From positions 230,479 through 294,478 of the forward strand of contig FR900999.1 of NCBI GenBank assembly GCA_000437915.1: a DNA stretch of 64,000 nucleotides, read 5' to 3'. A program made the translations under genes and the position numbers. Origin of the DNA: Subdoligranulum sp. CAG:314 (lineage in GTDB: Bacteria; Bacillota; Clostridia; Christensenellales; CAG-314). How positions within the stretch are numbered: the stretch's first letter is position 1; each line of letters begins with the position of its first letter. The notes below the pieces were generated by a model that made no database searches, had not been told where the DNA came from, and saw only the letters and a list, made by a program, of their open reading frames with translations. Below, one piece after another: positions 1 to 64,000 of the stretch.

Positions 1-354
1 GTAAGCTTTTTCAAACGCGAAATAGCTTTGAGAGAGGCAACGGGCTTTCCGCCCTTTGCAACTGTAGTGCGTTTACTTTACTCCGACGAAAACGGAGAAA
101 AGTGTATTGAGCTTTTAAACCGTCATTACAGCGAAATAGAGCGGTTGAAAAACGTGTACGGGGAGGATTTTCTTTTTTTGCAGAAAATGCGCTGTCCCGT
201 AAAACGAATAGACAAAAAATACAGGTTTCAGATTCTTATGCGTCTGTCCGCCGGCAAGACGGATGAGATTATGCAAAGAATTTACGAAATTTGCGACAAA
301 AACGAAAAGAAGGTCACGGTTTTTGCGGAGGTCAATCCGCAGAACATGAGTTGA
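1..354 (+). CDS. priA: Primosomal protein N' (PriA), C-terminal fragment; the 5' end lies outside the window
   Basis: The frame is open from base 1. The tail ...ALREATGFPPF...RFQILMRL...VNPQNMS resembles the PriA C-terminus, and the conserved priA-def-fmt order supports the call. Confidence 0.8.
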   Translation, partial: VSFFKREIALREATGFPPFATVVRLLYSDENGEKCIELLNRHYSEIERLKNVYGEDFLFLQKMRCPVKRIDKKYRFQILMRLSAGKTDEIMQRIYEICDKNEKKVTVFAEVNPQNMS

Positions 355-374
355 CGTCAAAAATGGTGAAATAA

Positions 375-869
375 ATGGCATTGAGAAAGATATTGATGGA
401 AGGAGACCCGCTGCTGCGCAAAAAATGCAGAGTTGTGGAAAAATTCGACGGCAGGCTTGCCGCGCTTTTCGACGACCTTAAAGAAACGCTGTCCGCCGTC
501 GAAGGCTTGGGGCTTGCGGCTCCGCAGGTGGGGGTGTTGAAGCGCGCGGCGCTGATAGTTTACGACGACAAAATTTTTGAAGTGGTAAATCCCGAAATTC
601 TGGAAACGCGCGGAGAGTGCGTAGACGACGAGGGGTGCCTTAGCGTAGGAGACAGACGGGGGCTGGTGCGCCGCCCTCAGTACATCAAACTCAAATATTT
701 CGACAGGGACGGAAAAGAAAGGCTGCTTGAAGCGGAGGATTACTTTGCAAGAGTGTTTTTCCATGAAATAGACCATCTTGACGGAATACTTTTCACGGAC
801 AAAATAGAGGAGCCTGAAAGCAAACCGTCGCAATCGAACAAAAAAGACAAAAGGAGCAAAAACGGCTGA
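375..869 (+). CDS. def: Peptide deformylase
   Basis: Carries the three deformylase motifs GLAAPQVG, EGCLS and HEIDHLDG. Confidence 0.95.
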   Translation: MALRKILMEGDPLLRKKCRVVEKFDGRLAALFDDLKETLSAVEGLGLAAPQVGVLKRAALIVYDDKIFEVVNPEILETRGECVDDEGCLSVGDRRGLVRRPQYIKLKYFDRDGKERLLEAEDYFARVFFHEIDHLDGILFTDKIEEPESKPSQSNKKDKRSKNG

Positions 870-1792
870 TGAGGGTTGCGTTTTTCGGTACGCCGGACTT
901 TGCCGTCAATTCATTGCGGCGGTTGATTGAGTCGGGCAGAGAAATAGTCGCGGTGGTGTGTCAGCCCGACAAGGCGGGCAATCGCGGCAAAATCAGCTGC
1001 TGTGCGGTCAAAAATTACGCTGCGGAAAGGGGACTGAAAATTTTTCAGTTTGACAGCGTCAGCCGCGAGGGAGCGGAGACGTTGCGCGCATTGAGACCTG
1101 ACGTAATAGTTACGTGCGCTTTCGGTCAGTTTTTAAGTGAGGAAATTCTTTCGCTCGCGCCTTTTGGCGTGATAAACGTCCACGCTTCGCTGCTGCCTGC
1201 TTACAGAGGAGCTTCTCCCGTTCAGAGCGCGCTGATAAACGGCGAAACGGTAACAGGCGTGACGATTATGCGAACCGTAAAGAAAATGGATGCGGGCGAT
1301 ATCATTTTAAGTGAAGAGGTGCCTGTCGGAGAGGAGGAAAATTTCGGCGGGCTTTTTGAAAGGCTTTCCCGCGTGGGGGCTCGTCTGCTTGACGAGGCGC
1401 TGACTCTTTTGGAAAAGGGCAACGCCGTGTTTATGCCGCAGGACGATAGTCTCGCCACTTACTGCAAAAAGATAACAAAGGAAACGGAAAAAATCGATTT
1501 TTCCATGCCCGCAAAAAAAATAAACGACTTAATCAGGGGTTTAAGTCCCGCGCCCTGCGCATACGGCGAACTTAACGGACAGCGTTTGAAAATCGTTGCC
1601 GCGAAGGTGCGTGCGGATATAAATATAGAAGGTAAGGCAGGCTCGATTGTTCAGCGCGACGGGGCAGTGTTCGTCAGGTGCGGCGACGGCGTTGCTTTGT
1701 CCCTGCTGGAAGTGCAGCCGCAGAACGGCAGAAAAATGGACATAAAGAGTTTTTGCAACGGTCGCAGAACCGACGGGTGCGTATTTGAATGA
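869..1792 (+). CDS. fmt: Methionyl-tRNA formyltransferase
   Basis: N-terminus MRVAFFGTPDFAV, plus the motifs INVHASLLPAYRGASP and PQDDSLATYCKKI. Its start is coupled to the def stop. Confidence 0.95.
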   Translation: MRVAFFGTPDFAVNSLRRLIESGREIVAVVCQPDKAGNRGKISCCAVKNYAAERGLKIFQFDSVSREGAETLRALRPDVIVTCAFGQFLSEEILSLAPFGVINVHASLLPAYRGASPVQSALINGETVTGVTIMRTVKKMDAGDIILSEEVPVGEEENFGGLFERLSRVGARLLDEALTLLEKGNAVFMPQDDSLATYCKKITKETEKIDFSMPAKKINDLIRGLSPAPCAYGELNGQRLKIVAAKVRADINIEGKAGSIVQRDGAVFVRCGDGVALSLLEVQPQNGRKMDIKSFCNGRRTDGCVFE

Positions 1793-3078
1793 AAGAAGCT
1801 TTTTTGGCCGCATACTCGTGTCTCGACGCCGTTTTCAGAAAAAAAGCTTTTTCGGGTATTGAGCTTAACAACGCGTTGAAATGCTGCTCGGAAAAAAACA
1901 GGGCTGTTGTCACAAAGCTGTTTTACGGTACGCTTGAGCTTGCTTTGAAATACGATTACATTTTGTCGCTGTATGCGAAAACCGTCAAGCCTTCGGTTGC
2001 GACAGCGCTGAAAATGGGGCTTTACGCTTTTGAGGCGCTCAATCTTCCGCAGGCGGCGGCGGTCAACGAGACGGTTGCGCTGATAAAAAATTTGGGCAAG
2101 GGAGGCGCGGCAGGATTTGCAAACGCCGTCATGCGGCGCGCTACGGACGACCTGAAAGAAGGGAAAATAAATTTCGGAGAGGACGAACTCAAAGCTGCCG
2201 CATTGAAAAACGGCTTTCCGCAGTGGGCGGCTTTGCGTCTTGAAAACGATTTCGGCAGGGAGACGGCGTTGAAATTCGTTTCTTACAGGCAGGACGAAGC
2301 GTGGAGACACGTCAGATACAATCCTTTTCGTATAGAATTGCGGGACTTTGAAAGTCTGCTGTCCGACAGGCAAATAAGTTTCAGACAAGGTCCGTTCAAG
2401 GGAGGTTATTTCGTAAAGGGCAGACTCGACGGCGTGCCGCAGGACTTGTTTACTTTTCAGAGCGCAGGCTCCATGGCGGTTGCCTTTGCCTGCGTTTTGA
2501 AGCGGAACGGAAAATTTCTCGACCTTTGCGCCGCGCCCGGTGGAAAATCGGTGCTGGCGGCGCAGCTTTCGCCTCAGGCGGAGATAGTAGCCTGCGACAT
2601 ACATCCCCACAGAACCGATTTGATTGAAAAATACGCCGCGCGCATGGGAGTAAAAAATATCAAGGTTTCTCTCAACGACGCTACAGTATTCAATCGGGAA
2701 TTTAAGGACGCTTTCGACTGCGTACTGTGCGACGCGCCGTGCAGCGGCTTCGGGGTGCTGTCCTCCAAGCCCGACATAAAGCTGTTCAGAAAAGAAAGCG
2801 ACGTGGAGGAGCTTGCGGCATTGCAGAGCAAAATTCTCGGCGTTGCGGCAAGGTATGTCAAAAGGGGAGGTTCTTTGGTTTACTCTACTTGCACGGTGTT
2901 CAAAAGGGAAAACGACGACGTGGTCAACGATTTTTTGCTTGAAAACAAAAATTTCGCAGCGGAAAAAATCGACCTGCCCGTCGACACGGCTTGCGGCATG
3001 GAAAAGTTTGCGCGGTTTTTTCCTTTCAGAGACGGTTTCGACGGCTTTTTTATCGCCCGCTTAAAGAGGCTTGTTTGA
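1789..3078 (+). CDS. rsmB: 16S rRNA (cytosine967-C5)-methyltransferase RsmB/Sun
   Basis: NusB-like N-terminal domain and the SAM methyltransferase motifs DLCAAPGGKS and DAPCSGFG. The position after fmt fits. Confidence 0.9.
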   Translation: MKEAFLAAYSCLDAVFRKKAFSGIELNNALKCCSEKNRAVVTKLFYGTLELALKYDYILSLYAKTVKPSVATALKMGLYAFEALNLPQAAAVNETVALIKNLGKGGAAGFANAVMRRATDDLKEGKINFGEDELKAAALKNGFPQWAALRLENDFGRETALKFVSYRQDEAWRHVRYNPFRIELRDFESLLSDRQISFRQGPFKGGYFVKGRLDGVPQDLFTFQSAGSMAVAFACVLKRNGKFLDLCAAPGGKSVLAAQLSPQAEIVACDIHPHRTDLIEKYAARMGVKNIKVSLNDATVFNREFKDAFDCVLCDAPCSGFGVLSSKPDIKLFRKESDVEELAALQSKILGVAARYVKRGGSLVYSTCTVFKRENDDVVNDFLLENKNFAAEKIDLPVDTACGMEKFARFFPFRDGFDGFFIARLKRLV

Positions 3079-3081
3079 TTT

Positions 3082-4131
3082 ATGAAGCAATTGTTGTCGG
3101 ATTTCAATTCGGAAGAAATACGGGAAGCTCTCGATATTCCGCCCTACAAAGCCAAGCAGATTTTCAGGTGGCTTGCAAAGGGCTGCGATTTTGCGGAAAT
3201 GAGCGACCAGAGCAAGGCGTTTAGGGAAACTCTTCAAGAAAATTATTTTGCGCAGGGCGTAAAAATAATAAAGCGTTTGGTTTCGGAGGACGGAACCGAA
3301 AAATATCTTTTTGCCTTAAACGACGGAGCGGTCGTAGAGGGCGTACTCATGAAATACAAGTACGGCAATACTCTGTGCGTTTCCACTCAGGCAGGGTGCC
3401 GCATGGGATGCGCTTTTTGCGCAAGCACCTTAAACGGTCTTGAAAGAAACTTGTCCGCAGGCGAAATTTACGGCGAGGTCGTCGCGGTAAACCGTTTGAA
3501 GGAGGGCGGTCTCGGCGAGGGGCGCGCGGTGACAAACGTGGTGCTTATGGGAAGCGGGGAGCCGCTTGACAATTACGACAACGTAATCGGTTTTTTAAGG
3601 CTTATAAATTCTCCCGACGGGCTTAACGTGTCTTACAGAAACATTTCCCTTTCAACCTGCGGCTTGGTCCCGCAGATAATCAGGCTTGCAGACGAGGGAA
3701 TTGCCGTCAACCTTACCGTTTCCCTGCACTCGCCTTTTCAGCATAAGCGTATAAAGCTTATGCCCGTGTCTAAAAAATATCCGCTGCTTTCGGTCGTGGA
3801 GGCGGCGAAGTATTATTTTGAAAAGACGGGCAGGCGGGTTTATTTTGAATACACGCTTATAAGCGGAGAAAACGATTCCGACGAAGACGCCGAAAGACTT
3901 GCCGAGCTTCTTAAAGGATTTCCCGCGCATATAAATCTGATTAGACTTAATCCCGTCAGGGAAAGGAGACTCAAAGGCACGGGCGACTCCGCGGCGGCGG
4001 CTTTCGCCGCCCGTCTTCAAAATCTAGGGCTGTCCGTTACGCTAAGACGCAGAATGGGAGCCGATATAGACGGCGCATGCGGGCAGCTGCGCAAGAGATA
4101 TTTGGAGGAAAACGGCTTTGAAAACGGGTAA
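3082..4131 (+). CDS. rlmN: 23S rRNA/tRNA (adenine-C2)-methyltransferase RlmN, a radical SAM enzyme
   Basis: Radical-SAM cluster motif GCRMGCAFCAS, plus VLMGSGEPLDN and the C-terminal DIDGACGQL. Confidence 0.95.
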   Translation: MKQLLSDFNSEEIREALDIPPYKAKQIFRWLAKGCDFAEMSDQSKAFRETLQENYFAQGVKIIKRLVSEDGTEKYLFALNDGAVVEGVLMKYKYGNTLCVSTQAGCRMGCAFCASTLNGLERNLSAGEIYGEVVAVNRLKEGGLGEGRAVTNVVLMGSGEPLDNYDNVIGFLRLINSPDGLNVSYRNISLSTCGLVPQIIRLADEGIAVNLTVSLHSPFQHKRIKLMPVSKKYPLLSVVEAAKYYFEKTGRRVYFEYTLISGENDSDEDAERLAELLKGFPAHINLIRLNPVRERRLKGTGDSAAAAFAARLQNLGLSVTLRRRMGADIDGACGQLRKRYLEENGFENG

Positions 4132-4975
4132 GGTTGTCAAAAGCGTGGGAGGAGTGTTTTACGTTTTCTGCGACGGCAGGAGAATGCGGTTGTTTTCCCG
4201 CAAAAAAATCAGGCTGCGCGACGAGGTGATTGTCGGCGACAACGTACTGTTCGACGAAAAGGAGAGAACAATCGAAAAGGTTTTGCCGCGGACAAACCGT
4301 CTTGTGCGCCCGCCTGTGGCAAACGTGGACTGTGCGTTGATTTTCGTAGCGCCGAGTCCCGAACCGGACCTTTTTCTTGCCGACAAAATTCTTCTCAATT
4401 GTTTCAGACAGGACGTCAGTCCGTTGTTCGTCGTCAACAAAAAGGATATTTCCGACGACGCTTTTTGCGACAGAATAAAGTCCAATTATTCGTCTGCGGC
4501 GACGGTGTTTTGCGTGAGCGCTTTGACGGGTGAGGGCGTAGAGGCCTTGAAACGGGCTTTGGCGGGCAAAACGGTGTGTCTGACAGGACAGTCGGCAGTG
4601 GGGAAAACGACTCTCCTCAATCTCCTTACGGGTGAAAATATGCCTACGGGCGACCTGTCCGAAAAAATTGCGCGCGGAAAAAACACAACGCGGCACAGCG
4701 AGATTTTCGGCGCGGGACAGGATACGTTCTTAATCGACACTCCCGGATTTTCTCTGCTTGACACGCAGGAAATAAGAGCGTTTGAGTTGGGGCTGTTTTA
4801 TCCCGACTTTGCCGAGCAGGCGCCGCTTTGCCGTTTCAATATGTGTACGCACACGGCCGAGCCGGACTGTGCGGTAAAAAGCGCCGTCGCAAACGGACGG
4901 ATAAACGGGGAACGGTACGAGAGATACGCCGCGCTTTTTGAACAGCTGAAAAAAGCGGAAGAAGAACGCTTTTAA
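4118..4975 (+). CDS. rsgA: Ribosome small-subunit-dependent GTPase A
   Basis: Circularly permuted GTPase with VVNKKD before GQSAVGKTTLLN. C-terminal zinc knuckle CRFNMCTHTAEPDCAV. Confidence 0.9.
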   Translation: MKTGKVVKSVGGVFYVFCDGRRMRLFSRKKIRLRDEVIVGDNVLFDEKERTIEKVLPRTNRLVRPPVANVDCALIFVAPSPEPDLFLADKILLNCFRQDVSPLFVVNKKDISDDAFCDRIKSNYSSAATVFCVSALTGEGVEALKRALAGKTVCLTGQSAVGKTTLLNLLTGENMPTGDLSEKIARGKNTTRHSEIFGAGQDTFLIDTPGFSLLDTQEIRAFELGLFYPDFAEQAPLCRFNMCTHTAEPDCAVKSAVANGRINGERYERYAALFEQLKKAEEERF

Positions 4976-4990
4976 TTCACGGAGAATTTT

Positions 4991-5635
4991 ATGAAAACAG
5001 TTATTTCGCCTTCTATTCTTTCCGCAGATTTTGCGGACATGGGAAACGCCGTCAGACGACTTGAACAATGCGGAGCCGATTGGGTGCATTGCGACGTTAT
5101 GGACGGAGTATTTGTGCCTAACATAACCTTCGGGCAGAAAATGGTTTCGGACATATCGGGACTGACAGACCTTGTGACTGACGTGCACCTCATGATAACC
5201 GAGCCTATAAGGTACGTAGAGGAATTTGTCAGGTGCGGCGCGGATATAGTTACGTTTCATGTCGAAGCCGCGCAAAGCGTTGCGCAAACAATAGCGGCGA
5301 TAAAAAAGGCCGGCGCAAAGGCAGGGCTTGCGTTGAAGCCCGCAACTCCCGTCGACGCCGTCGCGCCGTTTATCGACGGTTTGGATATGATATTGGTTAT
5401 GAGTGTGGAACCCGGCTTCGGCGGGCAGAGCTTTATGCCCTGCGCATTGGACAAAATACGCCTTGCAAGGAAATTGGCGGGGACACGCAACATAAGAATA
5501 CAGGTTGACGGCGGTATATCGGAAAAAAACGCGGCTTCCGCAGTGCAGGCGGGGGCGGACTGTCTTGTTGCGGGCAGCGCTGTGTTCAAGTCGCACGATA
5601 TGGCGCAAACAATAAAAAAATTGCGCGGCGTGTAA
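4991..5635 (+). CDS. rpe: Ribulose-phosphate 3-epimerase
   Basis: Motifs PSILSADF, HCDVMDG.FVPNITFG and MSVEPGFGGQ.F. Confidence 0.95.
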   Translation: MKTVISPSILSADFADMGNAVRRLEQCGADWVHCDVMDGVFVPNITFGQKMVSDISGLTDLVTDVHLMITEPIRYVEEFVRCGADIVTFHVEAAQSVAQTIAAIKKAGAKAGLALKPATPVDAVAPFIDGLDMILVMSVEPGFGGQSFMPCALDKIRLARKLAGTRNIRIQVDGGISEKNAASAVQAGADCLVAGSAVFKSHDMAQTIKKLRGV

Positions 5636-5690
5636 CAAAAAAAGCTCAAAGGACATATAATGTAATAATTCCAAGAAAAGGGGGATGTCT

Positions 5691-5771
5691 ATGAGAATAT
5701 GTTGTTTCAGATTGCCTAAATTTCTTTGTCCGTTGTTCAGATTGCTGTTCGGAAAAAAAGTCGTAAGATAA
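5691..5771 (+). CDS. Candidate 26-aa small protein MRICCFRLPKFLCPLFRLLFGKKVVR (hypothetical)
   Basis: The ATG sits 6 nt after a GGGGG run (5680-5684). A TATAAT-like hexamer lies at about 5656-5661. It occupies an otherwise empty 227-bp rpe/clpB spacer. There is no homology support. Confidence 0.25.
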   Translation: MRICCFRLPKFLCPLFRLLFGKKVVR

Positions 5772-5821
5772 TATTTCCGACATCTGCATACTATTATTTC
5801 AGATATAATATATCAAAAAAA

Positions 5822-5852
5822 AAGAAAAAACGGCTTAAAAAGCCGTTTTTTG
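5822..5852. terminator. Bidirectional intrinsic terminator between rpe (plus the small ORF) and clpB
   Basis: Hairpin CGGCT-TAAAA-AGCCG flanked by an A-run on one side and a T-run on the other. Confidence 0.7.
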
Positions 5853-5862
5853 TTGGTATTTT

Positions 5863-8463
5863 TTATTTTTCGACTCTTACCGAGAGTTCGCCGTTTTCCG
5901 CGTCCGTTATAAGCGTGCTGTTGGGTTTCAGCTCTCCGCTCAGCATTACGCGCGCGAGCAGCGTTTCCACCTTGCTTTGAATATATCTTTTGAGCGGTCT
6001 TGCGCCGTAAACGGGGTCGTAGCCGTGTTCGATAATGAAATCCTTGGCGCGGTCGGTAACAGACAGTTTCAGCTGCTTTTCCGCAAGACGCTTGGACAGG
6101 GAGGAAATCAGTATGTCAATAATTCCCGTTATGTTTTCCTTAGTCAAAGGCTTGTAGAAGATGATTTCGTCAAGTCTGTTCAAAAATTCGGGGCGGAAGC
6201 TTGTTTTTAAAAGTCTTTCCACTTCAAAACGGGCGTCCTCCTTTATTTCTCCCGTCTTTTCGTCTATGCCTTCGAGTATATAAGAGGAGCCGAGATTGGA
6301 GGTCAAAATCAGTATTGTGTTTTTGAAATCCACCGTGCGTCCCTGAGAATCCGTTATTCTGCCGTCGTCGAGAACTTGAAGCAAAATATTGAAAACGTCC
6401 GGATGGGCCTTTTCTATTTCGTCGAACAGCACGACGGAGTAGGGCTTGCGCCTTACCGCTTCGGTCAATTGACCGCCTTCTTCATAGCCCACATATCCGG
6501 GAGGCGCGCCTACAAGACGGGAGACGGAAAACTTCTCCATATATTCGGACATATCTATTCTTATCAGATTGTGTTCGTCGTCGAAAAGACACTCTGCAAG
6601 CGCCTTTGCAAGCTCCGTCTTGCCGACTCCCGTCGGACCGAGAAACATAAAGGAGCCTATCGGTCGGTTGGGGTCCGCAATGCCTGCGCGTGAACGCATG
6701 ATGGCCTCGCTGACCTTGGTTACTGCCTCGTCCTGTCCTATAACGCGCTTGTGGAGAACGTCGTCGAGGTGGAGGATTTTTTCTCTTTCTCCCTCCATGA
6801 GTTTTGAAAGAGGGATACCCGTCCAGCGGGAAACCACCTTGGCTATTTCTTCTTCCGTTACCGTATCGCGCAAAAGCGTGGTATGCTTGCTTTCGCTGTT
6901 TTGCTGTGCCTGCGCGAGCTTTGCGTTAAGCTCCGGCAGTTTGCTGTAACGCAGCTTGGCGGCAAGCTCGTAATCGGCCTTGCGTTGAGCCGCCTCTATT
7001 TCGGCGTTGGTTTTTTCTATTTCCGCTTTGATGTCGGAAACCTCGTTTATGCTCTTCTTTTCGTTTTCCCACTGCGCTTTCATGGCGCGGAATTTTTCTC
7101 TCAGGTCGGAAAGCTCTTTCTGAATGTCTTCAAGTCTGTTTCGCGACAGTTCGTCCGTCTCCTTTTTGAGTGCGGTTTCTTCTATTTCAAGCTGCATTAT
7201 ACGTCTGGAAATTTCATCCATTTCCTGCGGCATGGAATCGATTTCGGTTCTTATCATCGCGCACGCCTCGTCCACCAGGTCGATTGCCTTGTCGGGGAGA
7301 AAGCGGTCGGTTATATAACGGTTTGAAAGGGTGGCTGCCGCAATCAGCGCCTGGTCGTGTATGGACACGCCGTGGAAAATTTCGTAGCGCTCCTTCAAGC
7401 CGCGCAGTATGGAAACGGTGTCCTCGACATTCGGTTCGTCAACCGTGACGGGCTGAAAGCGGCGTTCAAGCGCGGCGTCCTTTTCGATGTATTTGCGATA
7501 TTCGTCAAGAGTGGTAGCGCCTATGCAGTGCAGCTCTCCGCGCGCGAGCAGGGGTTTGAGAAGATTTCCCGCGTCCATTGCACCGTCGCTCTTGCCTGCG
7601 CCGACGATAGTGTGAAGCTCGTCTATAAAAAGAATGATTTTGCCTTGGCTTTTTTTGATTTCGTTGAGGACGGCTTTCAGGCGTTCTTCAAACTCGCCTC
7701 TGAATTTGGCTCCCGCAATAAGCGAGCCCATATCCAACGCGAAAATTGTTTTGTCTTTCAGCCCTTCGGGAACGTCTCCGCGTACTATTCTCAGCGCAAG
7801 ACCTTCGGCAATCGCCGTTTTGCCCACGCCCGGCTCTCCTATGAGTACGGGGTTGTTTTTTGTTTTGCGGGAAAGGATTCTTATGACGTTGCGGATTTCT
7901 CCGTCGCGGCCGATAACGGGGTCGAGCTTGTTGGAGCGCGCACGCTCAACGAGGTCGAAGCCGTATTTGTTGAGCGCATCATAGGTGGTTTCGGGATTGT
8001 CGCTGGTTATTCTGTCTGTTTTCACCTTTTTCAATTCCTTCAAAAATCCGTCTTTGGTTATGCCGTGCGCACGGAAAATATCTTTAAGCGCGCCCTCGGC
8101 ATAGTCGAAAATACACAGCATTATATGCTCGACGGACACATAGTCGTCCTTCATGCCTGCCGCGAGCTTTTCTGCGGCAGTCAGAATTTTGTCCGTAAGG
8201 GGACTGATATAAACCTTGTCAGGCTCTCTGCCGCTGCCCGACACGGCGGGAAGCTTTCTTATCAAAGTGTCGGTTTCCGCAAGCAAAGCGTCGGGATTTT
8301 TGCCCATTTTGCGGAAAAGATTGTTTACGAGTCCGTCCTCGCCGTCAAGCAGTGCGTAAAAAAGATGTTCGGGAAGAATTTGTATGTTTTGATTTTCTAT
8401 TGCGATATTTTGCGCAGTCTGGATTGCTTCAAGCGCTTTTTGCGTAAGTTTTTGAGCGTTCAT
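5863..8463 (-). CDS. clpB: ATP-dependent chaperone/disaggregase ClpB
   Basis: 866 aa with a Clp_N domain, two AAA+ modules (GEPGVGKTA and GPTGVGKTE) and the long coiled-coil M-domain typical of ClpB. RBS GGAGG. Confidence 0.95.
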
Positions 8464-8480
8464 AGTGTACCTCCTTTAAT

Positions 8481-9134
8481 TCAGATTATCAATGCGCCGC
8501 TGTTGAGATATGCAAGATAGTCGTTTTCCATAGCCGTCAAATCGGAATAAGCTCCCGACAAGTGCTTTTTAAGCATGGCGTCGAAAACTTTGATGTAGGA
8601 AGAAATGGCGTTTGCACAGTCGTCGGCGTCGTAACGCGCGTTGACGGGCACGGACAGACTTCTGGTAAACCGCGTTTCGTCAAGCGTATAATTCAATGCG
8701 TTTTCCGGAAACAGCTTTAAAACGTAGGTATTTTCCAACCTCGCCCACAGTCTGAAAAATTCCGTCAGTCCAACGATAAGGTCGGGCGATTGAGTGCGGA
8801 AGTTTACTTTGAGCTGACCTATATTGCGTTCGGGAGTGCGGAACAGCTCCACCTCATAACGTATTGTGGGGCGGTATCTGTATACAAGGGAGCTTTTTAA
8901 GGACAGGGTATTGTCGTTCATCGCGTGCGCGGCAATCAGCTCCGTTCTGTCGAAAAAACTTTCTATGCTTCTGAAAACGTCCGCAATGTGCTTTTCAGGC
9001 GTCACCAAAGGGAGATAATCCGCAAGTATCTCGTTGATGAGCCTGGAACGATTTGTGTTTTGCTCCAAAGCAAGTCGGTCTATTGCTTCGACAACCTGCT
9101 CCGACAACATGAGGCTGTACATTGATTTTTTCAT
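8481..9134 (-). CDS. Ribbon-helix-helix (CopG/Arc-like) domain protein with an uncharacterised roughly 170-aa C-terminal domain
   Basis: Start chosen at MKKSMYS, preceded by GGAGG. The N-terminus YSLMLSEQVVEAIDRLALEQNTNRSRLINEILADYL fits the RHH strand-helix-helix pattern. The gene ends 17 nt before the clpB start codon. Confidence 0.65.
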   Translation of the reverse strand: MKKSMYSLMLSEQVVEAIDRLALEQNTNRSRLINEILADYLPLVTPEKHIADVFRSIESFFDRTELIAAHAMNDNTLSLKSSLVYRYRPTIRYEVELFRTPERNIGQLKVNFRTQSPDLIVGLTEFFRLWARLENTYVLKLFPENALNYTLDETRFTRSLSVPVNARYDADDCANAISSYIKVFDAMLKKHLSGAYSDLTAMENDYLAYLNSGALII

Positions 9135-9154
9135 TTTTACCTCCGATTGCAAGT

Positions 9155-9182
9155 ATTATAGCACACGGCAAAAAATTTGCAA
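9155..9182 (-). promoter_or_regulatory. Putative sigma-A promoter of the RHH-clpB operon
   Basis: On the minus strand: TTGCAA, 16-nt spacer, TATAAT. CTTGCAA occurs twice, once over the -35 and once just downstream of the -10. Confidence 0.5.
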
Positions 9183-9300
9183 GCATTTTTATATAAAATT
9201 ATTAACAAAATTTTGTTTTTTAATACAAGTGCGATAAGAAAAATCGACTTGACAATTCGGAATTTTTTATTTAAAATTAATCGAAATCGAGAGGTTAAAT

Positions 9301-9708
9301 ATGAATATAGAAAAAGGATTAAAAAACACCGAGCAATTCGAAGTGACGGAAAATCTCACCGCGGCAAGTCTCGGAAGCGGTCTGTTGCCCGTGCTTTCAA
9401 CTCCTGCCATGATTGCGTTTATGGAGGGCGTCTGTCAGCATTCGGTGCAGCCTTATCTGAGCGAGGGATACGGTACGGTAGGCGCGGAGCTTAACGTAAG
9501 ACATGTATCCGCCACTCCTGTGGGGATGCGTGTAAAAGCCGAGTGCGAGTTGGTTTCCGTCGACGGCAATATGTATACGTTTGAAGTAAGGGCTTTCGAC
9601 GAAACGGGGCTTATTGGCGAGGGGACGCACAAGCGGTGCGTAATCAACGACGAGAAATTCATGAAAAAAACCTTGTCCAAGCTTGAAAACAGAAAGCAAT
9701 CGTTTTAG
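9301..9708 (+). CDS. Hotdog-fold thioesterase (fluoroacetyl-CoA thioesterase-like family)
   Basis: 135 aa. The pattern ...VLSTPAMIAFMEG...GTVGAELNVRHVSATPVG..V.A...V..DG....F.V.A.D..G.IGEGTH.R matches this thioesterase family. Confidence 0.8.
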   Translation: MNIEKGLKNTEQFEVTENLTAASLGSGLLPVLSTPAMIAFMEGVCQHSVQPYLSEGYGTVGAELNVRHVSATPVGMRVKAECELVSVDGNMYTFEVRAFDETGLIGEGTHKRCVINDEKFMKKTLSKLENRKQSF

Positions 9709-9742
9709 AGAAAAAAAGAAAAATCCGGCAAAAGCCGGATTT

Positions 9743-10204
9743 TTAATTTTCTTCCGTTTCGGTATAAATTACGTTTCCGTTAAGTTTTTTTATGCAGTCG
9801 ATAAAGGGTGTAAAGTCCTGCTGCGCAATGTTGATATGCGTGACGACAGGCTGCTCCGAGTTCTCTTGCGTAAGGAGGTAAAGTCTGTTGTATTTTTTGT
9901 CAAGCACGATTTGCCTCGCGTTTTCGATAAGTATTTTTCCCTTGAGAATATCGAAAAAGAATAAATTAAGACGGATATTTTTTGAGTTTACGACATAGCT
10001 TACGTTTAAGGCAGCAATCATAAACGCCACCAGCAGAACGGAAAGAGCAAGCGTGACGTATTCAAGCCAGAGAGCGGAGGGCTTTAAACCGAACAGGTTG
10101 AAAAGCCGCGAAAGCGTGTAAAAAATCATAACCGTCCAGACAGCAAGCACTATCCATGCGGCTGTCTTGAATTTTTTTGGCAGAATGTATCTGAATCGTT
10201 TCAT
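9743..10204 (-). CDS. Membrane protein with two N-terminal TM helices and a bacterial PH-like (membrane-flanked) C-terminal domain
   Basis: Two hydrophobic helices (AAWIVLAVWTVMIFY and LALSVLLVAFMIAALNV) followed by a soluble roughly 85-aa domain. The family assignment is tentative. Confidence 0.5.
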   Translation of the reverse strand: MKRFRYILPKKFKTAAWIVLAVWTVMIFYTLSRLFNLFGLKPSALWLEYVTLALSVLLVAFMIAALNVSYVVNSKNIRLNLFFFDILKGKILIENARQIVLDKKYNRLYLLTQENSEQPVVTHINIAQQDFTPFIDCIKKLNGNVIYTETEEN

Positions 10205-10305
10205 ATTTTTTCTCCGCGCTTATTCTATCACAGATTTGCGCTAGATGCAATTTAATTTGTATTCCCGAGCGAATTGTGGTATAATAATCTCTAACGGTGT
10301 TTATT

Positions 10306-11286
10306 ATGGACAAAAACCTCGAATTGAGACGGCTTTACACTCAGAGCTTTGACGATTCGGAAGCCTTTGTGGATTATTTTTTCCGAAAGCTGACCTCTCC
10401 CGACAAGGTTGTCGCTTTAATACGCGACGGAAAAACGGTTTCTGCGCTGCACCTGTTGGACAGAAGAATTTTTTTGAGAGGGGAGCTGTTTGAAATGCCG
10501 TTTGTTGTAGCCGCCGCAACTGTCAGGGAACTCAGGGGCATGCGCCTGTTGGAAACAGTTATGCGCACCGCATTCGAGCGGCTTTATAGCGAGGGCAAAA
10601 CATTCGTCGCGCTTTATCCTTTCAGTCATGCGTATTATCGCAAATACGGTTTCGTGACTTATACGAAAATATCGAGGAAAGAAATAAAATACAGAAAGGA
10701 CGGCGAAACGGAGATTATGCCCTGCACGCCTTTGAATATGCTGAAAATTTACAATCGCTTTTGCGCGGGCAGGCAAGGTTACATCGTGAGACAGGCGGAC
10801 ACCTATGAGGAATTGCTTGAAAGGTGGTCGGTAGACAATCTTACCGCTTACACGGTGAAAAAAAACCGACTTGAAGCATACGTTGTTTTTTCGCCTTTGA
10901 CGGGAGAAATAGAGGAGGCGTGCGGAGACACGGAGGTTCTTGACGGAGTAGAGGAGCTAAACGGAAAAACGTGCCCCGATTTCGACGGCGCTGCGGAAGA
11001 ATATGCCATGACAAGGCTGATAGACGTAAAGGGCGCGTTGGAAAACATACGCTACGACAGGGACGGAGAGTTTTCCTTTCTGCTGCGCGACGATTTTTTC
11101 CCGTTGAACGACGGGGCGTACAAGCTTACGGTATGCGGCGGAAACGGAACGGTGGAGAAAGTACCCGCGCACGACGGACTGCCGCGTCTTGGCATAGAGA
11201 AGCTTACTTTGTGGATTTTCGGGCAAGGAGGCGCGGACTGCCCGCTTCTGAGTCCCAAAAAGACTTTTTGCATTGACAAATACTGA
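10306..11286 (+). CDS. GNAT family N-acetyltransferase, Eis-like, with a C-terminal SCP2-like domain
   Basis: The GNAT core V.VAAATVRELRGMRLLETVM, the YGF motif region and the roughly 325-aa three-domain length are typical of Eis-type acetyltransferases. Confidence 0.75.
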   Translation: MDKNLELRRLYTQSFDDSEAFVDYFFRKLTSPDKVVALIRDGKTVSALHLLDRRIFLRGELFEMPFVVAAATVRELRGMRLLETVMRTAFERLYSEGKTFVALYPFSHAYYRKYGFVTYTKISRKEIKYRKDGETEIMPCTPLNMLKIYNRFCAGRQGYIVRQADTYEELLERWSVDNLTAYTVKKNRLEAYVVFSPLTGEIEEACGDTEVLDGVEELNGKTCPDFDGAAEEYAMTRLIDVKGALENIRYDRDGEFSFLLRDDFFPLNDGAYKLTVCGGNGTVEKVPAHDGLPRLGIEKLTLWIFGQGGADCPLLSPKKTFCIDKY

Positions 11287-11305
11287 AAAAACAAAAAGAG
11301 GTAAT

Positions 11306-11899
11306 ATGAGAATTATTGCAGGAAAGTGCAAGGGGCGGAAGCTGGAAACGCCATGCACGGATATGCGTCCCACTCTGGACAGGACGAAAGAAACTTTGTT
11401 CAATATACTTCAAACGGAGGTTCCCGACGCCGCCGTTCTGGATTTGTTTGCGGGCAGCGGTTCTTTGGGGTTGGAAGCGTACAGCCGCGGCGCGAAAAGA
11501 ATTGTCTTTGCGGATATAGACAGGCGCGCTACCGAAACGATAAAACGAAACTGCAACAAGGTCGGATGCGACGCGCCCGTTTTGACGGCTCCTTTCGAGA
11601 CGGCGGCGGCGCAGCTCGGAGAAAAATTCGATTTGGTGTTTATCGACCCGCCTTACAAGCAAAATCTCTATTACCGCGCTCTCAAAGCGCTGGTCGATTC
11701 GGACAGGCTCAACGACGGGGCAATCGCGGTGTGCGAGCACAGTCCGGAGGACAAGCTGCCCGATAAAGTAGGCGGCTTGTCAAAATACAGAGAAAAGAAA
11801 ATGGGTAAATGTCAGTTCAGCTTTTATCGCTTTGAAAGCGGACTATGCGATGAAGGCTTAAAGAAAGAGATTTCAGACAGGGAGGAAAAGGAAGAATGA
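11306..11899 (+). CDS. rsmD: 16S rRNA (guanine966-N2)-methyltransferase RsmD
   Basis: MRIIAGKCKGRKLETP, DLFAGSGSLGLEA and FIDPPY. RBS AAGAGG upstream of the ATG at 11306. Confidence 0.9.
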   Translation: MRIIAGKCKGRKLETPCTDMRPTLDRTKETLFNILQTEVPDAAVLDLFAGSGSLGLEAYSRGAKRIVFADIDRRATETIKRNCNKVGCDAPVLTAPFETAAAQLGEKFDLVFIDPPYKQNLYYRALKALVDSDRLNDGAIAVCEHSPEDKLPDKVGGLSKYREKKMGKCQFSFYRFESGLCDEGLKKEISDREEKEE

Positions 11900-12366
11900 A
11901 AGCGGTGTTTATGGGTTCTTTTCAACCGGTTACAAACGGACACGTTGACATAATTACGCGCTCGTCCCGACTTTGCGAGGAGGTTTTCGCCGTAGTCGGA
12001 TACAATCCCGAAAAGCCGCTGCTTGTGCCCGTCAGCGCGCGCGAGCGTTGGCTCAAACAGGCGGTAAGTCATTTGAACAACGTCAGAGTGGAAAGCTTTG
12101 CGGGAGCTTTGGCGGATTTTTGCGTGCAGGTTGGCGCCGACTGCATCATCAAATCGGTGAGAAACGCTTCGGATTTCTGTTTTGAAGCGGATATGGCGTA
12201 TTTCAACAAACGTCTGTGCGGAATCGAAACTTTGCTTCTGCCTGCGGACGAAAAATATATTCATTTATCGTCCACGTTTGTAAGAGAGCTGATAAAATGC
12301 AAAAAGGACGTGTCTTTGTACGTGCCGCAGGGATTGGCGAAAGAAATTTCAGAGGCGTTTAAATAA
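11896..12366 (+). CDS. coaD: Phosphopantetheine adenylyltransferase
   Basis: GSFQPVTNGHVDII (T/HxGH motif), ISSTFVRE, and the conserved rsmD-coaD pairing. Confidence 0.95.
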   Translation: MKAVFMGSFQPVTNGHVDIITRSSRLCEEVFAVVGYNPEKPLLVPVSARERWLKQAVSHLNNVRVESFAGALADFCVQVGADCIIKSVRNASDFCFEADMAYFNKRLCGIETLLLPADEKYIHLSSTFVRELIKCKKDVSLYVPQGLAKEISEAFK

Positions 12367-13350
12367 ATGTTGACGGTTTTAAGCTCCGCTCCTTCAAGGA
12401 AAGCGCTTTTGAGCGCCGTTCCGTTGTCCGCCGCCGCAAAAAAAACAAAGCTTGACAACGACAAAACAATAAAAGACATAGTAGGCGGAAAAGACAATAG
12501 AAAGCTTGTGGTATGCGGCCCCTGCTCCGCGGACAATCCGGAGGCTGCCGTCGAATACTGCGTCAGACTCAAAAGCGTTGCCGACAAAGTCAAAGACAAG
12601 CTGTTTTTGACGCCGAGGCTGTACGTGGCAAAAGCAAGAACGCACGGAGAAGATTATCAGGGCTTGCTTATGGACGCGAAGGAGGGCGGCTCCCTTTCCG
12701 ACAACGCTTTTTTATGCCGAAAAATGTTTGTCGAGGTTTTGGAACGCACGGGGCTTCCCGTTGCGGACGAGCTGCTTTTTGCAGAACAGATTGAGTTTTT
12801 CGGAGATATTGTTTCTTACTGTTTTATAGGCGCGAGGCAGTGCGACAGCCCTTTTTTCAGAGGGCTTGCTTCCGGACTCGACGTTGCCGTAGGCGTCAAA
12901 AACAACCTTGCGGGAAATCTCTCTCTTCTTGCGTTTTCATTGCAGGCAATCGCCATGAAACGCCGCTTTTTCGACGGGGGACGGGAGGTGGTTTCAGACG
13001 GCGCGCTGTGTCACGGTGTTTTGAGGGGCTTTTCCGACAGCTCGGGCGTTATGCGTCCAAACAACGACGGCGCAAGCGTCGGTGAATTTGCTCGGATTCT
13101 TAAAGAAAACAAGTTGAATAAGTTTATCATGATTGATTGCAGTCACGCAAACAGCGGTAAAAATTATCTGCGTCAGACTGAAAACGCGATAAACGCCATT
13201 AAAAATCCTTTGTGCGGAGGTATTATGCTGGAAAGTTATCTCAAAGAGGGACGCTGCGAGGGCGGCGTTTTCGGTTGTTCGAGAACAGACGCCTGTCTCG
13301 GCTGGTCTCAGACGGAGGAGCTTTTGCTTGAATTGCACGGTTTATTGTAA
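12367..13350 (+). CDS. 3-deoxy-7-phosphoheptulonate (DAHP) synthase, class I alpha type
   Basis: VVCGPCSADNPEAAVEY, K.RT...YQGL, IGAR...SPFFRGLASGL...VGVKN and IDCSHANS align with AroF/G/H signature blocks. Confidence 0.8.
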   Translation: MLTVLSSAPSRKALLSAVPLSAAAKKTKLDNDKTIKDIVGGKDNRKLVVCGPCSADNPEAAVEYCVRLKSVADKVKDKLFLTPRLYVAKARTHGEDYQGLLMDAKEGGSLSDNAFLCRKMFVEVLERTGLPVADELLFAEQIEFFGDIVSYCFIGARQCDSPFFRGLASGLDVAVGVKNNLAGNLSLLAFSLQAIAMKRRFFDGGREVVSDGALCHGVLRGFSDSSGVMRPNNDGASVGEFARILKENKLNKFIMIDCSHANSGKNYLRQTENAINAIKNPLCGGIMLESYLKEGRCEGGVFGCSRTDACLGWSQTEELLLELHGLL

Positions 13351-13517
13351 ATTTCACGGCGCGGTTAAAAAATCTGCGCCGTTTTTTTATCTCCCGATGC
13401 GGAAAAATTATTTATATTTATTGCATTCGCAAGCGTAAAGTATTATAATTTATCGGTCAAAAAAAATTGCCGCTTTTTGCCGAAAGGACAGGGGGCGGAA
13501 ATGCTGAGGGATTTTGA

Positions 13518-14924
13518 ATGAACACCGATTTGACTGTCGGAAAGCCTTGGAAAGTGCTTTTAAAATACATATTGCCTTTGTTCGGCAGCGCCGTTTTTCA
13601 GCAGCTGTACACTTTGGCGGATACGATTATCGCGGGGCGGTTTGCAGGACAGACGGCGTTGACCGCTATCGGAGCCTCCAACGCCATAGTAAACATACTT
13701 ATGGCTGTTTCTTTGGGGGCAAACGCAGGCTGCGCCGTGCTTGTTTCAAGATATTTCGGGGCAAGGCAAAACGGCAAAACAAAAACGACCATTTACACGG
13801 CGCTTATTTCTTTTGCGATACTGAGCGTTTTGCTTGCGACGGCGGGAGTTGCCACCTGCCGCCTCATCCTGACCGCTCTGAAAACTCCGCAGGAAGCGCT
13901 TAGCGAAAGCATAGATTATCTCAATATCTATTACTTCGGACTGCCGTTTCTCATGCTTTACAATCTCGGCACGGGTATTTTTTCCGCGCTGGGTGACAGC
14001 AGAACGCCGTTTATATTCCTTGTGTTTTCATCCGTCGCAAACATTGTGCTGGATTATTTTATGGTGCAGGATTCGGGTGTCAGAGGCGTAGCCTGGGCAA
14101 CCTTTATCGCGCAGGGAGTCGCTTGCGTTCTGACTTTGATTTTTGTCTTTTTGCGCGCGTCCAAATTCAAATCGGATGAAAGCAAAAAGGTCTATTCTTT
14201 CGGCTTGCTCAAACTTTTGCTGCTGCTTTCTCTTCCGATAGTTTTGCAAAACAGCTTTGTGTCCGTAGGCAATCTGATTTTGCAGGTGCGTATAAACGAG
14301 CTTGCGCAAGTGCAAGGCATCGGCATAACGTCGGGTTTTACCGCCGGCAGCAAGCTTGTCGTTTTCTGCACCACGTGCATATGCACCTGCGCAAGCGGTC
14401 TTACGAATTTCGTGTCGCAGAATTACGGCGCGCACAAGTTCAAACGGATAAAGCGGGGCTTCGGCTCGTCGCTTGTCATTTCTTCCGTTATTGCTTCGCT
14501 GTTTGTCGCGGCGTGTCTTATTTTTACCGAGCCGCTTATAAATTTGTTTATGGCACAGGGAGAGGACGTTGAGCTTGCCATGTCGTCGGCTGCCCAATAT
14601 ATTCGCATAGTGGCGCCTTTTTATCTTGTGGTCAATGTAAAAGTTAACGCCGACGCGACGGTGCGCGGGTGCAACGGAAACGTGGGCTTTATGGTAAGCA
14701 CCTTTTCCGACCTTATTTTCCGTGTGGGGCTGGTTTATGTTCTTACGCCGTTTATGGGCTTTGCCGGCGTGGGTTGGGCATGGGCAATCGGCTGGGTGCT
14801 CGGCACGGTTGTCGCCGTTTTGTTTTATGCTTTCACAAAGTGTCTGCGCAAGAGTTATATCGAAAAATACGATGCGGAGCTAAACCCGCCCGAAGACGCC
14901 GAAAGTACCTGCGCCGCCGTGTGA
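13518..14924 (+). CDS. MATE family efflux transporter
   Basis: 468 aa with about 12 TM helices. N-terminus ...KVLLKYILPLFGSAVFQQLYTLADTIIAGR is typical of the MatE family. Confidence 0.9.
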   Translation: MNTDLTVGKPWKVLLKYILPLFGSAVFQQLYTLADTIIAGRFAGQTALTAIGASNAIVNILMAVSLGANAGCAVLVSRYFGARQNGKTKTTIYTALISFAILSVLLATAGVATCRLILTALKTPQEALSESIDYLNIYYFGLPFLMLYNLGTGIFSALGDSRTPFIFLVFSSVANIVLDYFMVQDSGVRGVAWATFIAQGVACVLTLIFVFLRASKFKSDESKKVYSFGLLKLLLLLSLPIVLQNSFVSVGNLILQVRINELAQVQGIGITSGFTAGSKLVVFCTTCICTCASGLTNFVSQNYGAHKFKRIKRGFGSSLVISSVIASLFVAACLIFTEPLINLFMAQGEDVELAMSSAAQYIRIVAPFYLVVNVKVNADATVRGCNGNVGFMVSTFSDLIFRVGLVYVLTPFMGFAGVGWAWAIGWVLGTVVAVLFYAFTKCLRKSYIEKYDAELNPPEDAESTCAAV

Positions 14925-14979
14925 GTTTTTGAGCCGCGTTTCCGTATGGCGATAAAAGCATATAGTTGAAATCAGTTAA

Positions 14980-15012
14980 TTTCCCGCTCCGCAACAAGCG
15001 GGAAATTTTTTT
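14980..15012. terminator. Intrinsic terminator between the convergent MATE and HTH genes
   Basis: 9-bp stem TTTCCCGCT/AGCGGGAAA followed by a T-run. Confidence 0.7.
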
Positions 15013-15016
15013 GAAA

Positions 15017-15436
15017 TCAGTCGCTTTTAAGAAGCTCGCAAGCGGAAACGTTCAATTTTTCCGCAAGCCTGACAAAGCCGCAAATGTCGGGCAAATTTTT
15101 GCCTTTGAGCCAATTGGAAAAGGACGGAAAGTCTTTCGTCAATCCGAGCTTTTTGAGCAGATAAAATTTTGTGGGAAATGTCTGCGCAAATTTTTTCAGA
15201 TTTACAGACACAAAATCCGTGTCGAGTTTGTTTAACAGCGGAGTCGGAGAGTCCGTCAATCCGAGGACAAAATCAGCCGACAAATCGTATTTTTCCGCGA
15301 TTTTTACCACAGTGCTTAAAGACGGCAGATAAGCGGGATTGCTTTTGAGCCTGCGCAAAATGTCGTCAAATGTGTCGTCGCCCGACAAAAGCTTTTCTTC
15401 TTCTATAATCCTTGTAATTCTGTTTTTGATTTTCAT
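15017..15436 (-). CDS. Helix-turn-helix protein with two XRE-like HTH segments
   Basis: Both LSTVVKIAEKYDLSADFVLGLTD and ICGFVRLAEKLNVSACELL fit the XRE/Cro HTH pattern. No other recognisable domain. Confidence 0.55.
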   Translation of the reverse strand: MKIKNRITRIIEEEKLLSGDDTFDDILRRLKSNPAYLPSLSTVVKIAEKYDLSADFVLGLTDSPTPLLNKLDTDFVSVNLKKFAQTFPTKFYLLKKLGLTKDFPSFSNWLKGKNLPDICGFVRLAEKLNVSACELLKSD

Positions 15437-15587
15437 GTTGTTGCTCCTTTTTATTTTTTTGAGTCGTCCTCTCCGTTTTTAGTTTAGACTTTTAAAGTGC
15501 AATGTCGAGCGGTTTGAAATCATTTTTTCTTTTATGGAAAAAAATTTTGTCGTAAAACATTTAAATCGTTTTTTTTAAGTTAAACAG

Positions 15588-15616
15588 TTTACAAGCTCTG
15601 AAATTTGTGATATTAT
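15588..15616 (+). promoter_or_regulatory. Putative promoter of tRNA-Leu
   Basis: TTTACA, 17-nt spacer, TATTAT with a TG upstream of the -10. It ends about 15 nt before the mature tRNA 5' end. Confidence 0.5.
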
Positions 15617-15631
15617 TTTACGGTAAAAATT

Positions 15632-15717
15632 GCCGAAGTGGTGGAATGGCAGACGCGACGGACTCAAAATCCGTTGTTGGCAACAACGTGCGGGTTCAAG
15701 TCCCGCCTTCGGCACCA
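15632..15717 (+). tRNA. tRNA-Leu (anticodon CAA), class II with a long variable arm; CCA is encoded
   Basis: Acceptor GCCGAAG/CTTCGGC, anticodon stem ACGGA/TCCGT with loop CTCAAAA, variable arm GTTGTTGGCAACAAC, T-arm GCGGG-TTCAAGT-CCCGC. Confidence 0.9.
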
Positions 15718-15760
15718 GCAGCCAAGCGCGCCCCGGCTCGTTTGGTTTTTTTCTTGCCTT
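15697..15760 (+). repeat. Proximal copy of the Leu-locus direct repeat: tRNA-Leu from T-loop C56 to CCA plus its terminator flank
   Basis: Aligns with 15881-15944. The first 17 nt are identical, then about 6 substitutions and 3 single-nt indels. It contains the hairpin CCAAGCG..CGTTTGG plus a T7 run. Confidence 0.85.
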
Positions 15761-15835
15761 TAAAGCAAGCAAAAACCAAAGCAACGCCAAAGGCATTGCT
15801 TGTCTGCCGTACAGACAGTTTGGAAAAGAAATAAT

Positions 15836-15889
15836 GTGACGCGAAAAGGGGTTTTCGCTGTTCCGTCGCTGCGCTCCTTGCAAGTCCCG
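15836..15889 (+). repeat. Conserved junction motif, plus-strand copy
   Basis: Sequence GTGACGC-[GCGAAAA GGGG TTTTCGC hairpin]-TCGCTG N5 TCGCTG-CGCTCCTTG, fused to CAAGTCCCG. It shares both arms with the minus-strand copy at 16708-16768. Confidence 0.85.
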
Positions 15890-15944
15890 CCTTCGGCGCC
15901 GGCAAGCCAAGCGCGCCCCAATTCGTTGGTTTTTTCTTGTCTTT
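15881..15944 (+). repeat. Distal, diverged partial copy of the tRNA-Leu 3' end plus terminator
   Basis: See 15697-15760. The acceptor/CCA region has mutated (GGCGCCGGCA versus GGCACCAGCA), so this is not a functional tRNA. Confidence 0.85.
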
Positions 15945-15984
15945 GATATTTTACAACGTATAATTTTGTTATATTATCGATGAA

Positions 15985-16623
15985 ATGGTACAAAAAAAAG
16001 CTTTTTTAAATATTTATGTGTCGTCTTATCCCTTTGAATGTGGGAGTCAAAATATATCATTCGCACCGAGAGCGGAGGAAATCGAGGCCTGCACAAACGA
16101 AAATGTCCGCAGGCAAAAGCTTTATGTATGGAAGCTTTTGGAGCTTGCCGTCGGTGATTTGTCGGGCATGGATTTAAATAGCTTGAACCTAAGGAAAGAT
16201 GAAAACGGAAAATGGCAGTCGGATAAGATTTATATTTCGTTGTCGCACAGCGGCAATGTTGTCGCGGCGGCGGTGTCTGACAGCTCGGTAGGCTTGGATA
16301 TTGAATTTTTCAATGAAAAAAAATTCGGAAAGTCGCTTGCAAACAGAATTGCAACAGAGAGCGAAAAATCTTTTTTTGCAAAAGAGCGTGCTTTTTCGGA
16401 GCGAGTGTGCGCCTTGTGGACGAGGAAAGAAAGCGAATTTAAGCGTAAAGGAGAAAAAATTTTCAGACCGTTTTTTACAGGCGCGCTTTCGTCGCCGTGC
16501 AGGACATTTTTGCTCAAATGTAATCATGAAAGCTATGTTTTGTCAGTTTCGGGAGAAAGCGTTTCAAAATCGTCATTTGTCACGCCTTTTGATAATGTCG
16601 TTGTCTTCGAAGAAATAAAATAA
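15985..16623 (+). CDS. 4'-phosphopantetheinyl transferase, Sfp-type
   Basis: ISLSHSGNVVAAAVS..VGLDIE and WTRKESEFK match the PPTase superfamily signature blocks (G.D.E and W.xKES..K). Confidence 0.85.
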   Translation: MVQKKAFLNIYVSSYPFECGSQNISFAPRAEEIEACTNENVRRQKLYVWKLLELAVGDLSGMDLNSLNLRKDENGKWQSDKIYISLSHSGNVVAAAVSDSSVGLDIEFFNEKKFGKSLANRIATESEKSFFAKERAFSERVCALWTRKESEFKRKGEKIFRPFFTGALSSPCRTFLLKCNHESYVLSVSGESVSKSSFVTPFDNVVVFEEIK

Positions 16624-16638
16624 TGCAGGAATTTAACG

Positions 16639-16716
16639 AAGCAAAGAGAGTGCGTAAAAACGCACTCTCTTTGCAAAACAGTCGAGTTTCGACGTTGGTC
16701 GAGGCGACGGGACTTG
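16639..16716 (-). repeat. Distal copy of a perfect 78-nt direct repeat: tRNA-Pro positions 56-76 plus 57 nt of 3' flank including a hairpin
   Basis: Identical base for base to 16932-17009. Contains the hairpin AAAGAGAGTGCG-TAAAAA-CGCACTCTCTTT. Confidence 0.95.
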
Positions 16717-16768
16717 CAAGGAGCGGCAGCGACGGAGCAGCGAGGGAGGAAAGCTCCCGAAGCGTCAC
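16708..16768 (-). repeat. Conserved junction motif, minus-strand copy
   Basis: Its reverse complement reads GTGACGC-TTC[GGGAG CTTTC CTCCC]-TCGCTG N5 TCGCTG-CCGCTCCTTG-CAAGTCCCG. Confidence 0.85.
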
Positions 16769-16931
16769 AAAATTCAACATCCCGTAAAAAGAAGTCTGCC
16801 AAACAGCCCCCAAAGCGACGTTTGGTTTTTTTGTGAGTCCTACGCAACAAAAAAGCCAAACAAGCAAAAAGGGCTTGTAAAAAAGAGGAACCCCGAAAGC
16901 GAGCTTTCGGGGAGGAGGAGAAACCGACAAA

Positions 16932-17009
16932 AAGCAAAGAGAGTGCGTAAAAACGCACTCTCTTTGCAAAACAGTCGAGTTTCGACGTTGGTCGAGGCGA
17001 CGGGACTTG
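16932..17009 (-). repeat. Proximal copy of the 78-nt repeat; overlaps the 3' 21 nt of tRNA-Pro and its downstream hairpin
   Basis: Perfect match to 16639-16716. Confidence 0.95.
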
Positions 17010-17065
17010 AACCCACGACCTCTTGCTCCCTAAGCAAGCGCGCTACCAAACTGCGCCACGCCTCG
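16989..17065 (-). tRNA. tRNA-Pro-like gene with anticodon loop TTAGGGA (anticodon AGG); CCA is encoded
   Basis: Manual cloverleaf: acceptor CGAGGCG/CGCCTCG (C1:G72, A73), D-stem GCGC/GCGC with GG in the loop, anticodon stem CTTGC/GCAAG, T-arm GTGGG-TTCAAGT-CCCGT (two G.U pairs). Total 77 nt. Confidence 0.8.
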
Positions 17066-17125
17066 ACGGGCAACAAACAAGCGCCGTAACGGCGCATTAA
17101 CGTTGCTTGTTGATTACCGCAGATT

Positions 17126-17154
17126 ATTCTACCATATCCCCAACCGCAAGTCAA
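17126..17154 (-). promoter_or_regulatory. Putative promoter of tRNA-Pro
   Basis: Minus strand: TTGACT, 17-nt spacer, TAGAAT. This gives a roughly 55-nt hairpin-containing leader before the tRNA. Confidence 0.5.
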
Positions 17155-17236
17155 GCCGAAATATGCAAAAAGTTTACAAAAAATAAGTTTTTGTTTCTCG
17201 TTTTGTTCGGCAAGCCGAGTTAGCTTTACGTAAAAG

Positions 17237-17265
17237 TTGACGCGGTTATTTTTTTGTTGTAATAT
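17237..17265 (+). promoter_or_regulatory. Putative copA promoter
   Basis: TTGACG, 17-nt spacer, TAATAT, about 27 nt upstream of the copA start. RBS GGCGAGG. Confidence 0.45.
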
Positions 17266-17292
17266 GAAATAATAAAACAGGCGAGGTGCGGA

Positions 17293-19563
17293 ATGCATCA
17301 AAGATTCAAAGTTACGGGTATGTCCTGCGCAGCGTGTTCTGCGGGGGTGGAGCGCGCGGTCGGCAGGCTCAAAGGCGTTAATTCGGTGGAAGTCAGCCTT
17401 GTTGCAAAAAGCATGGTTTGCGACTTCGACGAAAACATAATAAGCGAAAAAGAGATAGCGAACGCTGTGAAAAAGGCGGGCTTCAAAGCCTATCCCGAAA
17501 AATCTGCCGATTCGAGTCAGGGCGCGGACAGAAATGCCGGGGCGAACCCGATTGCGGAAACGGACGGCTTTACTCCCATGAAAACGCGCCTTATTGTGTC
17601 TCTGATTTTTCTCGTGCTTTTGATGTACGTATCTATCGGGCACATGATAGGGCTGCCTGTTCCCGCTTTTATGCACGGCGTTCATAACGGCGTGGCATTT
17701 GCGCTCGTTCAGTTTTTGCTGGTTCTGCCAATCCTTTACGTAAACAGAAAATTTTACGTCAACGGTTTCAAGGCGCTGTGGCATCGCGTGCCCAATATGG
17801 ACAGTTTGGTTGCAGTCGGTTCGTCGGCGGCTGTCATATATGGAGTTTTCGCTATTTTCATGATATCCTACGGCATCGGCAACGGAAATTTGCAGCTTGC
17901 CGAAAAATACTTGTCGGGACTGTATCTCGAGTCGGGCGGCATGATACTCACGCTGGTGACGGTCGGAAAATTGTTGGAGGAGCGCTCTAAAAACAAAACT
18001 TATTCTGCGATACAAAAGCTCATCGACCTTGCGCCTAAAACGGCGCTTGTTTTGCGCGACGGGGAGGAAGTAGAAATAACCGTAGACAAAATAGCGGTCG
18101 GAGACATAATTTTGCTCAAACCCGGCAGCTCGGTTCCCGTTGACGGCGAGGTTATAGAGGGCGGCGGCACGGTTGACGAGTCGGCGCTCACCGGGGAAAG
18201 TATGCCTGTGGAGAAATACGTCGGAGCGCAGCTTATTTCCGCTTCCATTGTCAAAAGCGGAGCGTTTAAAATAAAAGCGCGGCGCGTCGGGGACGATACG
18301 ACGCTTTCGCAGATAGTCGAGCTTGTAAAAAACGCCGCTTCGTCAAAGGCGCCGATAGGTAGGCTTGCGGACAAAGTAAGCGGTATATTCGTGCCCGTTG
18401 TCATGGGCATCGCTCTCGTTACCGCGATTGTTTGGCTTGCGTGCGGAGCGACATTTGAATTTGCCCTTAACGTGGCAATTTCGGTGCTTGTTATTTCCTG
18501 TCCGTGCGCGTTGGGGCTTGCTACTCCGTTGGCAATCATGGTTTCGACGGGCAAATGCGCTTCGCGCGGAATTTTAATCAAGAGCGCGGAAGCTTTGGAA
18601 CAGCTGCACAATGTTACGACGGTGGTGCTTGACAAAACGGGCACAGTGACCGAGGGAAAGCCGTCGGTCACGGACGTCGTTCCGTCTGACGGAGCGAGCG
18701 AGCGCGAGCTTGTTTCGCTTGCCGCCGCGCTTGAAAAAAACAGTCAGCATCCTTTGTCTGTCGCAGTAACCGAGTATGCGGATTTGCAGAATATCCGTAC
18801 CGTCGGCGCGGAAAATTTCAAAAATCTCGACGGATTGGGCGTGGAAGCAACAATCGAGGGTCGTCAGGCTTTGGCAGGCAACGCAAAACTTATGGCTGAA
18901 CGCAATATCGACGTTTCGTCGGCGTCCGTTGCCGCGGAGGAATTGGCAGGCAAAGGCAAGACGGTCATGTATTTTGCCTGCGGAGGCAAATTTTTCGGAC
19001 TGATTGCCGTGGCAGACAAGGTCAAACCCACAAGCAAAGAAGCTGTTGAGGCTCTTAAAAAGAGCGGTATTGAGGTGATTATGCTGACGGGCGACAATGC
19101 CGTTACCGCGGAGGCAATCAGAAACGAGGTCGGTATAGACCGAATCGAAGCGGAAGTCATGCCCGCCGACAAGCAGCGTATAGTAGCCGAGTTGAAAAAT
19201 GCCGGCAAAAAGGTTGTTATGGTGGGGGACGGAATAAACGACAGTCCCGCGCTCATGCAGGCGGATGTAGGCATAGCTATCGGCAGCGGCACCGATATAG
19301 CGATAGAGTCCGCCGACGTTGTGCTTATGAAAAACGATTTGACGGACGTTTCGCGTGCCATACATTATTCAAAACGCACCATCAGAAACATTAAACAAAA
19401 CCTGTTCTGGGCGTTCTTTTACAACTCTCTCGGCATTCCGCTTGCGGCAGGAGTGCTTTATCCGTTGTGGCAGATAACTCTCAGTCCAATGATTGGCGCG
19501 CTTGCAATGAGTTTAAGCTCGCTTTTCGTTGTCGGAAACGCATTGAGACTGTACAGAGGCTGA
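17293..19563 (+). CDS. copA: Copper-translocating P1B-type ATPase
   Basis: N-terminal HMA domain GMSCAACSAGVE, a CPC motif (SCPCALGLATP), DKTGT, and the GDGINDSPAL hinge. Confidence 0.95.
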   Translation: MHQRFKVTGMSCAACSAGVERAVGRLKGVNSVEVSLVAKSMVCDFDENIISEKEIANAVKKAGFKAYPEKSADSSQGADRNAGANPIAETDGFTPMKTRLIVSLIFLVLLMYVSIGHMIGLPVPAFMHGVHNGVAFALVQFLLVLPILYVNRKFYVNGFKALWHRVPNMDSLVAVGSSAAVIYGVFAIFMISYGIGNGNLQLAEKYLSGLYLESGGMILTLVTVGKLLEERSKNKTYSAIQKLIDLAPKTALVLRDGEEVEITVDKIAVGDIILLKPGSSVPVDGEVIEGGGTVDESALTGESMPVEKYVGAQLISASIVKSGAFKIKARRVGDDTTLSQIVELVKNAASSKAPIGRLADKVSGIFVPVVMGIALVTAIVWLACGATFEFALNVAISVLVISCPCALGLATPLAIMVSTGKCASRGILIKSAEALEQLHNVTTVVLDKTGTVTEGKPSVTDVVPSDGASERELVSLAAALEKNSQHPLSVAVTEYADLQNIRTVGAENFKNLDGLGVEATIEGRQALAGNAKLMAERNIDVSSASVAAEELAGKGKTVMYFACGGKFFGLIAVADKVKPTSKEAVEALKKSGIEVIMLTGDNAVTAEAIRNEVGIDRIEAEVMPADKQRIVAELKNAGKKVVMVGDGINDSPALMQADVGIAIGSGTDIAIESADVVLMKNDLTDVSRAIHYSKRTIRNIKQNLFWAFFYNSLGIPLAAGVLYPLWQITLSPMIGALAMSLSSLFVVGNALRLYRG

Positions 19564-19583
19564 AATAAAAAAGGAGAAGAAAT

Positions 19584-19790
19584 ATGACAAAAATTCAAAT
19601 CAAAGGCATGACTTGCAATCATTGCAAAATGCGCGTGGAAAAGGCATTGAAGCAGGCGGGCTGCGGCAAGGTCAAGGTTGAACTGGAAACGGGAACCGCA
19701 ACTGCGGATACACGCGGTTTGTCGGCGGAGCAGATTCGAGAAACGATAGAGAGTCTGGGCTTTCAATGCGGTGACGTTTCGGATATGTAA
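19584..19790 (+). CDS. copZ: Copper chaperone CopZ (HMA domain)
   Basis: 68 aa with GMTCNHCKMRVEKAL (the MxCxxC metal-binding motif), directly downstream of copA. Confidence 0.9.
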   Translation: MTKIQIKGMTCNHCKMRVEKALKQAGCGKVKVELETGTATADTRGLSAEQIRETIESLGFQCGDVSDM

Positions 19791-19800
19791 TTTTACAGTA

Positions 19801-19827
19801 AAAAACGCGCTTAAAGCGCGTTTTTTG
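19801..19827. terminator. Intrinsic terminator between copZ and the convergent membrane-protein operon
   Basis: Hairpin AACGCGC-TTAAA-GCGCGTT flanked by A- and T-runs. Confidence 0.75.
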
Positions 19828-19839
19828 TTTTATGTTTTC

Positions 19840-21075
19840 TTATTCGCTTTCGACGCTCGCGCCGACAATTTCGTTTTCCGTTTTTTCGGCAGGAATCGCG
19901 TCTCTTTTCTTTCTTGACATATACAAAGAAACGCAAAGTAAAGAGATTGTCACCGCGCACAGAGCGGGATTTCTGAAATAGCTGAACGAAGTTGTACCGA
20001 ATTTATATTCATTCAAAATTGCAATGACAAATACGATTGCAACGTGAAGGACGATAAATACTATATCGGATATATAAGAGTTGAAAATGCTTTTTTTGTT
20101 TTCCGAACTGTGCGCGAGAGTTACGGCTCCCAATACAAGCAAAATTACGGACAAAATCAGCTGCCAATACATATTGCCGATGATTTCCGGTTTGAAGAAC
20201 AGCCGGTTAAAAAAGTCGAGAACGGCAAACGAAGCCCTTACGAGACAGAAAATCATCGCCGCAAAACGTAATTTTGAAGCGGTAAAAGATGAAGTCGGTT
20301 TCTGCCTTACTCGGGAAGAAAGCGAAAGCGAAACGACGCATAACACGGCGGAAGCGGCATAAACCAGATATATCAATCCATTTTCAAAAATCGGAACTTC
20401 CGCGTCGGTCGGGTTGACGCCGATAAACGCGAAAAAATAATAAGCAAGCAAGATTAAATCGAGAGCGCGTCTTTGCTCAAAGCCGTTTTTTGTCCGTTCA
20501 GGCGGTTTGATTAACATTATCGAAACGGTCAGAAACAGCGTTGCGAAAGCTATAAGATATAACATATACAAAACCGGAATCGAATTGTTTTCATTGAACA
20601 TCCAAATCACGCAAAATATGATTACCGACGAGAAATGGACTGTGTTGAATATGCCGTTTCCCAGTTGAATATTGCGTTTCAGAGCGACTGCGCGCGCGGG
20701 TGACTGTCCGTATTTGTAAATCGTCAAAAAGGCGAATGTCGCGGAAACGCCGAAAAGCGCAAATTGAAAAACGCCGAGAGTGTTTGAAACGAAATTCACG
20801 TAACCGAAAAAAGGTTGGGAAAGAAATACGGAAAAAGAGCCCGCAAGGACAGCAAAAAGCAAAACCGCGCTTGCCGCGCTGCCCTTTTCTTCGCTAAAAA
20901 CGAGAAATAGCGAAAGCAAAATTATGCAACCGTATACCACGTTGAAAGAGATGATATAAATTTTTTCCAACCCGGTACCGCGCAGCCCTGCGGCGTTGAT
21001 AAAACCAAAAATCGCAAACAGTATTCCGGCTATACACCCGCAAATCTGATAAATTTTTTCTTTAAAATGCAGCAT
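19840..21075 (-). CDS. Polytopic membrane protein of unknown function (paralog B)
   Basis: Start set at MLHFKEK, with AGGAGGG 6 nt upstream. About 12 hydrophobic segments and an acidic C-terminal tail. Architecture is similar to the upstream gene. Confidence 0.65.
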   Translation of the reverse strand: MLHFKEKIYQICGCIAGILFAIFGFINAAGLRGTGLEKIYIISFNVVYGCIILLSLFLVFSEEKGSAASAVLLFAVLAGSFSVFLSQPFFGYVNFVSNTLGVFQFALFGVSATFAFLTIYKYGQSPARAVALKRNIQLGNGIFNTVHFSSVIIFCVIWMFNENNSIPVLYMLYLIAFATLFLTVSIMLIKPPERTKNGFEQRRALDLILLAYYFFAFIGVNPTDAEVPIFENGLIYLVYAASAVLCVVSLSLSSRVRQKPTSSFTASKLRFAAMIFCLVRASFAVLDFFNRLFFKPEIIGNMYWQLILSVILLVLGAVTLAHSSENKKSIFNSYISDIVFIVLHVAIVFVIAILNEYKFGTTSFSYFRNPALCAVTISLLCVSLYMSRKKRDAIPAEKTENEIVGASVESE

Positions 21076-21106
21076 TGCATCCCTCCTGTTAAGTACGTAA
21101 ACTTGT

Positions 21107-22339
21107 TTATTCCGCGCTTTCCGCATTTTCTTCCGTCACAACCGTTTTTTCCGTTTGTTCGGGCGACGTCGAATTTTTTTTCAAAACTGTCGACGCGGCG
21201 CAGCAGATGGCAAGCGCAAAGCCGAATGCGCAGGATGCCCTGAGATAACTTTGCTCGGGCGTTGTAATCAGCCCGAATGTCAGGCACAAGAGGCAGGCGA
21301 CGAAAATAAGCGTTTTCATGACGACGGGCGGGAAGATTTTTTTGCCAAAGTGCAGCGGAAGGGCAAGAATTACGACCGCCGTGCCCGAGACCAGATAAAT
21401 GTAGTCGGCGTAATCGGGAATGCGCCTCAACGTATCGTCCTTTTGACAAAAAACAAAATTTGCAATCACGGTCACTGCGAGAAGAATGGACAGGGGAAGA
21501 AGGGCTTTGTCCGCGCAAAAAGACAAATGCCCGCGTTTGTCCTCAAAGGGACCGAATTCGAATCTGTCGAAAATGCAAATCAGACTGAGCGCGATTATTG
21601 CCATACTCAAAAGAATATTCAGAAAATAAACGGGCTGCTCGTACAGCAAATCACCTTCCAGCAGATTCTTTATATCGTAAATGTAGTAAAGTACAAATAA
21701 AATATTGATTAAAGTTTTTTCATTGTATCTGCCGCTCATTTTCCAATGCTGTTCTTTGATGAGAAAGCATGAGAGAACTATTACCGCCGCCGACAGTAAA
21801 ACGGGCAACAGCGAATCGAAATCGGCAAACCGCGAGTATAAAATAATCAATGCGCTTGAAAGGGCGGTTAAAATGCCTCTTACAAGGTTTGCTATGCCGT
21901 TGGCTTTGAGCAGAATCCGTTTTTTGTGAAAGACGTATTCGGCTTTTTGCGCGTTGAACTGAATAATTGCGGCGTTAAGCAAAATTATGAATACGCTTAG
22001 AAAAATGCGAACCGTGTCAAGCGCCAGAGAATACTGTACTTCGAGTTCTTCCCAGAAAACAAAACAGCACAAAAAAATATTGACGACGATGAAAACGATT
22101 TCCGCAGACAAAGATTCGGTTTTCGACGATGCGATATAATATATGGAAAAGATAACGGAAGTCAAAGCAAGCGCAACGCATACGACGGATACCGTGCTTT
22201 GTTCCGAATGAAAATCTTTCGGATTCAAGTGAATGAGTATTTCCGCAAGGATAAACAGCGCGGCGTTTGCAATGCAGCAAAACGAATTCAAATATTTAAG
22301 CAAAACTGTTTTGTTTGCCGACTCCTTAATTTTTTTCAT
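21107..22339 (-). CDS. Polytopic membrane protein of unknown function (paralog A)
   Basis: 410 aa with about 12 hydrophobic segments and an acidic C-terminal tail EQTEKTVVTEENAESAE. No recognisable catalytic motif. Confidence 0.65.
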   Translation of the reverse strand: MKKIKESANKTVLLKYLNSFCCIANAALFILAEILIHLNPKDFHSEQSTVSVVCVALALTSVIFSIYYIASSKTESLSAEIVFIVVNIFLCCFVFWEELEVQYSLALDTVRIFLSVFIILLNAAIIQFNAQKAEYVFHKKRILLKANGIANLVRGILTALSSALIILYSRFADFDSLLPVLLSAAVIVLSCFLIKEQHWKMSGRYNEKTLINILFVLYYIYDIKNLLEGDLLYEQPVYFLNILLSMAIIALSLICIFDRFEFGPFEDKRGHLSFCADKALLPLSILLAVTVIANFVFCQKDDTLRRIPDYADYIYLVSGTAVVILALPLHFGKKIFPPVVMKTLIFVACLLCLTFGLITTPEQSYLRASCAFGFALAICCAASTVLKKNSTSPEQTEKTVVTEENAESAE

Positions 22340-22528
22340 GTAAAATTACCCTGAATATATTTTATATTATTCTGTCGAATTTTCCAAGCAAAACAGCATA
22401 AAAGATTTTTGAATTTTGGGAATCGGTGAGATTTATTTCGATTTACCAAAAAATATATATAGATTTGTTTGCAAAATTATGGAAAAATGTTAAAATAAAT
22501 AATGAATAATATTCATATTCGGAGCGCC

Positions 22529-24124
22529 ATGAAAAAGGACAACAAAAAAAATTATATTCTTCATATTTTGCTGCCCTGTCTCGTTTACAGCTCGGCGGGC
22601 GGCATACTTACCGGCGCGGTCATTTTCGGTTTCAGGGTTATGACCGATTGGCTCAACAAAACCGCAGTTGTGCTTTACGACGCGGTTTGCGCCGACCTTT
22701 GGCTGCTGCCGCTGTTTTTTCTTGCGCTTGCGGCGCTTGCGTTTTTGCTTTCTGTTATCCTGAAATGGGCGCCCTCCGCCAACGGAGGAGGTATTCCCAC
22801 GGCGATGGGGATTTTGCGCGGCATTGTTACCTTCAAATGGCTTCGCACGTTTGTCGGAGTCATAGCCTCGTCGGTAATCACATTTTTTGCGGGAATGCCT
22901 TTGTGCAACGACGGTCCGAGCGTGCTTTTCGGCGCGTCGCTGGGGAGGGGAGTAAATTCTCTTCTCGGCGGCAAAAAGGGCGCCGCATGGGACAGGTATG
23001 TCATGACGGGCTGTGCGGGAGCGGGGTTTGCCGCCGCCACAATGTCGCCGCTGACGGCTGTGTTTATCGCGTTGGAGGAAATACACAAGAAATTTTCCCC
23101 CATGCTGCTTATGACGGTTTTTTCAAGCGTACTGTCCGCAACCGCAACCACCCGACTTTTGGGAGAGCTGTTCAAGGTTGACACCGCGTTCTTTCATTTC
23201 GGAGAAATGCCTTCTCTCGGACTTTCCGATATTTGGCTTCCCGTTGTGCTGGGCTGCGCCGTAAGTCTGTTTGCCGCTTTGTTTTTGCTGCTCGCCCGTT
23301 CGATAAACCATCTGTTTATAAACAAGCTCAAACGCATACCGCATTTTTTGCAGCTGACATTGGTTTTTGTGCTGTGCGGAGCGGCGGGGCTTTGGGCAAG
23401 GGATTTTATCGGCGGAGGACACGAGCTGATTGTTCACATAAACGCGCGCAGCGTTGTTCCGCTTGCGTTGCTTTTGATTTTTTGTCTTAAATTTTTCCTC
23501 GTGCCCGTGGCAAACGTGTCGGGCGCGACGGGCGGACTTTTTATACCGACGCTCGCGTTGGGCGCGCTTATCGGCGCGCTGCTTGCGGAGCTGTTTATCG
23601 CTTGGGGAGTTAACCCCGATTATTACAAAATTATAGTCGTGCTTTCGATTTCCGGGTTCATGTCCGCCGCTTCCCGCGTTCCGCTGTCCGCGATTATGCT
23701 TGCGTTGGAAGCCATGAACGGCACGGGAAACATATTGTTTATCGCGGTTTCCGTATCGGTTTCTTTCATGCTTTTAGAGTTGACAAAGCTTCCCGCAATC
23801 AACGACATAGTGCTGGAAACCACTATAAAAATTTCCACTCACGAAAGACAGCCCAAAAACGTTGAAATTTCGCTCGAAGTAAAGCCGGACGCTTTTGTCG
23901 CGGGCAAGACGGTGCGCGACGTGCTTTGGCCCGCAAATACGATAATCCTTTCGGTGACGCGCGCGGAGCACACGGAGAGCGAGAACGGAGAGCGTTTGAC
24001 TAAGGACGGCCAAAAGGAGCTTAAAGCGGGAGACATACTCAGGCTGCGCTTTCAGACGTATGACGAAGAGACAACCGTTTCAGGACTTTTGGCTTTGCTT
24101 GGCGAACAAAATTTAGAAACCTGA
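22529..24124 (+). CDS. ClC family chloride/proton channel-transporter with a C-terminal TrkA-C-like domain
   Basis: ClC selectivity-filter-like blocks GGGIP and NDGPSVLFGA, with GLFIPTLALGA. Start at MKKDNKK, preceded by GGAG. Confidence 0.85.
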   Translation: MKKDNKKNYILHILLPCLVYSSAGGILTGAVIFGFRVMTDWLNKTAVVLYDAVCADLWLLPLFFLALAALAFLLSVILKWAPSANGGGIPTAMGILRGIVTFKWLRTFVGVIASSVITFFAGMPLCNDGPSVLFGASLGRGVNSLLGGKKGAAWDRYVMTGCAGAGFAAATMSPLTAVFIALEEIHKKFSPMLLMTVFSSVLSATATTRLLGELFKVDTAFFHFGEMPSLGLSDIWLPVVLGCAVSLFAALFLLLARSINHLFINKLKRIPHFLQLTLVFVLCGAAGLWARDFIGGGHELIVHINARSVVPLALLLIFCLKFFLVPVANVSGATGGLFIPTLALGALIGALLAELFIAWGVNPDYYKIIVVLSISGFMSAASRVPLSAIMLALEAMNGTGNILFIAVSVSVSFMLLELTKLPAINDIVLETTIKISTHERQPKNVEISLEVKPDAFVAGKTVRDVLWPANTIILSVTRAEHTESENGERLTKDGQKELKAGDILRLRFQTYDEETTVSGLLALLGEQNLET

Positions 24125-24235
24125 CCGCCGCTGTAAAAAAAATTGTCCGTGCCCTGTTCCCAACAGGTTTAAAACCGTTGACAAAAGGCCATTTTTGCAA
24201 TATCTTTGTTATCGGTATTTTTACGGGAGAATATT

Positions 24236-26074
24236 TTGAAAGTCAGAGAAGATTTGAGAAACGTAGCCATCATAGCCCACGTAGACCACGGCAAGACGAC
24301 GCTGGTCAACGAAATACTCAAACAGGGCGGTATATTCAGAGAAAATCAAAGCGTAGCCGACAGGGTGATGGACTCCAACGACCTTGAACGCGAACGCGGT
24401 ATAACTATACTTGCAAAAAACACGTCGGTTTATTACAAGAACACGAAAATAAATATTGTGGACACGCCGGGGCATGCGGACTTCGGAGGAGAAGTGGAGC
24501 GTGTGCTTAAAATGGTAAACGGCGTTCTGGTGCTGGTCGATGCGGCGGAGGGTCCCATGCCTCAGACGAGGTTCGTTATGCAAAAGGCGCTCGAATTGGG
24601 GCACAAGCTGATACTTGTAGTAAACAAGACGGACAGACCGGACGCAAGACTCAACGAGGTGGAAAACGAAATTCTCGATTTGCTGCTTGAACTCAACGCA
24701 AACGAATCGCAGTTTATGAGTCCGATAATATACTGTTCCGGGCGCAACGGAACCGCATCGGAGGATTTCCGCAAACAGGGAATCGATTTGAAGCCCTTGT
24801 TTGAAGCAATAATCAATCATTTCGAGCCGCAGACGGTCGACGAGCAGGGAGCCTTTCAGATGCTTGTTTCTTCCATAGACTACAACGATTACGTGGGAAG
24901 AATAGCCGTCGGCAGGATAGAAAGAGGTACCGTGAGGGTAGGCGACGCCGTATTGCTTGTCAATTTCAATCAGCCCGACGCGCCTGCGAAGCAGGGGAAA
25001 ATAGTGACTGTATTTCAAATCGACGGTTTGAGCCGCAAGCCTGTCGAAAGCGCGGAAGCGGGAGACATCGTCTGCATTTCCGGTCTTGAAGACGTAACCA
25101 TAGGCGACACCGTATGCAGTCCGCAGGACCTGACTCCCGTGCCGTTTGTTAAAATAAGCGAACCTACCGTCGAAATGACTTTCAGCGTAAACGACGGTCC
25201 CTTTGCGGGCAAGGAGGGAAAGTACGTAACGACAAGGCATCTGCACGACCGCCTTTTCAGGGAAATGCTCAAAGACGTTTCTCTCAAAGTGGAAAAAACC
25301 GATTCGGCGGATTCCTTTAAGGTGTGCGGAAGGGGGGAGATGCACCTGTCCATTTTAATCGAGACGATGCGGCGGGACGGCTACGAGTTTCTCGTCGGAG
25401 CTCCCAAAGTGCTTTTCAAGCGCATTGACGGAGTTTTGTACGAGCCGATGGAAAAGCTTGTGGTGGACGTGCCCAATGAAAAGACGGGCGTCGTCTTTCA
25501 GAGCATGGGCGAACGCAAGGGCGAGCTGCTCAATATGGAGAACGTAAACAACCGCGTGCGGATGGAGTTTTCGGTACCCGCGCGCGGACTGTTCGGATAC
25601 AAGAGTCAATTCTTGACCGACACGCGTGGAGAAGGCGTTTTCAATACGGTATTTTACGGCTATCAGCCTTTCAAGGGGGAAATAGAACGCAGGCAGACAG
25701 GCTCGCTCGTTGCTTTCGAGACGGGAGAGGCGGTGACTTACGGCTTGTTCAACGCGCAGCAGCGCGGCGCGCTGTTCATTGTGCCCGGAACGGAAGTTTA
25801 CGAGGGCATGGTGGTGGGGGTTTCTCCCAAAAGCGAGGACATAAGCGTAAACGTGTGCAAGAAAAAGCATCTCACAAACACGCGCGCTTCGGGCAGCGAC
25901 GACGCGCTCAGACTCGAAACTCCGCGTATTTTGAGTCTTGAAGAGGCAATAGAGTTTATCGACGACGACGAGCTTTTGGAAATCACACCCAAAAACATAC
26001 GAATAAGAAAGACGATTCTCGACACGGAAAAACGCCTTAAAGCCAATTTCCGCAAGAGAGAGCAAAAGGTCTGA
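24236..26074 (+). CDS. typA: Translational GTPase TypA/BipA
   Basis: [36 protein letters not shown] and the BipA-specific C-terminal domain. Probable TTG start at 24236 after GGGAGA. Confidence 0.9.
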
Positions 26075-26082
26075 GTTTTTTA

Positions 26083-26111
26083 AGCTGCGGTGCAAAACCG
26101 CAGCTTTTTTT
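26083..26111 (+). terminator. typA intrinsic terminator
   Basis: Hairpin AGCTGCGGT-GCAAA-ACCGCAGCT followed by T7. Confidence 0.8.
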
Positions 26112-26131
26112 GTAAAAATGCTCTAAATCTG

Positions 26132-26181
26132 TTGACAATAGTCCGAAACGGGACTATAATGTGCTCCGTCCGAAATCGGAC
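26132..26181 (+). promoter_or_regulatory. Promoter plus two palindromic operators of the MarR-MATE operon
   Basis: TTGACA (26132), 17-nt spacer, TATAAT (26155). The near-palindrome AGTCCGAAACGGGACT (26140-26155) fills the spacer, and the perfect palindrome GTCCGAAATCGGAC (26168-26181) lies just downstream. Confidence 0.6.
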
Positions 26182-26200
26182 TTTTATAAGAGGCATAATC

Positions 26201-26680
26201 ATGAACGAAAAAATGAACAGAATCGAATCTCTTTACAATATGCTTTACAAGGAAACGGACGAAATTTACGGAAAGCTTGCGCATTTTTTCGGAATGACGT
26301 CGACTGCCTTTTGGCTGCTTTATTTTATTCGAGAGAAAAACCATTGCACGCAGAGCGAAATCGCATCCCGTCTCTCCATACCCAAGCAAACGGTAAATTC
26401 ATCTCTCAAGCGTTTGGAAAAAGACGGGTTCATCCGTCTTGAAGCCGATTCGGACAATCACAGGAACAAGCTGTTGAGCTTTACCGAAAAGGGAGAGGAG
26501 CTTGCGAAAAGCACGATAGACCGAGTTTTTGAACTTGAAATTTCCGCTTTTTCCCGTTTTGACGACGAGGAAGCGGATATGTTTCTTGCGCTTGCCCGAA
26601 AGCACGTTGCCATGCTGGCCGGCGAAGCGGAAAAAATTCTTAAAAAGCGCGCTTCGGAACACGGGGAGGAAAGTATATGA
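26201..26680 (+). CDS. MarR family transcriptional regulator
   Basis: Winged-helix segment TQSEIASRLSIPKQTVNSSLKRLEKDGFI. RBS AAGAGG. The stop overlaps the start of the MATE gene. Confidence 0.85.
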   Translation: MNEKMNRIESLYNMLYKETDEIYGKLAHFFGMTSTAFWLLYFIREKNHCTQSEIASRLSIPKQTVNSSLKRLEKDGFIRLEADSDNHRNKLLSFTEKGEELAKSTIDRVFELEISAFSRFDDEEADMFLALARKHVAMLAGEAEKILKKRASEHGEESI

Positions 26681-28014
26681 AGCAAAGAATACAGCTTAAC
26701 GAGCACTTTACCTACGGAAAGCTTTTGAGGTTTGCCCTTCCGTCGATAATAATGATGATTTTCACTTCGGTTTACGGCGTTGTGGACGGACTTTTCGTGT
26801 CCAATTATGTGGGAAAAACCGCTTTCGCTTCTGTAAATCTGATTATGCCCTTTATCATATGTACGGGAGCAATCGGTTTTATGCTCGGAACGGGCGGCAG
26901 CGCCATAGTCGGCAAAACTTTGGGCGAGGGGGACAGAGAAAAAGCAAACCGCTATTTTTCAATGCTTGTTTACGCCACGATAGCGCTGGGCGTGCTGATT
27001 GCGATATTGGGACTTGTCGCAGTAAAGCCCGTAGCGCGTCTTTTTGGTGCGGAAGGCGAGCTGCTGGACGGCTGTGTGACCTACGGTTCGATTTTGCTTG
27101 CGTTTCAGCCGTTTTTTATGCTGCAATCGGCATTTCAGAGCTTTTTTGCAACTGCCGAAAAAACATCCGTCGGCCTGTGGGTAATAGTGGGCGCGGGATT
27201 AACCAACATTTGGCTGGATTTTGTTTTTGTCGGGATTTTGCATTGGGGAATCTGGGGCGCCGCGCTGGCAACGGGTATAAGCGAGGTTGTCGGCGGCGTA
27301 ACTCCCGTCGTCTATTTTTCGGTAAAAAACGGCAGCCTGCTCCGCCTGACCAAAACGCGTTTTTACGGAAAAATTTTTCTCAAGGTTTGCGGAAACGGCT
27401 CGTCGGAATTTCTTACCAACATTTCCTCCGCAGTAGTGGGCATGCTTTACAATTTTCAGCTGATGAAGCTGGCGGGAGAGGACGGTATATCTGCTTACGG
27501 TGTAATCATGTACGTCAATTTCGTTTTTCTTGCCATATTTTTCGGTTTTTCCATTGCATCGGCGCCTGTTTTCAGCTATCATTTCGGAGCGGACAACAAA
27601 GCCGAGCTGAAAAGCCTTTTCAGAAAAAGCATGACAATCGTGGTGATTTTCGGCGTCGTGCTTGCGGGAGCGTCACAGCTTTTGACCGTGCCCTTGTCCA
27701 AGCTGTTTGTGGGAGATTATCAAGGTCTTTACGAGATGACCGTGCGCGGAATGAGATTGTTTGCAATATCCTTCCTTGTGCAGGGAATAAACATTTTCGG
27801 CTCGGCGTTTTTTACCGCGCTCAACGACGGTTTGGTTTCCGCCGTGCTTTCCTTCGGCCGCACGCTTGTCTTTCAGGTTTCCGCCGTGTTTCTCCTGCCC
27901 TTGCTTTTGGGGCTTGACGGTATCTGGCTGGCGGTGGTTGCCGCAGAGCTTCTCGCGCTGGTTGTTACCGTGGTCTTTTTCGCTGCGAAAAGAAAAAAAT
28001 ACGGATATGCATGA
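26677..28014 (+). CDS. MATE family efflux transporter
   Basis: 445 aa with 12 TM helices. N-terminus GKLLRFALPSIIMMIFTSVYGVVDGLFV is typical of MatE. Translationally coupled to marR (ATGA overlap). Confidence 0.9.
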   Translation: MKQRIQLNEHFTYGKLLRFALPSIIMMIFTSVYGVVDGLFVSNYVGKTAFASVNLIMPFIICTGAIGFMLGTGGSAIVGKTLGEGDREKANRYFSMLVYATIALGVLIAILGLVAVKPVARLFGAEGELLDGCVTYGSILLAFQPFFMLQSAFQSFFATAEKTSVGLWVIVGAGLTNIWLDFVFVGILHWGIWGAALATGISEVVGGVTPVVYFSVKNGSLLRLTKTRFYGKIFLKVCGNGSSEFLTNISSAVVGMLYNFQLMKLAGEDGISAYGVIMYVNFVFLAIFFGFSIASAPVFSYHFGADNKAELKSLFRKSMTIVVIFGVVLAGASQLLTVPLSKLFVGDYQGLYEMTVRGMRLFAISFLVQGINIFGSAFFTALNDGLVSAVLSFGRTLVFQVSAVFLLPLLLGLDGIWLAVVAAELLALVVTVVFFAAKRKKYGYA

Positions 28015-28095
28015 AACGCGCCGCGGCGTCGAATTACGTCAAAATTCCTTTCGTTTTGCGTTGCGCATTTCAGCCTTAAATGTTATACTTAAAAC

Positions 28096-29124
28096 ATGAT
28101 TGAGGAACGGAACGAAAAAAAAGGCGTCGCGCCTTACCTGCTGCTTTTGCTTTTGACGACGGTTTTGTGGGGCATAGGATTTGTAGTGACCGAACAGCTG
28201 ACGCAAAACAACGTGCCCGTATTCATGCTCTTTGCAATTCAGTTTGCCATAGGCGCGTTTTGTCTGGCGTGGTTTGCCTTTTTCGGCAAAAAAGCCGAGC
28301 GCAAGCCTCCTTCGGCAGGCGAGGCGATAAACGGCTTGCTTTTGGGACTTTTGCTGGGAGCCGCCTTGGTGCTTAAACATTTCGGTTTGGATTCGTATTC
28401 CCAAGGGACGGACAAGAGTTATTTTTTTTCTTCGGCGTTCGTGCTTTTCGTGCCCGTACTTGTATGCGTTTTTGAAAAAAGATGGGCTTTGAAAGAACTC
28501 ATAGACGGATTGATTGCGTTGACGGGACTTGCGCTTTTTTACAATATGTTTCATAAGTCCGATTTCTTTTTCAGTCTGTTCGACGGCTTGTCGCTTATGG
28601 GAGGAATCGCCTTCGCGTTTTATTATTATCTTTTGGGCAGGTACGCAAACAGATTCGACACCGCGCGTTGGGTTTTTTATCAGCTGGCGACAGTGGCAGT
28701 TGTCTGTTCGGCTTTCACTCTGATTTTTGAAATGAAATATATGTCGGAGATAAAAAACGGCATGGAAGTTGCCTTCGGGCTGATTTATCTCGGCGTATTT
28801 TGCACGGGGCTGGCTTATTTTATACTTGTGCTGGCGCAGAAAAGACTGCCGTCGCCGTCCGTTTCACTGGTTGTGGGCGGGCAGTCCGTCTTTGCTTTTC
28901 TGTTTGCCTGGGCTATGGGCTACGTCGCATTGGAGAGCGCCTCGACCGTGGTTGGGACGGTGATAATAATCGTTGCCGCGCTTTCCTCGCTTGCGGTAAG
29001 ACCGGAAAAGTTTTATCTGTCCTTCGGACGTATTTTCCGTATCGCGAAATATTCCGAAGAAAAAACCTGCGAAAAAAACTCCGTCGAAGACGTAAAAGAA
29101 AAAGATTCTGCCTCCGACGGCTGA
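28096..29124 (+). CDS. DMT superfamily (EamA-like) transporter
   Basis: About 10 TM helices arranged as two EamA-like halves. N-terminus LLLLTTVLWGIGFVV. Confidence 0.75.
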   Translation: MIEERNEKKGVAPYLLLLLLTTVLWGIGFVVTEQLTQNNVPVFMLFAIQFAIGAFCLAWFAFFGKKAERKPPSAGEAINGLLLGLLLGAALVLKHFGLDSYSQGTDKSYFFSSAFVLFVPVLVCVFEKRWALKELIDGLIALTGLALFYNMFHKSDFFFSLFDGLSLMGGIAFAFYYYLLGRYANRFDTARWVFYQLATVAVVCSAFTLIFEMKYMSEIKNGMEVAFGLIYLGVFCTGLAYFILVLAQKRLPSPSVSLVVGGQSVFAFLFAWAMGYVALESASTVVGTVIIIVAALSSLAVRPEKFYLSFGRIFRIAKYSEEKTCEKNSVEDVKEKDSASDG

Positions 29125-29294
29125 AAGGGGGATTTTTTGTCAATACTTGTGACGCGTCTTGAAAAAACGCGTCGTTTTTGTATTTAAAAATAATTTCGGA
29201 AAAAACTAAAAAAGTTATGGACAAAACAAGAGCTATGATTTATAATACGAATATGAATTTGTTTCATAAATTTGAAACTTTACGGAGGTAAAAA

Positions 29295-30614
29295 ATGGAT
29301 TTAGGCAAAAAGATGATAAGCGTAGAACAGGCATTGTCTCTGGTCAAAAGCAACGACCACATCGTGTCCGCGCTTGCGCCCGCCGAAGGCGCCGCTTTTC
29401 TCGGCTCGCTGCATACGATAGCCGACCGTGTAAAGAACGTCACCGTTACAAGCTGTCTGCCGATGGGAAATTTTGAATACATGACCAATCGCGCTTATGC
29501 CGACAGCTTCAATGTCGACGGGTGGTTTTTCACTCCCGCGCTGAGAAAAGCCATGCCAAACGGCAACGTCAGTCACGTGCCGCAGCAGCTTTCCACGGCG
29601 GCATTGAAACGTCTTTGTCATCTGAAATGCAATATATTTATAGGCAACTGCTCTATGCCTGACAAGCACGGATACGTTTCGTTGGGACTGTCCAACACAT
29701 ATGAAACGTATGTTATGGAAAGGGCGGACATTGTAATACTTGAAATCAATCCCAACGTGCCCCGCACATTCGGAGATGTCTTTATACCGGTAGACGAGGT
29801 GGATTATTTTATCGACGCCGATTACGCAATACCCGAAATACCCGACGCTCCCTGCAATGAAAAAGACCTTGCCATAGGCAAGACGATAGCCGAGTTTATC
29901 AACGACGGCGACACCATACAGCTGGGAATAGGAGGCATACCCAACGCCGTTGCCGAGTCCCTTTACGGTCTCAAACATCTCGGCGTGCACACCGAGCTTT
30001 ACACTACGGGCATGATGAAGCTCACGAAAGCCGGCGTTATCGACAACAGCAGAAAAACGCTGCATAAAGGCTCCGCCGTCACTACGATGATTATCGGCAC
30101 GCGCGAGCTTTACGATTTTGTAGACGACAACCCCGGAATCATGGTAATGAACGGTATGTATACCAACGACGCTTACGTTATCGGGCAAAACGACAATCAG
30201 ATTTCCATAAACACCACGCTGGAGGTTGACCTTACGGGACAGTGTTGCAGCGAGAGTCTGGGCTCGGTTCAGTTCTCGGGCAGCGGCGGACAGGCGGATA
30301 CCGCTATCGGCGCGCAAAAGAGCAAAAACGGAAAATCCTTCATAGCGCTCTATTCCACGGCTATGGCGAAAAATCCCGACGGTACGCGCACCGAGGTCAG
30401 CAAAATAGTGCCTCAATTGAAGCCCGGCGCGACGGTGACGCTCAGCCGAAACGACGTGCAGTACGTTGTCACCGAATACGGCGTGGCGGATTTGCGCGGC
30501 ACAAGCATAAGAGAGAGAGTGGAAAAGCTCATCGCCGTTTCTCACCCCAAATTCAGAGAGCAGCTCACCAAAGAGGCTTATGAAATAGGTCTGGTGTACA
30601 AAAAGCAGGTTTAA
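29295..30614 (+). CDS. Acetyl-CoA hydrolase/transferase family enzyme (4-hydroxybutyrate / butyryl-CoA:acetate CoA-transferase type)
   Basis: GIGGIPNAV, EVDLTGQ and SGSGGQADTA are family signatures. Strong RBS GGAGG. Confidence 0.85.
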   Translation: MDLGKKMISVEQALSLVKSNDHIVSALAPAEGAAFLGSLHTIADRVKNVTVTSCLPMGNFEYMTNRAYADSFNVDGWFFTPALRKAMPNGNVSHVPQQLSTAALKRLCHLKCNIFIGNCSMPDKHGYVSLGLSNTYETYVMERADIVILEINPNVPRTFGDVFIPVDEVDYFIDADYAIPEIPDAPCNEKDLAIGKTIAEFINDGDTIQLGIGGIPNAVAESLYGLKHLGVHTELYTTGMMKLTKAGVIDNSRKTLHKGSAVTTMIIGTRELYDFVDDNPGIMVMNGMYTNDAYVIGQNDNQISINTTLEVDLTGQCCSESLGSVQFSGSGGQADTAIGAQKSKNGKSFIALYSTAMAKNPDGTRTEVSKIVPQLKPGATVTLSRNDVQYVVTEYGVADLRGTSIRERVEKLIAVSHPKFREQLTKEAYEIGLVYKKQV

Positions 30615-30624
30615 GGAGTTTCTT

Positions 30625-31437
30625 ATGCAATTTGAAATCGACGGCGTAAAGCTTTTTTACGAGGTAAGAGGCAACCAAAACTCCGACGTTGCGATTGCGT
30701 TTTTCAACGGCGTAATGGCGACTACAAACAGCTGGTACGGTATGCTTGACGGGTTTGAAAAGCTGGGTTTCAAAATCGTTCTTCACGATTTTATGGGGCA
30801 GATGAAGTCGGACAAGCCTCAAAGGAGCATGTATTCCTTTGAAGAGCATTGCCGTCAGGCAAAAGCTCTGCTTGACAGTCTCAACGTCAAAAAGGTGCAC
30901 ATAGTGGGCACTTCTTACGGCGGAGAGACGGGTATGAAATTCGCTTTGATGTATCCCGAATTCGTCGCGTCTCTTTCGATTATAGATTCGGTAAGCGAGG
31001 TGGACGAAATTTCGCGCTGTTTCGTTTCAAGCTGGAAAACTCTGGCGGACAGCGGGGACGGCGAAAAGTTTTTCTGGGGCATGGCGCCGAGCATTTACGG
31101 CGGCAAATTCATTGCGGAAAACAAACAGATGCTGGAAAAACGCGCTCAGGCGTGCAAGCTTATCGGAAAGGATTATTACGAAGGACAGAAAATTCTGTAC
31201 GACACCTTCTGCAACGACCTCGATTTTACTTCGGAGCTTAAAAACATCGTTTGTCCTACGCTCATTATCTGCGGCGAAAACGATATTTTGAAGCCTCCCG
31301 CGATGTCTTTGCTCATGCACAGAAACATCGAAAATTCGGAATATGTCGTGCTTCCGGAGTGCGGTCACGTCGCGATTTTTGAAAAGCCTAAGGAGCTTGT
31401 TTCGGTTATTTTGGGCTTTATATTTAAGAACAGCTGA
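30625..31437 (+). CDS. Alpha/beta-fold hydrolase
   Basis: Nucleophile elbow GTSYGG, and a C-terminal ...ECGHV... histidine block. Confidence 0.8.
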   Translation: MQFEIDGVKLFYEVRGNQNSDVAIAFFNGVMATTNSWYGMLDGFEKLGFKIVLHDFMGQMKSDKPQRSMYSFEEHCRQAKALLDSLNVKKVHIVGTSYGGETGMKFALMYPEFVASLSIIDSVSEVDEISRCFVSSWKTLADSGDGEKFFWGMAPSIYGGKFIAENKQMLEKRAQACKLIGKDYYEGQKILYDTFCNDLDFTSELKNIVCPTLIICGENDILKPPAMSLLMHRNIENSEYVVLPECGHVAIFEKPKELVSVILGFIFKNS

Positions 31438-31505
31438 AAAAAAAGGACGCCTTTAAGGCGTCCTTTTCAACGTATAAAAAAACTGCCTATACGCACAACT
31501 AAATT

Positions 31506-32345
31506 ATGAAAAAAGTGTCTGTGCTTTTGCTGTGCGTGTTGACGGTTTTTGCTGCCTGCGTGTTTGTTCCGCCCGCGTCAGAAGTCGACGCATTGCAAAA
31601 AAGCGCGAAAAATTTGGCGGTTGTTATGTATCACAACACCGTGCCCGACAACTACAAAGCGTCTGTCTACGTTATTCGCGCCGGCAGTCTTGAACGCGAC
31701 CTTAAATTTTTGAAAGAAAACGGTTATCGTGTTCTCAGCGCTTCCGTCGTCATCGACAGTCTCAAAAACGGTATTGCTCTGCCCGAAAAAAGCGTTATGC
31801 TGACCTTTGACGACGGATATTATTTCAACAAAACCTATGCAATGCCGCTTCTTGAAAAATACGGGTTTCCCGCGCTGTTTGCCATCGTGGGGGAGTACAC
31901 CAAGTTCAACAAAAACAACCCCAAGGTAAGCAAAACCTACACCTATTTCGATTTCGAGGACGTTGCGGAAATCAATCGCAGCAAATATGTGGAAATAGCG
32001 GCGCACTCGTATTATCTTCATCACTTCGGAAAGCGACAGGGCGTGAAAATAAAAAAATACGAGGACAAGACCGCTTATTGCGAAATGTTGGAAAAGGATA
32101 CAAGGCTGCTTGAAAAATCCCTTTTGCAGGCGGGAGTTCGTCCGCGGGTTTATGCTTATCCTTTCGGCGCTTATTGCGCGGAAAGCGAACAGGTAATAAA
32201 GCGTCTCGGCTATGAAATGAGTCTTACCTGCAACGAAGGAATAAATTGCGTAAAAACTCCCGAAAATCTCTTTCTTTTAAAACGTCTTAACCGCAGCGGC
32301 ACCGGAAAATCCGTTGAAGCCATGTTTGCGGAATACGGCTATTAA
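31506..32345 (+). CDS. Secreted polysaccharide deacetylase (NodB homology domain)
   Basis: Signal peptide MKKVSVLLLCVLTVFAACVF. NodB motif MLTFDDGY, later H..YLHH. Confidence 0.8.
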   Translation: MKKVSVLLLCVLTVFAACVFVPPASEVDALQKSAKNLAVVMYHNTVPDNYKASVYVIRAGSLERDLKFLKENGYRVLSASVVIDSLKNGIALPEKSVMLTFDDGYYFNKTYAMPLLEKYGFPALFAIVGEYTKFNKNNPKVSKTYTYFDFEDVAEINRSKYVEIAAHSYYLHHFGKRQGVKIKKYEDKTAYCEMLEKDTRLLEKSLLQAGVRPRVYAYPFGAYCAESEQVIKRLGYEMSLTCNEGINCVKTPENLFLLKRLNRSGTGKSVEAMFAEYGY

Positions 32346-32347
32346 GG

Positions 32348-33133
32348 TCAGATGGACATCAGGTCGTTGTCCGGATTGAAACGCTTGTTGAATCTGCAAT
32401 AAACGGCAAGCGCCAGCATGACGGACGCGATAACCAAATTGTATACGGGAAAAAAGGTTATCTGAGCAAGCAACGCAAGAAAAACGGCGTTCCAAAAATA
32501 ATAAGGGAAGCGTTTCTTGTTCAAGGCGAAGTATAGGATTTTGGAGGCGGGTTTTTTCACGTTTTCGGTATCTTTAAGCTCCGGCAGCGTGCCGTGCTTT
32601 TTGAGAAAGCGGTAGGTTTCGTTTATGTCGGCAATACAAATTTCTTTTTTGACTATCTTGGTCAGCTCCTTTGCGGAAGCGTCGAAATCGGCGCAGAAAA
32701 CGTAAAGCTTGGGGCAGTCGTAATGTGCCGCCAGCTTCAACGGGGCGACAATGTCCTGGTCGGTCAATTTTTTGAAGGAAAAATTGACGTGCACGAAAAT
32801 TCCGTCCTCCTTTTTGGCCACAAAGCTGTGTGAGTTTACCGTGTTTGCCGAGTAGCCGTTTTTTCTGAATGTTTCCTCGAAAATATCGGCGGAATCGCTG
32901 TCCATAATCAGCTTCAGTTTGAGCGCGGCGACCTTCTTTTTGTCCTCCTGTTTTTTCTCCTTGCGGGTTTTGTCGGAGCGGCTTATCCAGAAAAGCGTCA
33001 CTCCGGCGACAAAAGCAAGCCCCAATCCCACTACGTAAGCAATCCACAGAATTTTTACGTAATAATACGTCCAAGTGAAAACAAGTCCGAAAACTCCCAG
33101 TGCAATAAGTATAATATTTATAAAACGGGACAT
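32348..33133 (-). CDS. Membrane protein of unknown function: two TM helices at each end with a central soluble domain
   Basis: Hydrophobic N- and C-terminal helix pairs. The central domain (FVHVNFSFKK...LYVFCADFDASAKEL) loosely resembles a restriction-endonuclease-like (Mrr-type) fold by eye only. Confidence 0.55.
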   Translation of the reverse strand: MSRFINIILIALGVFGLVFTWTYYYVKILWIAYVVGLGLAFVAGVTLFWISRSDKTRKEKKQEDKKKVAALKLKLIMDSDSADIFEETFRKNGYSANTVNSHSFVAKKEDGIFVHVNFSFKKLTDQDIVAPLKLAAHYDCPKLYVFCADFDASAKELTKIVKKEICIADINETYRFLKKHGTLPELKDTENVKKPASKILYFALNKKRFPYYFWNAVFLALLAQITFFPVYNLVIASVMLALAVYCRFNKRFNPDNDLMSI

Positions 33134-33203
33134 AAAAAACCTCTTATATTATTATTGCCAAATTACGCTTAACAAAACGGCGGTTTTGCGCTATAATAAT
33201 CAC

Positions 33204-34349
33204 ATGAGGATTGCAATCGTCGGCGGAACCTTTTCGCCGCCTCACAACGGACACGTCGCGCTGGCCCTCTGCGCTCGGGACGGGCTGAATGCGGACAGAG
33301 TTCTGATTATGCCGAACGCGGCTCCGCCGCACAAATTCTGCGGAGTTTCCAAGCTTGACAGGCGCGAGATGACGCGTCTGGCATTTATGGACGTCAAAAA
33401 GACGGAGCTTGACGAAACAGAGCTTTTTTCGGACGGACAAAAAAGTTATACCTATGAAACTATGGCGAAGCTTAAAGCGCTTTACCCGAACGACGATTTG
33501 ATTTTCGTTATCGGAGGGGACAGCCTGAGGGATTTTGCCACGTGGCGCCATCCCGACCGTATATTGAAAAATTGCCGTCTTGCCGTTGCGGCAAGGAGGG
33601 GAGTCGATTTGTCGGACGCGCTCGGCAAAACGGAAAAAGAGTTCGGTACCGAAATCGAGCTATTGGATATGCCTTTCTGCGACGTTTCGTCAACGCTTGT
33701 CAGGGTAAACTGCAATTTCGGTTTTGACAATTCCGCCTATCTGCCTAAGCCTGTCGACGCTTATATAAAAGAAAAAGGGCTTTACTGCGATTTTAAACCT
33801 ATGGTAACAAAGCTGCGCGCATTGCAGAATCGCGACAGATTCGAGCATACCTACAACGTGGTGCTTGCAGGTCTGGAAATAGCGAGAAAAACCAATCTGG
33901 ACGAAAGCGAGGTTTTTGTCGCCTGCCTTTTGCACGACTGCGCCAAAAATATTCCTTGTTCGGAATGGCGCCGTTACGGCTTCGACAACGGCGAAAATCT
34001 TCTTCCGCCGATAGTGCACTGCGGGCTGGGAGTCAAGGTGGCAGAACGGGTATTCGGCATAACGGACGCCCGCATACTGGACGCAATACGTTTTCACACG
34101 ACCTGCCGTCCCGAAATGACGCAGCTTGACAAGCTGGTTTTCGTTGCCGACAAGGTGGAGCTTACTCGGAACTATCCGGAGCTTAAAGAAAATTACAGCC
34201 TTGCGCTGAGTGATTTGGACGCGGCTTTTCTTACGGTTCTGAGTCAAACCTATCGGTTGGCGTGCAAAAAGCACGGTGCGGAAAATGTGGACGAAATGAC
34301 GCGCAGGGCGATGAATTATTATTTTTGCAATACAAAACAGGAGAAATAA
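33204..34349 (+). CDS. nadD: Fusion of nicotinate-nucleotide adenylyltransferase (NadD) with the YqeK HD-domain phosphohydrolase
   Basis: N-terminal GGTFSPPHNGH and ...VSSTLVR, both NadD. C-terminal half has H..NV, LLHDCAK and FVADK, the HD/YqeK pattern. The ATG at 33204 follows a TATAAT-like box. Confidence 0.85.
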   Translation: MRIAIVGGTFSPPHNGHVALALCARDGLNADRVLIMPNAAPPHKFCGVSKLDRREMTRLAFMDVKKTELDETELFSDGQKSYTYETMAKLKALYPNDDLIFVIGGDSLRDFATWRHPDRILKNCRLAVAARRGVDLSDALGKTEKEFGTEIELLDMPFCDVSSTLVRVNCNFGFDNSAYLPKPVDAYIKEKGLYCDFKPMVTKLRALQNRDRFEHTYNVVLAGLEIARKTNLDESEVFVACLLHDCAKNIPCSEWRRYGFDNGENLLPPIVHCGLGVKVAERVFGITDARILDAIRFHTTCRPEMTQLDKLVFVADKVELTRNYPELKENYSLALSDLDAAFLTVLSQTYRLACKKHGAENVDEMTRRAMNYYFCNTKQEK

Positions 34350-34703
34350 ATGGAACTTAACGACAGACAGATAGTGGAGCTTGCCTGCAAAACGCTTGCG
34401 GAGAAAAAAGCGGTGGATATTAAAATAATCGAGGTAGTGGGAATGACCGACATAACCGATTATTTTATCGTATGCAGCGGCAGAAGTATGCCGCAGGTCA
34501 AGGCGCTTTGCGAAAACCTTGAAGAAAAAATGGAGGAAAACGGAGTTTTCGCGCGCAGAAAGGAAGGCGCGGAAACAGGACGGTGGATTGTCATCGACTA
34601 TCTCAACGTGGTCGTGCATATTTTTCATCACGAAACGCGCGAGTTTTATCAGCTCGACAAGCTGTGGAACAACGGCAACAACGTAGTCGATTACGGCGAA
34701 TGA
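34350..34703 (+). CDS. rsfS: Ribosomal silencing factor RsfS
   Basis: 117 aa with DYFIVCSGRS..QV.A, W.VIDY..VVVHIF and R.FY.L..LW. Conserved position after nadD/yqeK. Confidence 0.9.
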   Translation: MELNDRQIVELACKTLAEKKAVDIKIIEVVGMTDITDYFIVCSGRSMPQVKALCENLEEKMEENGVFARRKEGAETGRWIVIDYLNVVVHIFHHETREFYQLDKLWNNGNNVVDYGE

Positions 34704-34750
34704 TTGGCTTGAACGTGTTTTGCGGATAACGTATTCGGAGAGGTAAAATA

Positions 34751-35146
34751 ATGAAACACAAGGTAAAATTGACGGTAATAGACAAAAAGCTGTATCCCGA
34801 GCTGCAGAGTGAGCATTGCTTGAACCCGCAGTCGGGTGCTTGTCCTTGCTACAACGTCGGCGACGAGTTTGTTTTTTTTCGTGACGGAGACAGGGACGAT
34901 TTCTGGCATTGCGGTTTGAATACGCTTACCAAAACAAACGGCAATCCCGATACGGTAGCGGGCGGTCCGAAAATGCCGTTCTGCTCGGAATTGTGGGACG
35001 CCGTTTCGCGATACATATATACCGGGCTGCAAGGCGGCTCCATCATGAAAGGCTGGATGAAAGAGGAAAATACCATGATTGCCTGCTGCTCGGACGGAAC
35101 CCGTCCCGTTATTTTCAAAATCGAAAGAATCGACTATGACGACTGA
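34751..35146 (+). CDS. Cys-rich uncharacterised protein (TIGR04076-like family)
   Basis: Pattern KVKLTVIDKK...CPCYNVGDEFVF...PFCSELWDAV...GG...W....MIACCSDGTRPVIFKIERI, recalled from the TIGR04076 family. Confidence 0.6.
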   Translation: MKHKVKLTVIDKKLYPELQSEHCLNPQSGACPCYNVGDEFVFFRDGDRDDFWHCGLNTLTKTNGNPDTVAGGPKMPFCSELWDAVSRYIYTGLQGGSIMKGWMKEENTMIACCSDGTRPVIFKIERIDYDD

Positions 35147-35248
35147 CGGCAAATTCTTTTAATTAAATATTTGGAAAACAAAAAATACCGCGCGTTTTAA
35201 ATACGCGCGGTATTTTAAATCTTTGCCTCTGTTCGGGCTTGAAAGCTT

Positions 35249-35719
35249 TTAGATTAAAGCCGCATTGTTTTCGGTTCTCGGCTGCACCTTGTCGTGACCG
35301 TGCTCCGGCGCGGGTTTTGAAGGACGCCTTTCAAAATCGAAAGGCAATTCCAATTCGTCGAGAGACTTGCCTTTTTCAAGCGCTCTGTTGATACGCTCCA
35401 AGGTTCTGAACGCTTTAAGCGATGTCGTAAGCTTTACGTTTGTATACTGAGGAAATGCTTCCCTGATTTTTTCTTCGGCAAGCTTGGAAAGCTCGGTTTC
35501 AAAGCTTTTGAGATAAACGCCCTTGGTTCTCACCGCCACGAGCACGCAGTCGCCGTAAGCAAAGGCTCTGCTGTCGCCTACGCCGTCTATGGTGTTGACG
35601 ATTTCTCTTATCTTCTGATTGTCGTTTTGAGTGGTTTCCTCCGCGGCAAAAACAGGCAGGCAGAGGCATATCAGCGCGATTGCAAGGACTGCTATTGCCA
35701 AAAATCCGTATTTTTTCAA
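35249..35719 (-). CDS. Exported or lipid-anchored protein, YhcN/YlaJ-like sporulation lipoprotein (tentative)
   Basis: N-terminal signal sequence with Cys (LICLCLPVFA). The body V.GV.D..A...G....VAV is reminiscent of the YhcN/YlaJ family. Confidence 0.5.
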   Translation of the reverse strand: MKKYGFLAIAVLAIALICLCLPVFAAEETTQNDNQKIREIVNTIDGVGDSRAFAYGDCVLVAVRTKGVYLKSFETELSKLAEEKIREAFPQYTNVKLTTSLKAFRTLERINRALEKGKSLDELELPFDFERRPSKPAPEHGHDKVQPRTENNAALI

Positions 35720-35854
35720 AATAAAGACCTCCTTTTTTCCTTAATGTGCGTAAAACAACAAGATGTTATTCATATCTTTAAAAATCAACAAAATTCGCGT
35801 AATGCGGTATTTTAAAATAAAGATGTGGAAAAATTCTTACGGGGAGGAAAAGAT

Positions 35855-36058
35855 ATGGAATTTTTGCCTATTATAATTGTTTCGAGCATAGGTCTTTCAC
35901 TGTGCATAAGCTATCTCTTGTATCACGCGGTCGATTTTTTCCGCAAACGCCGCAAGTCGCCGACGATAAGGGAGGAGGATGTATACGTTTATTGCGACGA
36001 GCAGGAAAGCGGAGACAGCCTGATAATCAATCTGCAAAGCGCAAACGAGGACTATTGA
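35855..36058 (+). CDS. Small single-pass membrane protein (hypothetical, 67 aa)
   Basis: GGAGG lies 7 nt upstream of the ATG. N-terminal TM helix FLPIIIVSSIGLSLCISYLLY, then a basic stretch RKRRK. Confidence 0.45.
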   Translation: MEFLPIIIVSSIGLSLCISYLLYHAVDFFRKRRKSPTIREEDVYVYCDEQESGDSLIINLQSANEDY

Positions 36059-36147
36059 AGTTTTCTTTTGTTTTTTACCAATTCGGTGGACTTTTACCCC
36101 TCGTCGGTGTTATACTTTAACAGGAAAATATCATTGAGGGACGGTTA

Positions 36148-38517
36148 ATGGCAAGCTTAAAGAAATCTAAAAGCACGTTAGTCAGCTATACGCCCGCAGG
36201 TTGGTGGGCGGAAACGTGGCGCGAGGGACTGTTCTGCGGCAACGGAAAAATCGGCGCCAACATTTTCGGCGGAGCCGCTTTGGAGCAGATTCTGCTAAAT
36301 CATTCCGATTTGGTTTGGCAGGGCAGAATCAGCGTCGTGCCCGACGTAAGCGTTAAAATTTCTCAAGTGCGCAAACTTATAGACGAAGGCGAGTATGAAC
36401 AGGCCCGCGAGGTCATGCAAAAGGCTTTGATTCAGAAAAATTTTCGTCCGCAGCCGCATACGCCGCTTCCTTTGTGCGTCCTGAAAACCAAAATGACGAG
36501 CGACAACGCTCCGAAAAATTACGTAAGGGAGCTGAATATGGCTACGGGGGAAGCAACCGTAAGCTATTCGGACGGCTCCACCCGCATTGACAGAGCGCTG
36601 TTCGTATCAAGACACGACGACACGGTAGTTTACGAAATCACCAAAACAGGCGGCAGGTTTATCGATTGCGAGCTGTCCTTCGACCTTATGGACAAAATCA
36701 ACTGCCGCGCGCCCAACGCGCTTTCCTCGATGCCGGAAGGCGTCACCGCCCGATATGAACGGCAGTTTATGAGCTTTGCCGCCCGCAACGACGACGGCAC
36801 CGAGTTCGGCGCGGTGGCGAGAGTCACCCACAACGGCGGCAGTATGGAGCCGACGGACGCCTGTATCAAAATCACGGGAGCGACAAGCGTGCTGATTTGC
36901 GTAAAGCTGTTTGTCAATTCGGGCAAGGAGAAAGAGTGGAGCGCTTTGAAAAACGCTCTCTCGACAATCAAGGAGACCTATGCGCAGCTTTTAAAAAAGC
37001 ACAGCGCTATACATAGCAAACTTTTTTCTTCCGTTTCGGTGGATTTGGACAGCGCGGCGGACGACAAGCCGACAGACGAGCTGCGCCCCGACGGGGAAAA
37101 AGGACAGCTTTCGCCCGTGCTTGCTACGAAGCTGTGGAATTTCGGCAGGTATCTTCTCCTGTCCGCAACCTCTCAGACAGGAAAAACCTTCAACCCTTAC
37201 GGCTTGTGGAACGGCTCTTACAAACCCGTCGGAGCATGGGTGAATTACGTCGGAGAAATGCAGTCGGTTTATCAATCCGCGCTTGCCGGCGACCTTGCGT
37301 CCTTTTTGGAGCCGGTATTTAACTTCTGGCAGGCGAATTTCGGAGACTTAAGAGACAATGCAATCAGACTTTTCGGCGTGAGAGGGGCGTTTTTGCCGCC
37401 TGTTACGACGGTTTCGTCGGGGCGTCTCGGTCTTGTCGACGCAAGGGAAGTTTACTTCACGGGCTGCGCAGGCTGGTTGGCGGCGCTTTATTACAGATAT
37501 TACGAATTTACCAAAGACCAAAAATTTCTCAAAAATACGGCTTTCCCTCTGATGCGCGAGGCGGCGGAGTTTTATCTTAATCTTATGTCGTCAGGCGCGG
37601 ACGGCTCTGTTACGTTAAATCCTTCGTTTGTGCCGTCCTGCGGCAGACAGAACGAGCTGGGACGCAATGCAAACGGCGATTTCGCGGTGTTCCGCAGTCT
37701 GCTTAAAAATCTGCTGAAAATTTCTTCCGAGGTGCGGGCCGACGAAAGGGACGTGGAGCGTTGGAGAGACGCGCTAGAAAAGCTGCCTTCGGAGTTTACC
37801 GACAGCGAGGGACTGCTGCGCGATTTCAAAATGCGCGCAACCGATTTTTCGGGGGAGAGCACATACAGCTTGTTTTCCGCCTTCGCCTCGACCGACGTGG
37901 ACTTTTTGTGCAGCGAGGAAACGCTGCGTTCTTATACGGCGACAGTGAAAAAGCGTCTTGCGGAAAGCCGTGATTCTCAAACGGCTATGGGCATGAGCAA
38001 CCTTGCGGCGGTTTGCGCGAGATTGGGCTTGAAGCAGCAGGCGTCGGACGCGCTTCACAATCTGACGGCGGGGTGTATGCTGAACAATCTCGTCTTTTCC
38101 GAGTCGGATTGGAGAAGCATGGGACGCTGCGGCTACAAGGTATGGCCTCAGCTGATGCTGAGTGCCAATATCGCTTTTTCCGGAGTAGTGCAGGAAATGT
38201 TGCTTTACAGCAAGGAGGGAGTGCTCAAAGTTCTTCCGTGCCTGCCTTCAAATTGGAAAAATCTGGAAGTAAAGGGGCTTGCCGCGGCGGGAGGTCTTAC
38301 CGTAAATATGAATCTGTCGTCGAAATCAAGACTGCTCAATCTGGAAATCAAAGCCTCGAAATCAGCGTCCTTTGACCTGTATCTGCCAAACGAAACGAAA
38401 AAGCTCAAAAAGAGCAACGTCGCAACCTCTCTCGACGACGGCGACCTGTTCAAGAGTATCAAAAACATAAATCTTTCCGCAGGAAAAGCGGCTACATTTG
38501 TTTTCCTTATGAATTAA
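36148..38517 (+). CDS. Glycoside hydrolase, GH95-like (alpha-L-fucosidase family)
   Basis: 789 aa. N-terminus W.E..FCGNGKIGANIFGG....ILLNHSDLW matches the GH95 N-terminal block. No signal peptide seen. Confidence 0.7.
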   Translation: MASLKKSKSTLVSYTPAGWWAETWREGLFCGNGKIGANIFGGAALEQILLNHSDLVWQGRISVVPDVSVKISQVRKLIDEGEYEQAREVMQKALIQKNFRPQPHTPLPLCVLKTKMTSDNAPKNYVRELNMATGEATVSYSDGSTRIDRALFVSRHDDTVVYEITKTGGRFIDCELSFDLMDKINCRAPNALSSMPEGVTARYERQFMSFAARNDDGTEFGAVARVTHNGGSMEPTDACIKITGATSVLICVKLFVNSGKEKEWSALKNALSTIKETYAQLLKKHSAIHSKLFSSVSVDLDSAADDKPTDELRPDGEKGQLSPVLATKLWNFGRYLLLSATSQTGKTFNPYGLWNGSYKPVGAWVNYVGEMQSVYQSALAGDLASFLEPVFNFWQANFGDLRDNAIRLFGVRGAFLPPVTTVSSGRLGLVDAREVYFTGCAGWLAALYYRYYEFTKDQKFLKNTAFPLMREAAEFYLNLMSSGADGSVTLNPSFVPSCGRQNELGRNANGDFAVFRSLLKNLLKISSEVRADERDVERWRDALEKLPSEFTDSEGLLRDFKMRATDFSGESTYSLFSAFASTDVDFLCSEETLRSYTATVKKRLAESRDSQTAMGMSNLAAVCARLGLKQQASDALHNLTAGCMLNNLVFSESDWRSMGRCGYKVWPQLMLSANIAFSGVVQEMLLYSKEGVLKVLPCLPSNWKNLEVKGLAAAGGLTVNMNLSSKSRLLNLEIKASKSASFDLYLPNETKKLKKSNVATSLDDGDLFKSIKNINLSAGKAATFVFLMN

Positions 38518-38547
38518 AAAAAACGACCGTTCAAACGGTCGTTTTTT

Positions 38548-40023
38548 TCAGTCGTTTTCAGGATTAAGATTTGTCGCGGCAACAATAGGGGAGTTCTCCT
38601 CGTCGGAAGACTGTGACGGCGGGGATTTTAGATTGGAGAATAAGTCTTTGTTCTGCCATTTGTTTCCGAAATATCTTACCAACGCCCAAATCATGCCTGC
38701 GAACCATGCCGTGCCGGACGCGGCAAACACTCCCACGTAACCGAAGAAATGGTTGAGAACAAAAGCGGCTGTGATTCTTACCGCAAAACTGAAAATGTTT
38801 ACACTCATGGCGGTTACCGTGTCGCCCGCGCCGCTCAAAAGCCGCGTGGTTAGGTGCATGACTGCAAGAACAAAATACGACGGCACCATAATGGAGATGA
38901 ACGTACCCGTTATGCCGATAACGCTCTGTATATCGACGTTTGTGCCTTCCGTCGCGCTGCTGTCGAGAGAGATGAACAGCGAAGCTATGTCGTGTCTGAA
39001 AATCAGCACAAGTCCGCCCAGTATAACGGTTGTGACGAAGGTTATCAGAAGCGTCTGCCAAAATCCTTTTTTAATGCGCTCGGTTTTTCCCGCCCCCTTG
39101 TTTTGCGCGGCAAAGGTCGAAAGCGTTGTGCCGAAGCTCTGAATTTCCATATTCATTATTTCGTCGATTCTGTTGCCCAGCCCGTATGCAATGGTCAACT
39201 CGGCGCCGTGGCCGTTGACAAGCATATTGACCACGAGAAAACCGCTGCTTGTCACAAGCTGTTGAATAAGAGAGGGTATAGCGGCTTTGTTTATGCTTTT
39301 AAAATACTCTCCGCTGAAACGGAAATCTTTTAACCGCACTCGGAGGATTGGTATTTTTATCTGCATATAGACAAATGCAAGCACGGCGGATAAAAATTGA
39401 GCAATCAGCGTTGCGACCGCCACGCCGACCACACCCATATGAAAAACGGCGACGAACAAAATATCCAGACCGAGATTCAATACGGTGCTGGAAATAAGTA
39501 TAACAAGCGGAGCCGCCGAATTGCCTACCGATTTGAGTATCATGTTGAAGGTGTTGTACATGACGACGGCAATGGAACCGAGAAAATAAATTTGAAGATA
39601 AGCGGTAGTTCCTTCAATTTGTTCGGGGCTTACTTTAAGCAGCTTTAAGAGTGGTTTTGTTCCGAAATAACCTATTACCGTTACAAGCAGGCTTGCGACT
39701 AACATGGTTATCAGAATGGTGTTAAGCGACTTTTTTATGCCGACCTCGTCTTTTTTGGAAAAAAGCTGGCTTAAAATAACTACCGCGCCCGTGAGAAAGC
39801 CGTTGGTTACGGTTAGTATAAGAAAAATAACGGGCATTGAGGCCGTTATGGAACCGTATGCCACGGCTCCGTCGGTTTTGCCTATGACTATTGCGTCCGC
39901 CCAGCTGTAAAACAGTTGAAAAATGTTTCCGATTATCAGCGGTATGGAAAATACAATGATTTTTTTGAAAGATGAGCCTTCGGTGAGGTCCATAGTACCT
40001 TTTTTTTCTTTGACCGCGTCCAT
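38548..40023 (-). CDS. MATE family efflux transporter
   Basis: 491 aa with 12 TM helices. N-terminus FKKIIVFSIPLIIGNIFQLFYSWADAIVIGK. Confidence 0.9.
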   Translation of the reverse strand: MDAVKEKKGTMDLTEGSSFKKIIVFSIPLIIGNIFQLFYSWADAIVIGKTDGAVAYGSITASMPVIFLILTVTNGFLTGAVVILSQLFSKKDEVGIKKSLNTILITMLVASLLVTVIGYFGTKPLLKLLKVSPEQIEGTTAYLQIYFLGSIAVVMYNTFNMILKSVGNSAAPLVILISSTVLNLGLDILFVAVFHMGVVGVAVATLIAQFLSAVLAFVYMQIKIPILRVRLKDFRFSGEYFKSINKAAIPSLIQQLVTSSGFLVVNMLVNGHGAELTIAYGLGNRIDEIMNMEIQSFGTTLSTFAAQNKGAGKTERIKKGFWQTLLITFVTTVILGGLVLIFRHDIASLFISLDSSATEGTNVDIQSVIGITGTFISIMVPSYFVLAVMHLTTRLLSGAGDTVTAMSVNIFSFAVRITAAFVLNHFFGYVGVFAASGTAWFAGMIWALVRYFGNKWQNKDLFSNLKSPPSQSSDEENSPIVAATNLNPEND

Positions 40024-40182
40024 GACGATTATATTACACTTTTAACCTCGAAAAGGCAATTTTTATATCGGAGCAACAAATAAAATTTGAGTGAAACGCG
40101 CGGCTATGTTTGACAAAACGGGTTGACTTATATATTATTAAAGAAGAACGGCAAACGCTTTGCTTTGCCGGAGGTGAGAGAA

Positions 40183-40653
40183 ATGAAATGTGTTTACTGC
40201 GGCTGCGAGGTGCTTAAAGTTATCGATTCCAGACCCGTGGACGAAACAAACGCAATCCGGCGGCGCCGGGAGTGCGCCAAATGCGGCAGAAGATTCACCA
40301 CATACGAAACGGTGGAAACAATGCCTTTGCTCGTGGTAAAAAACAGCGGAAACAGGCAGCAGTTCGACCCGGTAAAGCTCAAAAACGGAATCATAAAGTC
40401 CTGTGAAAAGCGCCCCGTATCCGCCGAAAAAATCGACAGACTGGTGGAGGACATTCAAAAACAGCTTTACAACACGCTGAAATCGGAAATTTCCAGCAAG
40501 GAAATAGGCGAGCTTGTTATGGACGGGCTCAAAAAGATAGACGAGGTTGCTTACATCAGATTTGCGTCTGTTTACAGACAATTTAAGGACAGCAACACCT
40601 TTTTTGAAGAAATGAAAAAGATTTTCGACGAAAAAGAACACAAGGAGAGTTGA
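40183..40653 (+). CDS. nrdR: Transcriptional repressor NrdR
   Basis: MKCVYCG....V.DSRP......IRRRRECAKCGRRFTTYE is the zinc ribbon, followed by an ATP-cone. RBS GGAGGTGAG. Confidence 0.95.
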   Translation: MKCVYCGCEVLKVIDSRPVDETNAIRRRRECAKCGRRFTTYETVETMPLLVVKNSGNRQQFDPVKLKNGIIKSCEKRPVSAEKIDRLVEDIQKQLYNTLKSEISSKEIGELVMDGLKKIDEVAYIRFASVYRQFKDSNTFFEEMKKIFDEKEHKES

Positions 40654-40662
40654 TTTTATTCG

Positions 40663-41742
40663 ATGATAGCCGACGATTTGTTGTTTACATACAGAAAATA
40701 TCCTCTTATGCGGGCGCAGGATTTTGTAAAAATGCTCTATCAGGGCGAGTACGGCGGCGCGCACGGAAACAACGACGACCTTGCGGCGGCAGATTCTTTG
40801 AAAAAGGAAATCAAAAGCATGAAGCCCGTTTCCTTCAAGGAGGAGCTTGTCGAGGATATTTCCGCAAATTTTGCCCGCGTCAACCTGAGACCTTTCGTCG
40901 CGTCGGGTAAAAATGTCGAGACGCTGCGGGAAATGTTCGTCAAAAGCCGCGCAAAAAGCGCAAGCCGCGAAAGACTTGACAGAAAGCTGGAAATTTTTAC
41001 CGAGCAGTGCTGCGTCAGAAAAATCGATTTGCCTTATTTGACTGTTAAAAAATTCGTAAACGAATACAAAGCGGCGGACTATCCCGTAGAGAGTCACTCG
41101 ATGACTTACAGATTGAATTATTTTCCCGCGTACAGGGTGGTGCGAAGAGATTTTTTCGGTTTGTTCGATATTATCGACAGCATAAATTCGCTGCTCAAAG
41201 CGCAGACCAATCTGATTGTCGCAATCGACGGTATGAGCGGCAGCGGCAAGACGTACACTGCGGAAAAACTGAAAGAATATTTCGACTGCAACATTATTCA
41301 TACCGACGATTTCTTTTTGCCGTCAAATATGAGAACGCCCGAACGACTGTCGAAAATAGGGGGCAATATCCATTTTGAAAGACTTGCGCCGCTTTTAAAA
41401 AGCATAAAGAAGGGCGACGCGCCCGTTTTCGACAGATACGACTGCAAAACAGATTCTTTTGAAAAGGCGGAAATGCCGCCAAAGCGTCTTACGATTGTCG
41501 AAGGGTGTTACAGCCTGCATCAATCGCTTATAAACTGCTATGACGGCGCGGCGCTGTTCAAGGTAAACGGCGACGTGCAGTTGAAAAGGATACTTGACAG
41601 AAGCGGCGCGGAAATGCTGAAAAGATACCGCGAAGAGTGGATACCTATGGAAAACAGGTATTTTGAAGCAGTAAATCTTGCGCAGCTGCCGGTAAAGGTA
41701 GTTGACACGTCCGACAGAAAAATTTTAAAAACGGATTTCTGA
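40663..41742 (+). CDS. Two-domain protein: uncharacterised N-terminal domain plus a C-terminal P-loop kinase (uridine kinase/PRK-like)
   Basis: Walker A in IVAIDGMSGSGKTYTAEKL, followed by IIHTDDFF. Starts 10 nt after the nrdR stop. Confidence 0.7.
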   Translation: MIADDLLFTYRKYPLMRAQDFVKMLYQGEYGGAHGNNDDLAAADSLKKEIKSMKPVSFKEELVEDISANFARVNLRPFVASGKNVETLREMFVKSRAKSASRERLDRKLEIFTEQCCVRKIDLPYLTVKKFVNEYKAADYPVESHSMTYRLNYFPAYRVVRRDFFGLFDIIDSINSLLKAQTNLIVAIDGMSGSGKTYTAEKLKEYFDCNIIHTDDFFLPSNMRTPERLSKIGGNIHFERLAPLLKSIKKGDAPVFDRYDCKTDSFEKAEMPPKRLTIVEGCYSLHQSLINCYDGAALFKVNGDVQLKRILDRSGAEMLKRYREEWIPMENRYFEAVNLAQLPVKVVDTSDRKILKTDF

Positions 41743-41750
41743 ACCTGTGA

Positions 41751-41787
41751 AAACCTCCCGAAAAATATTTTCGGGAGGTTTTTTTGT
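41751..41787 (+). terminator. Intrinsic terminator after the nrdR operon
   Basis: Hairpin AACCTCCCGAAAA-TA-TTTTCGGGAGGTT followed by a T-run. Confidence 0.8.
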
Positions 41788-41846
41788 TTGACATAAAAAG
41801 CCGTTGATATTAATATAGTTGCATTAGCAACAGTTGCGTGTGCAAC
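41788..41846 (+). promoter_or_regulatory. Promoter plus two tandem palindromic operators of the MarR-ABC operon
   Basis: TTGACA, 17-nt spacer, TAATAT. Then GTTGC-ATTA-GCAAC (41818-41831) and GTTGC-GTGT-GCAAC (41833-41846). Confidence 0.6.
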
Positions 41847-41859
41847 TAAAAGGTGCGAT

Positions 41860-42303
41860 ATGGCAAATTTGATGAGAATGATAAACGAAATTTACCGTTG
41901 CGGCGCTCTTTACCGCACCGTCAGACTTGAAAGCGACGGATTAAACGGGTTGCAGACGGCGTTTTTGATGAATATCTGCTCGAACGAAGGAACAACGCAG
42001 GAGAAAATCGCGCGTTCTTTGTACATACACAAAAGCACCGTTACCCGACAGCTTGCGGCTCTCGAAGAAAAGGGGTATATCGAAAGGCGCGTGGACGAAA
42101 ACGACAAACGCAATATGTTGGTTTTTCCCACGGAAAAGGCAAAGGAAATTCTGCCGAAAATCAAGCTCGTATTCAGGGAGTGGAGGGAATATTTGACGGA
42201 GGAGCTTACCGAGGAAGAAAAACGGAATATGGAAGGAATACTGACAAAGCTTGCCGACAGAGCTAAAAAATCGGTTTCGTCAACGGAGGCGGACGTACAA
42301 TGA
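41860..42303 (+). CDS. MarR family transcriptional regulator
   Basis: Winged-helix segment TQEKIARSLYIHKSTVTRQLAALEEKGYIER..D..DKR. Confidence 0.85.
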   Translation: MANLMRMINEIYRCGALYRTVRLESDGLNGLQTAFLMNICSNEGTTQEKIARSLYIHKSTVTRQLAALEEKGYIERRVDENDKRNMLVFPTEKAKEILPKIKLVFREWREYLTEELTEEEKRNMEGILTKLADRAKKSVSSTEADVQ

Positions 42304-44024
42304 TTACGCTCGGACATTACTTGAAACCGTATTCGAAGCGCATAGCGTTGGGTACGGTCATAAAAATCGTGGGAACAATAACCGAACTTTTTTTGCCTTG
42401 GATTTTGTCCTATATGATTGACGAAGTCGCGCCCGAGAAAAACGTCGCGCGTATTTTTCTGTGGGGAGCCGTTATGCTTGCCTGCGCGGTGGTTGCTCTT
42501 TTGGGAAACATAACGGCAAACCGCATGGCGTCAAAGGTGGCGCGCGACACAACGGAAAGTATGCGTTTCGATTTGTTTGACAAAACGCTCAACCTGTCGG
42601 CAAGACAGACGGACGGGTTTGCCATGCCCTCCCTTGTGTCAAGACTTTCGTCGGACACTTACAACGTGCACAATATGATAGGTATGATACAGCGGCTGGG
42701 TATACGCGCGCCTATGCTGCTGATTGGCGGGATTGTCGTGACTTTCATGGTCGAACCCGTGCTGGCGCTGGTTTTGCTGGCGACTATGCCTTTTCTTGTG
42801 CTGCTTGCCGTGCTCGTGGCTAAAAAAGGGACTTCTCTCTATACCAAACTGCAAAAAACAGTGGATACCATGGTGCGCAAAATTCGCGACATTTACAGCG
42901 GAATAAGGGTAATAAAGGCGTTATCCCGCACGGAATACGAAAAAAAGAGCTTTGAAACAATAAACAAAAATGTTTCGTCAAGCGAGACAAGAGCGGGACT
43001 TACCACAGGTGTGACCAATCCGATAATGAATTTGTTTCTCAATCTCGGTATGACTGCGGTCATCCTTGTCGGAGCCTATCGCGTGAGCGCGGGACTGACA
43101 AAGGCGGGGCAGATAATAGCGTTTATGACATATTTCACTCTCATGCTCAACGCAGTGATTTCCGTCGGGAGAATTTTCGTTATGTATTCAAAGGGCATTG
43201 CTTCTTCAAGACGCATTTGCGAGGTGCTCAACGCGCCCGCGGACCTTTTGACCGAAGAAATCGACCTCGAAGGGAGCTCGGAAGCGGATTCGGACCGAGC
43301 GCAAATCCGCTTTGAACACGTAAGCTTTTCTTACGACGGCGGCAAGGTACTTGACGACGTATCCTTTTCAATCGGCAAGGGCGAAACCTTCGGTATCATC
43401 GGGGCTACCGGCAGCGGCAAAACTACAATCATAATGCTTATGATGAGATTTTACGATGCGGACGAAGGCAATATCTACATTGACGGGAGAGATATACGTA
43501 CTTTTGACAAAAAGGAGTTGCGCAGGCGCTTCGGCGTGGTTTTTCAGAATGATTTTCTCTTTTCGGACACGGTAAGAAACAATGTCGATTTCCACAGAGG
43601 GATTTCCGACGGGGAATTGGAAAAAGCGCTTAAATTCGCACAGGCAGACTTTATATTCGGAAACGACGAGGGATTAAATTACGGACTTGCCGCAAAGGGA
43701 GCTAATTTCAGCGGCGGTCAAAAGCAACGGCTGCTTGTCGCGCGCGCCTTGTCGGGCGAAAAGGACGTAATAGTGCTGGACGACTCTTCAAGCGCGCTTG
43801 ACTACAAGACGGACGCCGCATTGAGGAAGGCTCTCAAAGAAAATTTTTCCGACAAAACAATAATAATGATTGCCCAACGAATAAGCTCGGTAAGACACGC
43901 CGACAAAATTCTCGTCCTTGACAACGGCAAAGCGGCGGGGCTTGGCAGCGACGAAGAGCTGCGCGAAAGTTGTCCGCTTTACGGAGAAATTCTGCGTTCC
44001 CAAGGAGGCTGCTCAGATGAATAA
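42300..44024 (+). CDS. ABC transporter, fused permease/ATP-binding subunit (exporter type)
   Basis: Six N-terminal TM helices, Walker A GATGSGKTT, signature FSGGQKQR, Walker B VIVLDD. Confidence 0.9.
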   Translation: MITLGHYLKPYSKRIALGTVIKIVGTITELFLPWILSYMIDEVAPEKNVARIFLWGAVMLACAVVALLGNITANRMASKVARDTTESMRFDLFDKTLNLSARQTDGFAMPSLVSRLSSDTYNVHNMIGMIQRLGIRAPMLLIGGIVVTFMVEPVLALVLLATMPFLVLLAVLVAKKGTSLYTKLQKTVDTMVRKIRDIYSGIRVIKALSRTEYEKKSFETINKNVSSSETRAGLTTGVTNPIMNLFLNLGMTAVILVGAYRVSAGLTKAGQIIAFMTYFTLMLNAVISVGRIFVMYSKGIASSRRICEVLNAPADLLTEEIDLEGSSEADSDRAQIRFEHVSFSYDGGKVLDDVSFSIGKGETFGIIGATGSGKTTIIMLMMRFYDADEGNIYIDGRDIRTFDKKELRRRFGVVFQNDFLFSDTVRNNVDFHRGISDGELEKALKFAQADFIFGNDEGLNYGLAAKGANFSGGQKQRLLVARALSGEKDVIVLDDSSSALDYKTDAALRKALKENFSDKTIIMIAQRISSVRHADKILVLDNGKAAGLGSDEELRESCPLYGEILRSQGGCSDE

Positions 44025-45777
44025 AGTTCCGACTGCGAGAAAAAGAAAAAGCGCCGTTTTGCTGCGCATGGGGAAATATTTTGCGCGGCACAAGCTGTTG
44101 GTTGCGCTGGCGTTTTTTCTGACAATCGCAAGCAACCTTCTCGCGCTTTTGGGACCTTATCTTTCGGGGCGCGCAATCAACGCGATAGACACGCCCGACG
44201 GCATTGTGGATTTTGACAGCGTATTTTTTTATTGTGCGCTTATGGCTCTGTTTTACATAGCTTCGGCTGCAATGTCCTATCTTTTGAGCGTGGTTATGAT
44301 AAAGCTGAGCCAAAAAATAGTCAGGCAAATGAGGCGCGACGTTTTCAACAAGCTTATGAGCCTGCCCGTAGGTTTTTTCGACAAGTTGCAGGCGGGCGAC
44401 CTGATAAACCGAATTTCTTACGATATCGACACGGTGAACGCTTCGCTTTCCAACGACATAATTCAGATTTCCACGGGTGTCATTACCGTCGTCGGTTCTT
44501 TCATAAGTATGCTTGTTATTTCACCCGTTCTGCTGTCGGTATTTGTCGTAACCATTCCCTTATCGGTGATTTTTACGATAAAAAAGAGCAAATCCTTGCA
44601 GCCGTATTTCCGCGCAAGGTCGGGAAAGCTTGCGGGGCTTAACGGATATGCGGAAGAAATGCTGTCGGGAGTAAAAACAATCAGAGCTTACGGCAGGGAG
44701 AAAAAAATTTCCGAGCAGTTTGCCGAAAGAAACACCGACGCGTCGGACGCCTATTACAACGCGGATTACCACAGTTGCAGCGTCGGACCTGCCGTCAACT
44801 TTATCAACAACCTGTCAATGGTGCTGATAAGCTCGGCAGGAGCGCTTTTGTATATGGCAAACAAAGTGGCGGTAGGCGACATAGGCTCGATGATTATGTA
44901 TTCGAGAAAGTTTGCCGGACCAATCAACGAATTTGCCAATATTACAACCGAAATTCAGTCGGCGGTTGCAGCCGCAGAGAGGATTTTCAATCTGCTCGAC
45001 AAGGAAAGCGAGCCTGAGGACGCGCCCGACGCAACCGCGCTTGTCGACGCTGTCGGCGACGTGGAGTTTAAAAACGTGGAATTCGGTTATCTTGAAGGGG
45101 CGCCCGTGTTGAAAAATCTTTCTTTCAGGGCGGAGCACGGTCAGACTGTTGCCATAGTCGGACCTACCGGCGCGGGCAAAACCACGCTCGTCAATCTGCT
45201 TATGCGTTTTTACGACGCTTGGGGAGGCGAAATTCTTATTGACGGAAAAGCCGTCTCTTCATATACGCGCGACAGTCTGCGCGGCGCGTTTACCATGGTG
45301 CTTCAAGATACGTGGCTTTTCGACGGCACGGTTTTTGAAAATATAGCCTACGGCAGACCGGGAGCAACCCTCGACGACGTTCGGCGCGTCGCGCGGGCGG
45401 CTAATGTGGCGGATTACATAGAGTCGCTTCCCGACGGATACTGTTCGACGGTGGAGGACGGCGGGTTTAATCTGTCAAAGGGGCAAAAGCAGCTTATGAC
45501 TATCGCGCGGGCGATGCTGTCAGACGCAAAAATGCTCATACTCGACGAGGCTACAAGCAACGTGGATACACGCACCGAGCTTAAAATCCGAGACGCCATG
45601 CTCAAGCTGATGGAGGGACGCACCTGCTTCGTAATAGCGCACCGCCTGTCTACAATCGTAGACGCCGACCTTATACTTGTTGTCAAAGACGGCGACGTGG
45701 TGGAGCGCGGAAAGCACGCCGAGCTGTTGGCAAAAAACGGCTTTTACGCGGAAATATACCGCTCGCAATTTTCGTAA
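44017..45777 (+). CDS. ABC transporter, fused permease/ATP-binding subunit; likely the heterodimer partner
   Basis: Start at MNKVPTARK overlaps the upstream stop, with GGAGG upstream. Walker A GPTGAGKTT, signature LSKGQKQL, Walker B ILDEATS. Confidence 0.9.
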   Translation: MNKVPTARKRKSAVLLRMGKYFARHKLLVALAFFLTIASNLLALLGPYLSGRAINAIDTPDGIVDFDSVFFYCALMALFYIASAAMSYLLSVVMIKLSQKIVRQMRRDVFNKLMSLPVGFFDKLQAGDLINRISYDIDTVNASLSNDIIQISTGVITVVGSFISMLVISPVLLSVFVVTIPLSVIFTIKKSKSLQPYFRARSGKLAGLNGYAEEMLSGVKTIRAYGREKKISEQFAERNTDASDAYYNADYHSCSVGPAVNFINNLSMVLISSAGALLYMANKVAVGDIGSMIMYSRKFAGPINEFANITTEIQSAVAAAERIFNLLDKESEPEDAPDATALVDAVGDVEFKNVEFGYLEGAPVLKNLSFRAEHGQTVAIVGPTGAGKTTLVNLLMRFYDAWGGEILIDGKAVSSYTRDSLRGAFTMVLQDTWLFDGTVFENIAYGRPGATLDDVRRVARAANVADYIESLPDGYCSTVEDGGFNLSKGQKQLMTIARAMLSDAKMLILDEATSNVDTRTELKIRDAMLKLMEGRTCFVIAHRLSTIVDADLILVVKDGDVVERGKHAELLAKNGFYAEIYRSQFS

Positions 45778-45900
45778 GAAAAACGGCAGACAATTTGTCT
45801 GCCGTTTGTCAGTATCGATTTTGCCGCAATTGCCGATTTAATTTATCTGAATTTTCTCTTTCACAATGGTTTTTTGCCGAGAAAAATTTCTGCCGCGGCG

Positions 45901-47421
45901 TCATTCCGTTTTTTCGTTTTCGGGAGCTTCGGTTGCGGTTGCGTCGCATTCGCTTTCCGCAGCTTCTCCGTCTTTTTCCGAGGACAGCTCCTGCGAAATA
46001 TCCACAGCTCCGCTGGAAGTAAGAGAAATTATCGAATCCTCCGATTTGTCCTCCTTTGTGTTGGGGATTATCAGATTAAGCACGATTGCCACGACTGTGG
46101 CGATTGCAAGAGGAGACAGCTCAACCTGACCAATCATTATTTTGAGTCCCGATTCGCCGGTAATGTCGCCCGCAAGGCTCATCGCTCCGAGTCCCAAACC
46201 TATTGCAAGTGTGGTGGAGACGACAATCATATTCTTGGAATTTGAAAAATCGACTTTCGCATCTACCAACGCTCTGAGACCGCTTGCGCTTATCATACCG
46301 AACAGCACTATGGACGCGCCGCCTATAACCGCGCTCGGTATAGTGGCGAGAAACTCGCCGAAGGGCACGAAAAGACCTGCCACAACAGCCATGCAAGCCG
46401 CCCAAAAAATATTTTTGGGGTTGTAATTTTTTGTTATGGCAAGCACTGCGGTATTTTCACCGTATGTAGTGTTTGCGGGACCTCCGAGCAAAGCGCTTGC
46501 AATGGTTGCGACGCCGTCGCCGAGAACGGTGCGGTGCAATCCAGGGTCTTTCATGAAGTCCTTGCCGCATACGGTGCTGTTGGCGTTGATGTCTCCCAAG
46601 TGCTCCATAAACGTAACGATTGCCAAGGGCACGAGCATAAGGATAGCCGAAACAAGCTGACTTCCGTCTATGTTGCCCAAGCCTTCCTTACCCCAAAAGC
46701 CCCAGATTTCTCCTGCCTGTTGAAAAATGACTATGTCGCCGGAAAATTGTCCTTTAAAAGAGACCAATCCTATGCAGGCGGAGTAAACGTAACCTACGAC
46801 AAAGCCGAGCAGGATGGGTATAACTTTAAGAAAGCTTTTGGGCTTGGCGTAAGCGTTGAAGCCTATTATGGTCAGCGCGGTGACGATTGCCGCCGTCCAT
46901 TGCTTCCAACCCTCGCCGCCGCCGTAAAAACCGATTTCGAGATAATTCCCGAATATATTGTTCCAAAACATTTTGGGTGCGAGTATCATACCGACCAGTA
47001 TGACGACGGGTCCTACGACAATGGGGGGAAACAGTTTTTTGATTTTTTCTACGCCGACGGATTTTATTACGACGGACAGAATTACGTAAACAAGACCTGC
47101 GCAGACAAGAGCTATCATAACGCAAGCCATGGCTTGATTCCATTCAGGCGAACCTAAGTTTTTTTTGTCGAGAATCGTGCACAGTCCGGGCAGAAATGCA
47201 AAGCTTGAGCCGAGAAAAACCGGCACCTTCTTTTTGGTGAGAAAGTAAAAAATAATGGTTCCGATACCCGCCGCAAGCAGCGCAATCGAAATGCTCATGC
47301 CGGCGAGAATAGGCACGAGTATTGTCGCGCCGAGCATGGCAAACATATGCTGAAAGCTTAAAACGAGGTTTTTGGCGGTTTCGCGCCCGTTTTTCCGTTT
47401 CGTTGGTTTGGTTTGTTCCAT
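45901..47421 (-). CDS. NCS2 family nucleobase (uracil/xanthine) permease with an acidic C-terminal extension
   Basis: N-terminus LSFQHMFAMLGATILVP, plus NTTYGENTAVLAITK (NCS2 signature region). About 60 extra acidic or Ser-rich residues at the C-terminus. Confidence 0.85.
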   Translation of the reverse strand: MEQTKPTKRKNGRETAKNLVLSFQHMFAMLGATILVPILAGMSISIALLAAGIGTIIFYFLTKKKVPVFLGSSFAFLPGLCTILDKKNLGSPEWNQAMACVMIALVCAGLVYVILSVVIKSVGVEKIKKLFPPIVVGPVVILVGMILAPKMFWNNIFGNYLEIGFYGGGEGWKQWTAAIVTALTIIGFNAYAKPKSFLKVIPILLGFVVGYVYSACIGLVSFKGQFSGDIVIFQQAGEIWGFWGKEGLGNIDGSQLVSAILMLVPLAIVTFMEHLGDINANSTVCGKDFMKDPGLHRTVLGDGVATIASALLGGPANTTYGENTAVLAITKNYNPKNIFWAACMAVVAGLFVPFGEFLATIPSAVIGGASIVLFGMISASGLRALVDAKVDFSNSKNMIVVSTTLAIGLGLGAMSLAGDITGESGLKIMIGQVELSPLAIATVVAIVLNLIIPNTKEDKSEDSIISLTSSGAVDISQELSSEKDGEAAESECDATATEAPENEKTE

Positions 47422-47473
47422 GTGAGAATTACCTCCTAAAAAATTTGGCTTAAGTAAAAAGGCTTAAAAAGCC

Positions 47474-47509
47474 TTAAAAAAATTCCCTACGGTTTAAGCA
47501 GGGAATTTT
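47474..47509 (-). terminator. rpsT intrinsic terminator
   Basis: Minus strand: AATTCCCT-GCTTAAACCGT-AGGGAATT followed by T7. Confidence 0.7.
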
Positions 47510-47521
47510 ATTGTTAAAGGA

Positions 47522-48145
47522 TTATTCGGGTTTTACGTCCTCGACGCTTGCGGGAGCTTTTTTGGTTGTTCTTTTAGGCTTTGCGGGAGTCTCTTCGGTC
47601 GCGGAAGCGGCGCCGTTTTCAGCGGTCGCTTCTTCTTTGGCTTTGGAAGAACTCTTTTTCGTCTTGGGTGCAGCCGCTTCGTCAGCAGTCTTTTTTGCGG
47701 AGGCTTTTTTTGCGGGCGCTTTGGCAGGTGCTTTTTTGGCTGCCGCAGCTTCTTCCTTTGCTTTTCTCGCCGCGCTTCTTTCCTGTTTCAACGCCTCTTC
47801 TTCGGCGGCTTTTCTCGCCGCTGCGGCGCGCTGCTCGGCCTGTTTGAGGGTTTTCGCGTCCGCCTTGACGACGATGATGCCTTGTTTCAACTGATGGAGC
47901 GCTTTTCCTATTTGCGCCTTTTTGTGGTTGGCTGCGTTTTTGTGAATAACGCCTTTGACAGCGGCGTTGTCTATCATCGAAGATGTTTTAGGGAGAAGCG
48001 ATTCCGCAAGCTCTACATTGTTTTCGGCTATGGCGGCGTTGAACTTTTTAACCGCCGTGTTCATCTGAGAACGAACCATTTTGTTTTCAAGCCTTTTTTT
48101 GTCGGATACCAAAACTCTCTTTTTAGCTGATTTAATGTTAGGCAT
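47522..48145 (-). CDS. rpsT: 30S ribosomal protein S20 with a long Lys/Ala/Glu-rich C-terminal extension
   Basis: Residues 1-88 (MPNIKSAKKRV....R.......S..KT..KK......) form a canonical S20. Residues 89-207 are low-complexity AKKA/PAKA repeats. Confidence 0.9.
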   Translation of the reverse strand: MPNIKSAKKRVLVSDKKRLENKMVRSQMNTAVKKFNAAIAENNVELAESLLPKTSSMIDNAAVKGVIHKNAANHKKAQIGKALHQLKQGIIVVKADAKTLKQAEQRAAAARKAAEEEALKQERSAARKAKEEAAAAKKAPAKAPAKKASAKKTADEAAAPKTKKSSSKAKEEATAENGAASATEETPAKPKRTTKKAPASVEDVKPE

Positions 48146-48309
48146 AATAAAAACACTCCTTGTGTCTGTACTTTAAAATTCGCTTTGATTATATTATCAC
48201 ACATCCGAAATATATGCAACGGTTTTAACCCTTTTTTATTAAAAAATTGTATATAGAAAAACTGTTTTTTCATATAATAGAGCATTGAAAAATCGGAAGG
48301 AAAAGAAAA

Positions 48310-49053
48310 ATGAAAGGAAGCATTTTGGTGATTGACAGCGGCGCGGGCGGCATAAGCACGCTTAAAGTTTTGAGAAAGGTTTTGCCTTACGAGGACTACA
48401 TATACTTTGCGGACAACAAGAATATGCCGTACGGGAACAAAAGCCGAGCCTTTCTCGCCGAAAACGCGAGGGCAATAATAAAAAAGGTTTCGGAGGATTA
48501 TGCACTCAAAATGGCGGTGCTTGCCTGCAACACTCTGACGGGCGCGGCGGTAAAAATTTTGAGAGAGGAGTTTCCCTCCCTGCCGATAGTGGGAATGGAG
48601 CCCGCTTACAAGCCCGCGGGCGAAAAGGGCGGCAAAACGGCGGTGCTCTGTACGGCGGTTACGGGAGAAAACCTTTTGCAAAGCAGCAAGCTGTACGGAC
48701 TTGACGCGAAAACAGTCGTTTTGCCCGACCTTGCGCTTTTAATCGAATACGGCGCTCCCGACGAGGAAATAACTTCTTACGTAAAAAGGTACGTTTCCGA
48801 CGGGGAATTTTCCAACATAGTGCTCGGATGTACGCATTACTGTCTCAAACGCGGGCTGTTTGAAAAAATGTTTCCCTCCGCCGCGGTTTTCGACGGAAAC
48901 GAGGGGGTCGCCCGGCGAGTCAGGGATTTGCTTCAAAAAAACAACTCGATAAACGACAGACATTTTGTGCCGAGCACCGTGCTTGTTTTGACCAGACCCG
49001 AGCGCTCTGAAATAAACAGATACGTCAGATTGCTGCGCGCGCCTGAGAGGTAA
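48310..49053 (+). CDS. murI: Glutamate racemase
   Basis: VIDSGAGGIS, YFADNKNMPYG, LACNTLT and GCTHY, which include the two catalytic Cys blocks. Confidence 0.9.
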   Translation: MKGSILVIDSGAGGISTLKVLRKVLPYEDYIYFADNKNMPYGNKSRAFLAENARAIIKKVSEDYALKMAVLACNTLTGAAVKILREEFPSLPIVGMEPAYKPAGEKGGKTAVLCTAVTGENLLQSSKLYGLDAKTVVLPDLALLIEYGAPDEEITSYVKRYVSDGEFSNIVLGCTHYCLKRGLFEKMFPSAAVFDGNEGVARRVRDLLQKNNSINDRHFVPSTVLVLTRPERSEINRYVRLLRAPER

Positions 49054-49191
49054 AACCGAATTGATTTCCATGCGTCCGTACAGAGCGAAAACAAAATTCA
49101 TAAATTTTGCCCGAAATTCCTTAAAAAGTATTGAATAAATTTTGATTTTGTTGTACAATGCACACATAACCATTTCAAAGAGGTAATCACT

Positions 49192-51267
49192 ATGGCAGGA
49201 ATTTCAGCAAAAAACATTCGCAACATAGCTCTTTTGGGACACGGCGGTGAAGGAAAGACTACGCTGGCCGAAGCCATATTGTTTAATGCAAAGGCAATAG
49301 ACAGGCAGGGAAGAGTAGACGACGGCAATACCACGATGGATTTCGACCCCGAAGAAATAGGAAAGAAGATTTCCATAAGTCTTGCAACGGCAAACGCAAC
49401 CTTCAAGGGCGTCAAGCTCAATCTTATAGACGTTCCCGGATTTTTCGACTTTGAAGGCGAGTTCGTGCAGGCCATGACGGTTGCCGACTGCGCGCTGGTG
49501 GTCACGGGTCCCGGGGGCACGCTGCCGGTAGGCACCGAAAAAGCATTGGACTACTGCGTGGCGCACAAAGTTCCCACCATGATTTTCATCAACGGAATGG
49601 ACAAGGAAAACGCCAATTATTGGGACACGGTAAACGCCGTTTCGCAGAAATATTCGACTAAGATAGTTCCGCTTATGATTCCTCTTATGGAAAACGGAAA
49701 GATGACGGGCTACGCCAATGTGCTCGAAGGGCTGTTTTACAAGGTTGGCGCGCACGGCGAAAACGGGCAGCCCTTGCCCGATTCCCTGAAATCCAAGTAT
49801 GAAGAACTCAAAGGCGTCGTTATGGAAAAGGCAGCCGAGAGCGACGAAGAGCTTCTTATGAAATTTTTCGACAGCGGAGAGCTTTCCGCTGAAGAAATGG
49901 TCAAGGGCATGAAGCAGGGCGTGAAAGAGGGCGCCGCGATAGGAGTGTTCGGCGGCAGTGCGCTTGCCAATTTCGGCGTATTCAATCTTATGAACAATCT
50001 TATTTCCATGATGCCCTCTGCGGCGGAAGCCAAGCCTGTCGTCGCTTTTGACGAAAACGACAAGCCGACAGAGCTTAAACCCGACGAAAACGCTCCCGTC
50101 GTGATTCGCATATTCAAAACAATTGCCGACCCGTTTGTGGGAAGGCTGAGTCTGTTCAAGGTCGTATCCGGTACGCTCAAAAGCGGACTTACCCTCAAAA
50201 ACGCCTCCAAGGACAGCGAGGAAAAAATCAGTTCGATTTATTTCTTGAAAGGCAAAAAACAGGAGACGGTGGACGCCGCCTGCGCGGGAGATATAGGCGC
50301 TTTGGCAAAGCTGTCCAACGCGACGACGGGAGACACTTTGAGCGAGGACAGGGAGCTTCGTCTGCCTCCGATAGAACTGCCCAAGCCCGTGCTTTCCATG
50401 GCGGTCTACGCCGCAAAGAAGGGCGACGAGGACAAAATTTTCGGCGGACTCAACCGCCTCAAAGACGAGGACATTTCCTTTACCGTTACCAAAAACGCGG
50501 AAACAAACGAAATGCTTTTGAGCGGCGTGGGCGAAACTCAGCTTGAAATCCTGTGCAGAAAGCTCAAAAACAAATTCGGAGTCGAGGCAGTGCTCAAAGA
50601 GCCCCGCATCGCTTACAGGGAAACAATCAAGAAAATGGCGGAGGCCGAAGGCAAGCACAAAAAGCAGTCGGGCGGCGCGGGACAGTTCGGTCAGTGCAGC
50701 GTGCGTTTCGAGCCGGGCGCGGCGGACGGACAGTTCGAGTTTGTGGACGCGGTTGTCGGAGGAGCCGTTCCTAGGCAGTTTATCCCTGCGGTTGAAAAGG
50801 GACTGCGCGAGGCAATCAAGGAAGGCGTGCTTGCGGGCTATCCCATGGTAGACTTGAAATGCACCCTGTTCGACGGCAAATCCCACCCCGTGGACAGCAA
50901 GGAAGTGGCTTTCGTCTCTGCGGCAAAGCTTGCCTACGCCGAAGGCGTTGCAAAGGCGGCTCCCGCAATACTCGAACCCATTTATCAGCTCAAAATCACT
51001 GTTCCCGAGAGTTTCATGGGCGACATTTTGGGAGACATGAACAAGCGCCGCGGCAGAATACTCGGTATGGAGATGGTGGACGGAAAGCAGGTAATCAACG
51101 CCGAATGCCCGTTGGCTGAGGTGCTCAAATACGCGACGGATTTGAGAAGCATGACTCAGGGGCGCGGCAGCTATGAGATGGAATTTGTCCGCTACGAGGA
51201 AGTGCCGGCAACGCAGGTGCCCAAAATCATAGAGGACGCCAAAAAACAGGCTGCCGAAAAAGAATAA
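49192..51267 (+). CDS. Elongation factor G paralog (EF-G2-like)
   Basis: Five-domain EF-G architecture. The G1 motif is GHGGEGKTT rather than the canonical AHIDAGKTT. Also DVPGFFDF and NGMDKE. Confidence 0.85.
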   Translation: MAGISAKNIRNIALLGHGGEGKTTLAEAILFNAKAIDRQGRVDDGNTTMDFDPEEIGKKISISLATANATFKGVKLNLIDVPGFFDFEGEFVQAMTVADCALVVTGPGGTLPVGTEKALDYCVAHKVPTMIFINGMDKENANYWDTVNAVSQKYSTKIVPLMIPLMENGKMTGYANVLEGLFYKVGAHGENGQPLPDSLKSKYEELKGVVMEKAAESDEELLMKFFDSGELSAEEMVKGMKQGVKEGAAIGVFGGSALANFGVFNLMNNLISMMPSAAEAKPVVAFDENDKPTELKPDENAPVVIRIFKTIADPFVGRLSLFKVVSGTLKSGLTLKNASKDSEEKISSIYFLKGKKQETVDAACAGDIGALAKLSNATTGDTLSEDRELRLPPIELPKPVLSMAVYAAKKGDEDKIFGGLNRLKDEDISFTVTKNAETNEMLLSGVGETQLEILCRKLKNKFGVEAVLKEPRIAYRETIKKMAEAEGKHKKQSGGAGQFGQCSVRFEPGAADGQFEFVDAVVGGAVPRQFIPAVEKGLREAIKEGVLAGYPMVDLKCTLFDGKSHPVDSKEVAFVSAAKLAYAEGVAKAAPAILEPIYQLKITVPESFMGDILGDMNKRRGRILGMEMVDGKQVINAECPLAEVLKYATDLRSMTQGRGSYEMEFVRYEEVPATQVPKIIEDAKKQAAEKE

Positions 51268-51469
51268 AATCTAAATTACAAAAACGGTCAAATTTTTTGA
51301 CCGTTTTTTTCAAAACCTCTTTTCGCAAGGAAGTTTTTGTGATATAATTAAACCGTGCCCTACGGGAGCAATGTTTTGTAGGCGTAAATTGGGCAACGGT
51401 AAAGCTGCCGTTTGCGGCGGCAAAAGAAATTTTATTTTTTATTTGACGAATCAAAGCAGAGAGGCTCGC

Positions 51470-53905
51470 ATGATATACAGAAATTACAATTTTACCGAAA
51501 CGGTCAAAAAGGCTCTCAATATCGCGGAAAGGATAACCGTAAAGGCGGAAAACAGCAGTATCGATACGCCTTACGTCGTATACGGACTTTTGAGCGTGGA
51601 CTGTGTTTCCAAAACAACCCTCAACAGTTTCGGCATTTATACTCACAATTTTATTTTGACTTCCGACAAAATGGCTAGGCAGCTACTCGATTTTTCGCCG
51701 CCTACAATCTTGGTGTTCGACCAGTCGAAAGCTCTTGCCAGGCAGGCGGACAGCAATTATATCGGTGCGGAGCATATTCTGCTTGCTGTTCTTTTGTCCG
51801 ATAACAATGCGGTACGTATTTTGAAGCACCTTGGCGTAGACATGAAAAAGCTGTTGATAAAAGCCGCGCAGGACGCCAATCTCATGCAGTTTATTTCTGA
51901 CAGAACAGGTCTCGAAGTGCCCGAGGAGGAAAAGTCCGAGGAGGAAGAAAACGGCGATTTGGGCGAGCTTGCCAAGTTCGGCACGGACATAACAAAAAAA
52001 GCGAGGGAAAACAAGCTGGACCCGGTCGTCGGCAGGCAGGAGGAAATAGAAAGGATAATTCAGATTTTGTCCCGCCGCACCAAAAACAATCCGGTGCTGA
52101 TCGGGGAGCCGGGCGTTGGCAAGTCTGCGGTTGTGGACGGACTTGCCGAAGCGATAGTAAACGGAAACGTCCCGTCTCTGTTGGAGGGAAAGACGGTGTT
52201 TTCTCTTGATTTGGCGGGATTGCTTGCAGGCACGAAATATCGCGGCGATTTTGAGCAGAGGCTGAAAAACGCGATAGATTTCATAACGAAAAACGGTAAA
52301 ATAATTTTGTTTATTGACGAAATTCACAATCTTGTAGGCGCGGGCAGCACAAGCGAGGGAAAAATGGATGCTGCCGAAATTCTTAAACCGCTTTTGGCGC
52401 GCGGCGAATTGCAGACAATCGGCGCAACGACTGTTGACGAATACAGAAAATATATCGAAAAGGAGCCCGCGTTGGAAAGGCGCTTTCAGCCTGTCATGGT
52501 AGAGCAGCCCACGGCGGACGAGACGGTTAAAATACTCGAAGGTTTAAGAGAAAAATATGAGGAGCATCATCGGGTAACAATTTCCGACGAAGCGATAAGA
52601 GCGGCGGCGAAGCTGTCGGATCGTTACATTTCCGACAGATTTCTTCCCGACAAGGCAATTGACCTGATTGACGAGGCGGCGAGCAAGGCAAAGCTCAAAA
52701 CCTTCGTCATTCCTCCCGAATTGAGAGAGCTTGAGGACGAGCTGCACGAGCTTGAAAAGGAAAAGAACAAAGCCAAGCTTTCCGACGATTTCAATACCGC
52801 TCAGCGCTGCAAGGACAGAATAGAGGAATTAAACGACAAAATAATCGTTCTTAAACAGCAGGTACAGGACAACTACGCAAAAGAACGCCCCACGATAGGC
52901 GAGGAGGACATTGCGGAAATCGTTTCCAAATGGACTTCCATACCGGTAGTCAAGCTCAACGAGAGCGAAGCGCAAAGGCTTTTAAATTTGGAAAAAATGT
53001 TGCACGAGCGCGTTGTCGGGCAGGACGAAGCGGTCAAAGCCGTCGCCCGTTCGATAAGACGGGCGCGCGCGGGAATAAACGACCCCAAACGTCCGATAGG
53101 CAGCTTTATTTTCGTGGGACCTACCGGCGTGGGAAAAACCGAGCTTACCAAGGCTCTGGCGGAAGCCCTTTTCGGCGACGAAAACCTGCTAATCACGCTG
53201 GATATGAGCGAATATATGGAAAAGCACACCACAAGCAAGCTTGTCGGAGCGCCTCCCGGATACGTCGGTTACGACGAAGCGGGGCAGCTTACCGAAAAGG
53301 TGCGCAGAAAGCCCTATTCCGTAGTGCTGTTCGACGAGATAGAAAAAGCGCATCCCGACGTGTTCAATATGCTTTTGCAGATTCTCGACGAGGGCAGACT
53401 TACCGACAGCCGCGGAAGGGTAGTCAGTTTCAAAAACACTGTCATTGTCATGACGAGCAACGTCGGCGCGTCTCAGATTTCGGGAAATATGCGTCTCGGT
53501 TTCGGCGGAGGCGCCGACGCGGAGTCGGAATACGACAAGATGCGCGACAAGCTTACGGAGGAGCTGAAAAAGAGCTTCAAGCCTGAGTTTCTTAACAGGG
53601 TGGACGACATTATTGTTTTCCACAAGCTTGACAAAGACGCCACAAGAAGAATCGCCGAAATTTTTACTGCGGGGCTTACTTCGAGGCTTGCCGAAAAGGA
53701 TATTAAGATAGTCTTTACCGAACAGGCGCTCGACCTGCTCGCCGGGCAGGGGTTTGACAAGGAATACGGCGCGCGTCCGCTAAAAAGAGTCATTCAGCGT
53801 CTTGTTGAGGACAAGCTGAGCGAGGCTTTGCTGGAAGGAAAAATAAAGAGCGGAGAACGTATAAAAATAGACGCCTCCAACGGCAAAATTCAATTCAAAA
53901 AATAA
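51470..53905 (+). CDS. clpC: ATP-dependent Clp protease ATP-binding subunit, ClpC-type
   Basis: Clp_N repeats, two AAA+ modules (GEPGVGKSA and GPTGVGKTE), and a short middle domain with the UVR-like motif [16 protein letters not shown]. Start at [10 protein letters not shown] after AGAGAGG. Confidence 0.85.
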
Positions 53906-53948
53906 CTTTTACTGTTTGTAGAAGTAATAAGCATAAAGGAGAAATATC

Positions 53949-54488
53949 ATGAGACTCGAAATCACAACAAGAAATTATACCATGCGCGGCAACTTTAAGG
54001 ATATTCTCGAAAAGAAAATTCACAAGCTGGACAAATATTTCCCCAACGACGACGCCGAAGCAAAGGTGGTGCTTTCCACAAACGGAAAAAGCTGTCGTAT
54101 GGAAATAACGGTTTCCTCCAACGGTCGGCAGTTCAGAACGGAAGTGGACGGCAATACGATGTACTATGCAATCGACGACGCTTTGCCCAAGCTTGAACGG
54201 CAGATATTGAAGCACAAGGGCAAGCTGACCGACAAAGCCGGAGCGGCTGCGCCCGAATTCGGAGAGTTTGCGTTTGTGACCGGCGTGGAGGAGGAAAAAA
54301 CGCCGGAAATAGTCAAGACCAAAAAATTTGAAATTTATGCAATAGATGTGAAGGACGCAGTGGAAGAGTTGGAAATGGTAGGTCACGATTTTTATGTTTT
54401 CGTCAACAGAGCTACCGACAATGTCGAAATCGTTTATCGCCGCCACGACGGAAAAATCGGACTTTTGCAGCCTTACGTCAAAGAATAA
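53949..54488 (+). CDS. hpf: Ribosome hibernation-promoting factor, long form
   Basis: N-terminal S30AE/YfiA domain (M.LEITTRN......K..I..K..KLDKYF) plus a C-terminal dimerisation domain (GHDFYVF.N......V.YRR.DG..GL). Confidence 0.9.
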   Translation: MRLEITTRNYTMRGNFKDILEKKIHKLDKYFPNDDAEAKVVLSTNGKSCRMEITVSSNGRQFRTEVDGNTMYYAIDDALPKLERQILKHKGKLTDKAGAAAPEFGEFAFVTGVEEEKTPEIVKTKKFEIYAIDVKDAVEELEMVGHDFYVFVNRATDNVEIVYRRHDGKIGLLQPYVKE

Positions 54489-54557
54489 TTTTGTTTTGGC
54501 GGCAATCTTAAAATACTATTTAAAAAATAGTACCCCGAACTTTGTGTTCGGGGTATT

Positions 54558-54839
54558 TTATTCTTGCAAATTTTGCTTTTTCTTCTTTTCGGAAAGGCGT
54601 ATCGCTTCAAGAAAATCGAAATCCACTTTTTCCACGAAGTCCCGCGCTTTAAATTTAACATGATTGAATTTTTGCAGATTGGAGGCGTCCGTGGTCGTGA
54701 CGAGAGGCACGGGGCAGTTCAGTCTGTCGCATACGTCGGCAAGCAGGGCATGCAGCTCCTTGGCATTTTCCGCGTTGCCTTCCGTTACGGTATCTTTTAT
54801 TATCTTTTCGTTGCGTATTATTTTTATCCAAAGCTTCAT
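54558..54839 (-). CDS. Small conserved hypothetical protein (93 aa)
   Basis: Start at MKLWIKIIRNEK, with GGAG 7 nt upstream. No recognisable motif. Confidence 0.5.
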   Translation of the reverse strand: MKLWIKIIRNEKIIKDTVTEGNAENAKELHALLADVCDRLNCPVPLVTTTDASNLQKFNHVKFKARDFVEKVDFDFLEAIRLSEKKKKQNLQE

Positions 54840-54932
54840 TTGAGTCTCCGTCAAAACAATTATATACATTTTGAGTTTTCGAGGCAAACAAATCGGTTGC
54901 AAATTTTTTTCTAAATTGGTATCATTTATATC

Positions 54933-56129
54933 ATGGCTAAATTGGTTGTTTTGCCCTGCGAGGACTATTCAAAGGAACACGTATCTGCGTGCGTGGACAG
55001 TATTTTCGCTGATTTCGGAGGCGCGGAGGCTTTTCTCGTAAAAGGAAAAAATATTTTTATCAAAGCCAATCTGGTGACGGATTTGCCGCCCGAAAGACAC
55101 GGAACCACTCACCCGATGTTGGTGGAGTGCATTGCCCGCCGTCTCGTGCAGGCAGGCGCCCGCGTCGTTGTCGGAGACAGCTCGGGCGGCGCGTACACAC
55201 GCGCTTACATGAACAACGTTTACAGAGTGACGGGTATGACCGAAGCATGCAAAGCTTCGGGTGCGGAGTTAAACGACGATTTCGGTTTTTCGACGGTGGA
55301 TCTCAAAGGCAAGGTCAACCGTCATCAGGAAATTATCGACGTTTTTTTAAAAGCCGACGCGGTAATCAACGTCTGCAAGCTCAAAACGCACGGTTTCACG
55401 GGCTACTCCTGCGCGGTAAAAAATCTGTACGGTCTTATACCCGGACTTGTCAAAGCCGAGGTGCATTCCAAATATCCCGAGCTCGACGACTTTTGCGACA
55501 ATCTGATTGATATAGAAAGATTCGCTTCGGAGAAAATTTTACTCCATGTCGTGGACGGCGTAATCGGTATGGAGGGAGAGGGGCCCACAAACGGCACACC
55601 GCGTTTTGTCGGCAAAATCATAGCCTGCGACGACGCTTATATCACGGACGTCGCGGCGGTAAAGCTGTTTGACGAACCTTCGAAAATGCCGTTGCTTTTA
55701 AAAGCGGTCGAGCGGGGCTTGCTCAACTCCGATTTCGGCGCGTCTTGCGTGGATTATTCCGAGTGCGAAAAAGCCTACATCGAGGATTTTAAACGCGTGA
55801 GCGTGCTTCACGCCTTGTTCAACAAGCGCGGCTTTTTGCGCAGGTTTTTGCGCAAGGAGTGGGTTACCAGAAAGCCCGTAATAAAAAAGTCGGTATGCAG
55901 AGGCTGCGAAAAGTGTTTCAGACATTGTCCGCGCCAGGCTATAGAAATGAAATCCGACAAGTCAACGCAAAAGAAGAGAGCGTTTATCCACTCGAAGCAG
56001 TGCATACGCTGTTATTGCTGTCAGGAGCTTTGTCCTTTCAATGCGGTAAAGCTGAAAAAACCGTTTTTATACAGAGTTATGCGCGCTTTGTCGGTTTCCA
56101 AAAGCAAAAAAACGAAAAAACAGGGATAA
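54933..56129 (+). CDS. DUF362-domain protein with a C-terminal 2x[4Fe-4S] ferredoxin domain
   Basis: DUF362-like N-terminal region (IFIKANLV, HP.LV and VGDSSG). C-terminal CRGCEKCFRHCP ... CIRCYCCQELCP. Confidence 0.75.
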   Translation: MAKLVVLPCEDYSKEHVSACVDSIFADFGGAEAFLVKGKNIFIKANLVTDLPPERHGTTHPMLVECIARRLVQAGARVVVGDSSGGAYTRAYMNNVYRVTGMTEACKASGAELNDDFGFSTVDLKGKVNRHQEIIDVFLKADAVINVCKLKTHGFTGYSCAVKNLYGLIPGLVKAEVHSKYPELDDFCDNLIDIERFASEKILLHVVDGVIGMEGEGPTNGTPRFVGKIIACDDAYITDVAAVKLFDEPSKMPLLLKAVERGLLNSDFGASCVDYSECEKAYIEDFKRVSVLHALFNKRGFLRRFLRKEWVTRKPVIKKSVCRGCEKCFRHCPRQAIEMKSDKSTQKKRAFIHSKQCIRCYCCQELCPFNAVKLKKPFLYRVMRALSVSKSKKTKKQG

Positions 56130-56242
56130 AAACAAAAGAGCTGATTATACTTGACTGAAAGCGAAAAATTTGTTAAAATAAACGACAATAAACTCACCTG
56201 ACATTTTCGGGTGGTTTTTGTTTAATCTAAAAGAGGTGCAAA

Positions 56243-56710
56243 ATGCAGGAAGTTTTCTTAACGGCACAGGGCTACAAAGAGCTGGAAGAGCGTCTGGAGT
56301 ATCTCAAAACGGTACGCCGCCACGAAGTCAGCGAAAAAATCAAAATCGCGCGCGAGTTCGGAGATATATCGGAAAACGCCGAGTATGACTCCGCCAAGGA
56401 CGAGCAGGCAATGGTGGAGGGCGAAATTCTTGAAATCGAAAACAAGCTGCACGTCGCCAAAATCATCGACGAGGACTCGGCGTCGGGTCAGGTTGTGCGT
56501 CTCGGAAGCACGGTCACTTTTCTCAACGTGAGCAACGATACGCGCATGACGTATCAAATCGTGGGTACGACCGAGGCAGACCCTTTGAACGCGCGCATTT
56601 CCAACGAATCTCCCGTCGGACGGATGAGTCTCAACAAAAAGAAGGGCGCGATTATCGACGTGGAGGTGCCTACGGGGACGCTGCGTCTTAAAATTCTCGA
56701 TATAAACTGA
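56243..56710 (+). CDS. greA: Transcription elongation factor GreA
   Basis: [29 protein letters not shown], and a C-terminal FKBP-like domain. Confidence 0.95.
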
Positions 56711-56738
56711 TTTACCTTATTTAAAAGGAACACCCGAA

Positions 56739-58259
56739 ATGGACGTTAAAGAAAAAAACAATACGGAAAAAACCAACGCTGCCGCCGAGCCTGTCGCAGA
56801 GGATTTAAACGAGGTTATGCGAATACGCCGCGAAAAGCTGGCGGCTCTTGTTGCCGAAGGAAAAAATCCCTTTGAAATCACAAAATTTCCCAAAACGCAC
56901 GATTCCGCCGACGTAAAAAACGATTTTGAAAGGCTGGAAAACACCGTTGTCAGCCTTGCAGGCAGAATAATTTCCGTGCGCATTATGGGCAAGGCTAGCT
57001 TTTGTCACATACTTGACGGGGAGGGCAGCATTCAGCTTTACGTCCGGCGCGACGAGCTGGGCGACGAAGATTACGCCGCGTTCAAAAGCTGGGACATAGG
57101 CGACATAATCGGAGTTAAGGGAGTGGTTTTCCGCACGCATATGGGCGAAATTTCCGTCCGTGCCGAAAAGCTCACTCTGCTTTCAAAGTCTCTTAGACCG
57201 CTGCCCGAAAAGTTCCACGGACTGAAAGATACGGATACGCGTTACAGACAGAGATACGTCGACCTCATTGCTAATCCCGAGGTCAAGCGGACGTTTGTCA
57301 TACGCTCTAAAATTATCAGCTGTATCCGCGAGTATCTCGACGGACTCGGATATATAGAAGTGGAAACGCCGGTGCTCAATACCATACCCGGCGGCGCAAA
57401 CGCGCGCCCCTTTGTGACGCACCACAACACGTTGGATATCGATATGTACATGAGAATAGCGACGGAGCTGTATCTCAAGCGTCTGATAGTCGGCGGCTTT
57501 GAAAAGGTGTATGAAATAGGGCGGCTTTTCAGAAACGAGGGTATGGATATTAGGCACAATCCGGAATTTACCACTATCGAGCTGTATCAGGCGTATGTCG
57601 ACTACAACCGCATGATGGAAATTTCGCAGGAGCTTTTCTGTTACTGCGCGGACAAGGTGCTGGGCACGCGCAAACTGCCTTACGGCGACGCGGAAATCGA
57701 CCTTGACAATTGGAGCAAAATGTCCATGATTGAGGCGGTAAAAACATATACCGGCGTCGATTTTCAAAATTTGGACGACGATTCCGCAGTCAAAGCCGCC
57801 GAAAAGCTTGGCGTTGAGCTTGACAAGGCGAAACGCACCTGGGGATTCGCTCTTTACGAGGTGTTTGACCGCAAGGTGGAGGAAAAGCTGATTCAGCCTA
57901 CGTTTATTTACGATTATCCCGTAGAAGTGAGTCCGCTTGCCAAGAAAAAACCGTCCGACAACCGTCTGACGGAGCGTTTCGAGTTTTTTATCTATGCGAG
58001 AGAAATGGGCAACGCTTTCAGCGAGCTTAACGACCCCATTGACCAATACAACCGTTTTGCCGAGCAGGTAAAGCAGCGCAACAGCGGCGACGACGAAGCG
58101 CAGATGATGGACGAGGACTATGTGACCGCTCTCGAATACGGGCTTGCGCCTACGGGCGGGTTGGGTATAGGAATAGACCGTATGGTTATGCTGTTCACCA
58201 ATTCCTATTCAATTAGAGACGTTCTGCTGTTCCCCACCATGAAGCCTTTGGGGAAATAA
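56739..58259 (+). CDS. lysS: Lysine--tRNA ligase, class II
   Basis: OB-fold N-terminal domain, FRNEG (motif 2 region) and [15 protein letters not shown] (motif 3). Confidence 0.95.
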
Positions 58260-58282
58260 ACGACGGTTTTTTGAGGTGAGAT

Positions 58283-59185
58283 ATGCCGAGAGAATACGAT
58301 TTCAAAGCCTTTGACGGAAAGTCGGTTCACGTTTACGTATGGGACGAGGTTTCAAAGCCTTTGGGTATGGTGCAGATTTGCCACGGAATGGCGGAGCACG
58401 CTTTAAGATACGACCGTTTCGCCCGTTATTTGAATGAAAACGGTTTTATAGTATTTGCGGACGACCACAGGGGACACGGCAAGACGGACGCCGAACATCT
58501 CGGCTACTCCGACGGCGATATGTTTTTCGACACGCTTAACGACGAGGTGACGTTGTCGGACAAATACAGGCAGCTTTATCCCCGTTTACCGTTGGTGCTT
58601 TTGGGACACAGCTACGGCTCTTTCGTCACGCAGGCGTACCTTATGAGATATGCCGACAGACTCAGCGGCGTTGTTCTCATGGGAAGCGCAAAAATGGACT
58701 CTCCCGCAGTCGCGATAGGGCATTTGATGGCGAAAAGCGGCAAGCCGAAGGAAGCGGCAGAAAAGATAAAACGGCTTACTTTCGACAAATACAACAAAAA
58801 ACTCAACTGCAAATGCTTCGTATCTTCAATTGACGAGGAGGCGGAGCGTTATCTTAACGACCCTTATTGCAATTTTGTTTGCTCCAACGCGTTTTACGAA
58901 TCTTTTTTCAGAGGATTGAAAACGCTTTACAAAAAGCGCAATCTTAAAAAACTGAGAGTGGATTTGCCCATGTTGATTGTCAGCGGGGCTTCCGACCCCG
59001 TCGGAGGCTACGGACGTTCCGTCAAAAGACTTTACTCCATGTACAGACGCAGGGGAGTGAAGAAAATCGGTTTAAAGCTGTTCGACGGATGTCTGCACGA
59101 GCCGCTTAACGATACGGCGCGGGAGCAATGCGGCGAGGCGATTAAAAATTTCTGTCTTGAAGCTGCTAACAAGCCCGTCGTATAA
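58283..59185 (+). CDS. Alpha/beta hydrolase, lysophospholipase/monoglyceride lipase-like
   Basis: HGMAEH, D.RGHGKT, nucleophile elbow GHSYGS and C-terminal histidine block CLHEPLND. Confidence 0.8.
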   Translation: MPREYDFKAFDGKSVHVYVWDEVSKPLGMVQICHGMAEHALRYDRFARYLNENGFIVFADDHRGHGKTDAEHLGYSDGDMFFDTLNDEVTLSDKYRQLYPRLPLVLLGHSYGSFVTQAYLMRYADRLSGVVLMGSAKMDSPAVAIGHLMAKSGKPKEAAEKIKRLTFDKYNKKLNCKCFVSSIDEEAERYLNDPYCNFVCSNAFYESFFRGLKTLYKKRNLKKLRVDLPMLIVSGASDPVGGYGRSVKRLYSMYRRRGVKKIGLKLFDGCLHEPLNDTAREQCGEAIKNFCLEAANKPVV

Positions 59186-59397
59186 GAAAAACTAAACCTT
59201 TGCCGCAGGGCAAAGGTTTTTTGTATAGTCAATATTTCGTTTATTCGTTTGTTTTTTTGATAATGTTATGTTAAACTATCGCTTGTCGGGCTTTAAAACC
59301 GACGGAATCTGAATTTTGTTACCGCCGGTTCTGAGGTCGGCGGCGATTTGATTGTCGAAAATTTGTTTCGGAATTTAGCGGACTGAGGGGTTTACCG

Positions 59398-60222
59398 ATG
59401 TACGAAATCACCAAAAAAGAATATTTGAGCAAAACCTCCGTGCTTATGAACGTCAAGGCGCCTTTGGTTGCCGCCAAGGCGGAGGCGGGACAATTTATTA
59501 TTTTGAGGTCGGACAAGGACGGAGAGAGACTTCCGTTTACAATAGCGGACAGCGACAGGAAAACTGGGGAAATCAGCATAGTTTTTCAGGCGGAGGGTTC
59601 GTCCACGAAAAAACTCGCGCTTTACGAAAAGGGCGATTTTTTGGAGGATTTCGTAGGTCCTCTGGGAAAACCGGCGCAGCTTGAAGGGCTTGAAAAGGCG
59701 CTTATTGTCTGCGGGGGGACGGGCGTGGCAAACGCTTATCCCGTCACCAAAAAGCTGTTTGGTTCGGGTTGCGTCACAGACGCCGTGCTCGGATTCAAAA
59801 CCCGCGACAGAGTGATGCTTGACAAGCATTATGCCGCGATAACGCGGCATGTCACGGTTATGACCGAGGACGGCAGTTTTTCGCGCAAGGGGCGCGTGAC
59901 CGACGGTCTTGCGGAAATACTTGAAAGAGAAGCATACGACAGAGTGTTTGTCATGGGACCGTTGACTATGATGCGCGACGTATGCCTGATTACAAAACAG
60001 CTCGGCGTAGCAACGACGGCGGGCATGAGCACCATTATGCTGGACGGCACCGGCATTTGCGGAGGCTGTCGCCTCACCGTAGACGGAAAAACCAAATTCG
60101 CTTGCGTGGACGGTCCCGATTTCGACGGGCACGCGGTGGATTTTGACGAAGCGATAAACCGTTCCGCCGTTTACGGAACGGAACGCGCGCACGCTTGCAA
60201 TCTGTTTAAGGAGAACAAATGA
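59398..60222 (+). CDS. nfnA: Sulfide/dihydroorotate dehydrogenase-like FAD/NAD-binding iron-sulfur subunit (NfnA-type)
   Basis: Ferredoxin-reductase-type fold (GQFIILR, RLPFTIA, CGGTGVA) and a C-terminal [2Fe-2S] motif CGGCR...FACVDGP. Overlaps the next gene by 4 nt. Confidence 0.8.
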   Translation: MYEITKKEYLSKTSVLMNVKAPLVAAKAEAGQFIILRSDKDGERLPFTIADSDRKTGEISIVFQAEGSSTKKLALYEKGDFLEDFVGPLGKPAQLEGLEKALIVCGGTGVANAYPVTKKLFGSGCVTDAVLGFKTRDRVMLDKHYAAITRHVTVMTEDGSFSRKGRVTDGLAEILEREAYDRVFVMGPLTMMRDVCLITKQLGVATTAGMSTIMLDGTGICGGCRLTVDGKTKFACVDGPDFDGHAVDFDEAINRSAVYGTERAHACNLFKENK

Positions 60223-61604
60223 ATTTCAATATGTCGGAAAAAAAGACGCCGATGCCTTGTCAGGACGTTTCCGAGAGAATAAAAAATTTCGATGAAGTAG
60301 ATTTCGGCTACGACGCCGAGCAGGCAAAGCAGGAAGCCATGAGGTGTCTTAACTGCAAGACGCGTCCTTGCGTAAAGGGCTGTCCCGTCAACAACGATAT
60401 ACCGAATTTTATTGCCAAAATCAAAGACGGGGAGTTCGAGGAGGCTTATCAGATTATCGCAAAGGCAAGCAACCTTCCCGCCGTCTGCGGCAGAGTCTGT
60501 CCGCAGGAAAATCAGTGCGAAAAAAATTGCACAAGGGGAATTAAAGGCGAGCCCGTGGCAATAGGTCGGCTTGAACGCTTTGTCGCAGATTATCATATAG
60601 TCAACAACAGAAAGACCGTCCGTCCGCAAAGCAACGGTCACAAGGTGGCTATCGTAGGCAGCGGTCCCGCCGGTCTGACCTGCGCGGGCGACCTTGCAAA
60701 AAAGGGCTACGAGGTCACGGTTTACGAATCTCTCCACAGACCGGGCGGAGTGCTGATATACGGCATACCGGAATTTTGTCTGCCAAACGAGGTTGTGGAG
60801 AGAGAAATAACCAAGTTAATCGAGCTTGGGGTAAAAATAGAAACAAACGTCGTGGTGGGGAAAACCCTTACAATCGAGGAAATGGAACGCAACGGAAACG
60901 AAGCGGTTTTCGTGGCAAACGGGGCGGAGACGCCGAGGTTTATGGATATACCCGGCGAAAACCTTAACGGAGTTTATTCTGCCAACGAGTATCTTATCAG
61001 AATAAATCTGATGAGAGCGCACAAAAAAAATACCGAGACTCCCATTCTGTTTTCAAAACGCGTGGCGGTTGTAGGCGGCGGAAACGTCGCTATTGACGCC
61101 GCGCGCTGCGCGGTAAGACTGGGCGCCGAAAAGGTTTACATAGTTTACAGGCGCGGCGAAAACGAATTGCCCGCCCGCCGCGAAGAGGTGGCTCACGCAA
61201 AGGAAGAGGGAATAGAGTTTAAATTTCTTACCAATCCCGTCAGGATAAACGGCAAAAACGGATTTGTCAGCTCGGTTACCTGCGTTGAGATGGAGCTTGG
61301 AGAGCCGGACTCCTCCGGCAGACGCTCTCCCGTGGTTAAAGAAAATTCCGAGTTTGATATAGAGGCGGACGCCGTGGTTATGGCGATAGGCACGACTCCC
61401 GCGACCTTGGTGACGGACACCACGGACGGACTCGATACCGACAAAAAGGGACTTATTGTCATCGACGAAAAGGGAGCAACAGGCAGACGGGGCGTTTACG
61501 CGGGAGGCGACGCGGTCACGGGTCCCGCGACGGTCATACTTGCCATGAGTGCAGGAAAGAGGGCAGCCGCTTCTATTGACGAATATATAAAAAGCAAGTC
61601 TTAA
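60219..61604 (+). CDS. nfnB: NADPH-dependent glutamate-synthase-small-chain-like oxidoreductase (NfnB-type)
   Basis: N-terminal Fe-S cysteine clusters (C.NC....C...CP and CGRVCP.E.QCE..C) and two Rossmann motifs VAIVGSGPAG and VAVVGGGNVA. Confidence 0.85.
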   Translation: MNFNMSEKKTPMPCQDVSERIKNFDEVDFGYDAEQAKQEAMRCLNCKTRPCVKGCPVNNDIPNFIAKIKDGEFEEAYQIIAKASNLPAVCGRVCPQENQCEKNCTRGIKGEPVAIGRLERFVADYHIVNNRKTVRPQSNGHKVAIVGSGPAGLTCAGDLAKKGYEVTVYESLHRPGGVLIYGIPEFCLPNEVVEREITKLIELGVKIETNVVVGKTLTIEEMERNGNEAVFVANGAETPRFMDIPGENLNGVYSANEYLIRINLMRAHKKNTETPILFSKRVAVVGGGNVAIDAARCAVRLGAEKVYIVYRRGENELPARREEVAHAKEEGIEFKFLTNPVRINGKNGFVSSVTCVEMELGEPDSSGRRSPVVKENSEFDIEADAVVMAIGTTPATLVTDTTDGLDTDKKGLIVIDEKGATGRRGVYAGGDAVTGPATVILAMSAGKRAAASIDEYIKSKS

Positions 61605-61678
61605 TCTTTAAAAAGCTTCCGCAAAGGCGGAGGCTTTTTTCTTGGAAAAAAATTTTTTTAAAAACTTTAAAAAAATGC

Positions 61679-61736
61679 TTGACAAGATAGCTTTGAAGTT
61701 ATATTATAGTGCCATAAATAGTAATGATTATCATTA
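61679..61736 (+). promoter_or_regulatory. Promoter with a Fur-family 7-1-7 operator upstream of the Fur/PerR-like gene
   Basis: TTGACA, 17-nt spacer, TATTAT. Perfect palindrome TAATGAT-T-ATCATTA at 61722-61736, between the -10 and the start codon. Confidence 0.6.
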
Positions 61737-61746
61737 TTGATTGATT

Positions 61747-62139
61747 ATGAGATATTCGGAACAGAGAGAAAAAATACTTCTTGCGGTCAAAAACTGTTGC
61801 GACCATCCGACCGCGGAGGTCATTTATTCCCGAGTCAAGGCGCAGATGCCCGATATTTCGATGGGCACTGTGTACAGAAATTTGCGTCTGCTTGCGGAAA
61901 TGGGCTTGGTTGACACGTTGGAGACAACGGACAAAAGCCTGCACTACGACGGAAACACGGAGGAGCACGTTCATTTTATCTGTACGGGCTGCAACAAAAT
62001 AACCGATGTTTTCGTCAGAGCGAAAATTCCCGCGCCGTTGAAGGATGACGGTTATCACGTCACAGGCAGCAAGCAGATTATTTACGGTCTTTGTCCGGAA
62101 TGCCGGAAAGAAAATAAAAAATTTTTACAAGGAGATTAA
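61747..62139 (+). CDS. Fur family transcriptional regulator, PerR-like by context
   Basis: R..IL........HPTAE.IY..V.......S.GTVYRNL..L...G, H.HF.C..C and C..C are the structural Zn sites. Located upstream of a rubrerythrin gene. The start could instead be TTG at 61741. Confidence 0.8.
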
Positions 62140-62143
62140 AAAA

Positions 62144-62686
62144 ATGAAAAAGTTTGTTTGTTCTGTTTGCGGTTACGTACATGAAGGAGACACACCTCCC
62201 GAGTTTTGCCCTCTTTGCAAAGCGCCCGCGAGTAAGTTTGTGGAGCAGGCGGGAGAGAGACAATGGGCTGCCGAGCACGTTGTAGGCGTTGCCGAAGGCG
62301 CTCCTCAGGACATTATCGACGGACTTCGCATGAATTTCAACGGCGAGTGCAACGAGGTGGGTATGTATCTTGCAATGGCGCGAGTCGCCCACAGAGAGGG
62401 CTATCCCGAAATCGGAATGTATTACGAAAAGGCGGCTTATGAAGAGGCGGAACACGCCGCGAAGTTTGCCGAGCTTTTGGGCGAGGTTGTCACCGCTTCC
62501 ACCAAGAAAAATCTCGAATTGAGAGTCGACGCGGAAAACGGCGCGACAAAGGGCAAGTTCGATTTGGCAAAACGCGCCAAGGAGCTTAACCTCGACGCGA
62601 TTCACGACACCGTTCACGAAATGGCGCGCGACGAAGCCCGTCACGGCAAAGCGTTCGAAGGACTGCTTAAAAGATATTTCAAATAA
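62144..62686 (+). CDS. Reverse rubrerythrin: N-terminal rubredoxin-like domain plus a ferritin-like di-iron domain
   Basis: [10 protein letters not shown]...CPLCKAP at the N-terminus. E..E.A.F and [10 protein letters not shown] are di-iron ligand helices. RBS AGGAG. Confidence 0.85.
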
Positions 62687-62898
62687 TTTCTTACTTATAT
62701 GAGCTTGTCTGACGGTGAAAGAAATGAAAAGGAACTTTCAGACAACGGATACGCTTAAGAAGAAACGATAACTGCCAAAGAAAAAGCGCGGGGAAACCCG
62801 CGCTTATTTTATTTGAAAATTTATTTTTTATTTTATAGGCGGGGAGGTTGCAAAATTTGCCGTAAGATGTTAGAATAAAGCGCATGAACAGGTGTGGT

Positions 62899-64000
62899 AT
62901 GACAAAGTATATTTTCGTAACCGGCGGCGTTGTTTCAGGCTTGGGGAAAGGCATCACCATGGCTTCTATCGGGCGGCTGCTCAAATTGCGCGGGCTGAAA
63001 GTGACGGCTCAAAAAATGGACCCTTACATCAACGTGGACCCGGGCACAATGAGTCCTTATCAGCACGGAGAGGTTTATGTGACGGAGGACGGCGCGGAAA
63101 CCGACCTCGATTTGGGGCACTACGAGAGGTTTATCGACGAAAATCTCAACAAGTACAGCAATCTCACGACGGGAAAGGTGTATTGGAACGTGCTCAACAA
63201 GGAGCGCAAGGGGGAATATCTCGGAGAAACCGTGCAGATTATTCCCCATATCACAAACGAAATAAAACGCTTTGTACACAAGGTGGGGCAGAAAAGCGAC
63301 GCCGACGTCATTCTCACGGAAATAGGCGGTACCACAGGAGACATAGAAAGTCAGGCGTTTCTCGAAGCGATTCGGCAGATTTCCCACGAGGTGGGGAAGA
63401 ACAACTGTCTGTTTGTGCACGTCACGCTTGTGCCTTACATTCAGGGCTCAAACGAACAGAAATCCAAGCCTACGCAGCATTCCGTAAAGGAGCTTATGGG
63501 ATTGGGCATTTCTCCCGACATCATCGTTACCCGCTGCGACCAACCGCTTGACGAAAGCATACGGGCGAAAATCGCTCTTTTCTGCAACGTGGAAAAGGAT
63601 TGCGTCATAGAAAATTCCACGGTGGACGTGCTTTACAAAGCGCCTTTGATGCTTGAAGAAAGCAAACTGTCGGAGGTTATCTGCCGCAAGCTCAATCTCG
63701 AAACACCCGAGCCCGATTTGTCGGAATGGGTTTCCATGCTTGACAGAATAAACAAGGTCAGACACACCGTGAAAATAGCCATTGTCGGGAAATACGTAAA
63801 GCTGCACGACGCTTATCTTTCGATAGCGGAGGCTTTGAGACACGGCGGCTTTGAAAACGAAACAAAGGTAGAAATCAAATGGGTTGAGTCTGAATGCGTC
63901 AACGACAGGACGGCGGAAAAGCTGCTCGGCGACTGCGACGGCATTTTGGTTCCCGGCGGGTTCGGCGACAGAGGCATAGAGGGCAAAATCAGAGCGGTTA
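62899..64000 (+). CDS. pyrG: CTP synthase, N-terminal part; continues beyond the window
   Basis: [49 protein letters not shown] and [10 protein letters not shown]. The frame stays open to base 64000. Confidence 0.95.

Follow-up and report, generated by a model that had tools for sequence, protein, structure and literature searches.

A previously undescribed family of tRNA-targeting mini-elements resides in gut Clostridia, as is evident from an identical arrangement found at five tRNAs in several of these bacteria: a short non-coding unit follows an intact tRNA gene and is fused, at T-loop nucleotide C56, to a second, displaced copy of the 3' end of that tRNA. The elements have a defined anatomy, recur at five tRNA identities, occur in tandem arrays and are polymorphic between strains.

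Displaced tRNA 3' ends share one junction in Subdoligranulum sp. CAG:314

The window (the whole 64-kb stretch of DNA that was analyzed) carries one such element at a tRNA-Leu gene and another at a tRNA-Pro gene, with the following features.

15632-15717, plus strand: tRNA-Leu(CAA), intact (ARAGORN and Rfam)
15697-15717, plus strand: proximal Leu tail, the final 21 nt of tRNA-Leu, C56-A76
15718-15760, plus strand: terminator flank 3' of tRNA-Leu, the proximal copy of the duplicated flank
15761-15827, plus strand: variable 5' body of the Leu element, with hairpins
15828-15842, plus strand: conserved box of the Leu element, GAAATAATGTGACGC
15838-15862, plus strand: hairpin P2 of the Leu element, GAC-GCGAAAA / GGGG loop / TTTTCGC-T-GTT
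15855-15880, plus strand: right-end motif of the Leu element, TCGCTGTTCCGTCGCTGCGCTCCTTG
15881-15944, plus strand: distal displaced Leu copy, tail from C56 and terminator flank
15985-16623, plus strand: 4'-phosphopantetheinyl transferase (PPTase) gene between the Leu and Pro elements
16639-16716, minus strand: distal Pro copy, tail from C56 (16716-16696) and 57-nt terminator flank (16695-16639)
16717-16743, minus strand: right-end motif of the Pro element, TCGCTGCTCCGTCGCTGCCGCTCCTTG (minus-strand reading)
16717-17009, minus strand: "long" Pro element, 293 bp, missing from empty alleles
16989-17009, minus strand: proximal Pro tail, C56-A76
16989-17065, minus strand: tRNA-Pro(AGG), intact (ARAGORN and Rfam)

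A first-pass annotation of the window had placed a distal tail copy downstream of each of the two tRNA genes, and a repeat search together with ARAGORN and Rfam agrees with it on the position of both. The Pro repeat (16639-16716 and 16932-17009) is 78 nt long and 100% identical at an offset of 293, and the Leu repeat (15697-15760 and 15881-15944) falls into three collinear blocks that are 92%, 84% and 93% identical, with a single 1-nt indel and an offset of 183-185. The distal Leu tail (15881-15901) has two mismatches to tRNA-Leu and has lost its CCA; the copy of the flank follows at 15902-15944. Both distal copies start with CAAGTCCCG, that is, at C56 of the T-loop TTCAAGT, and both are preceded by TCGCTG(T/C)TCCGTCGCTGC(-/C)GCTCCTTG, detected as inverted arms at 15855-15889 and 16708-16743, which bears out the earlier observation of a single start nucleotide and a common preceding motif. 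Both inserts of the window, which measure roughly 150-300 bp, thus end in TCGCTGYTCCGTCGCTGC(C)GCTCCTTG, fused to the second tRNA 3' end from C56, and at Leu and Pro alike the CTTG/CAAG junction is an 8-bp palindrome. The 18-mer core of the motif occurs only twice in the 64 kb, at these two places (0.15 expected), and in none of 100 shuffles of the window were two or more occurrences found. The PPTase gene is a bystander to the elements and was used as the anchor for picking orthologous loci.

The arrangement recurs at five tRNA identities

Copies of the motif with up to 4 edits were counted in ~0.5 Mb of related loci, which contain 74 of them. The tail from C56 begins exactly 2 nt after the motif in all of these apart from one chance match, one read with a homopolymer error and three copies that are truncated by contig ends. 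The tails derive from Leu(CAA), Pro(AGG/CGG), Val(GAC), Arg(CCT) and Thr(CGT), hence from five identities with Arg of two types, and the identity of the tail is always that of the tRNA directly upstream. The hosts belong to at least three or four lineages of Clostridia. According to ARAGORN and Rfam a full tRNA lies upstream of every unit, and it is the distal tails that are decayed. In the short forms of all five classes the duplicated segment stops exactly at A76, and several longer duplications stop at terminator T-runs. Tandem arrays, in which the more decayed tails lie distally, comprise two units at tRNA-Val and three units 3' of tRNA-Arg(CCT) in Ca. Heteroclostridium, where the most distal tail is without CCA. 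The architecture is equally compact in all six classes and includes no gene fragments.

The same C56 junction at five tRNAs and in several organisms upholds the view taken in the first-pass annotation that the repeats are not the product of local slippage but a footprint anchored at one nucleotide of the T-loop. That annotation would have given up this view had the motif been confined to the two loci and free of polymorphism; the motif does recur, and element-free alleles of the Pro locus exist.

Anatomy of the elements and their conserved core

The elements occur in a short form of about 125-170 bp and a long form of about 290-310 bp. Their core is composed of a GAAWT..GTGACGC box, a variable hairpin and two 7-nt direct repeats 11 nt apart, the spacing of these TCGCTGY repeats corresponding to one helical turn. 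In the right-end motif of the Leu element the direct repeat TCGCTGY is present twice, 11 nt apart, followed by GCTCCT and 2 nt. Read in tRNA orientation, the long Pro element begins with the tail (17009-16989) and a 57-nt terminator flank (16988-16932). These are followed by another hairpin region (~67 nt), a terminator that is truncated and the body; last come the box at 16775-16762, the hairpin of variable sequence and, at 16743-16717, the motif. Upstream of the unit lies a terminator, and each unit also ends at a terminator.

Between sister species the core is 83% identical, as compared to 51-65% in neighboring intergenic DNA, and the 24-nt motif of the window's Leu element is found unchanged in Arg and Thr elements of other organisms. 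The pairing of the variable hairpin is kept through compensatory changes, among them one A-T to G-C change of P2 of the Leu element in the sister species, and its G-T wobbles sit on the tRNA-sense strand; the stability of the hairpin in Pro and Val copies is not above that of shuffles. Just 5' of the core, Thr and Arg (Arg2) copies carry an inverted copy of their own tail that is statistically significant (p<=0.004), and no significant copy of this kind was detected in the window-type classes Leu, Pro and Val. In the body of the Leu element, GCCAAAGGC (15786-15794) is an inverted match to the acceptor 3' strand at eight of nine positions, which alone is not significant. A tRNA-minihelix fold or a primer-binding-site-like inverted copy was rejected as a family-wide trait, since it is significant in Thr and Arg2 only. 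Within the motif, length variants with 0, 1 or 2-3 extra nucleotides occur, and these frame-shifting indels exclude a coding function. The elements leave no room for an ORF, and a promoter scan predicted no promoter within either of the two window elements.

Strain and species polymorphism

Among strains of Subdoligranulum sp. CAG:314 the Pro element is absent, short (169 bp) or long (293 bp). On contigs of 200-650 kb with an identical PPTase gene the empty state was found three times, the long state six times and a rearranged state once, and the short forms belong to other strains than these. At L006, L033, L048, L049, L052 and L057 exactly 293 bp are missing at Pro. The first-pass annotation had considered the repeated flank to be the terminator of tRNA-Pro itself. 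This flank is, however, homologous to the flank of the tRNA-Val units and is for this reason probably part of the element; the empty Pro alleles then more likely arose secondarily, by deletion between the 78-nt repeats, than represent virgin sites.

The window's long Pro form can be derived from the second locus, tRNA-Pro(CGG), by ordinary homologous recombination, and as homologous recombination alone can yield all variation seen within the species, no insertion event has been caught. In the sister species both the Leu and the Pro element are present in the same places, which identifies them as old residents rather than active jumpers. Gene conversion between element copies does occur: the two copies of the Leu flank evolve in concert within each species, and some strains have a Leu element with the Pro/Val-type variant of the motif. 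Hybrids of a Val body and a Pro tail (L024 and L025, both on short, low-coverage contigs) could be either true recombinants or assembly chimeras. MATE-transporter homologs were used to look for an empty Leu site in deeper relatives, but synteny is lost there and a tRNA-Leu(TAG) is found instead.

Searches for an enzyme and for related sequences

In a scan that covered the window up to its last ~6 kb, no Pfam match to an integrase, transposase or reverse transcriptase was obtained among 40 ORFs, of which 30 have matches, all to housekeeping families, and 10 are without match at E<=1e-5; the earlier statement that no such enzyme is encoded in the 64 kb holds for these scanned ORFs. A tblastn search of the window with the tyrosine integrase of a related locus returned nothing, no recombinase linked to the element was identified for any copy, and no reverse transcriptase was noticed among the few related-locus ORFs examined. 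Searching the locus against Rfam 15 matched the two tRNAs only and nothing else in the elements at E<=1. Exact scans of the 2.9 million contigs of IMG/VR with two patterns gave zero matches, and no motif match was present in the INPHARED phages. BLAST against phages and plasmids, including PLSDB, returned only 21-22-nt matches inside coding regions, namely to an unannotated fecal phage contig with an ORF that appears integrase-like by eye (H1) and, in antisense, to a Mycetohabitans group II intron reverse transcriptase gene (H2-H4), all of which were judged to be chance matches because of their E values of 0.4-0.5.

Other mobile elements make use of the same tRNAs. At L029 a 10-kb island with a tyrosine integrase, and at L019 another element, lie between the tRNA and the mini-element; by eye, the adjacent ORF at L019 resembles the C-terminal end of a large serine recombinase. 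In both cases the mini-element has been left intact by the interposed element, and the two are hence separate entities. The L029 island was rejected as a parent, as its repeat starts at the anticodon loop and a complete mini-element lies outside the island; the L019 element and the L043 insert were likewise rejected, the complete mini-element again lying outside. Directly 3' of the tRNA-Pro(CGG) array lies a prophage lysis module, and no relative of this prophage was found in the phage collection.

Possible origins of the elements

With a confidence that falls just short of even, we favor the explanation that the units are miniature non-autonomous elements that enter between T55 and C56, bring a replacement tail and a terminator, are moved in trans by a recombinase and are subsequently reshuffled by homologous recombination. 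The non-coding insertion would sit between T55 and C56 of the T-loop. Its left part would provide the replacement tail (21 nt, C56 to CCA) followed by the terminator, such that the tRNA gene would stay intact, and its right part would consist of the conserved core, abutting the displaced original tail. The conserved right end may represent the binding site of a putative site-specific recombinase. The simplest candidate is a tyrosine-type enzyme belonging to the "T-loop" sublocation class, whose gene would lie elsewhere and which would act in trans to insert the element; the circular junction would read ...GCTCCTTG / CAAGTCCCGTCGCCTCGACCA / CATTGCC... (motif, C56 tail, element start). After insertion, homologous recombination by unequal crossover would give rise to arrays and long forms, recombination between the direct repeats would delete the element and leave "empty" alleles, and ectopic exchange between the tRNA-Pro(AGG) and tRNA-Pro(CGG) loci as well as between elements would shuffle their parts. 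A miniature element or an att site of a T-loop recombinase had been amongst the candidates named at first reading and is the best supported of them, although no enzyme was found. Several points weigh against this explanation. For a tyrosine recombinase, 150-300 bp would make a very small circle, and the GCTCCTTR to the left of the crossover is unlike the T-stem 5' strand that would be expected of a core-type site. One enzyme would have to accept five tRNAs that differ to the right of the T-loop, the gain of a new matching tail by the element is unexplained, and the inverted own-tail copies of Thr and Arg are not predicted by a plain integrase model.

Alternatively, the units could be fused attL/attR scars (P' plus P arm) of temperate phages or islands whose interior was lost after integration at the T-loop; the units themselves would then be immobile. 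Such an origin would be in keeping with the lysis module adjoining the tRNA-Pro(CGG) array, with the same tRNAs being hot spots for other mobile elements and with the homology of the tRNA-Pro and tRNA-Val flanks, as the arms of related elements would show; we nevertheless consider it unlikely, given the compact architecture without gene fragments in all six classes, the lack of a large element on the body side of the motif (save for different elements at the boundary of tRNA and element), the core being kept in place between species, and the motif being missing from the 2.9 million IMG/VR contigs and the INPHARED phages. A host function of the units as a structured non-coding RNA or cis element, which would mimic the acceptor/T-arm minihelix with a large T-loop insertion, be transcribed together with the tRNA through read-through and have spread by duplication and gene conversion, is to be judged improbable. 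It would account for the compensatory changes and sense-strand G-T wobbles of the hairpin, the above-background conservation of the core between species, the terminator ending every unit and the 5' segment that pairs with the tail in Thr and Arg (inverted own-tail match, p<=0.004), but in the three classes of the window this segment does not reach significance, the Pro and Val hairpins are no more stable than shuffles, and strains without the Pro copy are common. Furthermore, no promoter is predicted and a terminator lies upstream of the unit, different tRNAs in different taxa are concerned rather than one orthologous gene, the downstream genes are unrelated or convergent, and Rfam gives no match. 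The null reading offered in the first-pass annotation, a single local duplication with later gene conversion between the neighboring loci, is already refuted by the distribution over tRNAs and genera; conversion is seen, in the Pro/Val-type motif of some Leu elements and the concerted Leu flanks, yet the junction is likewise found at the tRNAs for Val, Arg and Thr, at another Pro locus and in further genera, which leaves this reading almost no credence.

We think it somewhat more doubtful than the scar origin that mobility reads the tRNA itself, either by reverse transcription templated or primed by the mature 3' end or by a recombinase or nuclease that cuts folded acceptor/T-arm single-stranded DNA between T55 and C56. 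In the first version, which taken by itself is quite improbable, reverse transcription or template switching would produce a tail that is cDNA of the 3' end of a mature or precursor tRNA and is linked to the core RNA at its 3' end, and the composite would enter the chromosome by homology or by target-primed synthesis at a T-loop nick. Templating or priming by the tRNA 3' end would explain both the A76 ends and the complements in Thr and Arg, which cover the last 14-17 nt of the own tRNA and resemble a primer-binding site. The duplication is bounded by A76, where the mature tRNA ends, in each of the five classes of short form; several longer ones stop at the T-runs of terminators, where primary transcripts end, and one end is fixed while the other is variable. 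On the other hand, the CCA is gene-encoded, so that an A76 boundary is also expected from selection for an intact tRNA, the duplications at L038 and L012 stop within the element and not where an RNA would end, an RNA starting with a terminator hairpin is awkward, and there was no reverse transcriptase among the scanned window ORFs or the few related-locus ORFs examined. We know of no bacterial precedent for an element of this type. In the second version, which is less probable again, recombination of folded single-stranded DNA, as in integron attC sites and the CTX phage, would rely on an enzyme recognizing the acceptor/T-arm helix, formed by the strand of the tRNA gene and by the element's own hairpin, and cutting in the T-loop. 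The inverted own-tail copy flanking the core in Thr and Arg, the maintenance of a hairpin of variable sequence, the position of new units beside the attachment site, which recalls cassette arrays, and a choice of target that appears to depend on structure rather than on tRNA sequence all point in this direction; this reading is, however, wholly inferential, Leu, Pro and Val show no significant inverted copy, and neither a linked IntI-like or HUH gene nor attC core sites are present.

Significance

tRNA genes are classic landing pads of islands and phages. To our knowledge, every well-described user of such sites carries its own integrase. A gene-less unit of 150 bp that restores the tRNA, and whose one conserved end recurs with five tRNA identities, would represent a parasitic counterpart of such users in miniature and would point to a T-loop-specific enzyme in abundant Clostridia of the human gut. 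On the practical side, the units break metagenome assemblies at tRNA loci (L055, L058), mediate strain-level rearrangements between paralogous tRNA loci and lend themselves to use as a strain marker in a gut species that is very common. The tRNA-templated reading, if true, would constitute a new mechanism of mobility, and a tRNA-reading mechanism of either kind (reverse transcriptase or folded single-stranded DNA) would make the elements a novel kind of bacterial mobile DNA, one that is retargeted through copying of the target tRNA.

Comparison with known systems

Several known types of small element do not match. A MITE, with its terminal inverted repeats and short target-site duplication of fixed length, was rejected, as nothing in the left ends matches the right-end motif and the duplicated stretches range from 21 to about 177 nt. 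An IS200/IS605-type PATE or an IS91-type element, which would have related subterminal hairpins at its two ends and cause no duplication, was rejected as the left hairpins are unrelated terminators and a tail duplication is present. The flanking tetranucleotide moreover varies (CTTG, CTCG or ATCG on the bottom strand), against the fixed target of IS200/IS605/IS91; the IS91 target (GTTC/CTTG) would fit Leu, Pro and Thr but not Val and Arg. A guide of a CRISPR-associated transposon or a TnpB omega-RNA was dismissed, with no cas, tns or tnpB gene in the scanned window ORFs and no Rfam scaffold; a homing guide or omega-RNA is resembled only in that a conserved segment precedes 21 nt that match the tRNA exactly after GGTT.

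Non-coding integron cassettes and attC sites resemble the mini-elements in being small units arrayed at one attachment site, the newest proximal, with variable sequence and conserved hairpin, but the mini-elements have no GTTRRRY core sites, IntI or attI, and their attachment site is the tRNA T-loop (the junction reads GGTT/C and the motif ends in CTCCTTR, without R''/R' core sites and without a recombinase in the scanned window ORFs). As in the primer-binding sites of retroviruses and LTR elements and in the tRNA insertions of the Mauriceville retroplasmid, the boundary is the mature tRNA 3' end, and some copies, significantly so in Thr and Arg only, are complementary to the tRNA 3' end like a retroviral primer-binding site; unlike in retroelements, no reverse transcriptase was found in the scanned window ORFs, the CCA is gene-encoded and hence not diagnostic, and the copy reaches position 56 rather than 59.

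Cis-mobilizable elements (CIMEs) and other derivatives of integrative elements that lack an integrase have three traits in common with the mini-elements: they are non-autonomous, carry att-type repeats on either side and presumably depend on mobilization in trans. Known CIMEs, however, measure kilobases and are clear deletion derivatives of a known parent, whereas the mini-elements are of ~150 bp and have no known parent. Williams is said to have set out, in 2002, sublocation classes of tRNA-integrating elements that include tyrosine integrases crossing over in the T-loop. Like the islands and prophages of such integrases, the mini-elements show a direct repeat from the T-loop to the tRNA 3' end (C56 to at least A76 in all classes), an element-borne tail that keeps the tRNA intact with the displaced tail at the far end, tandem accretion at one tRNA, solitary minor-codon tRNAs as targets, and occupied and precisely empty alleles in the population, the latter possibly being secondary deletions. 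They differ from these islands and prophages in that no mirror of the T-stem lies to the left of the crossover and some copies carry an inverted tail, in their size of 125-310 bp without integrase or any other gene, and in possessing one conserved end that is common to five tRNA identities.

Two tRNA genes in the window share a junction motif

The first-pass annotation had described two tRNA genes whose 3' tails are copied downstream from T-loop position C56 and joined to one common motif, and analysis with ARAGORN, Rfam and a repeat finder bears this out exactly as described.

Features of the two loci in the window
15632-15717, plus strand: tRNA-Leu(CAA) (ARAGORN, Rfam)
15697-15760 and 15881-15944: Leu repeat, three collinear blocks, 84-93% identity, one indel (repeat finder)
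16639-16716 and 16932-17009: Pro repeat, 78 nt, 100% identical (repeat finder)
16989-17065, minus strand: tRNA-Pro(AGG) (ARAGORN, Rfam)

Both distal copies start at C56 (TT/CAAGT, the slash marking the start) and are directly preceded on the 5' side by TCGCTGYTCCGTCGCTGC(C)GCTCCTTG, a motif present twice in the window as compared to 0.15 copies expected by chance. The AGG anticodon (A34) is unusual for a bacterial tRNA-Pro; a CGG paralogue or allele differs from the window's gene at two positions only.

The motif recurs at five tRNA identities

When species-representative genomes were scanned for the exact pattern, the one locus returned was from Ca. Heteroclostridium caecigallinarum. Behind its tRNA-Arg(CCT) stand three units of ~230 nt in tandem, each closing with the same motif fused to a copy of the Arg tail that begins at C56 (CGATTCTCGCCGGGAGTACCA); the CCA is gone from the most distal tail. 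A metagenome scan yielded 42 loci, most of them from human gut, which together with the window hold 55 exact motif copies. Across all related loci collected (designated below by L and a number; 0.5 Mb), 74 copies were counted at up to 4 edits, and in 69 of these precisely two variable nucleotides (TG, CG or TA) separate the motif from a tRNA tail that starts at C56. Three of the remaining copies are cut by contig ends, one is a chance match in GC-rich DNA (L008) and one reflects a homopolymer error (L057). The tails are those of Leu(CAA), Pro(AGG or CGG), Val(GAC), Arg(CCT, in two sequence types) and Thr(CGT), and the intact matching tRNA lies just upstream wherever the contig extends far enough. 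The outcome that the first-pass annotation had named as refuting its reading, a motif found nowhere else and without polymorphism, is thus not what is seen.

The repeats of the elements break metagenome assemblies, and contigs of the sister species and a close relative (L055, L058) stop inside the element or tRNA. Representative genomes may therefore lack them; the window's own species gave no match in the GTDB scan.

Anatomy of the unit

In the short forms seen at Pro (L009, L021, L037), Val (L004), Arg (L001, L029) and Thr (L039), nothing separates the unit from A76 of the tRNA. The unit consists, in order, of a class-specific terminator hairpin, a segment of variable sequence, a box conserved as GAAATAAYGTGACGC or GAATTYTGTGACGC, a second hairpin, the motif and the displaced tail. 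The core formed by box, hairpin and motif was aligned for twelve distinct sequences, giving a mean column identity of 77% with 36 invariant columns. The motif comprises two TCGCTGY direct repeats 11 nt apart, followed by GCTCCT and two nucleotides. Its internal length variants (GCTGC-GCTCC, GCTGCCGCTCC, GCTGTCGCTCC and GCTTAGCGCTCC) rule out a coding function.

The core hairpin has a constant base (GC..GC) and a variable upper stem in which pairing is kept across differing sequences: GCGAAAA/TTTTCGC in the window's Leu copy and GCGAAAG/CTTTCGC in that of the sister species, CGCC/GGCG and ACAC/GTGT in the Arg and Thr copies, GGGAG/CTCCC and GGGT/ACCC in the two Pro copies. Compared to shuffled sequences, stability is clearly greater for Thr and Arg2 (z -2.2 to -2.9), weakly greater for ArgH and Leu (z -1.3 to -1.7), and not greater for Pro and Val; Arg2 and ArgH are labels of Arg classes.

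Thr and Arg2 elements are near-identical from GCCGAAATAAC on; the ~15 nt directly before it differ between the two, each being the reverse complement of the element's own tRNA tail (GCTACTGGCCG against CGGCCAGTAGC; GTACTCCCGTCGGG against CCCGCCGGGAGTAC). Shuffled sequences matched as well in 1-8 of 2000 trials for Thr and 0 of 2000 for Arg2, the match in ArgH is marginal, and in the window's Leu and Pro and the Val copies it is not significant against shuffles. The inverted segment is therefore taken as genuine for part of the family and is not treated as a defining feature.

Strain variation and exchange between the tRNA-Pro loci

A 4'-phosphopantetheinyl transferase (PPTase) gene lies between the Leu and Pro elements, and for a PPTase identical to the window's the assembly collection lists 1275 blocks. 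Ten long contigs (200-650 kb) that carry it were compared: six agree with the window in having the 293-bp Pro element, and three lack exactly those 293 bp; in the tenth the element is present, but the 5' half of the tRNA is that of tRNA-Pro(CGG) and the upstream neighbourhood differs. Other strains (L009, L037) have a 169-bp short form in which the duplication is the 21-nt tail alone. The Leu element is present in every contig that reaches tRNA-Leu(CAA).

Behind the short form at the second locus, tRNA-Pro(CGG), come the tail and the same 57-nt flank, then 67 nt of hairpin region and finally a 32-nt terminator, a copy of which also stands at the start of the short element. The window's long form is the product expected from unequal crossover at this 32-nt repeat and subsequent ectopic exchange between the two near-identical tRNA-Pro loci. 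That exchanges between these loci occur is shown by L005, L009, L014 and L051, in which anticodon, upstream flank and downstream flank are combined in mixed ways. Among strains, either tRNA-Pro 5' half is paired with either downstream context (L005, L009, L021, L051), which implies recurrent recombination or inversion between the two loci.

The flank initially taken for tRNA-Pro's own terminator is indeed part of the duplicated segment, but its 57 nt are homologous to the flank of the tRNA-Val units, including a compensated terminator stem, and so it is probably borne by the element. The empty alleles would then most simply be deletions between the two 78-nt repeats. In two short, low-coverage contigs (L024, L025), tRNA-Val with a Val-type body and motif is fused to the Pro tail and PPTase flank; either two elements truly recombined where motif and tail meet, or the assembly is chimeric.

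Immediately 3' of the tRNA-Pro(CGG) array there is a prophage lysis module with a holin and a collagen-repeat protein. Between array and module there is a direct repeat, GTACCCC-N4-GTACCCC, which recurs near the sister species' Pro element and may constitute a set of recombinase or repressor binding sites (module and repeat: L003 1-5660, L021 11170-11300, L055 3300-3350).

Conservation in a sister species

In a sister species whose PPTase is 53% identical to the window's, gene order is conserved and both elements occupy the same places, with motif and hairpin variants of their own.

Identity between the two species
Box, hairpin and motif: 83%
Distal tail: 91%
tRNA promoter: 80%
Other intergenic DNA: 51-65%

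The two Leu flank copies are more alike within each species than to their orthologues, a case of concerted evolution, and a Pro/Val-type motif variant in the Leu element of some strains indicates gene conversion between elements. The elements are therefore long-standing residents with a core that is either constrained or renewed time and again.

In deeper relatives, reached via the MATE transporter, gene order is lost. In one related species (L059 5465-5900), tRNA-Leu(TAG) lies 3' of the MATE orthologue, and behind it a hairpin-containing, unrelated repeat of ~195 nt occurs about three times in tandem.

Larger mobile elements and database searches

In L029, a 10-kb island (3725-13890) has tRNA-Arg(CCT) on one side and a partial copy of the tRNA on the other. 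It encodes a tyrosine integrase (474 aa, 3941-5365, minus strand), a LuxR-type regulator and two BspA-type leucine-rich-repeat proteins, and ~150 nt of the tRNA's downstream flank are also duplicated at ~90% identity. As the partial copy begins at the anticodon loop and a complete small element with displaced tail follows it, the island is a separate element with a different crossover site. No homologue of its integrase was found in the other loci or the window. In L019, an ORF (~400-1300, minus strand) ends at GGAGTACCA, immediately followed by the small element. By eye its product resembles the C-terminal part of a large serine recombinase, with zinc-ribbon and coiled-coil features, which suggests a second mobile-element type that makes use of the very 3' end of tRNA-Arg. 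In L043, the start of the Val element adjoins foreign AT-rich DNA.

Pfam assigned matches to 30 of the forty window ORFs scanned, all housekeeping (def, fmt, rsmB, clpB, copA, typA, fusA, lysS and others). The ten ORFs without a match at E<=1e-5 (153-428 aa; 4037-5674, 8481-10204, 19840-22339, 32348-33133, 40138-41301, 53895-54446) include at least one apparent multi-pass membrane protein (19840-21126). The motif is absent from IMG/VR and a phage collection and has only a chance match in a plasmid collection; Rfam and full-text literature searches found no description of such a unit.

Origin of the units

An intact tRNA, a new tail with terminator, a conserved far end and a displaced old tail make up the architecture of an element inserted in the T-loop, which the tandem arrays with decayed distal tails also fit. 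Because of this architecture and the novel features discussed below, we tentatively favour a miniature non-autonomous site-specific element, on which a putative recombinase would act in trans, while homologous recombination would account for the variation within the species. Against this reading stand that no enzyme was found and no insertion event caught, that the putative circle is very small, that the left half-site is unlike the T-stem and that the reading does not account for the acquisition of new tails.

The distribution of the units excludes local duplication and gene conversion as the whole explanation. That the units are scars of larger elements is unlikely, and a tRNA-templated or structure-guided mobility mechanism is rather unlikely. 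We consider it quite unlikely that they represent a structured RNA; the elements had no match in Rfam, and no promoter was predicted inside them. An origin by reverse transcription or template switching gains some support from duplications whose ends fall precisely on A76 or on the end of a terminator, as well as from a segment resembling a primer-binding site, and is nonetheless improbable, and recombination of folded single-stranded DNA is very improbable.

The miniature element favoured here resembles islands that integrate into tRNA genes, which are reported to follow the same logic (Williams 2002), in leaving an intact tRNA with a new tail, displacing the old tail and forming tandem arrays. 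It differs from them in features that are new here: the units measure only 125-310 bp, carry no gene, have one conserved end common to five tRNA identities across genera and, in some copies, contain an inverted segment matched to the target.

Follow-up and report, generated by a model that had tools for sequence, protein, structure and literature searches.

The window, as we call the whole 64,000-nt stretch of Subdoligranulum sp. CAG:314 DNA analyzed here (GC content, 48%), encodes a proline tRNA whose anticodon, AGG, begins with adenosine. This tRNA-Pro(AGG) is a further natural bacterial A34 tRNA beyond tRNA-Arg(ACG) and, its modification aside, is very probably a functional, lineage-fixed reader of CCU and CCC. 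The full account that we prefer, in which a real, separately transcribed and selectively maintained A34 tRNA-Pro occupies the slot of tRNA-Pro(GGG) and is deaminated to inosine (I34), stands in our judgment at an even balance. The gene and its anticodon are located as follows.

16989..17065, minus strand: tRNA-Pro(AGG) gene of 77 nt with an encoded CCA (ARAGORN, Rfam and identity with assemblies L001-L006)
17029..17031, minus strand: anticodon A34-G35-G36 (read from the sequence; register by ARAGORN and Rfam)

ARAGORN calls a tRNA-Pro with anticodon agg at 16989..17065 on the minus strand. The Rfam family RF00005 matches 16992..17065 of the same strand over the full model (1-71) with 63.1 bits (E = 2.5e-11), against a gathering score of 29, which places the gene within the tRNA family. 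The anticodon loop in the Rfam alignment is U-U-A-G-G-G-A. Direct reading gives CGAGGCG-UG-GCGC-AGUUUGGUA-GCGC-G-CUUGC-UUAGGGA-GCAAG for the 5' part and, after GCAAG, AGGUC-GUGGG-UUCAAGU-CCCGU-CGCCUCG-A-CCA for the 3' part, with a D stem of GCGC/GCGC and an anticodon stem of CUUGC/GCAAG. The fold and the AGG anticodon given in the preliminary description of this DNA are thus borne out by both programs and by direct reading. It had also considered another reading register or a low-scoring pseudogene, which is contradicted by the agreement of ARAGORN and Infernal on the register and by a score that is normal for a tRNA. The features expected of a bacterial tRNA-Pro are all present, namely C1:G72, A73, G35, G36 and G37 (the TrmD site), and the tRNA is presumably charged by ProRS. 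The same locus was reached via the neighbouring copA gene in six further assemblies from different samples (L001-L006), which match the window base for base through the anticodon loop as far as each contig extends. Since the loop of the locus is identical in all seven assemblies, a sequencing error at 17031, where A34 appears as T on the plus strand, is excluded.

The surroundings of the gene contain signals for its own transcription and an exact repeat that involves its 3' end.

17126..17154, minus strand: predicted sigma-70-type promoter, TTGACT, 17-nt spacer and TAGAAT, with an extended TG (promoter scan)
16934..16967, minus strand: predicted intrinsic terminator, a 15-bp stem and a T tract (terminator scan; inverted repeat)
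16932..17009, minus strand: repeat copy 1 (R, 78 nt), comprising the last 21 nt of the tRNA and the terminator region
16639..16716, minus strand: repeat copy 2 (R, 78 nt), identical to repeat copy 1
16717..16931, minus strand: 215-nt segment between the repeats (Ia, 16931..16879; Ib, 16878..16717)

The predicted promoter lies about 60 nt upstream of tRNA-Pro(AGG) and matches the consensus at 10 of 12 positions; the scan of the region returned two sites, with 0.3 expected. The terminator hairpin lies 21 nt downstream of the tRNA. As motif matches, the two signals describe what may be a self-contained transcription unit. The neighbours of the gene are a 4'-phosphopantetheinyl transferase gene (the ACPS side) and a divergent copA-copZ pair, and none of them belongs to a Pfam family of integrases or phage proteins. 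The flanks, the repeat and the insert gave no phage or plasmid match. The Pro(AGG) pattern described below was absent from 2.9 million viral contigs, in which a UGG control pattern matched at least 120 times. A phage or mobile origin was rejected on the grounds of the empty viral contigs, the unmatched flanks and the lack of a nearby integrase. Among the loci compared, none from another species showed synteny with the copA-side locus.

The distribution of Pro(AGG) in bacteria was assessed by scanning 185,579 species-representative genomes with a generic bacterial pattern composed of the D arm, Y32-U33-AGG-G37 and then GGTC; this pattern fixes the D-arm geometry, so that differently built tRNA-Pro, such as that of Bacteroidota, is missed. 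At least 120 loci matched, and ARAGORN assigned a clean Pro(AGG) cloverleaf to 116 of the 120 matches listed, the other four receiving no tRNA call. Pro(AGG) is therefore found in at least 116 species genomes, almost all of them gut Clostridia by their record titles; the taxon names follow the deposited records, in which certain "cleanbin" labels (E. coli, Faecalibacterium) possibly stem from misbinning. Among the matches listed, 115 of the 116 loci are from Firmicutes, and 62 species genomes carry the backbone type of the window, including its T-loop UUCAAGU. This type occurs in Christensenellaceae, Christensenella, Borkfalkiaceae, Ca. Scatosoma, Coproplasma and Gallimonas, with 66-73 identities over 77 positions. 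Further groups were found in Lachnospiraceae, Eubacterium and Anaerotignum, along with single cases in Erysipelotrichales (Stecheria intestinalis), a Lactobacillaceae MAG, a Bacillales MAG and one gammaproteobacterium, Succinivibrio (L015). Two carriers among the matches listed are cultured, Anaerotignum lactatifermentans DSM 14214 and Stecheria intestinalis. The species of the window is not among the matches listed. One contig of this species comes from a human gut metagenome.

A survey published in 2026 counted 8,383 A34 tRNA genes in 4,047 bacterial GtRNAdb genomes, 7,688 of them tRNA-Arg(ACG). Fixation in a genus was limited to Leu(AAG) and Thr(AGU), and the remaining four-codon-box ANN tRNAs, individual Pro(AGG) predictions included, were treated as sporadic. 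The earlier statement that bacterial A34 is nearly absent beyond Arg(ACG) agrees with such surveys, in which Leu(AAG) and Thr(AGU) are the only lineage-fixed cases. Its characterization of Pro(AGG) as unusual for bacteria holds for cultured model organisms and for GtRNAdb but not for the relatives of the present species, given its presence in at least 116 species genomes. Measured by occurrence in many species of a clade, Pro(AGG) is lineage-fixed. In the literature searched, we found no paper describing a natural bacterial Pro(AGG) that is maintained by selection across a lineage.

The related genes bear the marks of working tRNAs. In a gap-free alignment of 48 distinct Pro(AGG) sequences, standard pairs fill 99.5% of the stem cells, compared with 79% after column shuffling and 34-53% with slid partners. 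Compensatory double changes are present in 16 of the 21 stem pairs, and the observed covariation score was reached by none of 500 shuffles. All seven bases of the loop UUAGGGA are invariant in the 48 sequences. The covariation together with the invariant loop indicates working tRNAs under purifying selection, with A34 as part of the conserved set. Judged by their compensatory changes, the tRNA-Pro(AGG) genes form a functional family rather than a set of pseudogenes.

Codon usage and the surrounding gene content suggest which codons the tRNA serves. The proline codons of the window are CCC (42%), CCG (32%), CCU (22%) and CCA (4%), so that CCU and CCC together make up 64%. The corresponding values at 62 related species loci, comprising 112,000 codons, are 40, 30, 21 and 9%; these counts derive from simple longest-ORF gene calls. 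Approximately 1.4 Mb of flanking sequence at Pro(AGG) and Pro(CGG) genes contained no Pro(GGG). On the most economical interpretation, Pro(AGG) takes the place of GGG and is the probable reader of CCU and CCC, and CCG is read by a near-identical Pro(CGG) twin, described below. In the 112,000 codons, U/(U+C) equals 0.35 in both the Pro and the Arg four-codon boxes. The excess of CCC over CCU and the Arg-like Pro box had been taken as evidence for I34 and were withdrawn, because unmodified A34 reads CCU and CCC about equally and the pattern fits it just as well. The depletion of CCA is likewise uninformative, also as a possible sign of a lost Pro(UGG), since all codons that start with C and end with A are depleted, CCA among them.

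The preliminary description correctly framed the modification state of A34 as a question between I34 produced by a broadened TadA and unmodified A34. We infer a tRNA-Pro(AGG) that is expressed, charged with proline, substituted for the GGG isoacceptor and deaminated. In this mechanism, Pro(AGG) would take over the role that Pro(GGG) has in the majority of bacteria, leaving CCG to the CGG twin. The A34 state would be old, fixed in the Christensenellales-type relatives and present also in Lachnospiraceae, Anaerotignum and a few other Firmicutes. A Firmicute-type TadA, whose nucleotide-35 pocket is open because the two arginines found in the E. coli enzyme are missing, would deaminate A34. Like tRNA-Arg(ICG) on the CGN codons, the tRNA-Pro(IGG) so formed would decode CCU and CCC, and CCA weakly. 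That A34 is deaminated to I34 at all is a proposition we hold to be about evenly poised. The more specific claim, that TadA of gut Clostridia has widened to accept G35 and that tRNA-Pro(IGG) is the third natural bacterial inosine tRNA after Arg and Leu, falls just short of an even chance.

The loop itself fits the known TadA substrates in part. Compared with YUAMGRA, the consensus for S. pyogenes TadA, UUAGGGA deviates only at position 35, which is G, and the other six positions agree. Of the determinants of E. coli-type TadA, U33, A34, G36 and the stem-loop are present, and position 35 is again G rather than C. Because position 35 fails both consensus sequences, the tRNA was not filed under a known class of TadA substrates. 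This failure lowers the case for a substrate of known type, not the case that the tRNA may be deaminated by a TadA that accepts G35. In Stecheria, the loops of Arg(ACG) (CUACGAA) and Pro(AGG) (UUAGGGA) differ at positions 35 and 37, and the same two positions separate Arg(ACG) from the proven I34 substrate Leu(AAG). In the published structure of S. aureus TadA with RNA, C35 is exposed to solvent and makes no base-specific contact; in E. coli TadA, R26 and R152 narrow the nucleotide-35 pocket. In two MAGs of Lachnospiraceae, a TadA gene (NCBIfam equivalog, 164 bits) is located some 2 kb away from Pro(AGG). This TadA has His and Leu at the positions of R26 and R152 and keeps the G36-reading arginine and the stacking phenylalanine. 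The window itself contains no TadA gene.

Deamination is further suggested by the lack of G34 revertants, which argues that A34 itself is selected. The confinement of Pro(AGG) to Firmicutes (115 of 116 loci listed) was also counted for I34, since the scan pattern fits proteobacterial tRNA-Pro as well. Several points were counted against I34. The TadA examined comes from Lachnospiraceae and not from the lineage of the window, and the same open pocket is present in further TadAs of Firmicutes for which no editing of Pro(AGG) is known. Thr(GGU) and Val(GAC) still carry G34 in the Pro(AGG) lineages, so there has been no general widening of A34 use. The occurrence of Pro(AGG) in one proteobacterium, Succinivibrio, weighs in the same direction.

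The strongest alternative accepts a functional, lineage-fixed CCU/CCC reader that stands in for Pro(GGG) and holds that its A34 stays unmodified; we regard it as a serious possibility, though one that remains somewhat below an even chance. [quoted passage not shown] Since codon positions 1 and 2 both form strong G:C pairs, the change from G34 to A34 would cost little in the Pro box. Experiments with engineered tRNAs support this mechanism. An orthogonal tRNA with anticodon AGG in E. coli yielded 12.9% at CCU, 10.3% at CCC, 0.9% at CCA and 1.0% at CCG, and inosine was undetected. The same behaviour was reported in Salmonella by Chen et al. (2002), and the E. coli tRNA from a chromosomal proL G34A allele was mature and unmodified at wild-type levels. 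In three enterobacterial studies, Pro-type AGG anticodons were thus seen to stay unmodified, and engineered ANN tRNAs of four-codon boxes were found neutral or beneficial. At the 27 edited mRNA sites of S. pyogenes, the equivalent of nucleotide 35 is A or C and never G. The switch is confined to the Pro box, in which unmodified A34 performed best, and Pro(AGG) is found in several unrelated backbones, including that of a gammaproteobacterium, which is easier without a change in TadA. However, if A34 were equivalent to G34, revertants would be expected among relatives that have accumulated many stem substitutions, and G34 was seen in none of 66 contigs. If unmodified A34 were tolerated everywhere, a spread over phyla would be expected, in contrast to the near-exclusive occurrence in Firmicutes among the loci listed. 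Furthermore, these genomes are not reduced or AT-rich like those of Mycoplasma, the only proven natural case, as the 48% GC of the window illustrates.

Evidence for the Pro(CGG) twin came from the way in which contigs end within the tRNA gene. Four Logan assemblies (k = 31) stop at one and the same base inside the tRNA, and their final 31-mer begins at A34. The 78-nt repeat cannot break contigs at that base, so De Bruijn graph logic predicts a second sequence that is identical from position 35 onward and differs at position 34 and somewhere in the preceding 30 nt. The repeat was accordingly ruled out by k-mer arithmetic as the cause of the breaks, which the Pro(CGG) twin explains. When metagenomes were scanned for versions of the tRNA-Pro(AGG) backbone with a base other than A34, 66 contigs were obtained; all 66 carry C34 and are Pro(CGG), with neither G34 nor U34 among them. 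In 13 of these contigs, Pro(CGG) differs from the gene of the window at exactly two positions, with C instead of A at position 34 and A instead of G at raw position 9. Of the 13, 11 were aligned, and in these Pro(CGG) lies behind its own promoter-bearing upstream flank, which is unlike the copA-side flank that precedes Pro(AGG) in each of the seven assemblies. The species has two near-identical proline tRNA genes with different decoding.

The similarity of the twins bears on another alternative, in which the Pro(AGG) of the window is a young, nearly neutral and species-specific derivative of Pro(CGG), produced by a C34-to-A mutation or by gene conversion. The twins differ at only two bases and have downstream sequence in common, and in the locus L018 a Pro(CGG) and a Pro(AGG) 316 bp apart are identical except at position 34. 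The C1:G72 pair of the window also resembles the Pro(CGG) type of its relatives rather than the U1:A72 of many Pro(AGG) genes. On the other side, A34 is present in seven of seven assemblies of the copA-side gene, and Pro(AGG) genes with the T-loop UUCAAGU extend across the 62 species genomes of the relatives. G9 is common to the Pro(AGG) of the window and those of two other species (L114 and L119), and the CGG twin has A9; the AGG gene is therefore older than the species. Pro(CGG)-Pro(AGG) tandems are common in Lachnospiraceae loci. Concerted evolution between two probably old genes accounts for the similarity of the twins better than a fresh mutation does, and a recent origin from Pro(CGG) is improbable.

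The duplicated 3' tail mentioned in the preliminary description is real in the window, in which the 78 nt at 17009..16932 recur at 16716..16639. Its proposed significance, as a sign that this tRNA may not be the ancestral isoacceptor, did not survive. Another assembly of the same species (L002) has the same Pro(AGG) gene with a single 78-nt copy and without the 215 nt, and in other contigs the 215 nt and its junctions are found downstream of the Pro(CGG) gene (L163, L134, L149, L172, L170, L127 and L128). Since the duplicated sequence is shared with the Pro(CGG) locus and missing in L002, it has no bearing on the ancestry of Pro(AGG). One contig (L141), which shares 98.98% identity with the window along 11.3 kb, links the CGG gene, together with its upstream flank, to the ACPS side, and a second (L145) contains the same join in a shorter form. 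The 293-bp repeat unit of the window and these joins may reflect either recombination between the two loci, by way of the 3' sequence common to both, or different routes chosen by assemblers through a 78-nt repeat that is longer than the k-mer. The arrangement resembles that of an integrative element in having direct repeats of a tRNA 3' end, with exact 78-nt repeats flanking 215 nt. Repeats of 21 nt are present at the Pro(CGG) locus. The genes of such an element are missing: the 215-nt insert is non-coding, and no integrase Pfam family occurs among the neighbours. It is highly improbable that the gene is an assembly or sequencing artefact, a pseudogene of a tRNA, or part of the cargo of a prophage or other mobile element. 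The adjoining repeat and the contigs that break inside the tRNA do indicate a region that is hard to assemble, but the identical loop in seven assemblies, the intact cloverleaf with its 63.1-bit score, the strong covariation and invariant loop of 48 sequences, the empty viral contigs and the phage-free flanks all speak against it.

The closest natural precedent for Pro(AGG) is Leu(AAG), converted to IAG in Lactobacillales (Oenococcus oeni, Streptococcus pyogenes and S. mutans). Both are natural A34 tRNAs of a four-codon box, and each has become fixed in a Firmicute lineage where it supplants the GNN isoacceptor, presumably so in the case of Pro(AGG); both loops keep U33, G36, a purine at position 37 and A38. 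They differ in amino acid and codon box and at nucleotide 35, which is A in Leu(AAG) and G in Pro(AGG). I34 is experimentally proven for Leu(AAG) and a possible state in Pro(AGG). The hosts of Leu(AAG) are AT-rich Lactobacillales, and those of Pro(AGG) are gut Clostridia with about 48% GC. tRNA-Arg(ACG), which TadA turns into ICG, likewise follows the loop layout Y32-U33-A34-N35-G36-R37-A38 and has a C34 partner and a codon box of the same shape; it has C35, one determinant for E. coli TadA, where Pro(AGG) has G35.

In functional terms, the closest precedent is the engineered proL G34A of Salmonella and E. coli, along with the orthogonal M. jannaschii tRNA given the anticodon AGG. With the same anticodon and codon box, these constructs demonstrate that an A34 proline tRNA can be matured and charged and can read CCU and CCC. 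All were built for laboratory work in enterobacteria, where a TadA with a narrow position-35 pocket leaves them unmodified; the tRNA of the window is a natural gene found in many species. Thr(AGU) of Mycoplasma capricolum and other Mollicutes is, like Pro(AGG), a natural bacterial A34 tRNA of a four-codon box, and it is unmodified. Its hosts have small AT-rich genomes under strong drift. Thr(AGU) lacks the G36 that TadA requires and therefore cannot be a substrate, whereas Pro(AGG) has G36. The cytosolic tRNA-Pro(AGG) of eukaryotes, converted to IGG by ADAT2/ADAT3, shares the anticodon, and as far as seen here the isoacceptor set is eukaryote-like, with AGG and CGG and without GGG. The eukaryotic deaminase is a sequence-tolerant heterodimer that acts on seven or eight tRNAs; here only the Pro box is concerned, and the candidate enzyme is the homodimeric TadA.

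Reviews and the 2026 survey describe anticodons that start with A in four-codon boxes as near-universally absent from bacteria, save Arg(ACG), Leu(AAG) and Thr(AGU). Because engineered versions do no harm or are beneficial, this absence has been called paradoxical. Pro(AGG), which belongs to these "missing" tRNAs, is found here to be selectively maintained in at least 116 species, mostly uncultured gut Clostridia, which are under-sampled by tRNA databases built from complete genomes. For measures of codon adaptation and for tRNA-based annotation of these abundant gut taxa, AGG should be treated as a reader of CCU and CCC. The finding also supplies a natural system with cultured members for asking whether bacteria can live on unmodified A34 or whether TadA has broadened a second time. 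If I34 is correct, these lineages would be a natural source of TadA variants that tolerate G after the target A, and enzymes accepting G35 would be of interest for base-editor engineering. Proline would then be decoded in an Arg-like or eukaryote-like manner by I34 and C34 tRNAs, with GGG lost and UGG perhaps dispensable. Such decoding would represent an independent, single-box repeat of the expansion that led to ADAT-dependent decoding in eukaryotes.

The tRNA-Pro gene with an encoded A34, Pro(AGG), lies on the minus strand at 16989-17065 of the window, and its last 21 nt and terminator region form a 78-nt repeat with copies at 16932-17009 and 16639-16716. Together with the 215 nt between the copies, this repeat makes up the following unit:

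16639-17009: stretch with the 293-bp unit (one 78-nt copy and the 215 nt between the copies)

Comparison of same-species contigs revealed the unit in the window, L001 and L141, and its absence from L002. The locus of the near-identical paralogous gene Pro(CGG) also has all junctions of the unit (contigs including L163 and L128). In L141 and L145, it is the CGG gene, along with its own upstream flank, that is connected to the window's 4'-phosphopantetheinyl transferase side. Either the two tRNA loci have recombined with each other, or these arrangements reflect the path that assembly took through the 78-nt repeat. In this species, the Pro(CGG) tRNA is directly followed by an insertion of approximately 170 nt and then by another copy of its own last 21 nt (L163, L134, L149, L172, L170 and L127). 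This arrangement looks like an integration footprint in the tRNA 3' end. In these six contigs, the insert is without coding capacity, and no integrase is found nearby.

Further features accompany the window gene:

17081-17095 (-): GC-rich hairpin of 6 bp in the leader, GCGCCGUUACGGCGC
19840-21126 (-) and 21107-22339 (-): two adjacent, overlapping membrane-protein genes

The hairpin is placed between the promoter and the tRNA 5' end and leads into a U-rich stretch. The two genes, directly downstream of copA-copZ, encode multi-pass membrane proteins of approximately 410-430 aa each, for which no Pfam family is recorded.

Pro(AGG) and the tRNA adenosine deaminase TadA, the candidate enzyme for converting A34 to I34, were also located in other lineages:

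L033, 2939-2975 and 3121-3157 (also in L123): tandem Pro(AGG) genes of Anaerotignum
L094, 3898-4362 (+), and L125, 2943-3524 (+): Lachnospiraceae TadA

Since the two Anaerotignum genes are identical and in tandem, a high demand for this isoacceptor is suggested. The Lachnospiraceae TadA genes lie approximately 2 kb from Pro(AGG); their products carry Asn and Met at the positions of E. coli D108 and R107, respectively, and an acidic C-terminal extension of approximately 35 residues. D108 is the site of the first mutation that allowed TadA to act on DNA in base-editor evolution. The sole proteobacterial Pro(AGG) among the matches listed belongs to Succinivibrio sp. (L015, complete chromosome LR994470.1), and its acceptor stem matches that of both Pro(UGG) genes located at a distance of 3 kb. 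An E. coli-type TadA would be expected in this organism, and the gene may therefore be a natural instance of unmodified A34.

The C1:G72 pair is considered a hallmark of bacterial tRNA-Pro. Among the matches listed, most Christensenellales-type Pro(AGG) genes instead start with U1:A72 (L022, L044, L059, L080, L113 and about 40 others), whereas the Pro(CGG) genes in those same loci retain C1:G72. The window Pro(AGG) carries C1:G72, in contrast to most of its clade. This pattern may bear on the type of prolyl-tRNA synthetase used in these organisms.
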